Assembly (NCBI GenBank): GCA_017654855.1
Contig: CM030336.1
Location: 1,178,001 to 1,242,000, forward strand
Direction: 5' to 3'
Length of the DNA stretch: 64,000 bases
Source of the DNA: Podospora anserina
Taxonomy: Eukaryota
The notes beneath the pieces were generated by a model that did not search any database, was not told the DNA's origin, and saw only the letters and a program-made list of their open reading frames with translations. This document shows positions 1-64,000 of the stretch, in pieces. The translations under genes and the position numbers were made by a program. Within the stretch, counting starts at the first letter, position 1. Each line of letters starts with the position of its first letter.

Positions 1-2468
1 TTTTTTTATTTTTTAATTATTTCTTTTTACCGATATATACTTTATTTCCTTTAATATAGTATAATCCTTACGCTTTATTATATTTTTTTTTCGGATACTT
101 TATCGACTTAATATAATAATTAATTTTACTATATTAAAAATACTTTTTTAATAAAAGAAGGCTATCGTAATACTACCCTTTTAATCTTCCGAACTAAGTT
201 TTAGTATTAATAATAAGGAAAGTATTAAAAAATAAATTTATTTCTTTATTAAAACTAATATTAAAATTTAAAAAATAAAGTATTTAGTTTTTTAAGTATT
301 AAACGTAGGTCCTTATTATCCTAGATTTACCGTTTCCCGGTATAAAAAAATTATTATAAATATTTATTTTTAAATATTATAATATTATTTTTTTATTTAT
401 TATAATATTAACCGCTATATATTAATTAAATACTTTAGCCGTTTAATTAAAAGTAATAGGAAAGGGTATAATAATTAATTTATTTTTTTTATAGATCTTT
501 TTTCTTATATTATATTTATTTTCGATTATATTATTAATTTAATTACTTTAAATAATAAAATTTATAGATTTTAAACGACGTTCGGATCCTTTTCGGTTAA
601 TAAAAATTATTTTTATTAATTCGGAAAATTTTATTTAAAAGTAGTTAATAACTTTAGTTTTTACTACTTTTTTTTCCCCGGTCGGTACTCGAAAGAATAA
701 TTTAAAATAATTAAAAATAATTTTTTTTAATTTACCTATATTTTTAAAAATAATTTTAATATAAAAGTTATTTAATTCCCTATAAATATTTTTGTTTTAT
801 TAAAGATTATAAATCTTAAAGAAATATTTAAAATAGATAATTAGGATAAGTTAAATATTAATAAATATAAATAGGTTTATATATTTATTAATTTATTTTC
901 CTATATCGAAATTATATTAAAATTTAAACTTATAAACGTAAAAAGTAAATTCTATAATATAATACTTTTTATAAGTATTTTTAAAATACTTTAAATATTT
1001 TATAAAATATTTTTTTTTAAAATTACTTTTAAAATTAATTTTTTTCGGATTAAAGAATTTACGTTAAGGAAAATATATAAGTATTATAGAATAAAGGATT
1101 AAATAATTAAACGTAGGGGACCCTTAAAAATAACGATAGTCGGGGTAAACTCTTATAGGATATAGGTATCCGGATTACTAAAATTAATATACGAATTTAA
1201 AAAAAAAAGCGGGATATTCGGTATACCGAATAGGAAGTATAATATAATTTTAAGTAATAAAATTTAAATAAATATAAAGTTTATTTAATACGTTAAAAGT
1301 ATTAAGCTTTATAATCGGGTTACTTTAATTAGAAAGGGGGCGAAGGATTTTAATATTTTTAAAGTAAGCGCGGTTCGTAATTAGGGAAAGAACGAATAAT
1401 AATAATTCCGGAAACCTAATTGCCGAAATAATTACTTTTATTACGGAACGAGCTATAAAAGTTTAATACCTTTAATTATCGTTAAAAAGGTTAGCCGAAA
1501 CGATAAATAAAATATTATTAAATATATTAATATTTAATAATTATTATTATATTTATATTAATAATATAGTTTTTTTTTTATATATATTATTAGAAATATA
1601 AAAACGGTTATCCCTTATAATTTTAATATATAAATATAAATTATATTTATTTAAATTAAAAAGAAAGTATTTTTATTTTTTTACTTTTAAATTCTTAATA
1701 TTTTAAATTAAATTAATCCGGAAATCTTTATAATTATTTACTATCGCTAAATAATATATTAAAAGGATTCCTTTTAATTAAAAATAAAAAAGGATTTTAA
1801 TAATTAACGCGGAAATAAAATTTATTAACGAACTAATTTTAATTAATATTCTTAATTTATTTCCCGGTTTTATCCGGACTATATATTTAACTCTTTACTT
1901 ACGGATAAAAAGTTTAAAATTTAATCGATAATAAAAAAGCTTTATCCGATTAAATAAAGAAAAATTATTTCTATTAAACCTCGCGGGGTTTAATAAAGTT
2001 ATTAATATTTATTATTATTTATAGTTTCGTATTTCCTTTAGTACCTAAGACTTATAAATCCAGTTTAAACCCTAAGCTTTACTTAACCCGGGCACGACCT
2101 CCATTTAAAATAGTAAGAAAATATATAAAATAACTATAATACTATAAATATACCCTTAATAGGTCTCAGAATAAACATACTTACGTAATAGTAACTCGCT
2201 CGCAAACCGCACTTTACGTAGGATAAAGAAAAGACACTATAGGCTCGCAGGCCATATAATAAGCACCGGATTAGCCTGATTAGAGGGCCAGAATTGCCTG
2301 CACGCGTATAAGGCATAAAATACGAAGAAAGGAATAAAAGTCGATGTCCTGTTTAAAATAGAATGTCCGAAGTAGACCGCTTATATATATAACCCCTGAA
2401 CCCCTGAGTCCTCTGAGAGCCCCGCTTCCTTACTTATACTCTTAGGCCTGTGGCCGCACCCTAAACTA
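1..2468 (-). mobile_element. Partial Gypsy element A' (5' LTR 2106-2468 plus 5' internal region), inserted into the Copia integrase region
   Basis: Reverse-complement copy of 19892-~22360. The 363-bp LTR matches 19892-20254 and 38809-39171 and is followed by a PBS. Confidence 0.9.
2086..2103 (-). promoter_or_regulatory. tRNA primer-binding site of the A family (TGGAGGTCGTGCCCGGGT)
   Basis: Lies 2 nt inside the LTR end. Its complement reads ...CCCGGGCACGACCT-CCA, like a tRNA 3' end with a U discriminator. A RIP-altered copy is at ~20257-20274. Confidence 0.75.
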
Positions 2469-5400
2469 GTAAGGGTACTAATTCGTTAAGAAATAATTAG
2501 TAGGGCGTAAATTCCTTAGTGGAAATGGCTGTACGGTTAATAATATCCATAATAGAGCTAATTACGTAGCACTAGAGGGTAAGTGGTAGGCTAGAGGCTA
2601 CTATAGTAGCCCGTAGACGCTCTAAAATTACCCGAATAAAGCGCTCGGTTAGGCCGTTTTGGTGGTGGGCGTATAGGCTAAACTCACTAAAGGTTATACC
2701 TTTTTCAGTAAGGTAGGGTAGTAACCTTCGAATTTCCTTGCCCCCGTCGTAGTGGAATTGTGCCGGGTACCGCTTGTAAGTATTATATAGGCTTTCTATA
2801 GCGGAGCGAGCCTTTATAGCGACTTCGTCTTTAGTTTTTAGGAGCTTAACAAGCCTATACCGGGTTTTACGGTCCACTAAAATAAGCCCGTAAGGCCTGC
2901 TATTTAGTAAGGTGGGTCGAATTATAAATATATCCCCTTCTATTCGACTTAGCGTATACGGTAGGTCCGTTACAGGCCTTTTAAAAGGTTTACGCAGTAA
3001 TTTAGCTGCGTCACAGCTCTTACAAGTTAGATCTGTAGGCTATACTTTCTGTAAATTAGGTATACCCTTAGTAATTAGGGCAGTTTTCTTTAGAAGGTCT
3101 AGGCCTATATAGCCTAATCGAACGTGCTAGAGTCTTGCAGCCTAAATTAACGCTTAGTTACGTTAGTAAGGCGAATGCCCTATACGGCGAGGGGTAGGCG
3201 CCGTAGTGGTAGTTGGTTTAGGCGCTGTAATAGGCGCTGTGGTAGGTGCTGTGGTAGGCACTGTGGTAGGCGCTATGGTAGGCACTGTGGTAGGCGCTAT
3301 GGTAGGCGCTATGGTAGCTAGAAATTTAAGCGTAATGGTGGTTGGTTCAGGGTCTAAATTGCTGTCTTCAGTGCTGTAGTACTAAATAGAGCCGTATGCT
3401 TATGGCGTTAAATGCTCTATTTTAGCTAGAACCGTGGTTTTGGTAGTAAAAAAGAACCCATTTTTCTTGAAGTTAAGGAGGGTTAATAGCTTCCTAGAAG
3501 CCGAATATAGGCGGTCCTTAATAAGGGTCCTACCGGAGGCGTAAAGCCTGTAACTACTAACTATATTCAGTGGAAAGTCTAGAATATAAAGGGTCTCCTT
3601 AAGGGCTACAGTAATATATACCGCTTTTTTACCCTTAAACCCACTGAAGAATTTAATTTCTACAATGCCTTTGCCTTGCGGCCTGACTGGGCCACCGCCT
3701 GTACTAACACAGCTTAGGGAAGAAGAAAACTGTAGGTTAGTAAATAAGGCTTTGTTGTTGTAGATGTGCACTATAGAGCCTGTATCGAAAAGCCACTAGG
3801 TACATGGTGTAGCGGTTGAGTGGCTAAATTTAGGCAGTTTTTCGGGAGGATTAGGCCCTAGGTCGCTATATTCTTTAGTTATATTACTTCCAAATACAGT
3901 GCCTGAGTTAAGGTCGTAGCTTATAGTAAAGGCCTTGGTAGCGGGTAGGTCCTTTTGGTCCTTGCGGTTGTCTTTGCGACTGTCCTTACGGCCGTCTTTG
4001 CGGCCGTTATAGCGGTCGTTATAGCGGTCGTTACAGCGGTCGTCTTTTTTTAAGCCTTTTTTCCACTGTTTATTGCCCTGTTTTTTATAGGGCTTTTGGT
4101 CCTTATTTGGTAAGGACCGGTGAGCTTGAGAAGCCTAAAAGTTAGGCTTTTTTTCGCTACTAACAGGTTTGTAAGTAGCCTATAGGGCCTGTAATTAGTG
4201 GGCAGTGGAAGTAACCGAATTACGGGTTTCGGCTAAAAGGTTTTCTTGGAAATATAAAAGGCTTAGTTTAGTAGGTTTGCCTTCTATATGGTGGAGCTAT
4301 TGCCCCTGCCGAAGTAAGCCTTTATAGCGCTCGGCCCACTGTGGAAAATAGTTTTCCAGTACGTTAAAATAGTGGTTTAGTTGGTCGATTTGGGCTATTT
4401 TAACGCCTAAGGCCCTGAGCCTACTTACGTAAGTATTAAATAGGGCGTTGAAATCCACGATAGGTATAGACCTATCGAACTGCAAGTGGTGGTAGGCCTT
4501 ATACAGCTCGTCTCGGAGGGTAGGCTGCGCCGGAGCGTACTATGAGCGAAGGCGCTTATAGGCTATAACGGGGTCGGTTTCGAAGGCTATAGTGGATAAC
4601 GGGCCTTCCTTTAGTATATTTCTGAGGGTTAATAGCAGGGCTACCTTCTATAGGTTAGAAAGCCGGGCGTTTACCGAATTAGAATTTTCTAGAAATTTAG
4701 GTATTCCAAGGGCCCTGAATTGTATGGAAATGGCCTGGTGCTACTATTGGTAGTTATCGGGTCCTGAAAGGCGCTATTATTCAGCGAGGTTCAGGGACTA
4801 TTTAGCGAGCTTTTTTGTAGTAAGTGTGCTAAAGGTTACTGTAAAAGGCTCTATAATAAGTACTGAAGGTACTAAAGCAGCTAGAGCTACGGGAAGCTCG
4901 GTAGTGTGGGTAGCCGGTACAGCTACTAGCTATTTAGTAGCCTGAGCTTTAAATAGTAATATAACCTGCCGAAGCCTGTCCTCAATAGTGTCGATACAGG
5001 CCTATAAGGCCTATACTATAGGGCTAGTAGCCTCTATAATACTTAAGTGGTCTTAATCCATAGGCTGGTTAGCTATAATAAAGGCGAGGACTTGGTGGAA
5101 AATAACCGTATAGGTCAGTAAATAGGCTTCTCGGAAGCCGTACAGCCTATAGTACAGTGCTGTAAGTCGACGATTAGCCTAAAGGTATTGGCCTAAGGTT
5201 ATAGTTATAATAGTGGAAAGTCTATAGTATAGTACTAATTCCACTAAAGAAGCTTTTTAGTAAGAAGCTATACAGCCTGTAGTACAGTGCTGTAAATTGG
5301 CCTAGAAGTATTGGCCAGGGTTGTGATCACAGCAGTGGTAAAGCCTGTAGTACAGCGCTAATTCCACTGGAAAAGGCTTCTTAGTAAGAAGCCGTACAGC

Positions 5401-6119
5401 CTGTAGTACAGTGCTGTAGGTACGTCGACTGGAAGCGCACAAGTAGGCTAGATTCCGGGCTAGGTGGTTGCCCGGGCTCATAACCTATTAGCTAGTAAGC
5501 CCTAATAGGCCTATAATATAGAACCTATATAGGGTTGCTGTAAAATACAGCAGTGCGTAAGCGGAAGCGGGAGGATACGACGGCAGTGCCGAAGGAAAGT
5601 AAAGCACTATAATACAGTGAGGTATAAAAAATAAGAATTGCCTTTATTACCCTTGGCCTTGGCCTTTGGCCTTAGCCTTAAGCTTTTGCCCTTAGGGAAA
5701 GAAAGAAAGGAACTATTCTATAGGAGAGAGGAGAGGTCTATATATAGGCCTTCGTAGGCCTACTGTGGGTCCTGTAGGCCCTGGAAGCCCCTATACCACT
5801 TTAGGTATTTAGTGGGCTTAGGTGGGTCTAGTGTAGACTTATGGAAATCTATAGAACCTTCAGTAGTAAAGGTGCCCTATAAATTACACTATTGTAGCAA
5901 CTTACTACGTAAGCCTATAGCCACTTTAGAAGGTTCTAGTATCTATTAACTAAGCCTCAGGCCACAGTAGCCCTGTAAGCCTTCAAGGGTCCCTTGTAAA
6001 GAATATTCTAAAGGGATCCAAGCCGGGAAATTCTATTACTGCTTATAGCAGTACTGCCCACTGTAATATCAATCTGTAGGGCAGTAAGTAGGGCACTTAG
6101 TAGTACCCACACATTAACA
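2469..6119 (-). mobile_element. Ty1/Copia retrotransposon E (5' LTR 5486-6119, gag, protease, integrase; cut by A' at 2468)
   Basis: LTR ends TG..TA (RIP-ed CA). PBS GGTTATGAGCCCGGG at 5471-5485. ORF fragments include integrase-like QFHYDGGKE and QNGLTERF (2572-2877), an L(W)HVRLG(H)IG pre-integrase motif near 3105-3135, and a protease-region fragment (3400-3771). Integrase directly follows protease, the Copia order. Confidence 0.88.
3205..3318. repeat. 12-bp tandem repeat (GTGGTAGGCGCT)n encoding an APTT-type linker in Copia pol
   Basis: Repeated ctgtggtaggcg/ctatggtaggca units seen directly. Confidence 0.8.
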
Positions 6120-9100
6120 TAGTTAAATAAAAAAAAGTTTAAAAGGAACGGAATAATTATATTTTATAAAAGGTTTGAAACCCGGTTAAACTAAAGAATA
6201 ACTTTTAAATAATATAGTTCGTATTAAAGTATACGAAATACTATGTCGAATACGCGAACGGTTAAAATATAAATAATAATATATATTTTTAGAAAAAAAT
6301 AATATTAAATTAATATTTAAATTTAAATTACGTATTATATTTATAAAAAAGAATTAAATAATATTATTAAATAAAAGTATTTAAATAAATAATTAAATAA
6401 AAGAACTACTATTAAATATATATATAGGAGAATATTAAATACGTAAAAAACGGAAGATAGGAGGAAGTTAAATAAATATAATTAAAAAACTTTATATTAC
6501 TAAATAATGCGGAGTAAAAGGACGTTTTTAAACGATATAACTATTTAAAAAACGATTCGCGGCTTTTCGCGGGGGCCGGTAACCTTTAATGGATTACGAA
6601 CGGTATTTTCGGAAATATCGGTATAAAGTAAAAGTATAGGATAACGACCCGGTATTTATTAATAAAGTCGTTACTATATAGGGAGGAAATAAAAAAATAA
6701 ATACTTTTAGATTATAGTATATTAAAAGGATATTTAAGTAATAATATTAATAAATAGAAATATAAAAATAAATTTAATTTCGTTATAATTCGTATATTAA
6801 ACTAAAATACTATAAAATAAAAAGAAGGAATGAATCGTTATATAAAGACTATTTCCGACGTAAAAGGTTTATAAAGAAATATTACTTTTAAATATTATAG
6901 CTAAAAGAAAAATAATTTTAATTATATTTAATATTATAAATATAGGACCCTCGAAGGATATAATCCTAAAATAATTATAATATAAAGATTATAATTTAGA
7001 TATCGATTGGAGGGATAGTAATTACTTACGACTAAATTTTTTTTAAAAATATTTAATTAACCATAGAAGATTAGGTATATATATAAAGTAGAGTATGGGA
7101 TAAGTACCCTCTACGGTACTACCGTAAAGAGCCTAAGAAATAATAATATACTTTATTAATATAAACGGTAAAATCGAAGAAATAAAGTTAATAACGTTAA
7201 TAGAGATATCGGAGGTTAATAAATATATTTATTATAATTATATAGAAAAAGATAAGAAAAAAGTAATACCAGTAGAATATCAAGGATATTTAGTTTTTAC
7301 GGTTAAGTATTTAAAGGGATTTTTAAAGCGAGGACCGTAGGATTATAAAATTAAATTAAAAAAAGGAATTAAACTACGGCTATTTAAAGTCTATTATACT
7401 AACGATAAATAAAGTAAAAAGTTATAGAAAGATTTAAACGAGAATTTAAAAAGAGGATATATTAGGGAGTTTATATCGCTAGTAAAATACCCTATATTTT
7501 TCGTACCGAAAAAGGATAGTGGTTTACGACTATATATAAATTACCGTTAATTAAATAACGAGACGGTAAAAAATAATTATTTACTACTATTAATATTTAA
7601 ATTATAAAATTAATTAATAAAGGTATAATATTTTATACGCTTAAATATACTTATCGGATATACCTATATACGGATTAAGGAAAGAAATAAATAAAAAATA
7701 GCGTTTCGTATACCTTATAATTATTTCGAGTATCTTATAATACTATTTAAATTAATTAATACACTTATAACATTTTAATTTTTTATTAATTATATAATTC
7801 GGAAGTATTTCGATAAAATAGTAATATACTATCTCAATAACGTTTTTATTTATTTACGTATTTTAAAAAAGTATAAGCGATATATATAAAAAATATTTAA
7901 TATATTATATAAAGCCGGACTTTTAATTAATAAAGAAAAAAACGAATTTTATATATAAAAAATAATATATTTAAAATATTTAATATTATTAAGTAAAGTT
8001 TATATAGAATTTAGGAAAATTACGGTAATTAAGGATTAGCCTATACCGTAAATATAAATATACGTTAAAGAACTTTTAGGATTTATAAATTTTTATTAAA
8101 TATTTATTTATAGGTACGTAGAAATTATATAATTATTTAATTATTTAATTAAAAAAAACGTAAAGTTCCGGTAGGGGTAAGAAAAGGAGTAGGCCTTTTA
8201 AGAGTTAAAAGAAGTTATTTTAAAGGATCTAGTATTTAAATTGTTAAACCTTAATCGATTATTCGAGGTTGAGGCGGATATATTAGACTATACAATCGAT
8301 AGATAGTTAGGATAGCGAGACGACGACGGAAAGCTATATTTAATAACTTTCTTTTCGAAAAAGCTAGAAGGGGTACGTTAAAATTATTTAATTTATAATA
8401 AGGAATTCTTTATTATTATTAAAATATTCGAAAAATAAAGGCTATACTTTGATAATATTAATTACGAAATATAGGTTTATACGGATTATAAATATCTATA
8501 ATACTTTATTTTTATAAAGGTTTTTAATATACGGTAAATATAATAATTAAAGTTTTTTTCGGAATTTAATTTTTAAATTAATTATAAAAAGGATTCGGAA
8601 AATACTAAAGTAAATGTATTTAGCCGGCAAACTAATTATTATAAAGATATATTTAAAAAGTTATTACTATTATTTAAAGAGACGTTAGAGGGTACTTTTA
8701 AGTATTTATTTTAACCGTAAATAAAGTATTACGTAATATATTATAAATAAATTATTTTTAATAAATATTAAAGAAGGTTAAGTAACGATATTATAAAATA
8801 ATATTAATAAAAAAAATTAAAACTATAAAGTATTTAAAAAAATAATTAAGGAAGGTTATAGTATAAAAATCGAGCGTACGTAAAGTTAAGTAATAAAACG
8901 ATATTAGTAATAGAAATTTATAGATTGAAGTTCGGAGGATATATAAATATTATAAAAACTATAGAAGAAATTAAATAGTATTTTAATTAACTAAGAAATA
9001 AAGACGACGTTAAAGAAATTATTTAGTTATACTATATATGCGAGAAAATAAAGGTTGCGAGGTATAAACCTTACGGATTTTTAAAGCTATTATTAATAGT

Positions 9101-10349
9101 AAAACGATTATAGAGTTTAATTACGATAAACTTTATTATTAAATTACTAAAGTTAAGAAATATAATAACCGGCGTTAAATATAATAATATATTAATAATA
9201 GTCGATAGGCTTACTAAAAAAATATATTTTTTACTATATAAAGAAATTTAATTAGTAAAGTAATTAACGGACGTAATATTACGGTATATTATAATAATAT
9301 ATATATAATTAAAAAAATTTATTACGGATCGCGATATTATATTTATATCGAAATTTTAAAGAGCGTTAATAACGAGGCTCGGGGTAATAAGTAAAGTATT
9401 ATCGGCCTACTACTTTTAAATAAATAGTTAAACGGAACGGCTTAATTAAATTATAGAATAATATTTATTGGATTATATTAATTTTAAGTAAAACGATTAA
9501 ATTAAATTATTATTTATAATATAATTAATATATAATATATTATTAATAAAAACGATTAAAGTTATACCGTTTTCTATAAATTTTAAATATAAAATAGACC
9601 TACGGTAAGGACTTAGCGTTAAAGTACTTAGGGTTAAAGTTAAAATAAATAAATTATATATATTTTATAGTAAATTTAAGTAAAAACTAAAGTTTATAAA
9701 GGAAAGGATCTAAAAATATTATAATACTAAAAGGCTTAAGGGACTTCGCTTTAAAAAGGGAAATATAATATTCCTTTTTATATATAATTTATATATTAAA
9801 AGACTTAGTAAGAAGCTAGACTATAGGAGAGTAGGCCTATTTAAAGTTAAAAGGAGAATCTTAAAAACGGTATTCGAATTAGAGTTACTTAATATAATAT
9901 ATTTAAAGTTATATACGTTTTATATCTTACTTTTAAAACCCGTATTACCGGTAAGTAAAGCTAATATATAGGTAATAACGGAGGATAAAGAAAAAAAGTA
10001 CGATAAAAAGAATATTAAATTTATAATTTTATAAAGATTAATTAAAATATTTAATTAATTAATTAAAATATCCTGTTATAAATAATTTATAGGAATTAAA
10101 AATAAATTTTAATTACTTAAATAAATAAATAAAATTCTATTAATAATATTTAAACCGATTAAAATTTAAATAATAAAAAGATTAGTATTTAAATTTATAA
10201 ATTATATTTATAAATTTAAATATAAAATTTTAATAAGAATCGAACTTATACCTTTAACGTAATAATCGATATACTACGTACTATACTATAAAGTTAAAAA
10301 ATATAAAGAAATCTAAATATAAGTAATATTATATATTTTAATTACTTTA

Positions 10350-10900
10350 AAAAGTAAAAGGCGCGTTATTAATGGTACCCTACGGAGTTAGGAAGGAACG
10401 ACCGGCCGTATTAAAGTCTAAAAGAAGGTCGGAAGGTTAGTCGAAGCTTGAGGAAGGATCTAGGAAGAAGAAGTTAGAAGGAACGGTAGTAGAGGATTCC
10501 GCTGCGGAAAGGTTCCGAAGGAAAACGGAAGGAGTAAACTACTCTTTACGTTTAACTTTCTCTAACTTTTCTATACTATTAAAACTACGGGAAACGGTAC
10601 GAGCTATCTTATTAAGTTAAAATTTCTTTTACTTACGTAAACGGATAATCTTAGCTATAGAAGCAACTAACTCGGCCTCGGCCCTCTCTATATTAAAATT
10701 AAAACAGTTATAATAAGCTACGATTTTGCGGAGGCTGGAGGCGGATAGACCGCCGGCCTCGTAAAAAGGCTAGTTAAAAGAGATGTAGGAAATATAGTAA
10801 GAAAAATTAGGAAAAAAAAATGTATAAAGAAATAAATAACGTTTGTAATAAATATAAAAAATAATTATAATAGTAAAATTACGTAAAATAATATTAAATA
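10350..10900 (-). pseudogene. Antisense accessory ORF of element D: Zn2Cys6-like motif plus coiled coil (RIP-ed)
   Basis: In-frame TAT/TAC codons between 10856 and 10761 are spaced x2-x6-x9-x2-x7. They are followed by ...ERAEAELVAS(M)AKIIRLRK(Q)KK... Confidence 0.65.
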
Positions 10901-11042
10901 AAGTATTATATTAAATAGTTTTAAAATAAATAGTTTTCGAACGTTTAAAAACCTAATTAAAAATATAATAAAGGATAAAAAGGAGGAAAAAAAACTTACC
11001 GTAATTAACGACGAAAAAGGAGATTAGGCCGTAAGGACTTTA

Positions 11043-14000
11043 TGTAACGAACCCCTGTACAGAACCTCTAAAAGGGATACCGGTTAAAGGCTACTTCTGA
11101 TAATTAGTTCGGTGCGGCTAAACAGCATACAATAAGATGTCTCAATGTAAACACAAGATACCGTAAATATAAGCTGTGAATTGCATGCTGCGGAACTATT
11201 TATCTATACCAGCCAGTTCCTCCGTATATATAAACCTCGTGCTAAGCCCTAATTATAATAATTATTCCGCTCGTTCCTAATAATTATAATAATTACTATA
11301 ATCCTTTATAGCTCCCTATTAATTATATTACCGCGATTACTATATTTTCCCAGTCTACTATTTATAATTACGTATCTTTATCTTAATTAGTCCTATTAGC
11401 GATTAACTATACGTTTTATACCCCGCATACGGTCCGTCTTACTTATTTAGCTTAATTATAATATAATACCCTTCCTCTTAGATTAAAATCCCGTCGACTT
11501 AAAGCCTAAAATAATCGCTTATCGCTTACTTTTCTTTATTTATAAATCCTTCTCTTCTCTCTATTATTATAATATTTAACTCTTATAAAGTTTTTAAGTC
11601 CTTATAACCCTTTACTCCGAACGTTAGTCCGTAGTACCGTCGTCGTTTAGCCTTAACCGCCTTTATTAACCTTAAAAGTTTTATTACTATACCCTATTCT
11701 TTTTATATTACCCGTAACTTAACCTATCGCCTTTATAAATATTTTTCCCGTTACGGTAAATATATACGTCGAGGCCGTTTATACGACGCGTCAGGCACTC
11801 TTACTATTATAAGTCGGTTAATCCGTTCCTTTTTTAATACTCCGTTTAACTTTATTTAATCGAGTATTTAATTACCGAATATCGCTATTTATCTTTAAAG
11901 AAATTAGTTACTAAAAAACGATTTTTAAACGTTTATCGTAAAGCCGAAGAGGCTACGCGTAAAGCGTAAAAAGCCGTTATATATTTATCCTACCTTCGTT
12001 AATAGAAATAATATTTATTAAAGCAGGGTATTACTATTATTAACGAAATAGTACCTACGCTCGACCCTTCTACTACTGCTGCTCCTAGTACCGATTTCTC
12101 TTTCCTAGATCCTTCCTTAAGCTTCGACTAGCTACCTAACCTCTCCCTAGACTCCGGCGTAATTAATCCTTCTTTCCTAACCTCTTAAAATACTACCGTT
12201 AATACGCCTTTTATTTCCTAAAATAATTAAAGTATATAATACTATTTATATTTAATTCCCTTTATACTTTTTAACTTTATAGTATAGTTTATAGTATATC
12301 GATTATTATATTAAAGATGTAGGTTCGATTCTTATTAAAGTTCTTTAGTCTTTATATTATTATTATTTAACAGTAATCTAAAGACTTATTTTTTTTATTT
12401 AGGTTTTAGTCGGTCTAAATATCGTTAATAAAATTCTTTTTATTTATTTAAGTAATTAAAGTATATTTATAGTTCTTACGAGTTATTTATAGTCGGATAT
12501 CTTAATTAATTAATTAAATATTTTAATTAATTTTTATTAAACCGTAAATTTAATATCTTTTCTATATTATATTTTTTTTTATTCTCCGTTATTACCTATA
12601 TATTAATTTTATTTATTAGTAATACGGGTTTTAAAAGTAAGATATAAAAGGTATATAATTATAAATATATTATATTAAATAACTTTAATTTGAATACTAT
12701 TTTTAAAATCTTCCTTTTAATTTTAAACGGGTTTACTCTTCTATAGTCTAGCTTTTTACTAAGTCTTTTAATATATAAATTATATATAGAAAGGAATATT
12801 ATATTTCCCCCCTTAAAGTAAGGTCCCTCGAGCTTTTTAATATTATAATATTTCCGTATCCTTTCCTTTATAAACTCTAATTTTTATTTAAATTTATTAT
12901 AAAATATATATAACTTATTTACTTTAACTTTAGCTTTAAGTATCTCTATATTTAATCCTTACTATAAATTTATTATATATTTAAAGTTTACGAAAAATAA
13001 TATAGCTTTAATTATTTTAATTAATAATATATTATATACTAATTATATTATAAATAATAATTTAACCTAATTATTTTATTCGAAATTAATATAATTTTAT
13101 AAATATTATTTTATAATTTAATCAAGCCGTTTTGTTTAACCGTTTATTTAAAAGTAATAAGCCGAAGATACTTTATTTATTACCCCGAGTCTCGTTATTA
13201 ATACTTTTTAAAATTTTAATATAAATTTAGTATTGTAATCCGTAATAAATTTTTTTAATTATATATATATTAATATAATATATTATAATACTATATCCGT
13301 TAATTACTTTACCGACTAGATCTCTTTATATAGTAAAAAGTATATTTATTTAGTAAGCCTATCGATTACCGTTAATATATTATCGTACTTAACGCCGGTT
13401 ACCGTATCCTTAGACTTTAATAATTTAATAATAAAGTTTATTATAATTAAACTCTATAATTATTCTATTATTAATAATAATTCTAAAAGTCTATAAGGCT
13501 TATACCTCGTAACCCTTATTTTTTTATACGTATAGTATAACTAAATAACTTCCTTAACGTCGTTTTTAATCCTTAATTAATTAAAGTACTACTTAATTTT
13601 TTTTATAGTCTTTATAATACTTATATATCCTCCGAACTTCGATCCGTAAATCTCTATTACTAATATCGCCCTATCACCTAGTATTACGTACGCTCGATTC
13701 TTATACTATAGTCTTCCCTAATTATCCTTTTAAATACCTTATAGCTTTAACTTTTCCTACTAATATTACTCTATAATATCGCTACCTAACTTCCTTTAAT
13801 ATTTACTAAAAGTAGCTCTTTTACGATATACTACGTAATACTCTATCTATAGCTATAGTAAATACTTAAGAGTACCGTTTAGCGCTTCCTTAAATAATAA
13901 TAATAACTCTCTAAGTATATCTTTATAGTAATCGGCCCGCCGGCTAAATACGTTTACCCTAGCGTTTTCCAAACCTTTTTTATAATTAATCTAAAAATTA

Positions 14001-17000
14001 AATTCCGAAAAAAACTTTAATTATCGTATTTACCGTACATTAAAGACTTTCGTAATAATAAAGTACCGTAAATTTTTATAATTTATATAAACCTATATTT
14101 TATATTTAATACTATTAAAGTATAACCTTTATTCCTTAAACGCTTCGATAATAATAAATAGTTTTTTATTATAAATTAAATAGTTTTAATATACCCCTTT
14201 AAACTTTTTTAAAAAAAAGGTTATTAAATATAATTTACTATTGTCGTTTCGCTATCCTAATTATTTACCGATTATATAGTCTAATATATTTGCCTCGACT
14301 TTAAATAATTAATTAAAGTTTAGTAATTTAAATACTAAATCCTTTAAAATAGCTTCCTTTAGCTCCTAAAAGGCCTACTCCTTTTCCTACCCCTACCGGA
14401 ATTCCACGTCCTTTTTAATTAAATAGTTAAATAGTTACGTAATACTTATATACTTTCGAATAAATATCCAATAAAAATTTATAAACCTTAAAAATTCTTT
14501 AACGTATATTTATAATTATAATATAAATTAATCTTTAATTACCATAATTTTTTTAAATTCTATACGAACCTTACTTAACAATATTAAATATCCTAAATAT
14601 ACTATCTTTTATATATAGAACTCGCTTTTCTTTTTATTAATTAAAAGTCCGGCTCCGTATAGCGCGTTAAATATCTTTTATACGTATCGTTTATATTCCT
14701 TTAAAATATATAAATAAATAAAAACGTTATCGAGATAATATATTATTATTTTATCGAAATACTTTTAAATTATATAATTAACGAAAGATTAAAACGTTAC
14801 GGGTATATTAATTAGTTTAAATAGTATTACGAGATACTTAAAATAATTATAAAATATACGAAATACTATTTTTTATTTATCTCTTTCTTTAATCCGTATA
14901 TAGGTATACCCGATAGGTATATTTAAATATATAAAGTATTACGCCCTTACTAATTAATTCCGTAACTTAGATATTAACGGTAGCGGGTAATTATTTTTTA
15001 CCGTTTTATTATTTAACTAACGGTAATTTATATATAGTTATAAACTACTATCCTTTTTCGGTACGAAAAATACGAGGTATCCTACTAATAATATAAACTC
15101 CTTAATATATTTTCTTTTTAGATTTTTATTTAAATACTTTTATAATTCCTTACTTTATTTATTATTAATATAATAAACCTTAAATAGCTATAACTTAATT
15201 CCTTCTTTTAACTTAATTTTATAGTTCTACGGTCCTTATTTTAAAAATCCCTTTAAATATTTAACCGTAAAGGCTAAATATCCTTAATATTTTACCGGAA
15301 CTACCTTTTTCTTATTTTTTTCTATATAATTATAGTAAATATATTTATTAACCTCCGATATTTCTACTAACGTTATTAACCTTACTTCTTCGATTTTACT
15401 ACCTATATCGATAGAGTATACTATTACTTTTTAGGCTCCTTACGGTAGTACCGTAGAGGGTGCTTATCCTCTACTTTACTTTATACGTACGTTTAATTTC
15501 CTATTATTAATTAAATATTTTTAAGGTTCTTTTAGTTATAAATAACTACTATCCCTCTAATCGATATTTAAATTATAATCTTTATATTATAATTACTTTA
15601 GGATTATATCCTTCGAGGGTTTTATATCTATAATATTAAATATAATTAAAATTATTTTTCTTTCGATTATAATATTTAAAAGTAATATTTTTTATAAACC
15701 TTTTACGTCGGAAATAGTCCTTATATAATAATCTATTCCTTTTTTTTTTATAGTATTTTAATTTAATATACGAACTATAGCGAAATTAGATTCGTTTTTA
15801 TATTTCCGTTTATTAATATTACTACCTAGATATCCTTTTAATATATTATAATCTAGAGGCGTTTATCTTTTTTACTTTCTCCCTATATAGTAGTAACTTC
15901 GTTAACGAGCACCGGGTCGTTATCCTATACCTTTACTTTATACTAATACTTCCGAAAATACTATTCGTAATCTATTAAAGGTTACCGGCCCCCGCGAAAG
16001 GCCGCGAGTCGTTTCCTAAACGATTATATTATTTAAAAGCGTCCTTTTATTTTAGGTTATCTAATAATATAAAATCTTTTAACTATACTTACCTAATTTC
16101 TTTCTATTTTCCGTCTTTTATATATTTAATATTCTTTTATATATATATCTAATAACGGTTTTTCTATTTAATCGTTTATTTAAATACCTTTACTTAATAA
16201 TATTATTTAACTTTCTTTTATTAATATAGCGTGTAATTTAGGCTTAAATATTAACCTAATACTACTTCTTTTTAAAAATATATATTATTATTTATATCCT
16301 AACCGTTTACGTATTTAACGTAGTATCTTATATATTTTAATATAAACTATATTACTTAAAGATTATTCTTTAATTTAACCGGATCTTAAACTTTTTATAA
16401 AATATAGTCGTTCCGTTCTTCCTAAACTTTCTTTTATTTAACTATAATTCTTTTAATTAACTATAGTTTACCTTACTTACCTACCTTACGTACCGGCTAA
16501 TAGCCGTATAGCGACTTACTTTAATAATACTCTATATATCCGTATATAATATATTAAAACTAAAGTACTTTCTAATATTCCGGATACCTAGGATAAAATT
16601 ATACCGTATTTCCTTTATAGAATATATACTATATAAGTATTGGTATATCTTTTAATAACTTCGCGATCCCGATATTAATAACTTTTTTACCCTTGTAATA
16701 TTTTTCCTAACTTTTATATATAAGCTTTATAAATAATAATATTTTTTATAAAATAATAATCTTATATTTACCGTACTACCTTTTTAATATCGTTTACCTA
16801 GTAGGTCTTTTTTACTATATAATATTATTATTTTTAGTAACCTCCGTAATAATTTTTACGGTAATTTATATTAATCGATTCTAAAATATTAATATTTAAA
16901 GGTTTCTTTTTTTATATTTCGCCTTTAGCCTTTCTATTATTTCCCGTAACTCTTAAAACTCTACTTCCTTTTATTTAATATACTAATTAAAATCTTCCTT

Positions 17001-18550
17001 AAAACTTACTATTTTACTTTACTAATACCCGATAATTATAACTTTTATAACCCTCGGTCCCCTTAATATAATAATTATTATAGTAACCTCTTTCTTTTAC
17101 TTAAATTATTTAAATATCCGGTAATTTTTTTTAAAGTATTTTACTTTACTATAATTAAAATATTTATAGTTATTTTTACTTTAGCTCTAGCTTTACGGCC
17201 TTTATTATTATATAGTATTAATATTTATAGGTCCTAAATATATAGTACTGGAGTAATTAGTAGTCGGGTATTACTATTTACGTTTATCGTTAAAGCGGTA
17301 ATTTCTATAATAATCTTAACTATTATAATTTTTTTTTTATATAATATTAAAATTATTTATTATCGATCCGTATAATTATAGTAATATACTTATTAATAAT
17401 ATTAAGCCTTTCCTCCTTATATAATTCGTTCTTTATTTCTTCTTTAAAACTATTATAAAAGGTCTATATTAACCCTTTATTATTAATTTCGTTATATAAA
17501 TTATCGATCTTAAATTAAATAATATATTTCGTTACTAAATATATTTATTATAAATTCGCGAGCCTCTTTTATACGTACCTCCCTTTATTATATTCTTTAA
17601 ATATTTCCCTAAACTTTACTTTAAAGATTTAGTAACTCCGAAAATATTAAATAATAATTTCTTTTTAGTCCTCCGCTACTACCTTATAATAATTATTAAA
17701 AATAGGTTTAAACTAAATAAAAGTTTTATCTTTAAGCCGGGTAACTATATATATTACTTTCGATTTTTCTGTATCGAACTATTCTGGATAATAATAAAAA
17801 TAAATTTTAAATTAAATTAAAAAACTTTTAAGTTTTACCTTTCCGTCTCTATAGCGCTCTAGTACTGGGAACTTAATTATATACGTAGGCCTAACCGCCG
17901 AAAAAGTAAGAACTTACTCTTTAGTTTATTAAGCTTCGGCCTTAAACTCTTTAACGCGATCGATAAGCTATTAAGCCGTAGTAACCCTGGACCTAACGTC
18001 TACGGTAGAAGGTCCCTCGATAGTTAAGCTAAGCGGGACGCCTCCTATTTAAATATTTTCGGGTTAAACTATAATAATAAAAAAACACCTTTAACTTATT
18101 TATAATAGAGTTAAAGTAAGTATATAACGTATAACGAACCCCTATATAGAACCTCTAAAAGGAATACCGGTTAAAAGCTACTTTTAATAATTAATTTGAT
18201 ACGGCTAAATAGCGCACAACAAAATATCTTAATATAAATATAAAATACTGTAAATATAAATTATAAATTATATACTACGGAACTATCTATCTATATTAGC
18301 TAGTTCCTCCGTATATATAGACCTCGTGCTAAGCCCTAATTATAATAATTATTCCGCTCGTTCCCAATAATTACAATAATCGCTATAATCCTCCGTAGCT
18401 CCCTATTAGTTATATTACCGCGATCACTATATCTTCCCAGTTTACTATCCATAATCGCGTATTCTTATCCTAATTAGTCCTGTTAGCGATTGGCTGTGCG
18501 TCTTGTGCCCCGCACACGGTCCGTCCTGCCTGTTTGGCTTAACTGTAACA
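11043..18550 (-). mobile_element. Full-length chromovirus-type Gypsy element C (7508 bp)
   Basis: 421-bp LTRs at 11043-11463 and 18130-18550. 5-bp TSD CTTTA (11038-11042 and 18551-18555). RIP-ed gag, PR, RT (YLD(D) ~14730), RH, IN and chromodomain on the minus strand. Confidence 0.93.
11510..12220 (+). pseudogene. Antisense accessory ORF of element C: Zn2Cys6-like motif plus coiled coil (RIP-ed; ends approximate)
   Basis: TAT/TAC codons at 11695, 11704, 11725, 11752, 11761 and 11782 give C-x2-C-x6-C-x8-C-x2-C-x6-C after reversing RIP. A KAEEATRKA..AV..LS.LR helix follows. Confidence 0.7.
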
Positions 18551-21500
18551 CTTTAGTTTAAAGAAAGAGTATTATATTACAATTTAGAAAAAGCAGGGTC
18601 GTTTGGGTTAATAAAAATAAGCGACGGATAAGTAGGGCCTATAAAGCAGGGAATAATATGGACTAAGGAATCTAGAAATTAAAAGCTAGATTTATAAGAT
18701 TTAGGAAAAAATAGATAGATTTAAATACAAAGGTATTTAAAGGTTAAGGTCTATATATATAGAGAAACTGGTTAATATAAATAAACAGTTCCGTAATATA
18801 TAATTTATAACTTATATTTATAATATCTTATATTTATATTAAAATATCTTATTATACGCTATTTAGCCGTACCGAACTAATTATTAGAAGTAGCCTTTAA
18901 CCAATATCCCTTTCAGAGGTTCTGTACAGGGGTTCGTTATATCTCCCTCTCTTCTTCGTAAGTCTTCTTTTTTATCCTTTAATAGCTTAGCTAACTGTTA
19001 CGGACCTAATATAAGTGGGGAGCGCGGAGCGCGACCGTCTAACTACTAAAACGGAAAAGTAAGGAAGTCGGATTATCACTAGTGCTAAGGGTAATAATCA
19101 CGATTATTACTAGCCTTCGATAAACGATAAATAATAATCGATATTATTACTAATAATAATAGTAATAAACCGGTCTATATATACGGAGGAACTAACTAAT
19201 ATCGATAGATAGTTCTGTAGTATATAATTTATAATTATATTTATAATATTTTATATTTATATTAAAATATTTTATTATATACTATTTAATTATACCGAAC
19301 TAATTATTAGAAATTACTTTTAACCTATATCCCTTTTAAAGATTTTATATAGGGGTTCGTTATACGTTATATATTTATTTTAACTCTATTACGGATAGAT
19401 TAAAAGTATTAAAATAACGTTATAGCCGGAAACGTTAATACTTAGGGGGGCTCGACCTAACCTACTATCGACTAGCTTCTCGCTTGTATTTAAAAATTTA
19501 AAAATAAATTATATTTTTTTTATAATACCTTTATATAAAAAAATATTATACTTTACTAGGAAATTAGTACTTTACGTAGGGGGGGAAACTATATCAAGCT
19601 CGAAGTACCCGATCGCTATAGAAGTATAAAAGGAAAGCTAAAAAGATTCCTAATTTAATTTAAAACTTACTTTAAATACTATCCTTTTTATTTCTTAAAC
19701 GAGGAATCTAAAATAATATACATTACGTCCAGGCTTAAGGATAAAATATTTATTTAGTTCGAGCCGATTTTAAGAAACTATTTTAATAATAAATATTACG
19801 AGAGGAAGGATATTACGAAAAAAATTTTTAAATTATATAAGGGCTTTAAAGAGAAAATTAAAGAGGTATTTAAAGAGTATAACGAAGGTAGTGGTTTGGG
19901 GTGCGGCCACAGGCCTAAGAGTATAAGTAAGGAAGCGGGGCTCTTAGAGGACTTAGGGGTTCAGGGGTTATGTATATAAGCGGTCTGCTTCGGATATTCT
20001 ATTTTAGACAGGACATCGACTTTTATTCTTTTCTTCGTATTTTGTGCCTTGCACGCGTGCAGGCAATTCTAGCCCTCTAATCAGGCCAATCCGGTACTTA
20101 TTATATAGCCTGCGAGCCTATAATATCTTTTCTTTATCCTACGTAAAGTGTGGCCTGCAAGCGAGTCACTATTACGTAAGTATATTTATTTTAAAACCTA
20201 TTAAAAGTATATTTATAGTATTATAGTTATTTTATATATTTTCTTACTATTTTAAATAGAGGTCGTACCCGGGTTAAGTAAAGTTTAGGGTCTAAACTAG
20301 ACTTATAAGCCCTAGGTATTGGAGGAAGTACGAAGTTACGAACGATAATAAGTATCGATAACTTTATTAAACTCCGCGAGGTTTAACGGAAATAATTCTT
20401 TTCCGTTTAATCGGATAAAATTTTTTTATTATCGATTAAACTTTAAATTTTTTACCCGCGAATAAAAAATTAAATATATAGTCCGGATAGGACCGGGAAG
20501 TAAATTAAAAATATTAATTAAAACTAGCTCGTTAATAAACTTTATTTCTATATTAATTATTAAAATCCTTTTCTATCTTTAATTAAAAAGAATCTTTTTA
20601 ATATATTATTTAATAATAATAAATAATTATAGGGATTTCCAGGTTAATTTAATTTAAAATATTAGGAATTTAAAAATAAAAAAACGAAAATACTTTTCTT
20701 TTAATTTAAATAAATATAATTTATACTTATATATTAAAGTTATAAAGGATAATTATTTTTATATTTTTAATAATATATATAAAAAAAAAATTATATTATT
20801 AATATAAATATAATAATAATTATTAAATATTAATATATTTAATAATATTTTACTTATCGTTTCGGCTAACCTTTCCGGTAATAATTAAGGATATTAAACT
20901 CTTATAGTTCGTTCCGTAATAAAAATAATTATTCCGGCGGCTAAGTCCCCGGAATTATTATTATTTATCCTCTCCCCGGCTATAAACCGCGTTTATTTTA
21001 AAAATATTAAAACCCCTCGCCCCCTTTTTAATTAAGGTAGCCCGACTATAAAACTTAACGCTCTTAACGTACTAGGTAAACCTCGTACTTATTTAAATCC
21101 TATTATTTAAAATTATATTACGTTTTTTATTCGGTATATTAAATATTCCGCTTTTCTTTTTAAATTCGTATATTAATTTTAATAACCCGGATACCTATAT
21201 TTTATAGGAGTTTACCCCGACTATCATTACTTTTAAGGGTCCCTTACGTTTAATTATTTAACCCCCTATCCTATAGTACTTATATATTTTCTTTAACGTA
21301 AATTCTTTAATCCGAAAAAAATTAATTTTAAAAGTAATTTTAAAGGAAAGTACTTTACAGAATATTTAAAGCGTTTCGAGAATATTTATAAAAAATATTA
21401 TATTATAAAATTTATTTTTTATATTCGTAAATTTAAATCTTAATATAATTTTAATATAAAAAAATAAATTAATAAATATATAGACCTACCTATATTTACC

Positions 21501-22894
21501 GATATTTAATTTATTTTAATTATCCGTTTTAAACGTTTCTTTAAAATTTATAATCCCCGATAAAACAAAAATATTTATAAAGAATTAAATAATTTTTATA
21601 TTAAAATTATTTTTAAAAGTATAAGCGAATTAAAAAAAATTATTTTTAATTACTTTAAATTATTTTCTCGAATACCGACCGGAAAAAAAAAAATAGTAAA
21701 AACTAAGGTTATTAACCGCTTTTAAATAAAATTTTTCGAATTAATAAAAATAATTTTTATTAATTAAGGAAAATCCGAACGTCGTTTAAGATTTATAAAT
21801 TTTATTATTTAAAGCAATTAAATTAATAATATAATCGAAAATAAATATAATATAAAAGGAAAAATCTATAAGGAAAATAAATTAATTATTATACCCTCCT
21901 TTATTACTTTTAATTAAACGGCCGAGATACTTAATTAATATATAGCGATTAATACTATAGTAAATAAAAAAATAGTACTATAATATTTAAAAATAAATAT
22001 TTATAATAATTTTTTTATATTAAAAAATAATAAATTTAAAATAATAAAGACCTACGTTTAATATTTAAAAAACTAAATACTTTATTCTTTAAATTTTAAT
22101 ATTAATTTTAATAGGGAAATAGATTTATTTTTTAATACTTTCCTTATTATTAATATTAAAATTTAATTTAGAAAATTAAAGGGGTAATACCGCGATAGCT
22201 TTCCCTTACTAAAAAGGTATTTTTAGTACGGTAAAATTAATTATTATATTAAATTAATAAAGTATTTAAAAAAAAAATATAATAAAGTATAAAAATTATA
22301 TTATATTAAAAGAAGTAAAATATATATTAGTAAAAAGAAATAGCTGGAAAATAAAAAAATATAATTTAATTAAAAAAATATAAAGAAAGTATAACGTAAA
22401 AGGAAGGTTAATAACTTAGTTTATATTATAATTTTATTAAAATTAAAACTAAATAGAGTTTATAAAGCTTATACGAAATAAATTAAATATTAAAAAGTTT
22501 ATAAGGGTAAAGGATATAGGTCCGAAGTTTTTTTAATTAAAAGGAAGAAATAAATAATTATTTAAATAATTAAGGTTATAAATATTAAATTAAATAAACT
22601 TTATAAATATTTTAAACCTTACGTACCGTTTAATAAAAATTTAATTAATAATTATATTATTAAAAATATTTTATAACGTTATTTAGTAAAGAAGTAATTA
22701 CTTAAGAGTATTTTAAAACGCTTTAATAATACCTTAATAGTTATTTATAATTAAAAAGTAGAAATAAAGGTAAACGCGTAAGGAGCGAAGAAAATAAAAA
22801 TTAAGGATTTACCGAAAGAAAATATAAATAATTTAGCTTTAACCGAAAATCCGAAAGTAATATTTACTTTCGCGTAAAAAAAACTAAAGGTAGT

Positions 22895-25800
22895 TGTCAC
22901 AAACCAACCATATAGCAAGGCCAGGTGGAGACTGCAGCTGGCCATGCCTGCCAATCAGAGGAAGAAGACACGGCGGCAGGGCTGCAGGGTAGGACAAGGC
23001 TCACTGCTTGGCAAAGGTGAGCCGGATCACTACGCTCACTAGGTGAGCGCGGTGAGTTCTGAGGGATTACCACGGGTCGCTAGTGAGCGAGAGTGATCCA
23101 GGTACGAAGGTACTTAGGGATTTATGGTCTATATATACGGAGGAACTAGATAGTTTGTAGATAGTTCCGCAGTATATAATCACAGCTTATATTTACGGTA
23201 TTTTATATTTATATTGAGATATTTTATTGTGTATTATTTAGCTATATTAAACTAATTATTAGAAGAAGCCTTTAACCAAGTATCCCTTTTAAAGGTTCTG
23301 TATAGGGGTTCGTTATACGTTATATACTTACTTTAACTCTATTATCGGATAAGTTAAAGGCGTTAAATTAAATACTATAGCCGGAAATACCTAACCTATT
23401 ATTAACTAACTCTTTATTCGTATCTAGGAGCTCGAGGATAAGTTATGCCTTTCCTATAATACCCTTATATAAAAGAACGCTATACTCCATTAGGAGATCG
23501 GTACTATACGTAAAGAAAGAAAGCGTATTAAATTCGAGGCTCCCGACCGCTACGGAGGAACTAAAGGAGAGTTAGGAGGATTTTTGATCCAGCTTAAGGT
23601 ATATTTTCGGTACTACCCTTCTCGTTTCCCGGACGAAAAGTCTAAAGTAATATACGCTACGTCTAAGTTTAAGGATAAAATATTTATTTAATTCGAACTT
23701 ATTTTAAAAGATTATTTCGATAATAAGTATAACGAAAGGAAGGATATTACTAAAAAGTATTTTAAATTATATAAAAGTTTTAAGGAGAAGATTAAAGAGG
23801 TGTTTAAAGAGTATAATAAAAGTAAGCGTATTTAAAAATAATTAATTAACTTTAAGTAAATTAAGTTTATTACTGATTATATTATAGTATTTAGGACGGA
23901 TATATTTTGTAGCGAAATTAATAATAAAGGATTAATATAGTTATTTTATAACGGGTTTAAAGAAGAAATTAAGGACGAGCTATACCGATAGGAGCGACCG
24001 GAGATTATCGACGAGTATATTGTAATAGCGGTCCGCATCGATAACCGGTAGTATTAGCGCCGTAAGGAATATAAAGGTATATGCGTATAAAGACCCTACC
24101 GCCTTAATAATAAAAAGAAAAAAAGACTTTATAGGACTTACGTTTTAGGAACTATTTACGCGGGATTTATAGAGGTAAACGCGGTCTAAAAGCGGTTTAA
24201 AAGGAAGAACGACGTTAAGTACTTTAATTGCGGGAAAATAAATTATTTTAAGAGAGATTATTAGGTATTTAAGTAATTTAATTAAAAAGAGAAAGAGACG
24301 GCGGTAGTTATTAAAGTAATACGGGTTATCGAGATTTTTAGTACTAAATACGTTTATAAAGATTTTTAAGATTCGGCGGACGACTATACTAATAGTAACT
24401 ATAAATATAAATCTCGGGAAGGAGAATTAATAATTGATTCCGAGGGGGAAAACTATATTATAGGATAAGAATTGCCGGTTTAAGGAGCTATAAGGCTAGA
24501 GGAAAGTACGGCTCTAAGACCCTTTAAAAAAACTTTATAACGATTAGGACGGGTCTTCGCTATAAATATAATTATTATTTTAGATCCGGCCGTATAATAA
24601 GTAGAGGAACGAGTTTAAAAGCTTAAGGAAAAATTTAATTCGTTCCGGAACGAATACCGGCGGGTAAACGTATAATTCCGGAAATTATAGGAGTAAGTAG
24701 CGTAAACGATTATTATAATAATTAAATAACTTAATCTGATACTATACTATAGAATTATACGGTAAATCGTTTTAAAAACTAAGTTTAAGCGGTACTATAG
24801 TAAATTAATATAGTTAACGTACGAAACGGGTAAATTTAAATTTAAAAAATTTAAGTAAGAGGAATTTTAGGAAAATAAAAAGGTTATTAGTATAAAACTT
24901 TTTTAAATACCTAAATAAGTACCTTATTACGAGTAATATAAATTATATATTAGAGATATAACGTAATTATACTTTAGATATTTAAAGTATAAAAAAATAT
25001 TTTAATTTTAATATATTATATATAGTTATATAGAGTACTATTAAAGAAAAGTTCTTTAAGGATATTAATTAATAAAATAGGAGGAAAAGTATAAACTTTT
25101 TAAATTTATTACGAGGATTATAGTTAGGTAGAGTTAATTATAAAAAGAATTAGACGATTATTTCCTATAGAGGTAAGGAGATTTAATTAAATTAGAAGAG
25201 GGATTTTAAGTTATATAATTTACGTTTAGGTACGCGAGATATTACTTCGAGTGGGTAATAGGTTAAAGAAAAGAGTCGGTTAAAGAGAAAGAATATAGTT
25301 TAGTATAATATAAAAGTCCGGATTACGCTTTTTATTTATAAATAAAAGCGTGGAAATACTATAAGGTTAGTGCTAAGGAATATAAAGTACGTAATAAAAA
25401 GAAGGCTCGGAATAATTTTAGGAACGAAAAGTAGGAAAAAGTTTAATAATAATAGTTAACCGATTTCGAGTTACTAAATAGTTCGATAAAGGAAGACGCT
25501 TTAGAGGTATAATAATAATCGGGAAAAGGATTATAGCCTTTCGCGGAGGCCGTAAACCTCTAAAGGATTACGAGTTACGTATTAGCGAGGTCGCTACTAT
25601 ATAAAGGAGGGGTATAAAAAATAAAAAGTTATAAGTAGCGGTATATTAAAAGGGGTTTTAAACGTAAATATTTATAAATAGCGGAGTAAAAGCGGATTTA
25701 ATTTTATTAAGATTTATATAATAAACCCGAGTTCCGTAAAGAAAAAAGGAAAAAAAGGTTATTATAAAAGGACTTTTCTTTACTTAATTAGTAAATAAAG

Positions 25801-28800
25801 AAATATTATTATTAAATATTATAATATTAAGAAAAATAATAAAAGTAATTTTTAATATTATAGATATAGGGCTAGAGAAAAATATAATTTTAAAGTAATT
25901 ATAGTACGAGGATTATAATTTAGATATCGATTGGAAGGATAGTAATTATTTACGATTAAAAATATACCGGAAATATTTAATTAACGATAGGAGATTAGAG
26001 GTACGGTAGAAATAAAGTATAGGATAAGTACCCTCTACGGTACTACTGTAAAAAATATGAAAAGTATTAATATATTTAATCGATATAAGTAGTAAAATTA
26101 AAGAAGTAAGGTTAGTAAGAATAGTTACGTTAATAGAAATTATAATAGTAATAAAGGATAAATATATTTATTATAATAATTTAAAGAAAAGCGAAAAAAA
26201 GGAAGTATTAATAAAGTACCGGGGGTATCCGGTATTTACGGTAAAATACTTTTAGGGTTTACTAAAGAGGGGACTATAGGACTATAAAATTAAGTTTAAG
26301 GAAGAAATTAAATTTAAGTTTTTTTAGGTTTATTATATTAACGATAAATAGAGTAAGGAGTTATAGAAATATTTAAATAAAAATATTAAGAGAAAATATA
26401 TTAAAGTATTTATATTACCGGCTAAATATTTTATTTTTTTCGTACCGAAGAAAGATAGAAGTCTACGACTATATATAGATTATCGATAATTAAATTAAAA
26501 AACGGTAAAGAACGGTTATTTATTATTATTAATTTTACGGCTACGGAATTAATTATTAGAAATATAATAATTTATTAAACTTAATATATTAATTAGATAT
26601 ACGTATATATAAATTAAGGAAGGGAACGAATAGAAAATAGTTTTTTATATACCTTATAGGTATTTCGAGTACTTCGTTATATTATTTAGGCTTATTAATA
26701 TACTAGTAACTTTCTAGGCCCTCGTTAATTATACGATTCGTTAGTATTTTAATAAAATAATAGTTTATTACTTTAACGATATTTTTATTTATTTACGTAC
26801 TTTAGAGGAATATAAATAGTATATTAAAAAGATTTTAGACGCGCTATATAGAGCCGGACTATTGATTAATAAGGATAAAAGCGAGTTTTATATGTAGGAA
26901 ACGGTTTATTTAAGGTATTTAATTTCGTTAAGAAAAGTGTAAATAGAGTTAAGGAAGATCGCGGTAGTTAAGGACTAGCCGAGACTATAAGTAGAGACGG
27001 CCGAATAATTAAAGACTAAGGTTCGAGAGTTTTTAGGATTTATAAACTTTTATCGGATATTTATACGGAACTATAGTGCTATAGTAAAACTATTAAACGA
27101 CCTAATTAAAAAAGACGTTAAGTTTAAATAAGGAGAGGAGTAGGAGTAGGCTTTTTAGGTTATTAAAAACGTTATTACGGCGGACTTAATATTTAAGTTC
27201 CCCGATTTAAGCCGACCTTTCGAAGTTAAAATAAATACCTCCGATTACGCTATCGGAGGGCAATTAGGATAACGAGACGAGGATAGGAAGCTATATTTAA
27301 TAGTATTTTTTTTAAAGAAATTAAAGGGACTACGTAAAAACTATCCTATTTATAATAAAAAATTATTTATTATTATTAAGGCCTTCGAAAAATAAAGATT
27401 ATACTTTAGCGGTATTAATTACGAGGTTTAAGTCTATACGGACTATAAAAATTTAAAGTATTTTATTATTACTAAAGTCCTTAACGCTAAGTAAAGTAGA
27501 TAGTTAAAGTTTTTATTAAAATTTAATTTTTAGATTTATTATAAGAAGGGATCCGAAAATATAAAAGCGGATACTTTAAGTAGAAGGGCGGATTATTATA
27601 AAATAAAAGTAGTAAAGGAGTTACTATTTTTATTATAGGAAATAATAAAAGGTATATTTAAATACTTGCTTTAATAATAAGCTAAGTATTATATAGTATA
27701 CCGAAAGAAATTTATTACTTATAAGTATTAAAGTAATATCGATAGTAATAATTAAAAACAATAAATTAAATTAAAATTATTAAGGATTTAAAAGGATAAT
27801 TATTACCGGTTTTAATATAATAATAGGGCCTACGTCGATTTAGTATAGCGGAAAATATTAATTTAAGAAATTTATAAATTAAAATTCGGAGGATATATAG
27901 GAGTAGCTAAAACGACGGAAAAGGTTAAATAATACTTTAATTAATTAAGATTAAAGAAAGATATAGAAGAGACGCTACGGGAGTATAACCTTTATAGGAA
28001 AACGAGAGTAGAGAGGTATAAACCGTATAGATTTTTAAAGTTACTATTAGTAACGGAATAACCTTAAAGTTCGGTATCGATAAACTTTATTATTAAATTA
28101 CTAAAATCTAAGGACTTAACTATAAGCGTTAAATATAATAATATTTTAACGGTAATCGATAAACTTATTAAATAAACGTATTTCCTACTTTATAAAGAGA
28201 CCTGGATAGCGGAATAATTAGCGGATATAGTATTTCGGAACGTTATAGCGATATATATATAGTTAAGGAAGTTTATTACGGATCGTAATATTAAATTTAT
28301 ATTAAAGTTTTAAAAGGCTTTAATAAAATAAGTAAAAATAAAAAGTAAAGCGTCGTTAATATATTATTTATAGACGGACGGTTAGACGGAGAGGTTTAAT
28401 TAGATTATTAAATAGTACTTTCGGAATTATATTAATTTCGAATAAAATAATTAAATTAAACTTTTACTAATAATATAGTTCGTATATAATATAGTACCTA
28501 CGGAAACAATAAAAGTTATATTATTTTTCGCGAATTATAGATTCGAGGCGGATTTATATTAAGGACTAGAGGTAAAAGTATTTAGGGCGGTAGCGAAGGT
28601 AAGGAAGCTATATATACTATACGTTAAACTTAAAAAAAAACTTAAGTTCGTTCGGGAACGTATATATAAATATTATAATATTAAACGGCTCGAAGGACCT
28701 CGCTTAAAGAGGGGGAATAAAGTATTTTTTTTAATACGGAATTTATATATAAAATAATTAAATAAAAAATTAAATTATAGGAGGGTAAGACTTTTTACGG

Positions 28801-30298
28801 TTAAAGAAAAAATATCGGAAACGGTTTTTAGGTTTAAATTACTAAATACTATACGGTTATAATTAAATACCTTTTATATTTTATTTTTAAAACCGGTATT
28901 ATAGGATATTAATCCCGATATATAAATAAAAACCGAGGATAAAAAAAAAGAGTATGATATAAAAGAAATATTAAATTTATATATTAATAAAGGATAATTA
29001 AAGTATTTAATTAATTAATTAAATTATTTAATTATAAATAATTTTTAAAAATTAATTACGAACTTTAATTACTTTAAAAAACTAAAGGAATTTTACCGAA
29101 GGAATCTTAATCGACCTTGGGCGTAAGATTAAATAATTAATTAAAACCGGCGGGGAGCTCGAAGATAGCGTTAGGGTTAGAGACGTTAGTAGCCTCCTAA
29201 TTTATAATACCGAAAGTACTTAACGACTAGGCTTAGCCGATTAGGGATTACTCGCTTAATAGATTTATAGGCTCGGGCAAGGGGGGCGTTAAAGTATTTA
29301 TTTTATTTAACGACTTTATTCTTTAATAAAAAAGTTCGGTACTTTAATTACGTATCGATTTACGCTATTTACGGAAATAAGTTAAGGAGTTTAATATTTT
29401 CGCTAATAAATTTTTTTTTGCGGTTATTTTTTTATTAATTTTTTTTTATTTTAATAAGTTTTTAATTATTACAATCGTTAAAAAAGAAGGACTATTACGT
29501 AGAATATAGGTACCTATAAAAATTAATTACGTTTAGTTTATTATACGATTTATTTACTTAAACGTAGTTCGAGTAGCGGTTCGACCTTTCCTTTATAACG
29601 TAGCGCCCTTAAGGCTTCGTACGTTAATAGCGGGAGTAAAGTATAACTTCGATACCGTTTTAATTAATTAAGGCGGAGAGAACTATTTGTTTACGAGTAG
29701 TATCGCGGTAATGTTTCTTTACGCGACCCGTTATCGTTAAGCGTACCGAAGTAAGCTTATAGAAAGAAGAAAAGGAGGGGGGTTACTTACGCGTAAGAGA
29801 GAATAGTAGCGCTAAGGGTATAAAGGATAATAACGTTAAGTTTTTCGGAACGAAAAACGACGAGGGGGAGTATTGTATTACAAACCAACTATATAGTAAG
29901 GCCAGGTAGAGACTGTAGCTGGCCATGCCTGCTAATTAGAGGAAAAAGATACGGCGGTAGGGCTGCAGGGTAGGATAAGGCTCACTGCTTGGCAAAGGTA
30001 AGCCGGATCACCACGCTCACCAGGTAAACGCGGTAAGTTCTAAGGGATCACTACGGGTCGCTGGTGAGCGAGAGTGATCCAGGTACGAAGGTACTTAGGG
30101 ATTTATAGTCTATATATACGGAGGAACTAGATAGCTTATAGATAGTTCCGCAGTATGTAATCACAGCTTGTATTCACGGTATCTTGTGTTTATATTGAGA
30201 CATCTTGTTATGCACTGTTTAGCTGCACCGAACCAATTGTCAGAAGAAGCCTTCAACCGAATATCCCTTTCAGAGGTTCTGTACAGGGGTTCGTCACA
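22895..30298 (+). mobile_element. Full-length chromovirus-type Gypsy element B (7404 bp), nested in element A upstream of its protease
   Basis: 423-bp LTRs at 22895-23317 and 29876-30298. 5-bp TSD GTAGT. Zn knuckle ~24220, protease (D)SG(A) ~25677, RT ~26770, chromodomain EYD(V)..IL...YL..(W) ~28950-29075, polypurine tract GAGGGGGAG. Confidence 0.94.
29170..29760 (-). pseudogene. Antisense accessory ORF of element B: Zn2Cys6-like motif plus coiled coil (RIP-ed; ends approximate)
   Basis: De-RIP reading (M)(P)CSRC(Q)RxKP(Q)GRCV(M)KExSNRCSNCV(Q)VNKSC(D) at 29644-29540. Antisense GTAAGT donor at 29790-29785. Confidence 0.7.
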
Positions 30299-33200
30299 GT
30301 AGTTAAGGAAAGAGTCTCGTCCGATTAAAGGAATAAAGTCCGGAATAGCTTAAAGTTACTTAATAGAAAAGTAAAGGACTTTAAAAATTATATTACCGAG
30401 AAAACTAAAAAATATATTTATAATTAAATTAAATTTATATTAAAAAAATATTATAGGGTTTTATTTATATTTATTTACTGGTTAATAAATTACGTAAAAA
30501 ATATAGTCGAGGATATTAAAATAATCGAATAATATAAATCTTTTAAGAATATTCTGAATAAAAAAAAAAAAGTTTTATAAAAGGGGGAGGCTTTACTATT
30601 AATAATTCGAATAAATTTTTAAATAGTTAAATATAATAAAACTTTTTTATTTAATTAAAAGAAAATTATCCTTATTTTATATAGAATTATAGCGGATAGT
30701 AAATATAGTATAATTAAAGGAGGTATTTAAAAGAAAATTATTAAAAGTAAGGTTTAATCGGGTAATAGTTTAAAAAAATAATTACGGATTTTACTATTTA
30801 CGCTTATTAACCGGCTTTTTAATAATAAATAAATTCTTTTAAGAACTATTATTCGAACCTATAACGTTTTATTACTATATTATAACTTTATTTTATTAAT
30901 TTTAAAAAAAATATTAATAATATTAAATATAGGTTCGGAGTATAACTTAATTAATAAAACTATAATTAAAAGGTTTTATTTACCGATAGTATCGATAAAT
31001 CTATAGTTTAAAAACCTTTATAAAAATCCGGTTATATTTATAAATAAAATTTAAACTTTAATAATATTAATTAGGATTTTAATTTTATATTATTTTTTCG
31101 TTATTAATAATATTAAGGCTCTAGGTTTTTATAATTTATTATTAAATATCCCGTTCTTTACGGATATAAGTTTTATTTTTAATTTTATAAAAGGTTATAT
31201 AATTAATATAAATATATTATATAAGGGAAAATTAATTAAAACTTATATAGTAAAAAAGAAAGTAATTAATAAAATAAAAGTAGAATATAATAGTAAGGAT
31301 CGAAGTAATATTTTTTTTATTAATTAACTTTTATAAGTATTTAAAGGATTAATTAATAAAAAAATATTTATCTTTAAGTAAATAACGGAGGAATTAAAGG
31401 AAGGGGATAAAGTAATTAGGGGATTAAATAAAGGAATTAAATATTTTTTATTTAATTTTATTTTAAAGAAATTAAATTTATTATTATTAAATTATTATTT
31501 AACGTTTAATATTATTTTTTATAAAAATAAAGAAAAGGGGAATATTAAGAGTAAGGGAAGAAAGAATATTAGTAATTAAAGGGAAGGAAAGAAAGGAGGT
31601 ATAAAGGACTATTAGAAAGAGAAGTCTTTATTTTAATTTAAAAAAATAAAAATTATAATAAAAATTTTAATTTTAAACGAAATTTTAAAAAAAAAATAAT
31701 CGCTATTACCGACCTTTATAATAGGTTTATATTTAATACTGTTGCTATTATTATTAAAAATATTATTATTATTTAATTAAAGGATTAATAGGATAATTTT
31801 ATTTAAGCCCGATATAGTATCCTTATACTTAAAGATATTTAATTAGTCCTTTACTTAATTAAATTAGTATAGTTTTTTTACTATATAATTATATAAATAT
31901 TATTTATTTCCGCCCCTTTTTAAAAAAAAAAATAATATAAAAATTAATTTAATTATTATTTTTAAATAAATTTAATTAATGTTTATAAATATTATTATTA
32001 TTACTATAATATATAAAAAAGTAAATAAAAAAATAAAACCGGTTAATAATATTAGGTTAAATAGTAGTATTTTTAAAGGAGATCCGAATTAGAAAGTAAA
32101 AAGATAGGCGGTAATTAAAGAATCCCTATAATATAGTTTAAAATTTAATAATATTATAGTTTTTAAGTTTTTTAAAATAATTAAAGGATTACGCTTTACT
32201 TTAAAACGTTTAACCGATTTAATTAAATAAACTACTAATATTTTAATAAATTAGGAGGTTAAAGTATTTACGATAATCTTATTCGTAAAGGAAGCTATAT
32301 TAATATAGGACTTTACCGAGTGTAGATAGATCTTTAAAGAAGTTTTCCTTACTTAATATATTAGGACTATCCTTTATAAAGTATAATAAAGTAAGTTTAT
32401 TCCGATCCCGAAATTATTTATAAAAAAAGTTATTAATCTTTTTAAAAAATAAATTAAAAAAAATATTATTAAAGAAGTATATAGTCTTTACTATAATAAT
32501 TAATTTTTAATAAAAAAAAAAAATAATAACCTCCGTTTAATTAACGATATTTAAAAATATAATAAAATTATATAACGAAATACCTTTATTTTATTAAATA
32601 TTAAAGAGTTTAATAAGGATTTTATAAAGTATTTTATTATTTCCTTATTTAATTTTTTTTCCGGATATAATTAAATTAAATTAATTTTAACGAGCCGAAA
32701 CCTTATTACTTTCGCGATACTTATTAGTTTATTTAAAATATATACCTTACTTTAAGGAGCTACTAACTTAATAACTTAATTTTAAAAAGTTATAACTAAA
32801 GTCTTTTAAGATTTTATTTTATAGGTATATTAGTTATACTTAAACGATATTATAGTAAAAGGGCTAAGGTGGGATTATAATAGTAAAGAAGAAAGGTTAG
32901 GAATTAGGAAGTAGGTCCTAAAGTATTTAAAGAATATTAATATAATTTTATTTAATTATAAGTTTATAGGAATTATAATTATAATTATAAAATCCCTTTA
33001 ATATAAATAGGAAATTATTATTTTTAATTATTTTTATATACCGGATAAGTACCTCCCTAATTAAATAAAAATAATAAAAATAAAGGAATAATAAATTTAT
33101 TATAATTTTAAAAATATTTATATTTTTTAAGAATTACCGGTTACTATCGGCTATAGGTACCTCTCTTTAATCTAATTATAGTTCCGTTATATTTTTTAAT

Positions 33201-36200
33201 AAAGAAAAATATAAAATAAAAATAAATAGAAATTTAATAAAGTACGATAAAATAATTTACTTTTTTAATTATAAAGGTATTGTATTTAATTTCTTTAACG
33301 TTTAATAACGATTATTTCGGTAAAATTTTTATTATTTTTAATATAAGTTTAACGGGGTAAAGAATAATAATTAAATAAATAAAATTTAATAAAAAATAAT
33401 ACCTTTATTAGTTTAAAAATAGTATTTAGAGTCCGGTTAAATAAAGGTATAATACTATTAAAAAGGAGTTAAAAGAACTATTATATATTTTAAAGAGATT
33501 TAAAAAGTATTTTTTTAGGGTATACTTTACGGTAAAAACGAATATTTAAATAATAGTCTACTAAGTTTAGGGGGTAATTAATAACGTTTTTAATATTTTA
33601 ATAATAAAATAATTAAAATAAATTAAATTTTTTAACTTTATAATTATTTATATCCCTAAAAGTAAAAACCTTATAATAAATATATTATTAAAAAAACTAT
33701 TTAGCCCCTTTAATTTAAAGGAGAAAAAGTTAAAATTAAATATTAATAATAAAGTTAATATAAAGATCTAAAAAAACAATATTTAAAAAGTAAATATTTA
33801 ACGGATAAATATTAAAAAAAAAAAAAAGAAAGTTATTAGGTAAGGCCCTTACTTAAATAAATTATAATTTCTTTATTTTTATATTATCGCCGAATTCCTC
33901 GCGACTAATGCGGAGCTAAAGGCTAAAATAAAGTTTAACGTTTAAACTATTAAAAATAACGCCCTAAAAATAATTCTTAAACATAGAATTTTATTTTTTA
34001 AGTTAAATAAAGAAGACTTTTTTCTTAAGAAAATTATTAACCCTCTAATTGAGCGGAAAAAAGTCTTTAATACGTATTATAACAAGATAGGCTATAAAGG
34101 ACGGGAAATTACTTATACCCGAGTAATAAAAAATTATTATTAGAAAGGTATATATATTAACGTCGAGGTTTAAATTAAAATATATAAATAATATTAATAA
34201 TAAAGCCCGAAGTATTAAAAGGATTAATATTTATATATTAAGCTTTTAATTACTTTATTTACGAAATAGTATTTAAATATTTAATTTTTATTAACGGTTT
34301 CGGGAAAAAAAGTTTATTTTTTAAAAGTAAGGAATAATTTAATTAAATATTTAAAAGCGAAGGTCTTAAACTTAAATAAAGTTTTTAGGGTTAAAAATTT
34401 TATTTTATATGATATTATTTTTAAATAAGGTTACTTTTTAATCGTGGTAATAAATAGCGGATTAGAATTTAGGAAGGAAGTTATTAAGATTTTAAAAAAG
34501 CTAGAAGTTTTTTAGGTAATAGTTTTACTTTATAACGTAAAAGTAAATAAAGTAACGGAATTTAATTATATTTTAATTATATTAATATTAATAAAAATAA
34601 TAAATAAGACGGGGAAAAAGTAAAAGTAATAACTCTTTTATATATTATTTATTAATAAAATTATAATACAAGATATTTATAAGTATAGTACTTTCTATTT
34701 AATATATAAGTTTAATTTTATTACGCCGATCGAAAAGGACGTACTATTATAAAAAATCGTTTAATAAAAAAAAATTAACTTCGATAAATTAGGGAGATAC
34801 TGGAAAGAAAGAGCGACTATAAATTTAATAAAAGTAAGGGCGAGACTATTAAAATCCTAGGAAATAAATCTAACTTTAATAATTAAGAGGGTTAATATAG
34901 TAAAATAGAAAGCTACGGTAAGAAAAAATAGAAAAGGGATTTATAATATTAAGTCTAAGAATAATATAATTAAAAAGAGGGATTTAATATTAATATATAA
35001 AATAAATAGAAAGTTAAATATAAATATAATAAAGAAATTATAGTACCGCTAGGATAACCCTTTTAAAGTAAGGAAAGTCGAATTAAATAATACTTATTAC
35101 TTCCTAAAAATACTAAATAGGGTATTATTATAAGTTTTTTATATATTAAATAAAGTAAAGAAGTTTTTTAGGTTAAAAAACATATATATAAATAAAGAGG
35201 ATACGGATATATAGCTAGAATTAAAGAGAGTTAAATAGGTATTTAGGAATAGAGTAAAGGAAAGTATAAATATAATAAAAAATAAGGATAAAAAAGAAAA
35301 AATAGTGGAAGAAATATTAAGGAGAATAATAATTAAGGGGAAAACTTAAATAAAATAAAAGAATATTAAAATATAGAAGAGATTTAAAAAGGGTAAAAGT
35401 ATAAAGGTAGTCCTAAAAAAGGGTAGATTAAAAGACTTTTTAGGTAATTAAGGGGAAATAATAACGAAAGTATTATAATTATTATTTTTCTTTAAGAGGG
35501 TATTAAAGTTTATATTATAAGAATAAAGCTATAGGAGCTATTTATTTTTAAAGGGAGGAAAAATATTAAAGAAAATAATTAATTAAAGTAAAGATTATTA
35601 TATTAAATTTTTAATTTTTTTTTTTTTTTTTTTTCCTATTATTTCTTTTTCCGATTTACTCCTCTCTTTATACCCCTTCCTCTAATCTAAAAAAATAAAA
35701 AATTATTTTTTTTCTTTTTTTTTCTCTTTCTTTTTATTTATTTATTATTTTTTAAACTCTTTATATTTAACCCACTATTCTTCCTACTTTTAGTCCTAAT
35801 TAACTTCCTTACTATTAGAAATTAAATTTATAGTACTACGATTTAACTTTAATAACTTATTATTACTAAAATCCTTAAAGTAAAGACTATCCTTATTAAT
35901 ACTAAACTATAAATAATAAATACCCTTATATTAATAATTCCTATATTTTTAATCGAGGTCTTTTCTTCCTATATAACCGAAGTATAATTATATTATTTTA
36001 ATTTTAGTCTTATCGGGGAATATTATGAAAAACCGGTAATAGCTTTAATCGCACTTATTATATAAATTAATATAATTAAATTTAATATATTAATATTAAA
36101 TTAAATTTAATTAAGGAAATAATATTTATAATAATTTAATAATTTAAATAAATAAACCTTTAAAATAATAAACTCGCTTAATAATTTCGAAAAATTAACG

Positions 36201-39200
36201 TCCGAAAAACTATTTATTAAACCGTTTAATAAAAATCTATTTAACGGAACCGATCGATAATACTTTAAAAATATAATTAATAATAATTTTATCCGTATTA
36301 ATATCCTTAAAAAATAATTATTACTCTTTCTTACCCCCTTTTTTTATCGGATTAAAGAGGAATTACTTAAGGTAGAGGGAAATAATTATATATTTAAGAT
36401 TTAATAAAGAAATTTTAAAATATTAAAAAGTAGTTTAATAAGGGAAAAAAATATTATAATAAATATTAATATTTTTAAGTATAATAGAGTCGTAAATATA
36501 AATAAAACGCCGAACTTAAACATACTTTTTATAAATAATATTTTAATTATTAAAAATACGGGTAAGGTTAGTAAAATAATAAATAAAAATAATAAATAAA
36601 AGTTTTTAAGTAAAGTTTATAGTAACCTCGGACTAATCGTATATAATAAAATTAAGGATTCCTTCGATTTAATTAAAAAGTTTTTTAATAAAAAAAGTTA
36701 TAAATATTTAAATAATAAAATCGTTAACCGTTTAATCGGACGAAGTAATAGGTTTCCTTAAAGAAAAGGTTATTAAGAAAAAGCGATTAATAAATATTAA
36801 AAAAAATAAAAAGTAAGCGGAAATAAAGAGAATTAATATAGGTATTTATAATTAAAGGATAGGATAGTGCGATTAGTTTTATAAACCTCTATAAGAGGGA
36901 AACTTATTAAAACGCTTTTTCTTCTTTAAATAATTTACATAATTATTTAATAATCTTACTTTATAAATTAAATAAATAATAAAAAATAAAGATTTATTAA
37001 AGACCTTTTTCCCTCTTTAATTTTCTATTTTAAAAAAATTCTTTACTTCTTTTTCGGTAACCCTTTAATTATAAATTATACTATATACTATTCCCTCTTA
37101 ATTTTTATAAAATAATATTATTAATACTTTTTATAAAATCTATTTATAATATATTATAAAAAAAATTTATTATTATTAAGAAATTCGGCCCTCTTAATAA
37201 TCTCGTTAAAGAAATTATTTAGAAAGTATACTTTTAAAATATTAATAGGGTTTATAACTTTAGTCTCTCGTATAATATTTTCCTTCCCTAAAATAATAAT
37301 ATTCTTTAGCCTATTCGTTTTAATTTTAATTTAGTTATCGATTTAAGAGATTATATTATAGGAAAGCGGCCCGACTAAATTAATATTATTTTTATAAAAT
37401 AATTTTCGATTAATATTATTAAATATTTTTTTTTTAATTTAAAAATAATAATCCCCCCTAATCGGACTTACATTTACGGTATTTATATAATTTCCCTTAC
37501 TTACGTTATATATAACCTTTAAAATTAATTAAAAATTAAGTAATAATTTATTAGCTCGGTCTTTATTTACGCTTTTCGGTACTTTTTTTAAGGAATCCTC
37601 GAACATTATATATAGATCCTTAAAGAGCCTTTAAACCCTATTATAATAAAGTTATCGATACGCTTTTTCCTACCTAACGATAATTATAATACTTTTAACT
37701 AATAATATTAAATTTTTTTTATTTATATTAATAACGGAAATTATTAAGTAATAAATATTTATAATATTATTATTAATATTTTAATTTATATAAATTTATT
37801 AAAAAATTAAAAGGAATATTAAATTAATATTATTTTTTATTTAATATTTTATATTCGTTACGCTTTTTATTATAACTTTAACGTAAAAGTAAAGAGACTA
37901 GCTTATAATAAATAAAGCGGGGCGTAAAAATATAGTTTTTAAGTTTTAGAGTATTATTATATTTACTTTTAAGGAAATATTTTGTACGATAAAGAGGAGG
38001 ATTTAACGGTAATAAAAATTTAAAAAGAAAATTATTATTATAGAAACTATAAGACCGTAAGTATTATAGAAAAAAAAATAATAAAATTATAAATAATTTA
38101 TATAAAAAGGTTTTTAAATTATAAATTTAATTAGAAAATATATAATAAAAAATAAAGAAAGAAGGGCTTAAAAAACTTAATAAATACGGAAAAATTTAAC
38201 CTATTAAATACCTTTTTATTTTTTTTTAAGTCTTTACTAATTCCCCGGTTTACTTTTTTCTTTAGTTTTCTATTAACTTTAATTATTATTATTAAAGGAA
38301 ATAAATACGTTATAGGTTTTCCTTTTAATTATAAAGGGTTTAAATTAAATAGTATATTAAATAACTTTTAACGATTAAATAAAGTAATAATTCCTTTTAA
38401 GTTCCGTACTCTTATAATAATAAACTTACCGCTCCTCTTTAAGTTTATAATTATCCGTCCCCTTACTTATAACTATTTAGGATCGCTAATAATATACTTT
38501 TCGCTTAATTATATACTTAATTTTATAAAATAAAAATAAATTTTTAAAGTTCCTTAAAAACGAAAGAAGGAAATCGTTAAGTTATTAATTATAATAGTTC
38601 GATAAGGACGGAAATATATTTTAAAATCCAAAAAATAAAGGTACTCTTCTCTTTAATTAAAGGAAAATAAATAAAGGAATAATAAAATTATATTATTTTC
38701 CTTTCTTTTTATTAAACGATATTTTTTTTTTTTTTAATTTATAAAGGATTTTTTTCTTATATATATATTTACCTACTGGTTTATAGTAGTTAAATGCGAA
38801 GGGAGGTTTGGTTTAGGGTACGGCTATAGGCCTAAAAGTATAAATAAGGAAGCGGGGCTCTCAGAGGACTCAGGGGTTCAGGGGTCATATATATAAGCGG
38901 TCTGCTTCGGACATTTTATTTTAAATAGGATATCGACTTTTATTCTTTTCTTCGTATTTTGTGCCTTATACGCGTGTAGGTAATTCTGGCCCTCTGATTA
39001 GGCTAATCCGGTGCTTATTATGTGGCCTGCGAGCCCATAGTGTCTTTTCTTTGTCCTACGTGAAGTGCGGCCTGCGAGCGAGTCACTATCACGCAGGTGT
39101 GTTCATTCTGAGACCTATTAAGGGTATATTTGTGGTGTTATAGTTGTTTTATGTGTTTTCTCACCATTTTAGTAGGTATATTTAAGAGCGACTAATTAAC

Positions 39201-41390
39201 TTTAGGTAAACTCGATTTATTACCGACTATATTATAATATTTAAAATAAATATATTTCGTAATATAATTAATAATAAAAGGTTAATATAATTATTCTATA
39301 ACGAGTTTAAGGAAGAAATTAAAGATAAACTATATTAAATAGAGTAATCGGAGATTATTAATAAATATATTATAATAGTAATCCGTATTAACGATTAATA
39401 ATATTAATATTATAAAAAGTATAAAGGTATACGCGTATAAAGACCTTACTACTTTAACGATAAGAGGAAGAGACGGCCGTACGGGACTTACGTTTCGGGG
39501 ACTATATACGTAAGGCCTATAAAAATCAATATTATTTAATAATAAAGGCCGTAAAATTAAAGTAAAAATAATCTTAAATATTTTAATTATGGTAAGGTAG
39601 AATACTTTAAGAGGAACTATAACGTATTTAAGTAATTCGGATAAAAAAAATCGTAGTAATTACTATATCGAAAAGACCGAAAAGTATAAAAGTTATAATT
39701 ATTGGATATCTATAAAGTAAAGTAAAGAACTATTATCGAATATATATATAAGAAAATACTAAGTATATTAAAGACGGAAAATAGGAAAAAGTTAAGCGAA
39801 TATAGTTAAAAGACTTTATATTACTAAATAATCCGGAGTAGGAAGATACTTGTAAACGATATAACTATTTAAAAAATAATTTACGGCTCTTTACGGGGGC
39901 CGTTAATCTTTAACGGATTACGAACGGTATTATCGAAAGTATTAATATAAAGCAAAAGTATAGGATAATAATCCGGTATTTATTAGCGAGGTCGCTACCG
40001 TATAAGGAGGAGGTAAGAAAAATAAATGCTTTTAAATTATAGTATATTAAAAAAATATTTAAGTAATAATATTAGTAAACGGAAGTATAGAAACGAATTT
40101 AATTTCGCTATAGTTCGTATATTAAACTAAAATACTATAAAAGAGAAAGAAAAAATAAATTTTTATATAAAAATTATTTTTAATATAAAAGATTTATAAA
40201 AAAATATTACTTTTAAATATTATAATTAAAAGAAAAATAATCTTAATTATATTTAATATGATAAATATAGGAGCCTCGAAAAATATAATCCTAAAGTAAT
40301 TATAATATAAAAACTATAACTTGAATATTAATTAAAAGGATAGTAATTACTTACAACTAAAAGAACTTTAAAAGTATTTAGCTAACAATAGGAAATTAAG
40401 TATATTTATAAAGTAGAGTGTAAGATAAGTACCCTCTACGGTACTACCGTAAAAAGTTTAAAAAGTAATAATATACTTTATTGATATAAGTAATAAAATC
40501 GAAGAAATAAGGTTAACGATATTAGTAGAGATATCGGAGATTAATAAATATATTTACTATAATAATATAGAAAAAAGCGAGAAAAAAGTAGTACCGGTAG
40601 AATATTAAGGATATTTAGCTTTTACGGCTAAATATTTAGAGGGACTTTTAGAGCGAGAACCATAAAACTATAAAATTAAATTAAAAGAAGGAACTAAGTT
40701 ACGGCTATTTAAGGTTTATTATATTAACGATAAATAAAATAAAGAATTACGGAAATATTTAAATAGAAATTTAAAAGAAAATATATTAAAGAGTTTATAT
40801 CGTTAATAAAATATCCTATATTCTTCGTACTAAAGAAGGATAGTAATTTACGACTATATATAGATTACCGCTAGTTAAATAATACAATAGTAAAAAATAA
40901 TTATTTACTACCGTTAATATTTAAATTATGGAGTTAATTAGTAAAGGTATAATACTTTATACATTTAAATATACCTATCGGGTATACCTATATATAGATT
41001 AAAGAAAGGGATAAATAGAAAATAATGTTTTATATATTTTATAGTTATTTTGAGTATTTCGTAATACTATTTAAGCTAATTAATACGCCTATAACGTTTT
41101 AATCTTTCGTTAACTATACGATCCGGAAATACCTCGATAAAATAATAATATACTATTTTAATAATATTTTTATTTACTTATATAGTTTAAAAAAATATAA
41201 GTAATATATATAAAAGATATTCGATACGCTATACGGAACTAGACTTTTAATTAATAAGAAAAAAAAAATTTTATGTATAAAAAAATATATTTAAAATATT
41301 TGATATTATTAAATAAAGTTTATATAAAATTTAAAAAAAATTATAGTAATAAAGGATTAACTTACGCTATAATTATAAATATACGTTAAG

Positions 41391-42034
41391 ATTAATGTGT
41401 GGGTACCACTAAGTGCCCTACTTACTGCCCTACAGATTGATATTACAGTGGGCAGTACTGCTATAAGTAGTAATGGAACTTCCCGGCTTAGATCCCTTTA
41501 GAATATTCTTTATAAGGGACCCTTAAAGGCTTACAGGGCTACTGTGGCCTAAAGCTTAGTTAATGGATACTAGAACCTTCCAAAGTAGCTACAGGCTTAC
41601 GTAGTAAATTGCTACAATAGTGTAATTTACAAGGCACCTCTACTACCGAAGGTTCTATGGATTTCTATAAGTCTACACTAGACCCACCTAAGCCCACCAA
41701 ATACCCCAAAGTGGTATAGGGGCTTCCAGGGCCTACAGGACCCACAGTAGGCCTACGAAGGCCTATATATAGACCTCTCCTCTCTCCTGTAGAGTAGTTC
41801 TCTTTCTTTCCTTAAGGGCAAAAGCTTAAGGCTAAGGCCAAAGGCCAAGGCCAAAGGCTAAAGCCAAGGGTAATAAAGGTAATTTTTATTTTTTATACTT
41901 TACTATATTACAGTGCTTTACCTTCCTTCGGCACTGCCGTTATATCCTCCCGCTTCCGCTTACGCACTGCTGTATTTTACAGTAAGCCTGTATAGGTTTT
42001 ATATTATAGGCCTATCAGGGCTTACCAGCTAACA
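41391..42034 (+). mobile_element. Solo LTR of the Copia E family, without matching TSD
   Basis: Reverse-complement match to 5486-6119; ends ...CCAGCTAACA. Its flanks come from different elements (F pol on the left, G gag on the right). Confidence 0.88.
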
Positions 42035-44236
42035 ATAACGAACACTAATCGCTATAACTTTTACTATCCCTAATCCCTCCGTTAAATATAACCGTTTCCT
42101 TAAAAATAATAACGCTTCTCTTAAAAATACCCCCGCCGTCGAAGAAATAACCCCTCCCGCTAAAAATAATAATAACGCTTCCGACGAAAAAAATTATAAC
42201 TTTAATAATATCGTAAATAAACTCGACGCCCTCGCTAAAAAACTTTTTAGTATAGAAACGGTTATGAAAAATAAAAATAATTTTAAGGACTTTAAAGATA
42301 AAATTAAGCGCCTATAAATTACCGTCCGAAGTACGACCCGCGATAATACCTTTAAGATAGCCGCTAAGGTCAGTAAGCCTCTTGTTTTTATCAGAAATAA
42401 ATAGGAATTCCCGCCTTAATTATTATATTTTAAAACTAACCTTCGTCTATATAGTATTACCGACCCCGAATTTTAACTCTTATATATTGTAACGAACCCC
42501 TATACAGAACCTCTAAAAGGGATACTGGTTAAAGGCTACTTTCTGACAATTGGTTCGGTGCAGCTAAATAGTGCACAACAAGATGTCTCAATGTAAACAC
42601 AAGATACCGTGAATATAAGCTGTGAATTGCATACTGCAGAACTATCTATCTACACTAGCCAGTTCCTCCGTATATATAGACCCAGTGCTAAGCCTGGCAC
42701 TGTCCTGGATCGATAGACTCGACCATCGATCCTATCGATACTGTCCCTTTTGGGACTGACTCCCCTGGATCGATCCTCGATTCCATTGATCCTGTTCTGA
42801 TTGGTCCGTGGTGCGCCCCTCGCCCCACCAAGTGTCATTGGTCCGTGGTGCGCCCCGCGCCCCACTAAGTGTCAAGCCGTGACATATACCGTTAGTTTCT
42901 TTAAAGGAAACTTTAAATAATAATTTAATAAAATTCTTAAGAATTATTTTAAGTATACGGAGGATAAACGTAAACTCTTTATATAAAAGCTTTTCGATAT
43001 GAGATTAGTTAAGTTCGAGGAAATTAAAAAAATATATAGTAAACCCGACGAGGAAAAGGTAGCCGAGGATCGACTCGAACGACTTATATAAATTACTTTA
43101 TCCTCGACTTACGTAATATTCCTTTACCGAAATATATTTAGGGTTAATTAGGCAGATATTACTTTAAAGAATAAATTTTATAAAGGCTTAAAGCTTTAGG
43201 TTAAGGACGAACTTATTAATAAGGACCGATACGTACTTACCCTCGATAAATATATTAATAAAACTATTATCGTCGATAACCGATTCTATAAGCGATTTAT
43301 AGAAAATAAAAGAGTTTATTATAACCCTTAAATTCCTAAAGTTAATATTAAAAAGAAATATAAATATAAAGTATTTTATAAGGAACTTATTTAAAATTAA
43401 TAAATATCGGAGTAGTATAGTACGGTAAAGGTTAATAACAAAAATACAGTAATAAACCTAAAAATAAGTTTAAAGTTAAATACTTTAATTATAATAAAAT
43501 AGGATACTTTATACGAGAATATCGTTTATTAAAGAAGTTTAAACTAGTACTTAAAACTAAATTAATTTAATTCGCGGATATTAACCGCGTCGTTAAAATA
43601 ATATATCGCGAAAACGGTAACCCCCTCCACTAATTATTAACGGACGTTATAATAAAAAACCTTATATCGTATATACCTATAGGAACGATTTAAAAATAAT
43701 TTATTTATATAATAAATTACGCTTAAATCCTACTTATAAGCCTAGCTTTAAAAGAATTTCTACGACTAACGATTAAAAACGAAAATTTATTAATAAGAAA
43801 CGACTATCCGTTAGGCGGAGCCGAGTAGGTAAAAAGAAAAAGTAAGAGAACTATAGAAATAGGAATCTCCACCGACGACAATTATATAGAATTAAAATTA
43901 GAGCTAGAAAATAACCCTATTTTATAAGTATATAGGGCAGGGTTAAAAGAAAATTAAAATTACGGAATAATAACGGAAGGAAAATATATATTTATTGTAG
44001 AAACTATAATCCCTACGGAATATTAAAACAAAAATACTCTGGATTTTAAGGACTATATATACGCTTAGTGCGCCCGTTACTGCCGTACGAAGGTAAGAGA
44101 CTAATATAAATAACAAAATTAAGTAAAGAATAATAAAAAGGCTAATAAGGAAGCTACGTAGTCGATAAGCCACCTAAGATATAGCTTCCCCTACGAGGTT
44201 TATAGAGAATACGGAACACTCGAGGAACTCGCTAAC
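42035..44236 (+). mobile_element. RIP-ed Gypsy gag remnant G
   Basis: Retrotransposon gag-like FYKGLK..VKDEL (~43177-43215) and a CX2CX4HX4C knuckle (C)FN(C)NKIG(H)F.RE(C)R at ~43481-43525. Confidence 0.7.
42488..42884 (-). mobile_element. Solo LTR (crapaud-like conserved half, GATCGA-rich U3)
   Basis: TG...CA ends. TSD TATAT/TATAC (one C>T). Shares the conserved half with the B, C, D and F LTRs. Confidence 0.9.
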
Positions 44237-44619
44237 TGTGACGAACCCCTGTACAGAACCTTTAAAAGGGATACGGGTTAAAGGTAACTTCTAACAATTA
44301 GTTCGGTGCAGCTAAATAGTATATAACAAAATGTTTTAATATAAATATAAGATACCGTAAATATAACTGTGGATTGTATACTGCGGAACTATTTATCTAC
44401 ACTAGCTAGTTCCTCCGTATATATAGACCTAGTGCTAAGCCTGGCACTGTTCTAGATCGATGGACTCGACCATCGATCCTATCGATACTGTCCCTTTTGG
44501 GATTGACTCTCTTAGATCGATCCTCGATCCCAATGATCCTGTTCTGATTAGTCCTTATCCCTGTGCTAACAATTAGTCCGTGGTGCGCCCCGCGCCCCAC
44601 TAAGTGTTAAGTCGTGACA
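44237..44619 (-). mobile_element. LTR at the cluster edge, same U3 type as 42488-42884, no TSD
   Basis: Runs TGTGAC...GTGACA. Flanks CTAAC and GGAGT do not match. Confidence 0.88.
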
Positions 44620-45326
44620 GGAGTGTAAGAAATATAGCCGGATAGTAGTAGTATAGGGGGGTCTTATATAATAGTTCGGTGCTGTAATATATGCGGCAAG
44701 CCTAGCTATAACGCGGGTATTTACTAGGAGGCTGGAGAATTATCTGATATATCTATTGTAGAGGAAATTGTAGTTAGTTATTAGTGTTATATATAGTAAT
44801 TAAGGATAGTTATTAGTTGGTAGTAGAGAACCTACGGCTCGCTTGTACCCACGACTCGCTTATAAAATACGTTATTGATAAACTCAAGTCTTTTCCAAGT
44901 CAATCAGAAATACAACCTTCAGCCTCAAGGCTATATTCGGTGCCAAATCTAGACAGTTGGATTGAGGCACGAAATTGACGTGATGAAACTGTTTGGTAAA
45001 ACGAAGTATCGAAACACCGGAGCGTCCGATGTCCATACATGGATATACTCCATGACCAGGAAGTTGTAGTCCAACTGCAAATTTCACCCAAGCCCTGCTC
45101 CCACCTTGAATGAGTGCAACCGTCGATCCTACAATTTGTATTTGCTCGGTTTAGCCTTACATTCATCCGCAAACACACTTGTGATCGTCAACATTTCCAA
45201 CAATAAGGAACGTGAATAGGTCGGAGGATAATACCATGAGTTGTGAGTCTCTTCAAAGGCCCACTTTAGAGTGCCTTCTCCTGCGTGAATGTAAACTTCC
45301 TTGTGCTTCCTTTCCTGTTGTAGCAA

Positions 45327-45873
45327 ATGGTCATCAAGAAGACCACCAAGCAACAACTACATCAAGAGAACAAACCAAACACACCTTTGAGCAACCAGAA
45401 AGGACACCCATCTACCAAGCCAAAACAAAAGGGTAAGCATCTCACTTATCTGATGTAGCCTTGAACACGCAACCTGACAAAAAGAATCGGAAAAGCCACT
45501 CCCGCACCACGTGCCCATCAAAATGACTCTTGACCATCTCACCCTTCGACCCGTCATTCCTTTGGCCCTATACCAATCAAAAGAGGACAAAAAGCAGCCG
45601 GAAAAGCCCCACACACTTGCGGACTTGGTGGCTGAGAGTGAGCCCTTGCCAGTGAGCACTCTTCAGAAGATACCCACCCCCCTTCTCCCTCGCCCCATTG
45701 GCACGCCCAGGATTTCGACATTACGGCTGCCTCCGGGCTTCGAGCACTTATTTTCCACAGAGGCAGCGGATAAGCGCTATGCGGACCAGGTCACAGCTGG
45801 CGGCACCGCTGGCGAGCGCGCTTCAAGATCCCAGAAAAAACGCGCAAAATTTTGCACTCGAATTTTGCTTTAG
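45327..45873 (+). CDS. Hypothetical 164-aa Lys/Pro-rich protein (exons 45327-45432, 45485-45873)
   Basis: GCAAATGG start context. The intron GTAAGC..CTGAC..AAG joins MVIKKTTKQQ...KPKQK-E in frame to the 45511-45873 ORF. No recognisable domain. Confidence 0.5.
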
Positions 45874-47624
45874 GATGGAGGTGGCCGAACGGACTTTTTC
45901 CTTCTTCGTGGAGCGGAGGATGGTTGGGGTGAAAAGGCGACGCGATACAGGGCGTAGAGCAAACTGAAATATATCATCCAGTAACCAGCGACAGCGAATT
46001 GTTGCTCTTGAATCAGGTGTCGATACATGTAGTGCAGGTTGGACGAGTGACCTTGTTCAGCCTCGGGTTGTCAAGTCTTGTGGTAAGGCCCAAGCATTGT
46101 CCGGTTGCTGGTCCCCGCCGCGTGGCTCCCGACTCTTGCGCTCCTATCAACAAACAGGCCAATCAAGTGGGCAGTTCTCCTTCCTGAAAGTCTAAGATGC
46201 GGGGAACTGCTACTGCTGCCTCGCCATGATTCCTTACTTTTTCCCCCTCAACAGATAATCAAGAGTTTCATCAAGTCAAGTTGATATCCTCCAGTTTGCC
46301 GCGTCCGATATGACCTCACATCACATGAACTTGTCCCCATACTTTGCGCAGTTTGCATGAGCATTTTCCAGACACCGAGCTCTCGGGAGTCGACATCGAT
46401 CCCGTAATCTTGGCTTCTTCCTAAGGCTGAAGGGGTAGTGCAAGAACGTAACGGTTGTCATGGTCTAACACAACCTTCATTCTATGAGTTAAGTGAGGCC
46501 TCAACACGATCATTCTGAAAACTCATGAATTGGAACCCTATCTCTACTGGAAGTAAGTAGTCGGGGGATCCGGCTTCATAGTTCTGCGGTGATCAGCGCC
46601 ATGTTACACAGACAGCTGAGTGGCTTCAGTCGTTGGACCTGTTTCTTCGGCACTTGCACGGCGCAAGTCCATTCGGCATGCCCCGCAAATCAAATTGTGT
46701 CGAGTGGCTTTGCTTGTGTACCCGAGCACGGCATGTTGAAAGATGATGACATGCAGCAATTCTGTGGGACTTTGATCCAGTTCAGTTACACTGTTGTATC
46801 CAACGATGCCCCTATTTTCATCGAGGCTAGACATGTTGTGTCCATGGTCGCCTCGTCTCAGGGGCCTGGTTTTGGCGTCACTCACCCTGTTGAAAGTAAC
46901 ATCACTTCGGCATCTCTTCTGGGGTTGAAGATGTGTACTGTGATCCCAGAATGGACTCTCCTCGTTTCTCGGAGCCGAAGGCAGGAGTATCATCACAAGT
47001 GCTTATATTCTAGTCGAGTTTGAGGTATGATCAACCCATCTACCGAGCGGCGCAGCTACGAACAGCTCAAGAGGATTTCCACACCAATGGAGATATCACA
47101 AGTCCGGTGCATTCGGACCCACGACTGCCCATAACCCGGAGGGGAACTAACTGCTCTGTCCATCACCAAAAAATATCAGCCAATGAGACCTACACCCAAC
47201 CCACCCCCCCTAGGCCTCACAGCGGTGATTACACCAGGGAAAGATGGACGTGTAGAAAGCCAACTGCATGTTTCACCTCCACACATTGGCCCCCCGAGCA
47301 CATGGCTGTCGTGCTTCGGTACCGATTATCCCTGCGTCTAGGGGCAACCTTTCTGGTCATTGGTGTCGTGAAGGTCTGGTCCGGGCCGCTGCCGAGCCAC
47401 ATATCTGCTTCCCAGGCTGAGTTTTGTGTTTCCAGTCAGTACTCCTCATAGAGATGGCGACTTTATAAAGACACCGTTTTGCCTTGCCAAGAGGATCAGG
47501 GATTCCTTCCTGCTTACCTTCCTTGTCATGGCCTTGTCAAGACCCTGGATCTTCTAAGATCCTTCAAACTGCCTTTACATCACTTACAACAGAGGATTAG
47601 TCCTTTAGACCTGGGCTCTTCACA

Positions 47625-48777
47625 ATGATTTCCCAGAACTTCATCCCACAGTTCCTCCTACCACGACACACCACCCCCAGCCCCTCAACCAAGCCCCCAG
47701 ACTCCTCCTCAACCGAATACTGCGATCTCAAAGCCCTCGGTCTCCTCCCTCCAGAATACCCCATCCCCGACGGCGGCCCCACCGTCTCCCGCACCATCTG
47801 GTCCTTCCTCGCCTTCTCAACCGTATTCCTGTTCCTCCGCATCTACTGCAAGAAATGGCGCTCCCGCGGCCTCTGGTGGGACGACTACGTCCTCATCTTC
47901 AGCTGGCTCATGTTCATAGCCTGCGCCGTCATCTGCCAACTAGTCACCAACCTCGGCTTCGGCCGCTACCCCTGTGACATCCCCCCCTCCCACCACCCCA
48001 CCATCGCCTTCGTGGGCGCCACTCTTGGGTCTTGCATCACCATCCTCACCATTGTGTGGTCCAAGACGTCATTCGCCATAACCATCCTCCGATTGTCACC
48101 TTCCGGTAGCGTCCTTCGGAACATTGCTTGGTTTGTGCTGGTTAGTATGAACACGCTCATGATTGTCCAGGCGGTGGTCGTCTGGGTGAAGTGTAACCCA
48201 ATCAGTAAGAACTGGGATCTTAGTAATGAGGGAACCTGCTGGGATGTGCATGCCACGAATTACTATGGGGTTTTCTGCGGGGTGTACAGCGGGGTGTGTG
48301 ATATTGTGCTGGTGCTGTTGCCGTGGAGGTTGGTTTGGGGGTTGCAGATGAGGAAGAAGGAGAAGTTAGGTGTTGTGGTGGGGATGAGTATGGGGGTTGT
48401 GTAAGTGATATTCCGGTTGAGATCTCCTATGAAGATTTGTCTGACCATGTGTTGAACAGGGCTGGAGTCTGGGCTTTTATCAAGTCGTCCAAGTTGGTGT
48501 TGTTGGGGTCGAAGAACTTTACCTGTGAGTACCACGTATCCGTTATCATCGAGGTTAACGCTCATAAACGATAGACGAGGGCTGCCTCCTGTTGATCTGG
48601 ACGTCGGCTGAGATAGGAACAACCATCATGGCGAGCTGCATTCCTGTGTTGCGAGTGCTGTTCAAGGAGCTGCACGACAATCATGTCGAGAAGCAGAACA
48701 GTAAGGAGACTGCAGACTCGATGAACTCCCAGCAGCCATTGTCGTGGCCATCTTCACGAGCACACTCGGCAGTATGA
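47625..48777 (+). CDS. PTH11-like (fungal rhodopsin-domain) integral membrane protein; exons 47625-48400, 48460-48524, 48575-48777
   Basis: Motifs LRIY..GLWWDDY, WSKTSFAITILRL, C.PISKNWD, D..LVLLPW..VW.LQM..KEK, W...E....IMASCIPVLR. Both GT-AG introns keep frame. Confidence 0.9.
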
Positions 48778-48837
48778 CGGGGAGAAGAAGAGAGTGTACA
48801 TAAAATGATTGTATTAGGTTGTAATTATGCGCCCTGC

Positions 48838-49068
48838 TTATTTGTCCTTATTTACATCTTGCGACCCTTGTGTGATGGGACTGCGACGCCCAGAAGCAGC
48901 TTGTTGTTTAGCGGCTCTCTCTTTGGCCATCTGAATCCTGAGTCCGCAGTTAGCAAGTCGACTGCAAGCAAATGAACCGGTATTGAAATTTAAAACCTAC
49001 TCCTTCTTGCGAATGTACTCGTTCTCCAGCGCCTTCTCGCGGTCTGACAGGGGATTATTGGCATCCAT
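48838..49068 (-). CDS. 55-aa spliced microprotein with an IF1/ATPase-inhibitor-like motif; exons 49068-49001, 48937-48838
   Basis: MDANNPLSDREKALENEYIRKKE-IQMAKERAAKQQAASGRRSPITQGSQDVNKDK*. 63-nt intron GTAGGT..GCTAAC..CAG. Not in the ORF track. Confidence 0.7.
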
Positions 49069-49649
49069 ACTGAGCGAGAATGTTGGTAAGTGTTCTGTAG
49101 TGGAAAATCGTGTGAAAGAAAGATTGCGACAGGAAAGCTTTTTCAGCAGAATAGTTTAAGAAATAAGGGGCCTGGGGTTGAGAAGCCTCATGATGGTGGG
49201 GTGAAGGGATGACGTCAGTTGTGCCTCATGAGCAGCTGTTGATGTCTGTGGGTTAGGGTTGTTTACTGCCTGTGGTCTCCCTGGACGCACTACTACACCA
49301 TCATGGAACGACAGATCATATCCTACTTGAACTGTCAGCTGAATCCCAAGCTAGAATCTCACCACCTGCAACAGAAGAGGGGTGGTTACCATCGGGCCAA
49401 AGGACAAGCCGCCAAACGACGCACAACACCCCGCAAAATGGCGCTCACGATCTTATCAGAAGTGGGTCTGTCGCAACAACCGAACGATGCCTCTTCAAAG
49501 AGACCCTCATGACCGAGGTTCGGCCACCTCCCGGCACTTCAAATCCACGCGCCTGACCCCGGTGTGGTTCGATTTCATATAGTATCCTTCCTCGACATGT
49601 CCCGATCCATCTGAAGCCATTCTTCCCACCGATACCCTACGCGCTCACC

Positions 49650-51317
49650 ATGACACTCCCGGCGCGCATTTCCCTCCCCGTCGCGCTCCGACCGGCCAGG
49701 GGTGCTCTGACGAACCCACGTGTTTGCGCAACTCCCAGCCGAACGCTCACATTTCCCGCCGCTCAGCCGCACTACGCTCGACGCTTCCACGTATCCACGA
49801 ATACCAAGCAGAGGCTCCGGTTGACAGGGAATCAGAGCCAATTGACGGGCCCCTATAATACTTCACCAACACTGAAGGCAACTGAGAATGACACGGCGCT
49901 GCGAAAAGAGGTGGAGGATTTGAAGGAGTTGGTTGCCAAGTTGCAGGAAGAGAGGGAACAACTTGTCGCGACAAAAGGAGGCATCCCCAACACGATCGAG
50001 CCCACTCTAGGAGAAAGAGAATGCATCAGCCAGGACGCCCCCTTGTTCAGCGACGCCAAGTTGGACGCACAATGGGTCAAGCTGATTCCTGCCCCCGAGG
50101 CCGAAGACACCAAGCTCATGATCCTCTCCCGTCTCTGGCTGCGCGATTCTTGTAACTGCCCCAAGTGCTTGGATCCAGATTCCGGCCAAAAGACCTTTTC
50201 CACCACCGACCTGCCCGAAGTCCCAGCCACAAGCCGCGACAACGTCCGCGTCCGTAACGACGGCTCCCTCGAGATCATCTGGGAAAACGACCCCATCAGC
50301 AACGGCGAGTCCCACCGCACCGTCCTCTCCGCCGGCGAGCTCAACCTCTTGTACCACAACAACAACCCCCGCATCCAGCTCCAACCACCCATCCCCCGAA
50401 CCCTCTGGGACAACGCCTCCTACACCGACCTAGTCCGCTCCGGGGCCTGTCACATCGACTACAACGACTGGCGCAACAACGATGAAGCCTTCTGGACTGC
50501 CTTTGAGCAATTCACCAAGACAGGGCTAATCTTCCTCAAGAACGTCCCACAAGAAGAACACTCCGTCATCAACATCGCCAACCGCATCGGTCCACTGCAG
50601 TACACCTTTTACGGCTGGACCTGGGACGTCAAGTCAAAACCACGCGCCGAGAACGTAGCTTACACCAACGTCTTTTTGGGTCTTCACCAAGACCTCATGT
50701 ACCACGATCCTATCCCCCGCTTGCAACTCCTCCACTGCCTAGCCAACAGTTGCGAAGGGGGCGAGTCCCTTTTCAGTGATGGCGTCCACGCCGCACTCCA
50801 ACTCTTAAACACCGACCCCGAGGCCTACGACATCCTGACCAAAACCGACGTTCACTTTGGCTACGACAAGGGAGGACACCACTACTACGCCACCCGCAAG
50901 ACGATAGAAGCAGATCCCAACACCGGCGCACCGTTCATCACCCACTGGGCGCCGCCGTTCCAAACGAGCTTTCCAGCCAAGGATAAGAACAACCGGTTGC
51001 GGAGGTGGAGGGACGCAGCGGAGAAGTTTCAGAGGTTGCTGGAAAAGGAGGAGAATATGTACGAGGTCAAGATGAAGCCAGGGGAGTGCGTAATCTTTGA
51101 CAACTCGAGGGTGCTGCACGGGAGGAGGGAGTTTGAGACTTCTACTGGGAGCAGGTGGCTGAAGGGGACGTATATTACACCGCAGGTGTACAGAGCCAAG
51201 GAGACAGAGTTGGTGAGGAGGTTAAACAAGGGGAAGCCATGGCCGGTAGACTCGACCGAGGAGAGGGGTAGGATTTGGCAGTTGGAGAGGGATATGGTGA
51301 AGCAGAGGAAGAAGTAG
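49650..51317 (+). CDS. Gamma-butyrobetaine/trimethyllysine dioxygenase-like Fe(II)/2-oxoglutarate enzyme (TauD fold), probably mitochondrial
   Basis: 555-aa ORF with WLRDSCNCPKC N-domain, NVAYT..LGLHQD, and FDNSRVLHGRR..RWLKGTY. The N-terminus is Arg-rich and acid-free. Confidence 0.9.
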   Translation: MTLPARISLPVALRPARGALTNPRVCATPSRTLTFPAAQPHYARRFHVSTNTKQRLRLTGNQSQLTGPYNTSPTLKATENDTALRKEVEDLKELVAKLQEEREQLVATKGGIPNTIEPTLGERECISQDAPLFSDAKLDAQWVKLIPAPEAEDTKLMILSRLWLRDSCNCPKCLDPDSGQKTFSTTDLPEVPATSRDNVRVRNDGSLEIIWENDPISNGESHRTVLSAGELNLLYHNNNPRIQLQPPIPRTLWDNASYTDLVRSGACHIDYNDWRNNDEAFWTAFEQFTKTGLIFLKNVPQEEHSVINIANRIGPLQYTFYGWTWDVKSKPRAENVAYTNVFLGLHQDLMYHDPIPRLQLLHCLANSCEGGESLFSDGVHAALQLLNTDPEAYDILTKTDVHFGYDKGGHHYYATRKTIEADPNTGAPFITHWAPPFQTSFPAKDKNNRLRRWRDAAEKFQRLLEKEENMYEVKMKPGECVIFDNSRVLHGRREFETSTGSRWLKGTYITPQVYRAKETELVRRLNKGKPWPVDSTEERGRIWQLERDMVKQRKK

Positions 51318-51533
51318 GACGTCTTGGACATCATGCCGTAGGGAAAATATGCATAGCGATTTTGGGCATCATCTTCACGTCACATGGCAACCGTTCAGTG
51401 TTTGTCGCCTGGGAATTCGTTCGTCAATTCAAGACTACCGCAGTCTCCTGTTTCAAGGAGGACCTCCCAGACATTTGTATTTTTTTGTTTCTTCCTCCAG
51501 CCGTAGGTTCTAGCTGTCCCCATTATACTGCAT

Positions 51534-51950
51534 TTAAGCAGCAATGGTAACCTCGACCTCGACACCAGCCTCGATGTTGATGATGATCTGCTTGACGACC
51601 TCGGTGGGGGCGGTCAAGTCGATGAGGCGCTTGTGGATGCGCATCTCGTAGAGATCCCAGGTCTTTGAACCCTCACCGCAAGGGGTCTTGCGGGTCATGA
51701 TCTTGAGGGTCTTGGTGGGGAGACGGACGGGGCCCTTGGCCTTGAGGTCCTTGGACTTGGCCTGTATTCGGGAGTTTTGTTAGAGACTGCTACGCAACCA
51801 AATGTCGATCCTGTGGAGGGTACGTACGCGCTCAAGGAGCTCAGAGCAGACCTTCTCGAGGGCCTGAACCTTGCGGGAAGACAGAGTGATTCTGATCTTG
51901 TGGACCTTGGGGGCCTCGCCGAACTCCTTCTCCTTGTTGTAGCCGGACAT
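51534..51950 (-). CDS. RPS20: 40S ribosomal protein S20 (uS10), 116 aa; exons 51950-51828, 51761-51534
   Basis: [35 protein letters not shown]...[41 protein letters not shown]...[10 protein letters not shown]. 66-nt GT-AG intron. Missed by the ORF track. Confidence 0.97.
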
Positions 51951-52037
51951 CTTGGCGGTGTTTGGTTTGGGTGGGTTGAGGTTGGCTATGGAAGAAAGGT
52001 TTGGTTGGAAGGTGCCCTCAAGACTCGAACGGCGGTG

Positions 52038-52133
52038 CTAGAGAGACGGGGAAAAAGAAGGTTAGTGGGAATGCTCCTGCGAAAAAGGAATATCTTTCTG
52101 CCGAGTAGACAGGGAGAAGGCGAGAGAACATAC
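52038..52133 (-). other. Probable 5'-UTR intron of RPS20
   Basis: GTATGT donor, CTAAC branch, pyrimidine tract and TAG acceptor on the minus strand. Confidence 0.6.
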
Positions 52134-52685
52134 CGTTTCGGTAACGTGATGAAGGCGATTACGGCTGGATTGGCGATGCGGAAGAGAAAACTTCACGAGC
52201 TTTTCTTTTTGACGGGAATTTTGGGTAATTTTGGTGGATTGAGCTCTGGTGGGGGTTGCAGGGCACGCACGGGCCAGTTTGCGACTGTGGCTGGTGATTG
52301 CTGGGACGGAAGTGGCTAGTGCTGCCAGCTCGGTTATGGTGGGGCCATCCGTGGCTTGCCCCTCGGTCAATGACACATTCGGCGTCTGGGTGGTTGAGCT
52401 TTGGAGGGGCAATTGCTGTTTGTAAGGGGCGTAGACAGCGACATTAAGTTGGATGCATAAATAGAAGGTCGCTGGACGGTCTTTGGATGAGCATTGGACG
52501 ACATCACAATCTCTGAGTTTCTCATTGCTTCCAAGAACCTGAGTTGTTGCTGGAAGTCACCTTGCCTGTTTGGCTTTTGGCATCAAGCCTTCTCTCACCT
52601 TCAACTCTTGGCACACACTTCCCTGTCACCCTCACTTAGACTAGGACACTTCCATATTCAGCTTCTGCAACGACCGACCCCAAAA

Positions 52686-54668
52686 ATGGCCTCACGACTT
52701 CCAGCTTTTGCACTCTTTCCTCTCACCGCTTGGCGTGACCAGCTACCGGTTGATGAGTGGGCTGCTTGTCTCGATGCCTGGGTAGCGCTCATTGATAGCC
52801 ACTTGTCCCTTTCAGATGCCGACTTCAACTCAGTTTCAGTTAAAGATGAGAGTTTACCAAGCTTCCTGACATCTTTTACACGGGAAACGGCACAAAATGG
52901 AGTTGGGATTCTTGGGCCATCGCCTGCAGCTAAGAGACTCCTCAGGGGCACCTATCAGCTCATCACGAAACTGCTTCAGTCATCAGCACCACCAAGCAGC
53001 TTGACGCAATGGGATTTCTTGTCGGATGTTAGCACGGTGTATGGAAAGAAGAAAACCACTATCCTTCTTGATACTCTATCGGAAGCTTCAGGGTCTTATC
53101 TGGAAACATCACTCGCCGGTCTGAAAAAGTTCCTCATCAAGAATCTCGATGCCGGCCTAAGTGGCGGGGACCTCAACGGCATCCAATCCCGCCTCGAACA
53201 AGTCAACAACCTCATCCACGCCTCCCCATTTGTGGCCGAGTATTTCCTCGCAGGAAGTGACTTCCTCGACGGTCTCATATCCTGCTATAAGATTACCAAC
53301 CCACCGCTCCGCCGCTCACTCATCTCAACCCTTTACGTCTGCCTCATCGGCCTCGCCGACGCCCAAAAAGTCGGCCCCCTAACCGACCACCTCTATTCCC
53401 TCAAATCCGCCGCCGACACTCACAAATCCGGCCCTTTGAACGTGAACGACTCCCTCGTCGCCGAGTTGGTCACCTCCACCCCTTTACTCACACAACTCTC
53501 CCGGAAGCTCGATCCCAATGTCTCAACCCGCACCACAACCGTCCTCTCCTCCCTCGCCGCCTTCAAAAAGCCCACCTCCTCCACTTTGTTCCCCCCCAAA
53601 CCAAAACGCCTCATCAAGCGCAAAATCGACAAAGGCAAATCCCTCGCCTTACCCGAAGGCCAACACCAAGAAATCCACATCCATCGGCTATCCTCCATCT
53701 CCCAAGTCCAGGACCTCTTCCCAGAACTCGGCTCAGGTTTCATCTCCAAACTCCTAGACGAGTACCACGACTCAACAGAACAAGTCATCGCCCACCTCCT
53801 CGACGACTCCCTTCCCCCCCACCTCGCCTCCCTCGACCGCTCAGAGGATTTATCTCCCGTCAAACCCCCCACTATCCGCCGACACTCCTCCCTCATCCCC
53901 CGCCCCACCCCCCCCATCTCCCCCCCTCTCCCCCCTGCCCGAGACGACGATGACGACGACCTCGCCCTCCTAACCGGCACCCTCCACCTCGGCAAAAAAC
54001 CCGGTACCGCCGACTCCCTCCTGAGAGATAAATCCACCGCCCCCGCCAAAGCAGCCATCCTCTCCGCCCTCGCCGCCTTCGACTCAGACGACGACGAACG
54101 CGACGACACCTACGACGCCGCAGACGTAGGGGGGACCGTGGACACCTCCCTCGGGGACGAGATCCTCCCCGACGGGGCGGAGGCGCACCTCTTCCGTACT
54201 TACCAGGCCAACCCCAAGCTCTTCGCCCGGGACAAGGAATCGAGGCAGCACGCCGAGAGGATCAGGCTCAGGGCCGAGACGGGCATGAGCGATGAGCAGG
54301 TTGAGGGGTGGGCGGTGATGCTGCAGCGGGATGTGAACCTGCAGAAGAGGCTGCAGAAAAGGTATGGCGAGTGGAGTGGTGAGCAGGTTGAGATCCAGAG
54401 GACGGGGTGGGTTGCGGGAGAGGATGATACGGATGGTGATGGGCCTTCGAGAGGAGGTGGGTTTAGGGGCGGTAGGGGACGTGGTGGAAACAGGGGAAGA
54501 GGTGGACGTGGTGGTGGTGGAAGGGGTGGTGCTCAGCAATCTGGAGAGTCGGGACCCCAAGATGATGCCGCCAGACGGAGAAAAGAAGCCAACAAGGGCA
54601 GCCGAGCCAACCACAACAGACGTGATCAACGGGCGAAAAAGATGGCCAGGGGTGGTTTTGCTGGTTAA
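52686..54668 (+). CDS. CUE3: CUE-domain protein, Cue3/Rqt3 (ASCC2) homolog, 660 aa
   Basis: Start context CAAAAATGG. CUE motif ISQVQDLFPELGSGFISKLLDEY....EQVIAHLL, then DSDDDERDDTYD, an RGG tract, and C-terminal KGSRANHNRRDQRAKKMARG typical of ASCC2/Cue3. Confidence 0.85.
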   Translation: MASRLPAFALFPLTAWRDQLPVDEWAACLDAWVALIDSHLSLSDADFNSVSVKDESLPSFLTSFTRETAQNGVGILGPSPAAKRLLRGTYQLITKLLQSSAPPSSLTQWDFLSDVSTVYGKKKTTILLDTLSEASGSYLETSLAGLKKFLIKNLDAGLSGGDLNGIQSRLEQVNNLIHASPFVAEYFLAGSDFLDGLISCYKITNPPLRRSLISTLYVCLIGLADAQKVGPLTDHLYSLKSAADTHKSGPLNVNDSLVAELVTSTPLLTQLSRKLDPNVSTRTTTVLSSLAAFKKPTSSTLFPPKPKRLIKRKIDKGKSLALPEGQHQEIHIHRLSSISQVQDLFPELGSGFISKLLDEYHDSTEQVIAHLLDDSLPPHLASLDRSEDLSPVKPPTIRRHSSLIPRPTPPISPPLPPARDDDDDDLALLTGTLHLGKKPGTADSLLRDKSTAPAKAAILSALAAFDSDDDERDDTYDAADVGGTVDTSLGDEILPDGAEAHLFRTYQANPKLFARDKESRQHAERIRLRAETGMSDEQVEGWAVMLQRDVNLQKRLQKRYGEWSGEQVEIQRTGWVAGEDDTDGDGPSRGGGFRGGRGRGGNRGRGGRGGGGRGGAQQSGESGPQDDAARRRKEANKGSRANHNRRDQRAKKMARGGFAG

Positions 54669-54831
54669 GACACCTTGTCAACGAACATCAGTTGGCAATC
54701 AATATCGTTTAAACAGTTGCATTTTTTGCGCTAGTGTAGAAAGAAAAGAAGCTATATACAACTCCCCCATAACGCCCCCAACCATGCCGTTTTGTCTCCA
54801 TTGATTATACAACCCTATGCCATCCTTCGCT

Positions 54832-56878
54832 TTAGAAATCCCAAACACAAAACTCCCTCTTTGGCGGTACCTCCGGCATGATCCCGTTCTCAAACCTTCC
54901 CGTCTCTACAAACATCATCCATTGACGTTGCACCGTTGGATCATTGTACTTTTCTGGCTCGGCCTCCGTCTCAGCCGTGTAATTCGGCGCACCATTCGGA
55001 TTCCAAATCTTCTGAATCGACCCGTCAAACCCCCTGATAACCGGAATAGGCTTCTCCCCCTGGCTTTTGACCACTTCATACATGACGGGTCTGCCTTTGA
55101 ACATCCCAAGGGTGTTGTCGGGGTTCTTTGAGGCATATGACGACAAAGGGGGATGGCTGCGAGTGGCGCCAGGGCCATATGGTCCCCCCCCTTGCTGCGG
55201 AGTAGGCTGAGGGGCCGTAGCGGTGGTTCCGCCAAAGGGGCTGGGTGCTGGTGCAGTAGCGGGCTGGCCAAACGCACTCGGGGCAGCAGTCGTGGCGGCA
55301 GGAGCTCCGAATGGCGAGGGAGTAGCCGTTGGAGCGGTGGGTGCTCCAAATGGTGAGGGAGCAGCCGCCGCGGGAGCTGGCTGTCCGAAAGGGTTGGCGG
55401 CAGGGGCTGCTGGTTGCCCGAACGGAGAGGGTGTGTTTTGTGCTGGCTGAGAAGCTGCCCCGAAGGGGTTCGATGCTGGAGCCGCTGCTGGAGCTCCGAA
55501 TGGACTTGGGGTTGCGGCGGGCTGGCCAAAGCCATTGGCAGCAGGGGGTGCCGGTGCCCCAAAAGGTGATGGGTTTTGCGCTGGCTGCCCAAATGGATTG
55601 GGATTCTGTTGGGCGGTGTTCGCGGCGGCAGTGGCAGCAGCAAATGGGCTTGGCGTGGCGCCCAAAGCAGCTGGTTGACCAAAAGCGCTCGGTGCCGGTG
55701 TTGTCTGCCCAAATCCTGACTGACCAAATGCCGGTGCTGCGGCTTGGCCAAAGACCTTATTGCCACCCCCTAGGGCGCTGGGCTGGCCAAAACCGCTTGA
55801 TGCTGGCTTCCCAAAAGGATTGCTTGCTCCCAGGGCGGCTGGCTTCCCAAAGGCCGACGGTGCAGCTGGTTGCCCAAAGGGTGATGGGGTAGCGGCTGGT
55901 TGGGCTGGCTGTCCAAAGGCTGGCGCACCGAATGGGTTGGGCTTCTGACCCAACGCAGCTGGCTGACCAAAACCTCCAGCAGCGGGTTGAGCGGTAGCAC
56001 CGAAGGGATTCGAGGCAGGCTGTGAGCTCTGGAAAGCATTTGGCGCTGGCTGTCCGAACGTTGTTCCAGTGTTGCCCGCTGTTCCTTGTTTGCATATGTC
56101 GTGACGATTTGGATGTCTGTTGATCCCGTCACGAACGTGCTGGATAGCGGCGGGTACGTTGCTCAGCGTGTGTTCGATTTGTTGTCGTGCTACTTGATGC
56201 AGTTGCATAATCTCGTTCATCTGCCCATCGTGTTAACAAATGATTCTCCCAGCGTCCATTTTCCTGATCTCTGTCGACTTACGGCTGCTTCTGCCTCCCC
56301 CGCTGCCTGACCTTTCATGAAATGTATCCTGAGCTCCTCTGGTTGCTGCTCACGGGGGTAGCCGCCGAACAGGTTGTCTGGCGCATCTTTGCCCGGGCCG
56401 TAGCAGGAGAATATCCATTGTGGTAGTTCGTTCTGAAGGTCTTTTCGAATCGTTTCCTCGTTCAGGCCGGCGTACTCGGGTTGATCTACAAATCCCATTT
56501 GTTAGATGAGCCTCAGAGATGTTCTCTGGCAAGTTAACATCCATACCTGACTGTTTAGACCCCCCAAATGCGCCCTGCTGTCCTCCAGAAAGGGCGCTGA
56601 ATCTGTTCCCACCGCCGCCAAACGGTGACTGAGACGAACCCCCGTCTCTTGGATGCTCAAACCTGCAGTTATCTAGAAATTGCGCCAACAAAAAAAGGTT
56701 AGCGCGACTGCTTCATGGGAAACTGTTCGTGACGACGATCGAGAGTGAATTCGGCAGTGGTGCTTGCGAGGGAAAGCGATTGTGGTGAGGCGATCGTCGT
56801 CAAAGAAAAAGAGAGGCAGTGATTCGTCCTACTTCCAAAGCGGCAGTTTCCCTGCTGAAAGTATTTGCAAACTGTCAT
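54832..56878 (-). CDS. AMO1: CCCH zinc-finger FG-repeat nucleoporin (Amo1/Nup42/NUPL2-like), 587 aa; exons 56878-56833, 56672-56547, 56485-56283, 56220-54832
   Basis: The spliced N-terminus gives CKYFQQGNCRFGNNCRFEH (C-x7-C-x5-C-x3-H). Also PQWIFSCYGP, many PFG/AFG repeats and C-terminal F..G.MPEVPPKREFC. The three introns keep frame. Confidence 0.88.
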
Positions 56879-57310
56879 GATGCCGGTTGTTTCAGGGTGT
56901 AGGATACTATTGCTGTACCATGACGTGGTTGTGTCGTTTTGTCGTGGGTTGTTGGTCGCAACTGACTTGCTCTTCTCAAAAACGCGTTTGGTAGAGAGAG
57001 CGGCGCGGTGGCATGAATTCTCAGCCTTCCCGCAGCCTTGCAGCTTGGCGAAGGTTGGAGCCACCCAAGACTGGATGTGGATGTGGCTGGTGCTGTCCAT
57101 CGAATCCACATCCCGCAGCGCACTGGCCAAGCCTGTGGGTCAACCCCGGCTTTCCACAGAATGCCGGTGCATGCCGAGCTATGAATCTACATACAAACAT
57201 GTTCGCCGGAATCAAGAGCTCAATCGCATATGCATTTCGGGTTCGATATCCTTAGGAAATTGTATTTCAGACATCTACCGAGGGTTTTTGAAAGCTTTAA
57301 GCGGTATTGC

Positions 57311-57333
57311 AAAAAAAAAAAAAAAAAAAAAAA
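57311..57333 (+). repeat. Poly(A)23 tract in the divergent AMO1/P450 intergenic region
   Basis: Seen directly. Confidence 0.9.
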
Positions 57334-58092
57334 GGGTACATGAGGGCAATCATCCTGCCACAAAGTCTGCCCAGTAGTCAAACGATGAGGCGGACTCAAC
57401 CTCTTTTTATCATCTCTGTTTCCCCGGATTCCATCTGACGTTGCATCACTGTTCCACAGTCCAGGATGTCCAAAACTCTCAAGACTGTCCTCCTCCAATA
57501 ATCGATGGTGCAAAGCAGGTTGTAAATCCCAAAGAGCCGCTCACCCACGGCCGAGCCTCCTTCTCAGGGCCGTCCACCCTTTCCGCTCCTTGTTCCGCAC
57601 ATCTAGAATTCGATCGGGACCATCGGAACGATCAGAAGACATGGGTTCAAATTCCACAAAAGGAATGTCGACATCATCATGCAGAGCAACCCATCGACCC
57701 GATAAGCTGATAAGACCTCTTGTCACTGCTTTGAGCCGCCGCAAGCCGAACTGGTCCCCCCTGATGTAAGGAAACGGACGGACGTGAACCTTCGGACTAA
57801 GCAACCCCCAAGCCCGTCTATTCGAGCAGCTTCCGCCATGACTGTCCGGGGCCGTCTATCCCATCTCCTACGAGCAAATCACGAGGCGGCACAAGAGCAA
57901 CCTGGTTGGAGCTGTCTCTTATGCCGGTGTGCCAGACTGTCACGGGTGTCGACCCCGTTGCGTAATCCTGACCGAGTGCTGTTTCTTACAAATGTGCCCT
58001 CTGTTTCCCATTTTCATTTGCTATCCTCTGTGCTATCCTGACCCAACTTGACCTGCATTGATTGTCTGCCTGTCAGTTGTCCGTTGACGACC

Positions 58093-59737
58093 ATGGCGTT
58101 TGGCGCAGCACATGTCCAGCTTTGGCTGGGGCTATTAGCAGTAGCTGGCCTTCTTTACGTGAGTACCTACCTTAGTGAACGGATCAATCACCATAATCAA
58201 GTTTCTAACCACCTTCAAGACATCATGTCTTGTCATCTACCGCGTCTTCTTCCACCCATTAGCGAAATACCCAGGTCCCCTCCTGGCCAAGCTCACCGAT
58301 GCCTACATGCTCTACTACGCCTGGCGAGGCGACCGCCATCTTGAGTTCTGGCGCATGCACGAGAAGTATGGCAAATTCGTCCGCTTCGGTCCCAACGCCC
58401 TCAGTGCAAACTCAAACACCGCCCTCAAGGAGATCTACGGCTTCCGCGCCAACGTCAGGAAGGCCGAGTTCTACGATGCCTTCGTCCACCCCGCTCCCAA
58501 CACCCACAACGCCCGCGACAGGGACCTCCACGCTCGCAAGCGCCGTGTTCTGTCGCATGCCTTCTCCGATGGCGCCATCAAAGAGGTAGAGCGCTACATC
58601 CTGGCCAACATCCGCACTTTCTGCGAGGCCATCGGCGACTATGGCCGTGCCATCCAGGATAATAAGGGATGGAGTGCGCCGAAGAACATGTCCGACTGGT
58701 GCAACTGGCTGGCCATGGATATCCTCGGTGATCTATGCTTCGGCAAGGCTTTCCACATGTTGGATAGGCCAGACAACAGGTACGCTGTTGATCTCGTCGG
58801 TGTAGCTGCCCAGAGACATCTCCTGTGCGGCACTATGCCCATTGTCAACAAGCTCTCTCTCGATAAGATCCTCTTCCACAAGATCGCTGCTGGTCGCGCC
58901 AAATATATGGCTTATTCGCGCCAGCAACTGACCGAGCGCACTGCTCTTGGTGATGAGACCGACCGCCGCGACTTTTTCTACCATCTCCTCAAGGCGCGCG
59001 ACCCGGAAACTGGACAGGGCTTCACCACCCCCGAGTTGTGGGGCGAGTCCAACTTGCTGATCATTGCCGGCTCTGACACCACCTCTACCGCTATGGCTGC
59101 CACTCTGTTCTATCTCGTCCGCAACCCTGCCGCGTTGGCGAAGGTCACAGATGAGATCAGAGAGAAGTTCTCGTCTCTGGAGGATATCCAACTGGGTCCC
59201 GTTCTCAACTCTTGCCACTACCTCCGCGCTTGCATCGATGAGGCTATGCGCTTGTCGCCTAGTGTTGGTGGTCTGTTGCCCAGAGAGGTCTTGGCCGGCG
59301 GTATGACGATCGACGGCGAGATGGTACCTGAGGGAACGATTGTCGGAACACCACACTATACCATCCACCACAATGCCAACTACTACCCCGAGCCGTTTGC
59401 CTACAAGCCAGAGAGATGGATTGCTTCTCCAGGTAGCGAGAAGGAGGCCGGTGTTAGGGAACAGGAGGTAGCATTGGCTCAGAGCGCGTTCTGTCCATTT
59501 TCGATTGGACCAAGAGGGTGCATCGGGAAGGGCCTGGCGTATGTTGAGATGAGCATCACCCTCGCGAGAGTGCTGTATATGTATGACCTTCGCCGGGCGG
59601 TTGGTGTTGAGGATCCAGGAGAGGGCAAGCCCGGAGCGGAGATGGGCAGGGAGAAGCCGAGTGAGTTCCAGTTGGTCGACACATTTACCAGCTTGAAGAA
59701 TGGGTGTATGGTCGAGTTTAGGAGGAGGGACCTGTAA
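58093..59737 (+). CDS. Cytochrome P450 monooxygenase, 527 aa (benzoate 4-monooxygenase/CYP548-like); exons 58093-58158, 58220-59737
   Basis: N-terminal anchor, HPLAKYPGP, I-helix AGSDTTS, EAMR (ExxR), PERW and heme motif FSIGPRGCIG. Intron GTGAGT..CTAAC..AAG. The family assignment is from memory and less certain than the P450 call. Confidence 0.93.
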
Positions 59738-60460
59738 GATTGTTGTTGTTGCATCTTGAAAGGGTGGCCGGCGTTGAATGGGAGCCTATCTATAACGCAT
59801 AGCACTGTTGTTTACGCATTCTCAAAATAGTTGGAAATTGAACCGCCTCAAACAACACGATATCCATCTCATTAATGAGATTCGTGGAGAAATTGGAGAT
59901 TTTGGGAGTTTGCTCCTGCGGGGAACTGTTGTGGGGAAGTGGGTCTGGTTAAGTGGACCCCGGTCTCGGCAAAAGAAGGGTGCCCGGCTTAATTTCAACG
60001 TCACCCTCTTCCACCACCCATAAGACTGCTATGACACAGGCACCTTTCATTGGGGTTATCTTCAAGTCATCTCAACGTTGATCACCCACAGGGCATGCGG
60101 GGATACCGGAGCCGGCAGTCATAAAATGTCACCCAGGACAGGAACCACGTCGTATATCGGACCAGCTCCTGCGGGAAACGCTCGAATCAGCGTTGTGGTG
60201 GTGATGATGGTGAGATCACGAGACCCTGAAACGTGCTTGTCTACGACAGTGGGAGTTATTCAAGGGAAACTGTCCGGGTCGCAGGGACGTTGTGGTATGG
60301 TATAGGACATCATCGTATCAACCGCTCAATATGTAACACAATTTATCGAGGTTCTTCTGCTCCGTTGGAGAAGCCATGAGTTCATCTGATAAATGCTGCA
60401 TTGCCCCAATCATGTGTAACGACCACAGAAACCCTCGTCTCCTCACACGTTGGAGTCATC

Positions 60461-61834
60461 ATGAAGATTGTTTCAATGTTTCTGGCGCTGGCCAGCCTCA
60501 CTCAAGCAGCACCAAGCCACCAAAACCAATACCAAAATGACCTCTCTAACCGACAAGCCGGATCCTGGCCCTTTGGCCCTTTTGTCACCTCCGCCGGGAA
60601 GATTCGCGACACAACCGGCGAAAACATCGTGTACGCCGGCACAAACTGGCCCGGCCATGGCGAGGTCATGATCCCGGAGGGTCTGCAATACCAGTCCATC
60701 GAATACATCGTCACGAAGATCAAGAGCATCGGCATGAACGTCATCCGTCTCACTTTCGCAATCGAAATGGTCGACCAAATCTACGCCAACAACGGACAAG
60801 ACATTACCATCCAGCGCGCCTTCACCCAAGCACTCGGCCAAGCCAACGGCACCAGAATCCTCAACCAAGTCCTCGCAAAGAACCCACAGTTCACCGCCTC
60901 GACAACCAGACTCCAAGTCTTCGACGCCGTTGCCGCCGAGCTAGGCAGGCAACAGATTTATGTCCATCTTGACAACCACATCTCCAAAGGAATGTGGTGC
61001 TGCTCCGGCACCGACGGCAACACCTGGTGGGGAGACACCTACTTTAACACCGCCAACTGGGTCAGAGGACTGTCTTACATGGCTAACCACGTGTGTTTCC
61101 CCTTCCCCCTTCCCCCTTCCCCTTCCCCTTCCCCTTCCCCTTCCCCTTCCCCGTTCCCATCTAACACCCCCCAACAGGGCCGAAACTGGGCCGGCCTAGT
61201 CTCCATCGGCCTCCGCAACGAGCCCCGCGAACCAACAAACAACAACGCCCTCCGCTCCTCCTCCTACAACTGGCAATCCCTCTACAACTTCCACAAACAG
61301 GGTGCCTCCGCCGTCAGCAAAGCCAATCCTGCCTTGCTAATCTTCCTCTCCGGCATCAACTACGACACCACCGTCGCGCCTTTTTTCGATGGTTCGACCC
61401 TCTCCCCGGGGAACACTCGTTTCTATCTGTCAGACTTCCCCGGATATGCGAACAAACTCGTGCTGGAAGTCCACAACTACGAAACGGGGATAAATAGCTG
61501 TTCCTCTCTGCAATACAACCTCTTTAACAAGGGCTTCAAAGCCATGACGTCTGAAGCAAAGATCCAGTTCCCGGTTTTGTTGACTGAGTTTGGGTTTGCG
61601 ATGGATGCGAATACCTGGCGGGGTACGTACGCGACTTGTTTGGCTAGTTATCTGCCGAGCCAGAAGGCGGGGTGGACGATCTGGGTGTTGGCGGGGAGTT
61701 ATTATGTGCGGGAGGGGATACAGGATTATGATGAGGGGTGGGGGTTGTTGACGCGGGATTGGAGGGAGTGGAGGAGCCAGGGGTATGTGGATGGGTTGTT
61801 TAGGGGGATGGTGAGGAATTCTCTTGCGGGGTAG
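60461..61834 (+). CDS. Secreted glycoside hydrolase family 5 (beta-1,6-galactanase-like), 428 aa; exons 60461-61090, 61178-61834
   Basis: Signal peptide MKIVSMFLALASLTQA. Motifs GTNWPG..MIPEGLQYQS, MNVIRLT, LDNH, LRNEP (acid/base) and LTEFG (nucleophile). Confidence 0.9.
   Translation: MKIVSMFLALASLTQAAPSHQNQYQNDLSNRQAGSWPFGPFVTSAGKIRDTTGENIVYAGTNWPGHGEVMIPEGLQYQSIEYIVTKIKSIGMNVIRLTFAIEMVDQIYANNGQDITIQRAFTQALGQANGTRILNQVLAKNPQFTASTTRLQVFDAVAAELGRQQIYVHLDNHISKGMWCCSGTDGNTWWGDTYFNTANWVRGLSYMANHVCFPFPLPPSPSPSPSPSPSPFPSNTPQQGRNWAGLVSIGLRNEPREPTNNNALRSSSYNWQSLYNFHKQGASAVSKANPALLIFLSGINYDTTVAPFFDGSTLSPGNTRFYLSDFPGYANKLVLEVHNYETGINSCSSLQYNLFNKGFKAMTSEAKIQFPVLLTEFGFAMDANTWRGTYATCLASYLPSQKAGWTIWVLAGSYYVREGIQDYDEGWGLLTRDWREWRSQGYVDGLFRGMVRNSLAG
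61097..61159 (+). repeat. C/T microsatellite (TTCCCC-type) inside the GH5 intron
   Basis: Seen directly. Confidence 0.9.
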
Positions 61835-62217
61835 GGGGTGTGTCTTCGGGGGGTGGGTGGGGGTCGTTGTGGGTTGAAATGATGGTTTTGGTGGACTGGA
61901 GGATGCCAAAGATGAGGCCTAGGGTGAGGACTACAACAGCCATCCAGAATGTGTACCATTCATTCTACTGGTTTGCGGCGGATCCACCACCATTGGGAGA
62001 GGGTCCTTGGTTCGGCTTCGTCGAAGACTTCTTTGAGAACGATGAGGCGGTCTCGCCAGTACGAGAAGTTCTCTACATATGTGCCGGAGTTCGGAGTGAA
62101 AGGTGCCGCAGGTGGCAATTCTGGTGTCTCTCTGATCTCGTTCGTTTCACTTTGCCCTGTAGGTGCAAGGCAAACTCGTAACGTCCTTGGGAGGAGTTTA
62201 GGGGTAGGAAAGGCCAA
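61800..62217 (-). pseudogene. Frameshifted relic of a fungal membrane-protein C-terminal domain
   Basis: FSYWRDRLIVLKEVFDEAEPRTLSQWW.IRRKPVE, then a GAAT duplication (GAATGAATGG), then WYTFWMAVVVLTLGLIFGILQS in another frame. Confidence 0.65.
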
Positions 62218-62551
62218 AGATGGTGCACGGGCCGCTGCACGGATTCACGTAAACAAAAATATCGAATCAAAGTGCCGAACCAATGTCTTCAACCACTTGG
62301 GCTGGGGGGTGGTGGGGGCTGATTCTGTATGCCCAACGAATACACGCAGTTTCCAAAAGCCAGCAGCAATGACCCCCTACCCAGCCTGTAGATTCGAGAC
62401 CACTTATTTTTTTCTCGTTTTCACCACTAGCTGCCTGGCTGTTCCATTGTTCGCCATGCCGTAACCGTGTCTGGCCGAGTACACTAACGCCAAACGAGAC
62501 TTATACCTTACAGTAAGGAGCATGATGCTGCTACTTTCTTAATTTTGCAAA

Positions 62552-62938
62552 TTGCTTTCGGTGTCACCACGCGTCGCTACCGAGCCGGAACCCAATCCTT
62601 GCCTTAGAGAGGGATACATACACGCAAGAGTTGGAATAAATCGCTGCTGGCAAGCGATCGGCCACGCGAGGGACCTGTTTGAGGCATTGTCAGCGAGGCT
62701 ATCTGTTGTTTTAGATGACTGGGAGTTCCCGGACGATGTCTTCCTGGCTTGGTCCAGTTTTATGCTAGGCCCGTCTCCGGAGAGTGCGATGCCAACCATC
62801 ATTGTCTGCGGTGCTTCCCAGGCAGCCAGGGAGTCATTATGCGAAGCCATCCATGCCAGCGGCGTGCTTCCACATCATATCCTCCTCGACCACCGACCTG
62901 TGGCCCCTGATTTCAGCCGTGTTGATCCAGTTCAATAA
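62552..62938 (+). pseudogene. Truncated ORF resembling an N-terminal domain of ascomycete hypothetical proteins
   Basis: W.AIG.AR..F...FMLG....AMPTIIVC......R......I..SGVL pattern, recalled from similar proteins. No ATG at the listed start, and the ORF ends early at TAA. Confidence 0.4.
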
Positions 62939-63551
62939 ATGATCGCGACAAGTATGATAGATCCCACCTTGCCGATGTATATTGTAGCTAATCTAGTCCA
63001 CATGGCAGATGATCCTTTTCTGAGTCACGCATGGGAGGCCATTTGCATTGACATGGTACCCATTCGACAGTGGAGTTCGTAAGAGGTTATTGTGTGTTGT
63101 CTTATTAAGTCCAAGCCTCGCGTTCTCTCTTCTAGCCGCCTTTGAGGTGTTGTTAGATGGGGAGCCGTCTTGCATACGAGTTAAGGTACCTATCAATCAT
63201 TGAGATACCTTCAGATACGTACCTAGACAATGGAGTGTTCAGAAAACAGATCTCTCATTGTAACTCCAATTAAGAATACCTAGCCGAACAATGCATCAAT
63301 GCGACTTCCTTTATGTTTTTTGAACATTGCTACCGACTGACTGACTAAGGTACATCAACATGAAAAGCGCCACTGGCACTACGTCCTGACCGAAATGGAA
63401 TCTTCGGCAAACACAGGTTTCCAATATCGAATATTGTCAACCAAGCCACTGGCTCACCTCGACGAACTGTCCCTCGATTCGTGAGTACCTTACTGGTTCA
63501 CCAAACCTTCTGAATGACCCAACCTGTCAACAAGACCCCCTCACCATAACC

Positions 63552-63908
63552 ATGTCAAACACCGAAATCACATCCGAGCAAGAGAGCAGAGAAACTGGAA
63601 ACCTCATCATCGGTCTCATTTTCGGCCTCCTGGTTGTCCCTATAGTAGTCCTAATCTCATGCTGTATCATCTTGCGTTACAAGGAGAAACTCAAAAGACT
63701 AGACGCCTGTCCCAGGTGCGACGCCCAGCTCTTCAGCCAAGAAGCCGCACGGAGAATCATCACTGAGCGCATCAGGCGCGATGGAGAAGAACGATATCCT
63801 GAACTCGTCGAGTTGGCTGAGCGGATTGAGAGAATGGAGCAAAGCAGTGCGGTGGAGCATGTTGAGCTTGCCGACTTGCCCGGCCCGCGTCAGTCTTTAC
63901 CGCAGTAG
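63552..63908 (+). CDS. Hypothetical 118-aa single-pass membrane protein
   Basis: ACCATG start. Hydrophobic stretch LIIGLIFGLLVVPIVVLISCCIIL followed by basic residues and CPRC. Probable 5'-UTR intron at 63481-63534. Confidence 0.55.
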   Translation: MSNTEITSEQESRETGNLIIGLIFGLLVVPIVVLISCCIILRYKEKLKRLDACPRCDAQLFSQEAARRIITERIRRDGEERYPELVELAERIERMEQSSAVEHVELADLPGPRQSLPQ

Positions 63909-64000
63909 GGATGGGGCTCGACTTTGAAAGCAACATGCTGAAAATTGCATCGAGACTCGAGGAGGTGTACTAAAACAACATGCAACAAAACATCCTGACA

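What the first reader, a model, noticed from the sequence alone, without database searches (positions are those of the whole stretch)
11689..12220. Hidden antisense Zn2Cys6-like gene inside chromovirus C
Seen: between the chromodomain and the 3' LTR, on the strand opposite gag-pol, six in-frame TAT/TAC codons (11695, 11704, 11725, 11752, 11761, 11782) are spaced x2-x6-x8-x2-x6. Established: RIP turns TGT/TGC (Cys) into TAT/TAC, and C-x2-C-x6-C-x5-12-C-x2-C-x6-8-C is the GAL4-type binuclear cluster pattern. The de-RIP reading is about MPCSFC.TRNLTCRL....SRCG(E)C(V)RRGR.CDASG, followed by a coiled-coil-like helix, as in GAL4 dimerisation. Inference: the retrotransposon carries its own DNA-binding regulator as a third ORF. 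I do not know of a description of this for these elements.
Basis: partly seen in the sequence, partly recalled or inferred. Interest (0 to 1): 0.82.

Follow-up and report, generated by a model that had tools for sequence, protein, structure and literature searches.

The report
Retrotransposon's hidden antisense zinc-cluster gene
The odd run of tyrosine codons is the mutated wreck of a real, conserved gene that a family of fungal retrotransposons carries backwards between pol and the 3' LTR, encoding a small GAL4-like zinc-cluster protein with a coiled coil.

Summary
The six TAT/TAC codons sit at the stated places on the + strand, antisense to a RIP-degraded Ty3/gypsy element (11043-18548, minus strand), between its integrase/chromodomain end and its 3' LTR.

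Searches from the degraded 74-codon frame recovered a family of 46 proteins plus 4 metagenome loci.
- 39 of the 46 span the motif with spacing 2-6-8-2-6. At the six positions they carry only Cys or Tyr, apart from one Arg. 14 have all six Cys.
- In L001 and L003 the gene lies antisense to gag-RT-integrase.
- Differences between these two loci fall on third codon positions: 5/6/25 at positions 1/2/3.
- A 51-53 nt intron splits the gene.
- All three elements in the window carry relics of it.

The domain is Zn2Cys6-like but divergent. Pfam Zn_clus aligns in register yet stays under its cutoff. Foldseek's top ranks are Zn2Cys6 DNA-binding domains, but none is significant.

A role as a DNA-binding regulator is inferred, not shown. 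The window copy is dead. An antisense gene (brtn) is already published for Botrytis Boty elements. Whether it is the same family could not be tested.

The parts
11043..11466 (-). 3' LTR of element C (Ty3/gypsy, minus strand)
   Evidence: BLAST pair 11045-11461 / 18132-18548, 83% identity. The inner edge was read from the sequence next to the polypurine tract.
11038..11042 (.). Target-site duplication CTTTA, left copy. Element C is inserted in the 3' LTR of copy 1.
   Evidence: Read from the sequence. The same 5 bases lie at 18549-18553.
11469..11479 (-). Polypurine tract of element C (AAGAGGAAGGG on the minus strand)
   Evidence: Read from the sequence. The same layout is seen in element B and in L001 and L003.
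11635..11808 (+). Exon 1 relic of the antisense gene: helix segment plus zinc-cluster domain. No start codon survives.
   Evidence: A family HMM built without the window row hits 11638-11823 with i-E 1.2e-11. phmmer of this frame found P0001 and P0002. The only in-frame ATA codons upstream are at 11542, 11569 and 11572.
11695..11784 (+). Six former Cys codons, now TAT/TAC, with spacing 2-6-8-2-6
   Evidence: for the codons. Relatives carry TGT/TGC or Cys at all six positions.
11809..11859 (+). Intron relic (51 nt). The 5' site is ATAAGT (from GTAAGT), there is a branch-like GTTTAAC, and the 3' end is AA (from AG).
   Evidence: Alignment A3 with L001-L004. 11813 G>A is seen in other genomic copies.
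11860..12221 (+). Exon 2 relic: coiled coil, acidic stretch and C-terminal D-W motif (now D-stop at 12126-12131). It reads in the frame of 11862. The likely original stop is TAA at 12219-12221.
   Evidence: Frame translation. Stops are at 11967, 12000, 12003, 12009, 12129 and 12186. There is a weak HMM hit at 11859-12065 with i-E 1.9. The C-terminal part is shared with copy 1.
12659..12883 (-). Integrase C-terminal SH3 of element C
   Evidence: Pfam SH3_Tf2-1, 24 bits, E 4.2e-5, under the 30-bit cutoff. It is 82% identical over the whole pol to copy 1.
18130..18548 (-). 5' LTR of element C
18549..18553 (.). Target-site duplication CTTTA, right copy
10400..10856 (-). Relic of the same antisense gene in copy 1 (gag-pol on the + strand, 6119-10140). 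The Tyr pattern starts at 10856. There is no intron, because SSLRKIVA reads straight through. The coiled coil is at 10691-10542.
   Evidence: Regex match at 10856 on the minus strand. HMM hit 10691-10542 with i-E 9.5e-6. Translation.
29293..29731 (-). Relic of the same antisense gene in element B (gag-pol on the + strand, LTRs 22899-23313 and 29880-30294)
   Evidence: HMM hits 29731-29528 with i-E 1.4e-6 and 29433-29293 with i-E 0.18. Translation. LTRs.

Best explanation
Positions 11635-12221 (+) are the RIP-destroyed relic of an accessory gene that belongs to this lineage of fungal Ty3/gypsy chromoviruses.

Shown here:
- The gene lies between the end of pol and the 3' LTR, on the strand opposite gag-pol.
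- In intact relatives the start codon sits about 25 nt inside the polypurine tract.
- In L001 the 3' end overlaps the end of pol tail to tail.
- In several lineages the gene is split by a 51-53 nt phase-1 intron.
- The protein is about 160-200 residues. It has a basic N-terminal stretch, a short helix, a six-cysteine cluster with GAL4-type spacing (C-x2-C-x6-C-x8-C-x2-C-x6-C), a long coiled coil, an acidic stretch and a conserved D-W-N-A-x-F end.
- It evolves under purifying selection.

Inferred:
- It is transcribed inward from an antisense promoter in the 3' LTR and spliced from that antisense RNA only. That would explain how an intron survives retrotransposition.
- It binds two zinc ions, dimerises through the coiled coil, enters the nucleus and binds DNA as a sequence-specific factor acting on the element's own LTR or on host promoters. 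I put this functional step at roughly 0.45.

In the window, RIP has turned all six TGY codons into TAY and Gln/Trp codons into stops, so this copy encodes nothing.
For: Homology:
- phmmer of the 74-codon frame against 1.84 billion representatives gave 2 hits (E 3e-6 and 1.3e-4), and both keep the six columns.
- Profile searches raised this to 46 proteins at E<=0.01. Named sources include Thermothelomyces, Chaetomidium, Corynascus, Thyridium, Fusarium, Verticillium, Colletotrichum, Metarhizium and Xylariaceae.
- 39 of the 46 span the motif. Every one of the six positions is only C or Y apart from one R, and 14 have all six Cys.
- Codons in the loci: positions 1-3 are TGT/TGC in L001-L003 and TAT/TAC in L004 and the window. 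Positions 5 and 6 are mixed.

Context:
- On the minus strand of L001 are Retrotrans_gag, zf-CCHC, RVT_1 (87.6 bits) and SH3_Tf2-1 (51.9 bits). The gene is on the plus strand.
- L003 has the same layout.
- A family HMM built without the window row hits the pol-to-3'LTR spacer of all three window elements, each time antisense.

Coding constraint:
- L001 vs L003 differences by codon position are 5/6/25 in the Cys part (chi-square p 2.5e-5) and 43/29/81 overall (p 6.8e-7).

Intron:
- L003 has GTTCGT...GCTAAT...TTAG, 51 nt.
- L001 has the intron at 255-307, with a TGCTGAC branch and a CAG 3' site.
- Removing it restores the reading VSS-L/F-x-RIV found uninterrupted in P0006 and P0007.
- Several ORF-caller products run into it (P0009, P0015, P0017, P0019, P0021, P0023).

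Fold:
- Zn_clus is the only Pfam family that recurs, matching 12 of 31 members at E<=1. It aligns in register at profile positions 2-31 in P0006, P0015 and P0027.
- 19 of the first 21 Foldseek rows listed (ranks 1-22) are solved Zn2Cys6 DNA-binding domains: PUT3, HAP1, GAL4, LEU3, PPR1, Pho7 and AlcR.
- 5 of 10 structure neighbours in the ESM Atlas are Zn(2)-C6 clusters.
- UniRef names P0027 a Zn(2)-C6 fungal-type domain protein.

Dimer:
- Two copies of P0031 residues 1-135 scored ipSAE 0.59 against a best control of 0.01.
- That mark was reached by 21 of 30 solved homodimers and 0 of 23 solved single chains.
- The runs agree in at least 65% of contacts, and the partner pLDDT is 74 or more.
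Against: - No member reaches Pfam's Zn_clus cutoff. The best is 17.4 bits against 21. In L001, L002 and P0011 the alignment is out of register, with the first half of the motif laid on the second half of the profile.
- Precomputed Pfam is blank for all 46 proteins.
- A family profile against all PDB sequences found no Zn2Cys6 chain at E<=10, only coiled coils.
- No Foldseek hit has E<=0.001; the best is 0.94. Its score uses residue letters, so it is not independent of the Cys pattern.
- The AF2 model is only moderate: mean pLDDT 73.5, pTM 0.39.
- The predicted dimer pairs residues with i+j of about 143-146. That is antiparallel, unlike the parallel coiled coils recalled for GAL4-type factors. 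It was made with zinc riding along, outside the tool's calibration, and without my alignment.
- No experiment or transcript supports expression, zinc binding, DNA binding or any effect on the element.
- The window copy has no start codon, a 4-nt gap before the intron and six stops in exon 2.
Confidence: 0.8

Rival explanations
1. Chance. RIP makes TAT/TAC common, and six of nine Tyr in a short open frame of non-coding spacer happen to fall in GAL4 spacing.
For: - Tyr frequency is 0.087 in six-frame translations of the AT-rich part.
- The stop-free pattern turns up in 4% of shuffles of this window alone.
- Two other matches with stops (26117 minus, 36621 plus) have no support from the family HMM.
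- RIP at CpA/TpG is saturating here: CA 3, TG 0 and TA 94 in 577 bases. Tyr could therefore equally descend from His or Tyr.
Against: - 46 homologous proteins and 4 loci keep exactly these six columns as C or Y. The three other Tyr of the window frame are not conserved.
- The HMM hit has E 1.2e-11.
- Differences between lineages are biased to third codon positions.
Confidence: 0.01
2. Passenger. The gene is a fragment or copy of a host Zn2Cys6 transcription-factor gene that was transduced once into a retrotransposon. It has been carried along without serving the element.
For: - Gene transduction into LTR retrotransposons is known (passages read in the review PMC7264820).
- Fungal genomes hold very many Zn2Cys6 genes (recalled).
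- The gene has an intron, as a host gene would.
- Copy 1 and element C share pol at 82% identity, but they differ in the 5' half of this gene and in the LTR U3. This shows the tail is exchanged as a module.
Against: - It is a complete small gene with its own start and stop, not a fragment.
- It is found in three element lineages in this window that are only 70-82% alike, in L001 and L003, and in at least nine named genera.
- Purifying selection acts between lineages.
- Position and orientation are the same in 5 of 5 contexts read.
- No long host-type factor turned up among the hits. However, only lengths of 37-170 residues were searched.
Confidence: 0.07
3. The gene is a real element gene, but its product is not a transcription regulator. 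It might tether the pre-integration complex to chromatin, help nuclear import, or counteract host silencing. Alternatively the antisense RNA itself (dsRNA or siRNA control) might be the main product.
For: - The review of antisense ORFs between pol and the 3' LTR lists these options and states that no function is known for any of them (PMC7264820, passages read).
- The basic N-terminus looks like a nuclear localisation signal.
- The predicted antiparallel dimer would place the two zinc clusters far apart. That fits bridging better than a classic paired half-site reader.
Against: - Zn2Cys6 domains are, as far as I recall, nearly always sequence-specific DNA binders.
- Constraint at the protein level argues against an RNA-only role.
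- An acidic stretch plus a conserved aromatic C-terminal motif resembles an activation region. This is inference only.
Confidence: 0.12

Closest known systems
[quoted passage not shown] 2011, Virology 417:248). The paper is not held. I saw only its title and the way PMC8365987, PMC7264820, PMC4227169 and PMC5987419 cite it.
   Same: The host is a fungal chromovirus. The gene is an extra one between pol and the 3' LTR, antisense to gag-pol.
   Different: I could not obtain its sequence, so homology is untested. None of the citing passages read mentions a zinc cluster, a coiled coil or an intron. The 2020 review says no aORF of this kind has a clear similarity to other proteins. The family found here comes from named Sordariomycetes, and no Botrytis or Sclerotinia protein was among the 46 hits. 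That search was limited to 8000 word-sharing candidates. Figure S1 of PMC8365987, a supplement I could not see, maps brtn and may bear on this.
Antisense additional ORFs between pol and the 3' LTR of plant LTR retrotransposons: maize Grande gene23, rice RIRE2, Silene Retand, Phaseolus PvRetro13 (review PMC7264820, passages read; PMC11963269, search listing only).
   Same: Same position and orientation. They are present in most copies of a family. One product (Grande) is nuclear. A regulatory role is suspected.
   Different: The hosts are plants and the elements are mostly non-chromovirus lineages. No recognisable DNA-binding domain is reported. No sequence relation is known or was tested.
Fungal Zn(2)-Cys(6) binuclear-cluster transcription factors: GAL4, PPR1, PUT3, HAP1, LEU3, Pho7, AlcR (Pfam PF00172).
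   Same: Six Cys in canonical spacing. There is a basic residue three positions after Cys2 and a Gly four positions after Cys5. A linker and a coiled coil follow the cluster. These structures fill the top Foldseek ranks.
   Different: The family is under Pfam's cutoff. The proteins are very small (about 160-200 residues) and lack the fungal_trans middle homology region. They are encoded by a mobile element. The coiled coil is much longer and is predicted to be antiparallel.
HBZ of HTLV-1 (recalled). The antisense promoter in the HTLV 3' LTR is mentioned in PMC7264820 (passage read).
   Same: A retroelement encodes a dimerising, coiled-coil transcription-factor-like protein on its antisense strand. 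It is expressed from the 3' LTR side as a spliced mRNA.
   Different: HBZ is a bZIP protein of a human retrovirus. There is no homology, and this is an analogy of layout only. Expression from the LTR is shown for HBZ but only inferred here.

Membership tests
Zn(2)-Cys(6) binuclear cluster (Pfam PF00172 Zn_clus) | Six Cys spaced C-x2-C-x6-C-x5-12-C-x2-C-x6-8-C (pattern recalled) | tested here: met
   14 of 39 motif-spanning family proteins have all six Cys at 2-6-8-2-6. The other 25 have C or Y at each position, with one R. The window itself has Tyr at all six.
Zn(2)-Cys(6) binuclear cluster (Pfam PF00172 Zn_clus) | Score at or above Pfam's gathering cutoff (21 bits) | tested here: not met
   The best score is 17.4 bits, E 0.0048 (P0006). 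12 of 31 members match at E<=1 and none reaches the cutoff. Precomputed Pfam is blank for 46 of 46.
Zn(2)-Cys(6) binuclear cluster (Pfam PF00172 Zn_clus) | Fold: two short helices, each starting at a C-x2-C, wrapped around two metal ions | tested here: inconclusive
Zn(2)-Cys(6) binuclear cluster (Pfam PF00172 Zn_clus) | Binds two zinc ions and recognises DNA (typically CGG triplets; recalled) | not testable with these tools
   Needs metal analysis and a DNA-binding assay.
Zn(2)-Cys(6) binuclear cluster (Pfam PF00172 Zn_clus) | Dimerisation through a coiled coil C-terminal to the cluster | tested here: inconclusive
   The homodimer model scores 0.59 against a best control of 0.01, with contacts over residues 41-101. 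The pairing is antiparallel, and the job lay outside the tool's calibration.
Antisense additional ORF between pol and 3' LTR (aORF-3R: brtn, Grande gene23, RIRE2, Retand) | Lies between the end of pol and the 3' LTR | tested here: met
   Window elements C, copy 1 and B. L001 and L003.
Antisense additional ORF between pol and 3' LTR (aORF-3R: brtn, Grande gene23, RIRE2, Retand) | Antisense to gag-pol | tested here: met
   5 of 5 contexts read.
Antisense additional ORF between pol and 3' LTR (aORF-3R: brtn, Grande gene23, RIRE2, Retand) | Present in most copies and conserved like the element's other genes | tested here: met
   3 of 3 elements in the window carry it. About 5-7 further genomic copies of the C-type tail appear in runs X1 and X4. 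Codon-position bias is 5/6/25.
Antisense additional ORF between pol and 3' LTR (aORF-3R: brtn, Grande gene23, RIRE2, Retand) | Sequence homology to brtn itself | not testable with these tools
   The paper and its sequence are not held. No Botrytis hit appeared among the 46.
Antisense additional ORF between pol and 3' LTR (aORF-3R: brtn, Grande gene23, RIRE2, Retand) | Antisense transcript exists | not tested
   No usable RNA data (see Tried and rejected).
Ty3/gypsy chromovirus (the carrier element) | Order gag, CCHC knuckle, RT, integrase, with a C-terminal chromodomain, flanked by LTRs and a 5-bp duplication | tested here: met
   L001 Pfam hits for gag, zf-CCHC, RVT_1 and SH3_Tf2-1. LTRs and CTTTA duplication in the window. 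The chromodomain was recognised only by eye (YLVKW...W motif, recalled) and was not scored by Pfam.

The most novel reading that the evidence does not exclude
A widespread lineage of ascomycete chromoviruses encodes its own sequence-specific Zn2Cys6 transcription factor. It is made from an intron-containing antisense mRNA that starts in the 3' LTR, a fungal counterpart of HTLV-1 HBZ. The factor would act on the element's LTR and possibly on host promoters. This would give the first biochemical identity to any antisense ORF lying between pol and the 3' LTR of an LTR retrotransposon. If brtn of Boty is a member, it would explain that gene too.
Probability: 0.4. Interest if true: 0.8.

Novelty: new variant of a known kind. 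Interest (0 to 1): 0.66.

Why it matters
Antisense extra ORFs between pol and the 3' LTR have been known for decades in plant elements and since 2011 in Botrytis Boty. The 2020 review read here states that none has a recognisable similarity or a known function.

Here one such gene gets a concrete, testable identity: a small dimerising zinc-cluster protein, conserved under selection across many Sordariomycete genera, with an intron that only an antisense transcript can remove.

That makes direct experiments possible on how a retrotransposon might control its own or host transcription.

It also flags a class of multi-copy 'hypothetical proteins' in fungal annotations as transposon genes.

Finally, it shows that RIP-scrambled DNA can still be read back to a protein family through Cys-to-Tyr signatures.

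Tried and rejected
1. Whole genome. None is held. A de-RIP consensus from the organism's own copies was therefore not possible.

2. Other copies in the window. RIP-tolerant Smith-Waterman of 11462-12066 against the window gave a best score of 58, against shuffle maxima of 47-63. The C-type 5' half is therefore single-copy here. Copy 1 and element B were recognised only later, through the protein HMM.

3. Sequencing runs.
- Contigs of X1, X4 and X11 laid at 80% likeness gave 38, 34 and 27 pieces.
- Differences were almost all transitions (X1: 242 of 248 places).
- Of 265 difference rows only 40 were shown, and none fell on the six middle bases.
- RIP at TpG is saturating, so these copies cannot separate Cys from Tyr ancestry.
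- No RNA holder was listed. The guessed-RNA run X21 laid 0 contigs. This says nothing about expression.

4. Searches with the raw window frame. The word-index search found nothing. Pfam on the raw frame and on P0001-P0005 showed no Zn_clus.

5. A wrong turn of mine. Position 4 was Tyr in all 10 sequences seen up, while the other Cys codons partly survived. From this I concluded that position 4 was an ancestral Tyr and that the cluster had only five Cys. One search overturned that: 21 of 39 proteins have Cys there, including close relatives with IERSSRCGEC. The TGY in the context CGN-TGY-GG may be a RIP hot spot.

6. A second wrong turn. I first rejected the intron because no GT..AG pair kept the frame. 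I had misplaced the 5' site by two bases. With a phase-1 split, both L001 (53 nt) and L003 (51 nt) splice in frame.

7. Minus-strand ORF in L001. The 177-codon open frame at 129-662 is R/S-rich. In the Cys part its second codon positions carry the variation, so it does not explain the constraint.

8. Other collections. The viral-contig scan found no relative. Earlier findings of this scan held nothing by place, sequence or words.

9. Literature. Searches found no paper in the held library that links a zinc cluster to an LTR-retrotransposon ORF. One search found the brtn citations.

10. Structure second looks. See the Against line.
Full report
**What is in the window**

Positions 5950-45000 are an AT-rich, RIP-degraded block with GC about 0.2. 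It is made of nested Ty3/gypsy elements.
- Element C lies on the minus strand from 11043 to 18548. Its LTRs are 11045-11461 and 18132-18548, 83% identical.
- A 5-bp duplication CTTTA flanks element C at 11038-11042 and 18549-18553. So C inserted into the 3' LTR of an older element, copy 1.
- Copy 1 has gag-pol on the plus strand. Its stretch 6119-10472 is 82% identical to C.
- A third element, B, spans 22899-30294 on the plus strand. Its LTRs are 88% alike and it is about 70% identical to C.
- The integrase SH3 of C is at 12659-12883 on the minus strand.

**The observation**

The six codons are TAT, TAT, TAT, TAC, TAT, TAC at 11695, 11704, 11725, 11752, 11761 and 11782. They sit in a 74-codon stop-to-stop frame at 11635-11859.

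By itself this is thin.
- The frame holds nine Tyr.
- Tyr makes up 8.7% of six-frame codons in this DNA.
- A stop-free match to the pattern appeared in 4% of 200 shuffles of the 39-kb block.
- RIP at CpA/TpG is saturating in this stretch: 3 CA, 0 TG and 94 TA in 577 bases. Tyr codons could therefore descend from Cys, His or Tyr.
- Other copies in the same organism, seen as contigs of runs X1 and X4, differ almost only by transitions. They did not show G at the six middle bases among the 40 of 265 rows shown.

The organism's own copies could not decide the matter.

**Relatives decide it**

- A full phmmer search with the degraded frame found two short Tyr-rich proteins (E 3e-6 and 1.3e-4). They keep all six columns, and one has Cys at the third.
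- Profile searches widened this to 46 proteins at E<=0.01 among 8000 scored candidates of 37-170 residues.
- Named sources are Thermothelomyces thermophilus (six proteins), Chaetomidium, Corynascus, Thyridium, Fusarium, Verticillium, Colletotrichum, Metarhizium and a Xylariaceae species. Many further hits come from unnamed metagenome or run assemblies.
- 39 of the 46 span the whole motif with spacing 2-6-8-2-6.
- Cys occurs at positions 1 to 6 in 26, 26, 30, 21, 27 and 21 of them. Everything else is Tyr, apart from one Arg.
- 14 proteins have all six Cys.

A column that alternates only between Cys and Tyr is what TGY-to-TAY mutation by RIP produces. The three non-pattern Tyr of the window frame are not conserved.

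Four partly mutated metagenome loci give the codons directly. Positions 1-3 read TGT or TGC in L001-L003, and TAT or TAC in L004 and the window.

**It is a gene of the element, on the antisense strand**

- In L001 the minus strand carries Retrotrans_gag, a CCHC knuckle, RVT_1 (87.6 bits) and the integrase SH3 (51.9 bits). The zinc-cluster ORF is on the plus strand.
- L003 has the same layout, with LTR copies at 58-514 and 7444-7883.
- In L001 the ATG at 44 follows the complement of the polypurine tract (9-20) by about 25 nt. L003 is similar. Any promoter must therefore lie in the 3' LTR. This is an inference.
- In L001 the gene runs to about 690 while pol ends near 566-568 on the other strand. 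The two overlap tail to tail by roughly 125 nt.

A family HMM built without the window row was searched against the six-frame translation of the window, with stops read as X. It hit these places, each antisense to its gag-pol:

| Window place | i-E | Element |
|---|---|---|
| 11638-11823 (+) | 1.2e-11 | C |
| 29731-29528 (-) | 1.4e-6 | B, pol-to-LTR spacer |
| 10691-10542 (-) | 9.5e-6 | copy 1, pol-to-LTR spacer |

The Tyr pattern of copy 1, at 10856 on the minus strand, was one of the four 'with stops' pattern matches.

**It has been under selection as a protein**

Between L001 and L003, differences in the cluster part fall 5, 6 and 25 on codon positions 1, 2 and 3, out of about 55 sites each (p 2.5e-5). 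Over the whole alignment they fall 43, 29 and 81 (p 6.8e-7).

The long open minus-strand frame of L001 (129-662) has its second positions on these variable sites in the cluster part. It does not account for the pattern.

**An intron**

After ...G-V-P-V-S-S plus one base, L003 has GTTCGT...GCTAAT...TTAG, 51 nt. L001 has 53 nt at 255-307, with branch TGCTGAC and a CAG 3' site. Its 5' site reads ATACAC, and in L002 it reads ATACGT, one G-to-A step from GTACGT.

Removing it gives VSS-(L/F)-x-RIVAESKRL. This is the uninterrupted reading of P0006, P0007 and others.

Several ORF-caller products instead run on into hydrophobic nonsense at that point (P0009, P0015, P0017, P0019, P0021, P0023).

Copy 1 in the window lacks the intron. 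Element C has its relic at 11809-11859 (ATAAGT ... TTTAA), after which the coiled coil continues in the frame of 11862.

An intron on the antisense strand is not exposed to splicing in the element's genomic RNA. It can therefore persist through retrotransposition. This is inference, but it is hard to explain unless the antisense strand is transcribed and spliced.

**What the protein is**

Its architecture is:
- a basic N-terminus;
- a helix;
- M-P-C-x2-C-x6-C-x8-C-x2-C-V-R-R-G-R-x-C;
- a short linker;
- about 60 residues of heptad-like helix;
- an acidic L-D-E-L-E-E stretch;
- a conserved D-W-N-A-x-F end.

Evidence that the cluster is Zn2Cys6-like:
- Zn_clus is the only Pfam family that recurs (12 of 31 members at E<=1). 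It aligns in register in P0006, P0015 and P0027.
- The best score is 17.4 bits against a cutoff of 21.
- An AF2 model of P0006 (mean pLDDT 73.5) puts short helices right after Cys1 and Cys4.
- Foldseek's first ranks in 350,542 PDB chains are almost all Zn2Cys6 DNA-binding domains: PUT3, HAP1, GAL4, LEU3, PPR1, Pho7 and AlcR. All have E of 0.94 or worse.
- A sequence profile against the PDB found only coiled coils.
- ESM Atlas structure neighbours include Zn(2)-C6 clusters in 5 of 10 rows, all under that tool's bar.
- UniRef already labels one member (Verticillium, P0027) as a Zn(2)-C6 domain protein.

I therefore call the domain Zn2Cys6-like and divergent, not a proven member.

A two-copy model of P0031 residues 1-135 scored 0.59 against a best control of 0.01.
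- The mark was reached by 21 of 30 solved homodimers and 0 of 23 solved single chains.
- The runs agree in at least 65% of contacts, and the partner pLDDT is at least 74.
- Contacts run along residues 41-101, but in antiparallel register.
- The job carried zinc and so lay outside the calibration.

**State of the window copy**

It is dead.
- All six Cys codons are Tyr.
- No start codon survives.
- There is a 4-nt gap before the intron.
- Both splice sites are mutated.
- Exon 2 has stops at 11967, 12000, 12003, 12009, 12129 (the former Trp of the D-W motif) and 12186.

**What is known already**

Antisense ORFs between pol and the 3' LTR are described for maize Grande, rice RIRE2, Silene Retand and Phaseolus PvRetro13. 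In fungi they are described for Boty of Botrytis cinerea and Sclerotinia sclerotiorum, where the gene is brtn (Zhao et al. 2011).

The review PMC7264820 (passages read) says their function is unknown and that no clear similarity to other proteins has been described.

I could not read the brtn paper or get its sequence. The passages read in PMC8365987, PMC4227169 and PMC5987419 give no domain for it.

Searches combining zinc-cluster terms with retrotransposon, antisense, LTR or gag-pol found no relevant paper in the held library.

The layout is therefore a known kind. The identity of the product, its spread across Sordariomycetes and its intron appear to be new, unless brtn turns out to be the same family and was so described.

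**Verdict**

Its central inference is supported: six Cys codons were turned into Tyr by RIP, and the gene is an antisense third gene of the retrotransposon with a GAL4-like cluster and a coiled coil.

The function as a DNA-binding regulator remains a reasoned guess.

Noticed in passing
window 11038-11042 and 18549-18553; 10497-11042 plus 18549-18940: Element C is a clean nested insertion (5-bp duplication CTTTA) into the U3 part of copy 1's 3' LTR. The rest of copy 1's LTR continues after 18548 and ends near 18940.
   Followed up: yes
window 10497-11020 versus 11480-12066: Copy 1 and element C share gag-pol at 82% identity and also the 3' part of the antisense gene. They differ completely in its 5' half and in the LTR U3. 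Only C has the intron relic. The tail looks like an exchangeable module, which suggests recombination between subfamilies.
   Followed up: partly
position 4 of the motif (window 11752; L001 194-196): The fourth Cys codon was Tyr in all 10 RIP-affected sequences seen first, even where the other five Cys codons survived (L002). Yet it is Cys in 21 of 39 family proteins. The context CGN-TGY-GG may be a RIP hot spot. It misled me for a while.
   Followed up: partly
window 11462-12230 in run X11 (organism B): A second species label holds one full-length copy of this stretch with 13 differences. The seven listed in the single-copy part (11462-12085) are all T>C or A>G relative to the window. The window's copy therefore carries extra RIP-type changes.
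   Followed up: no
L001 129-662 minus strand: A 177-codon open, Arg/Ser-rich frame runs opposite the antisense gene. It is probably just the stop-poor mirror frame of a GC-rich coding region. L002 shows the same.
   Followed up: partly
L001 566-690: The end of pol (minus strand) and the end of the antisense gene (plus strand) overlap tail to tail by about 125 nt. Both C-termini are therefore encoded by the same DNA.
   Followed up: partly
window 1-2466 versus 22359-19894; 2106-2466 versus 39171-38811: There is a large inverted duplication (2466 bp, 86.7% identity) and further repeats of another element family in the AT-rich block.
   Followed up: no
window 42488-42884 and 44237-44619; 18747-18941, 19172-19362: Several LTR copies or fragments share only the last ~190 bp (U5 side) with the LTRs of C and B. 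The U3 parts differ between subfamilies.
   Followed up: no
window about 45000: There is a sharp switch from GC about 0.2-0.3 to GC 0.5-0.6. This is an isochore-like border between the RIP-degraded repeat block and what looks like ordinary gene space. The genes there were not examined.
   Followed up: no
window 26117 (minus) and 36621 (plus): Two further matches to the Tyr spacing pattern, both with internal stops, have no support from the family HMM. They are taken as chance.
   Followed up: yes
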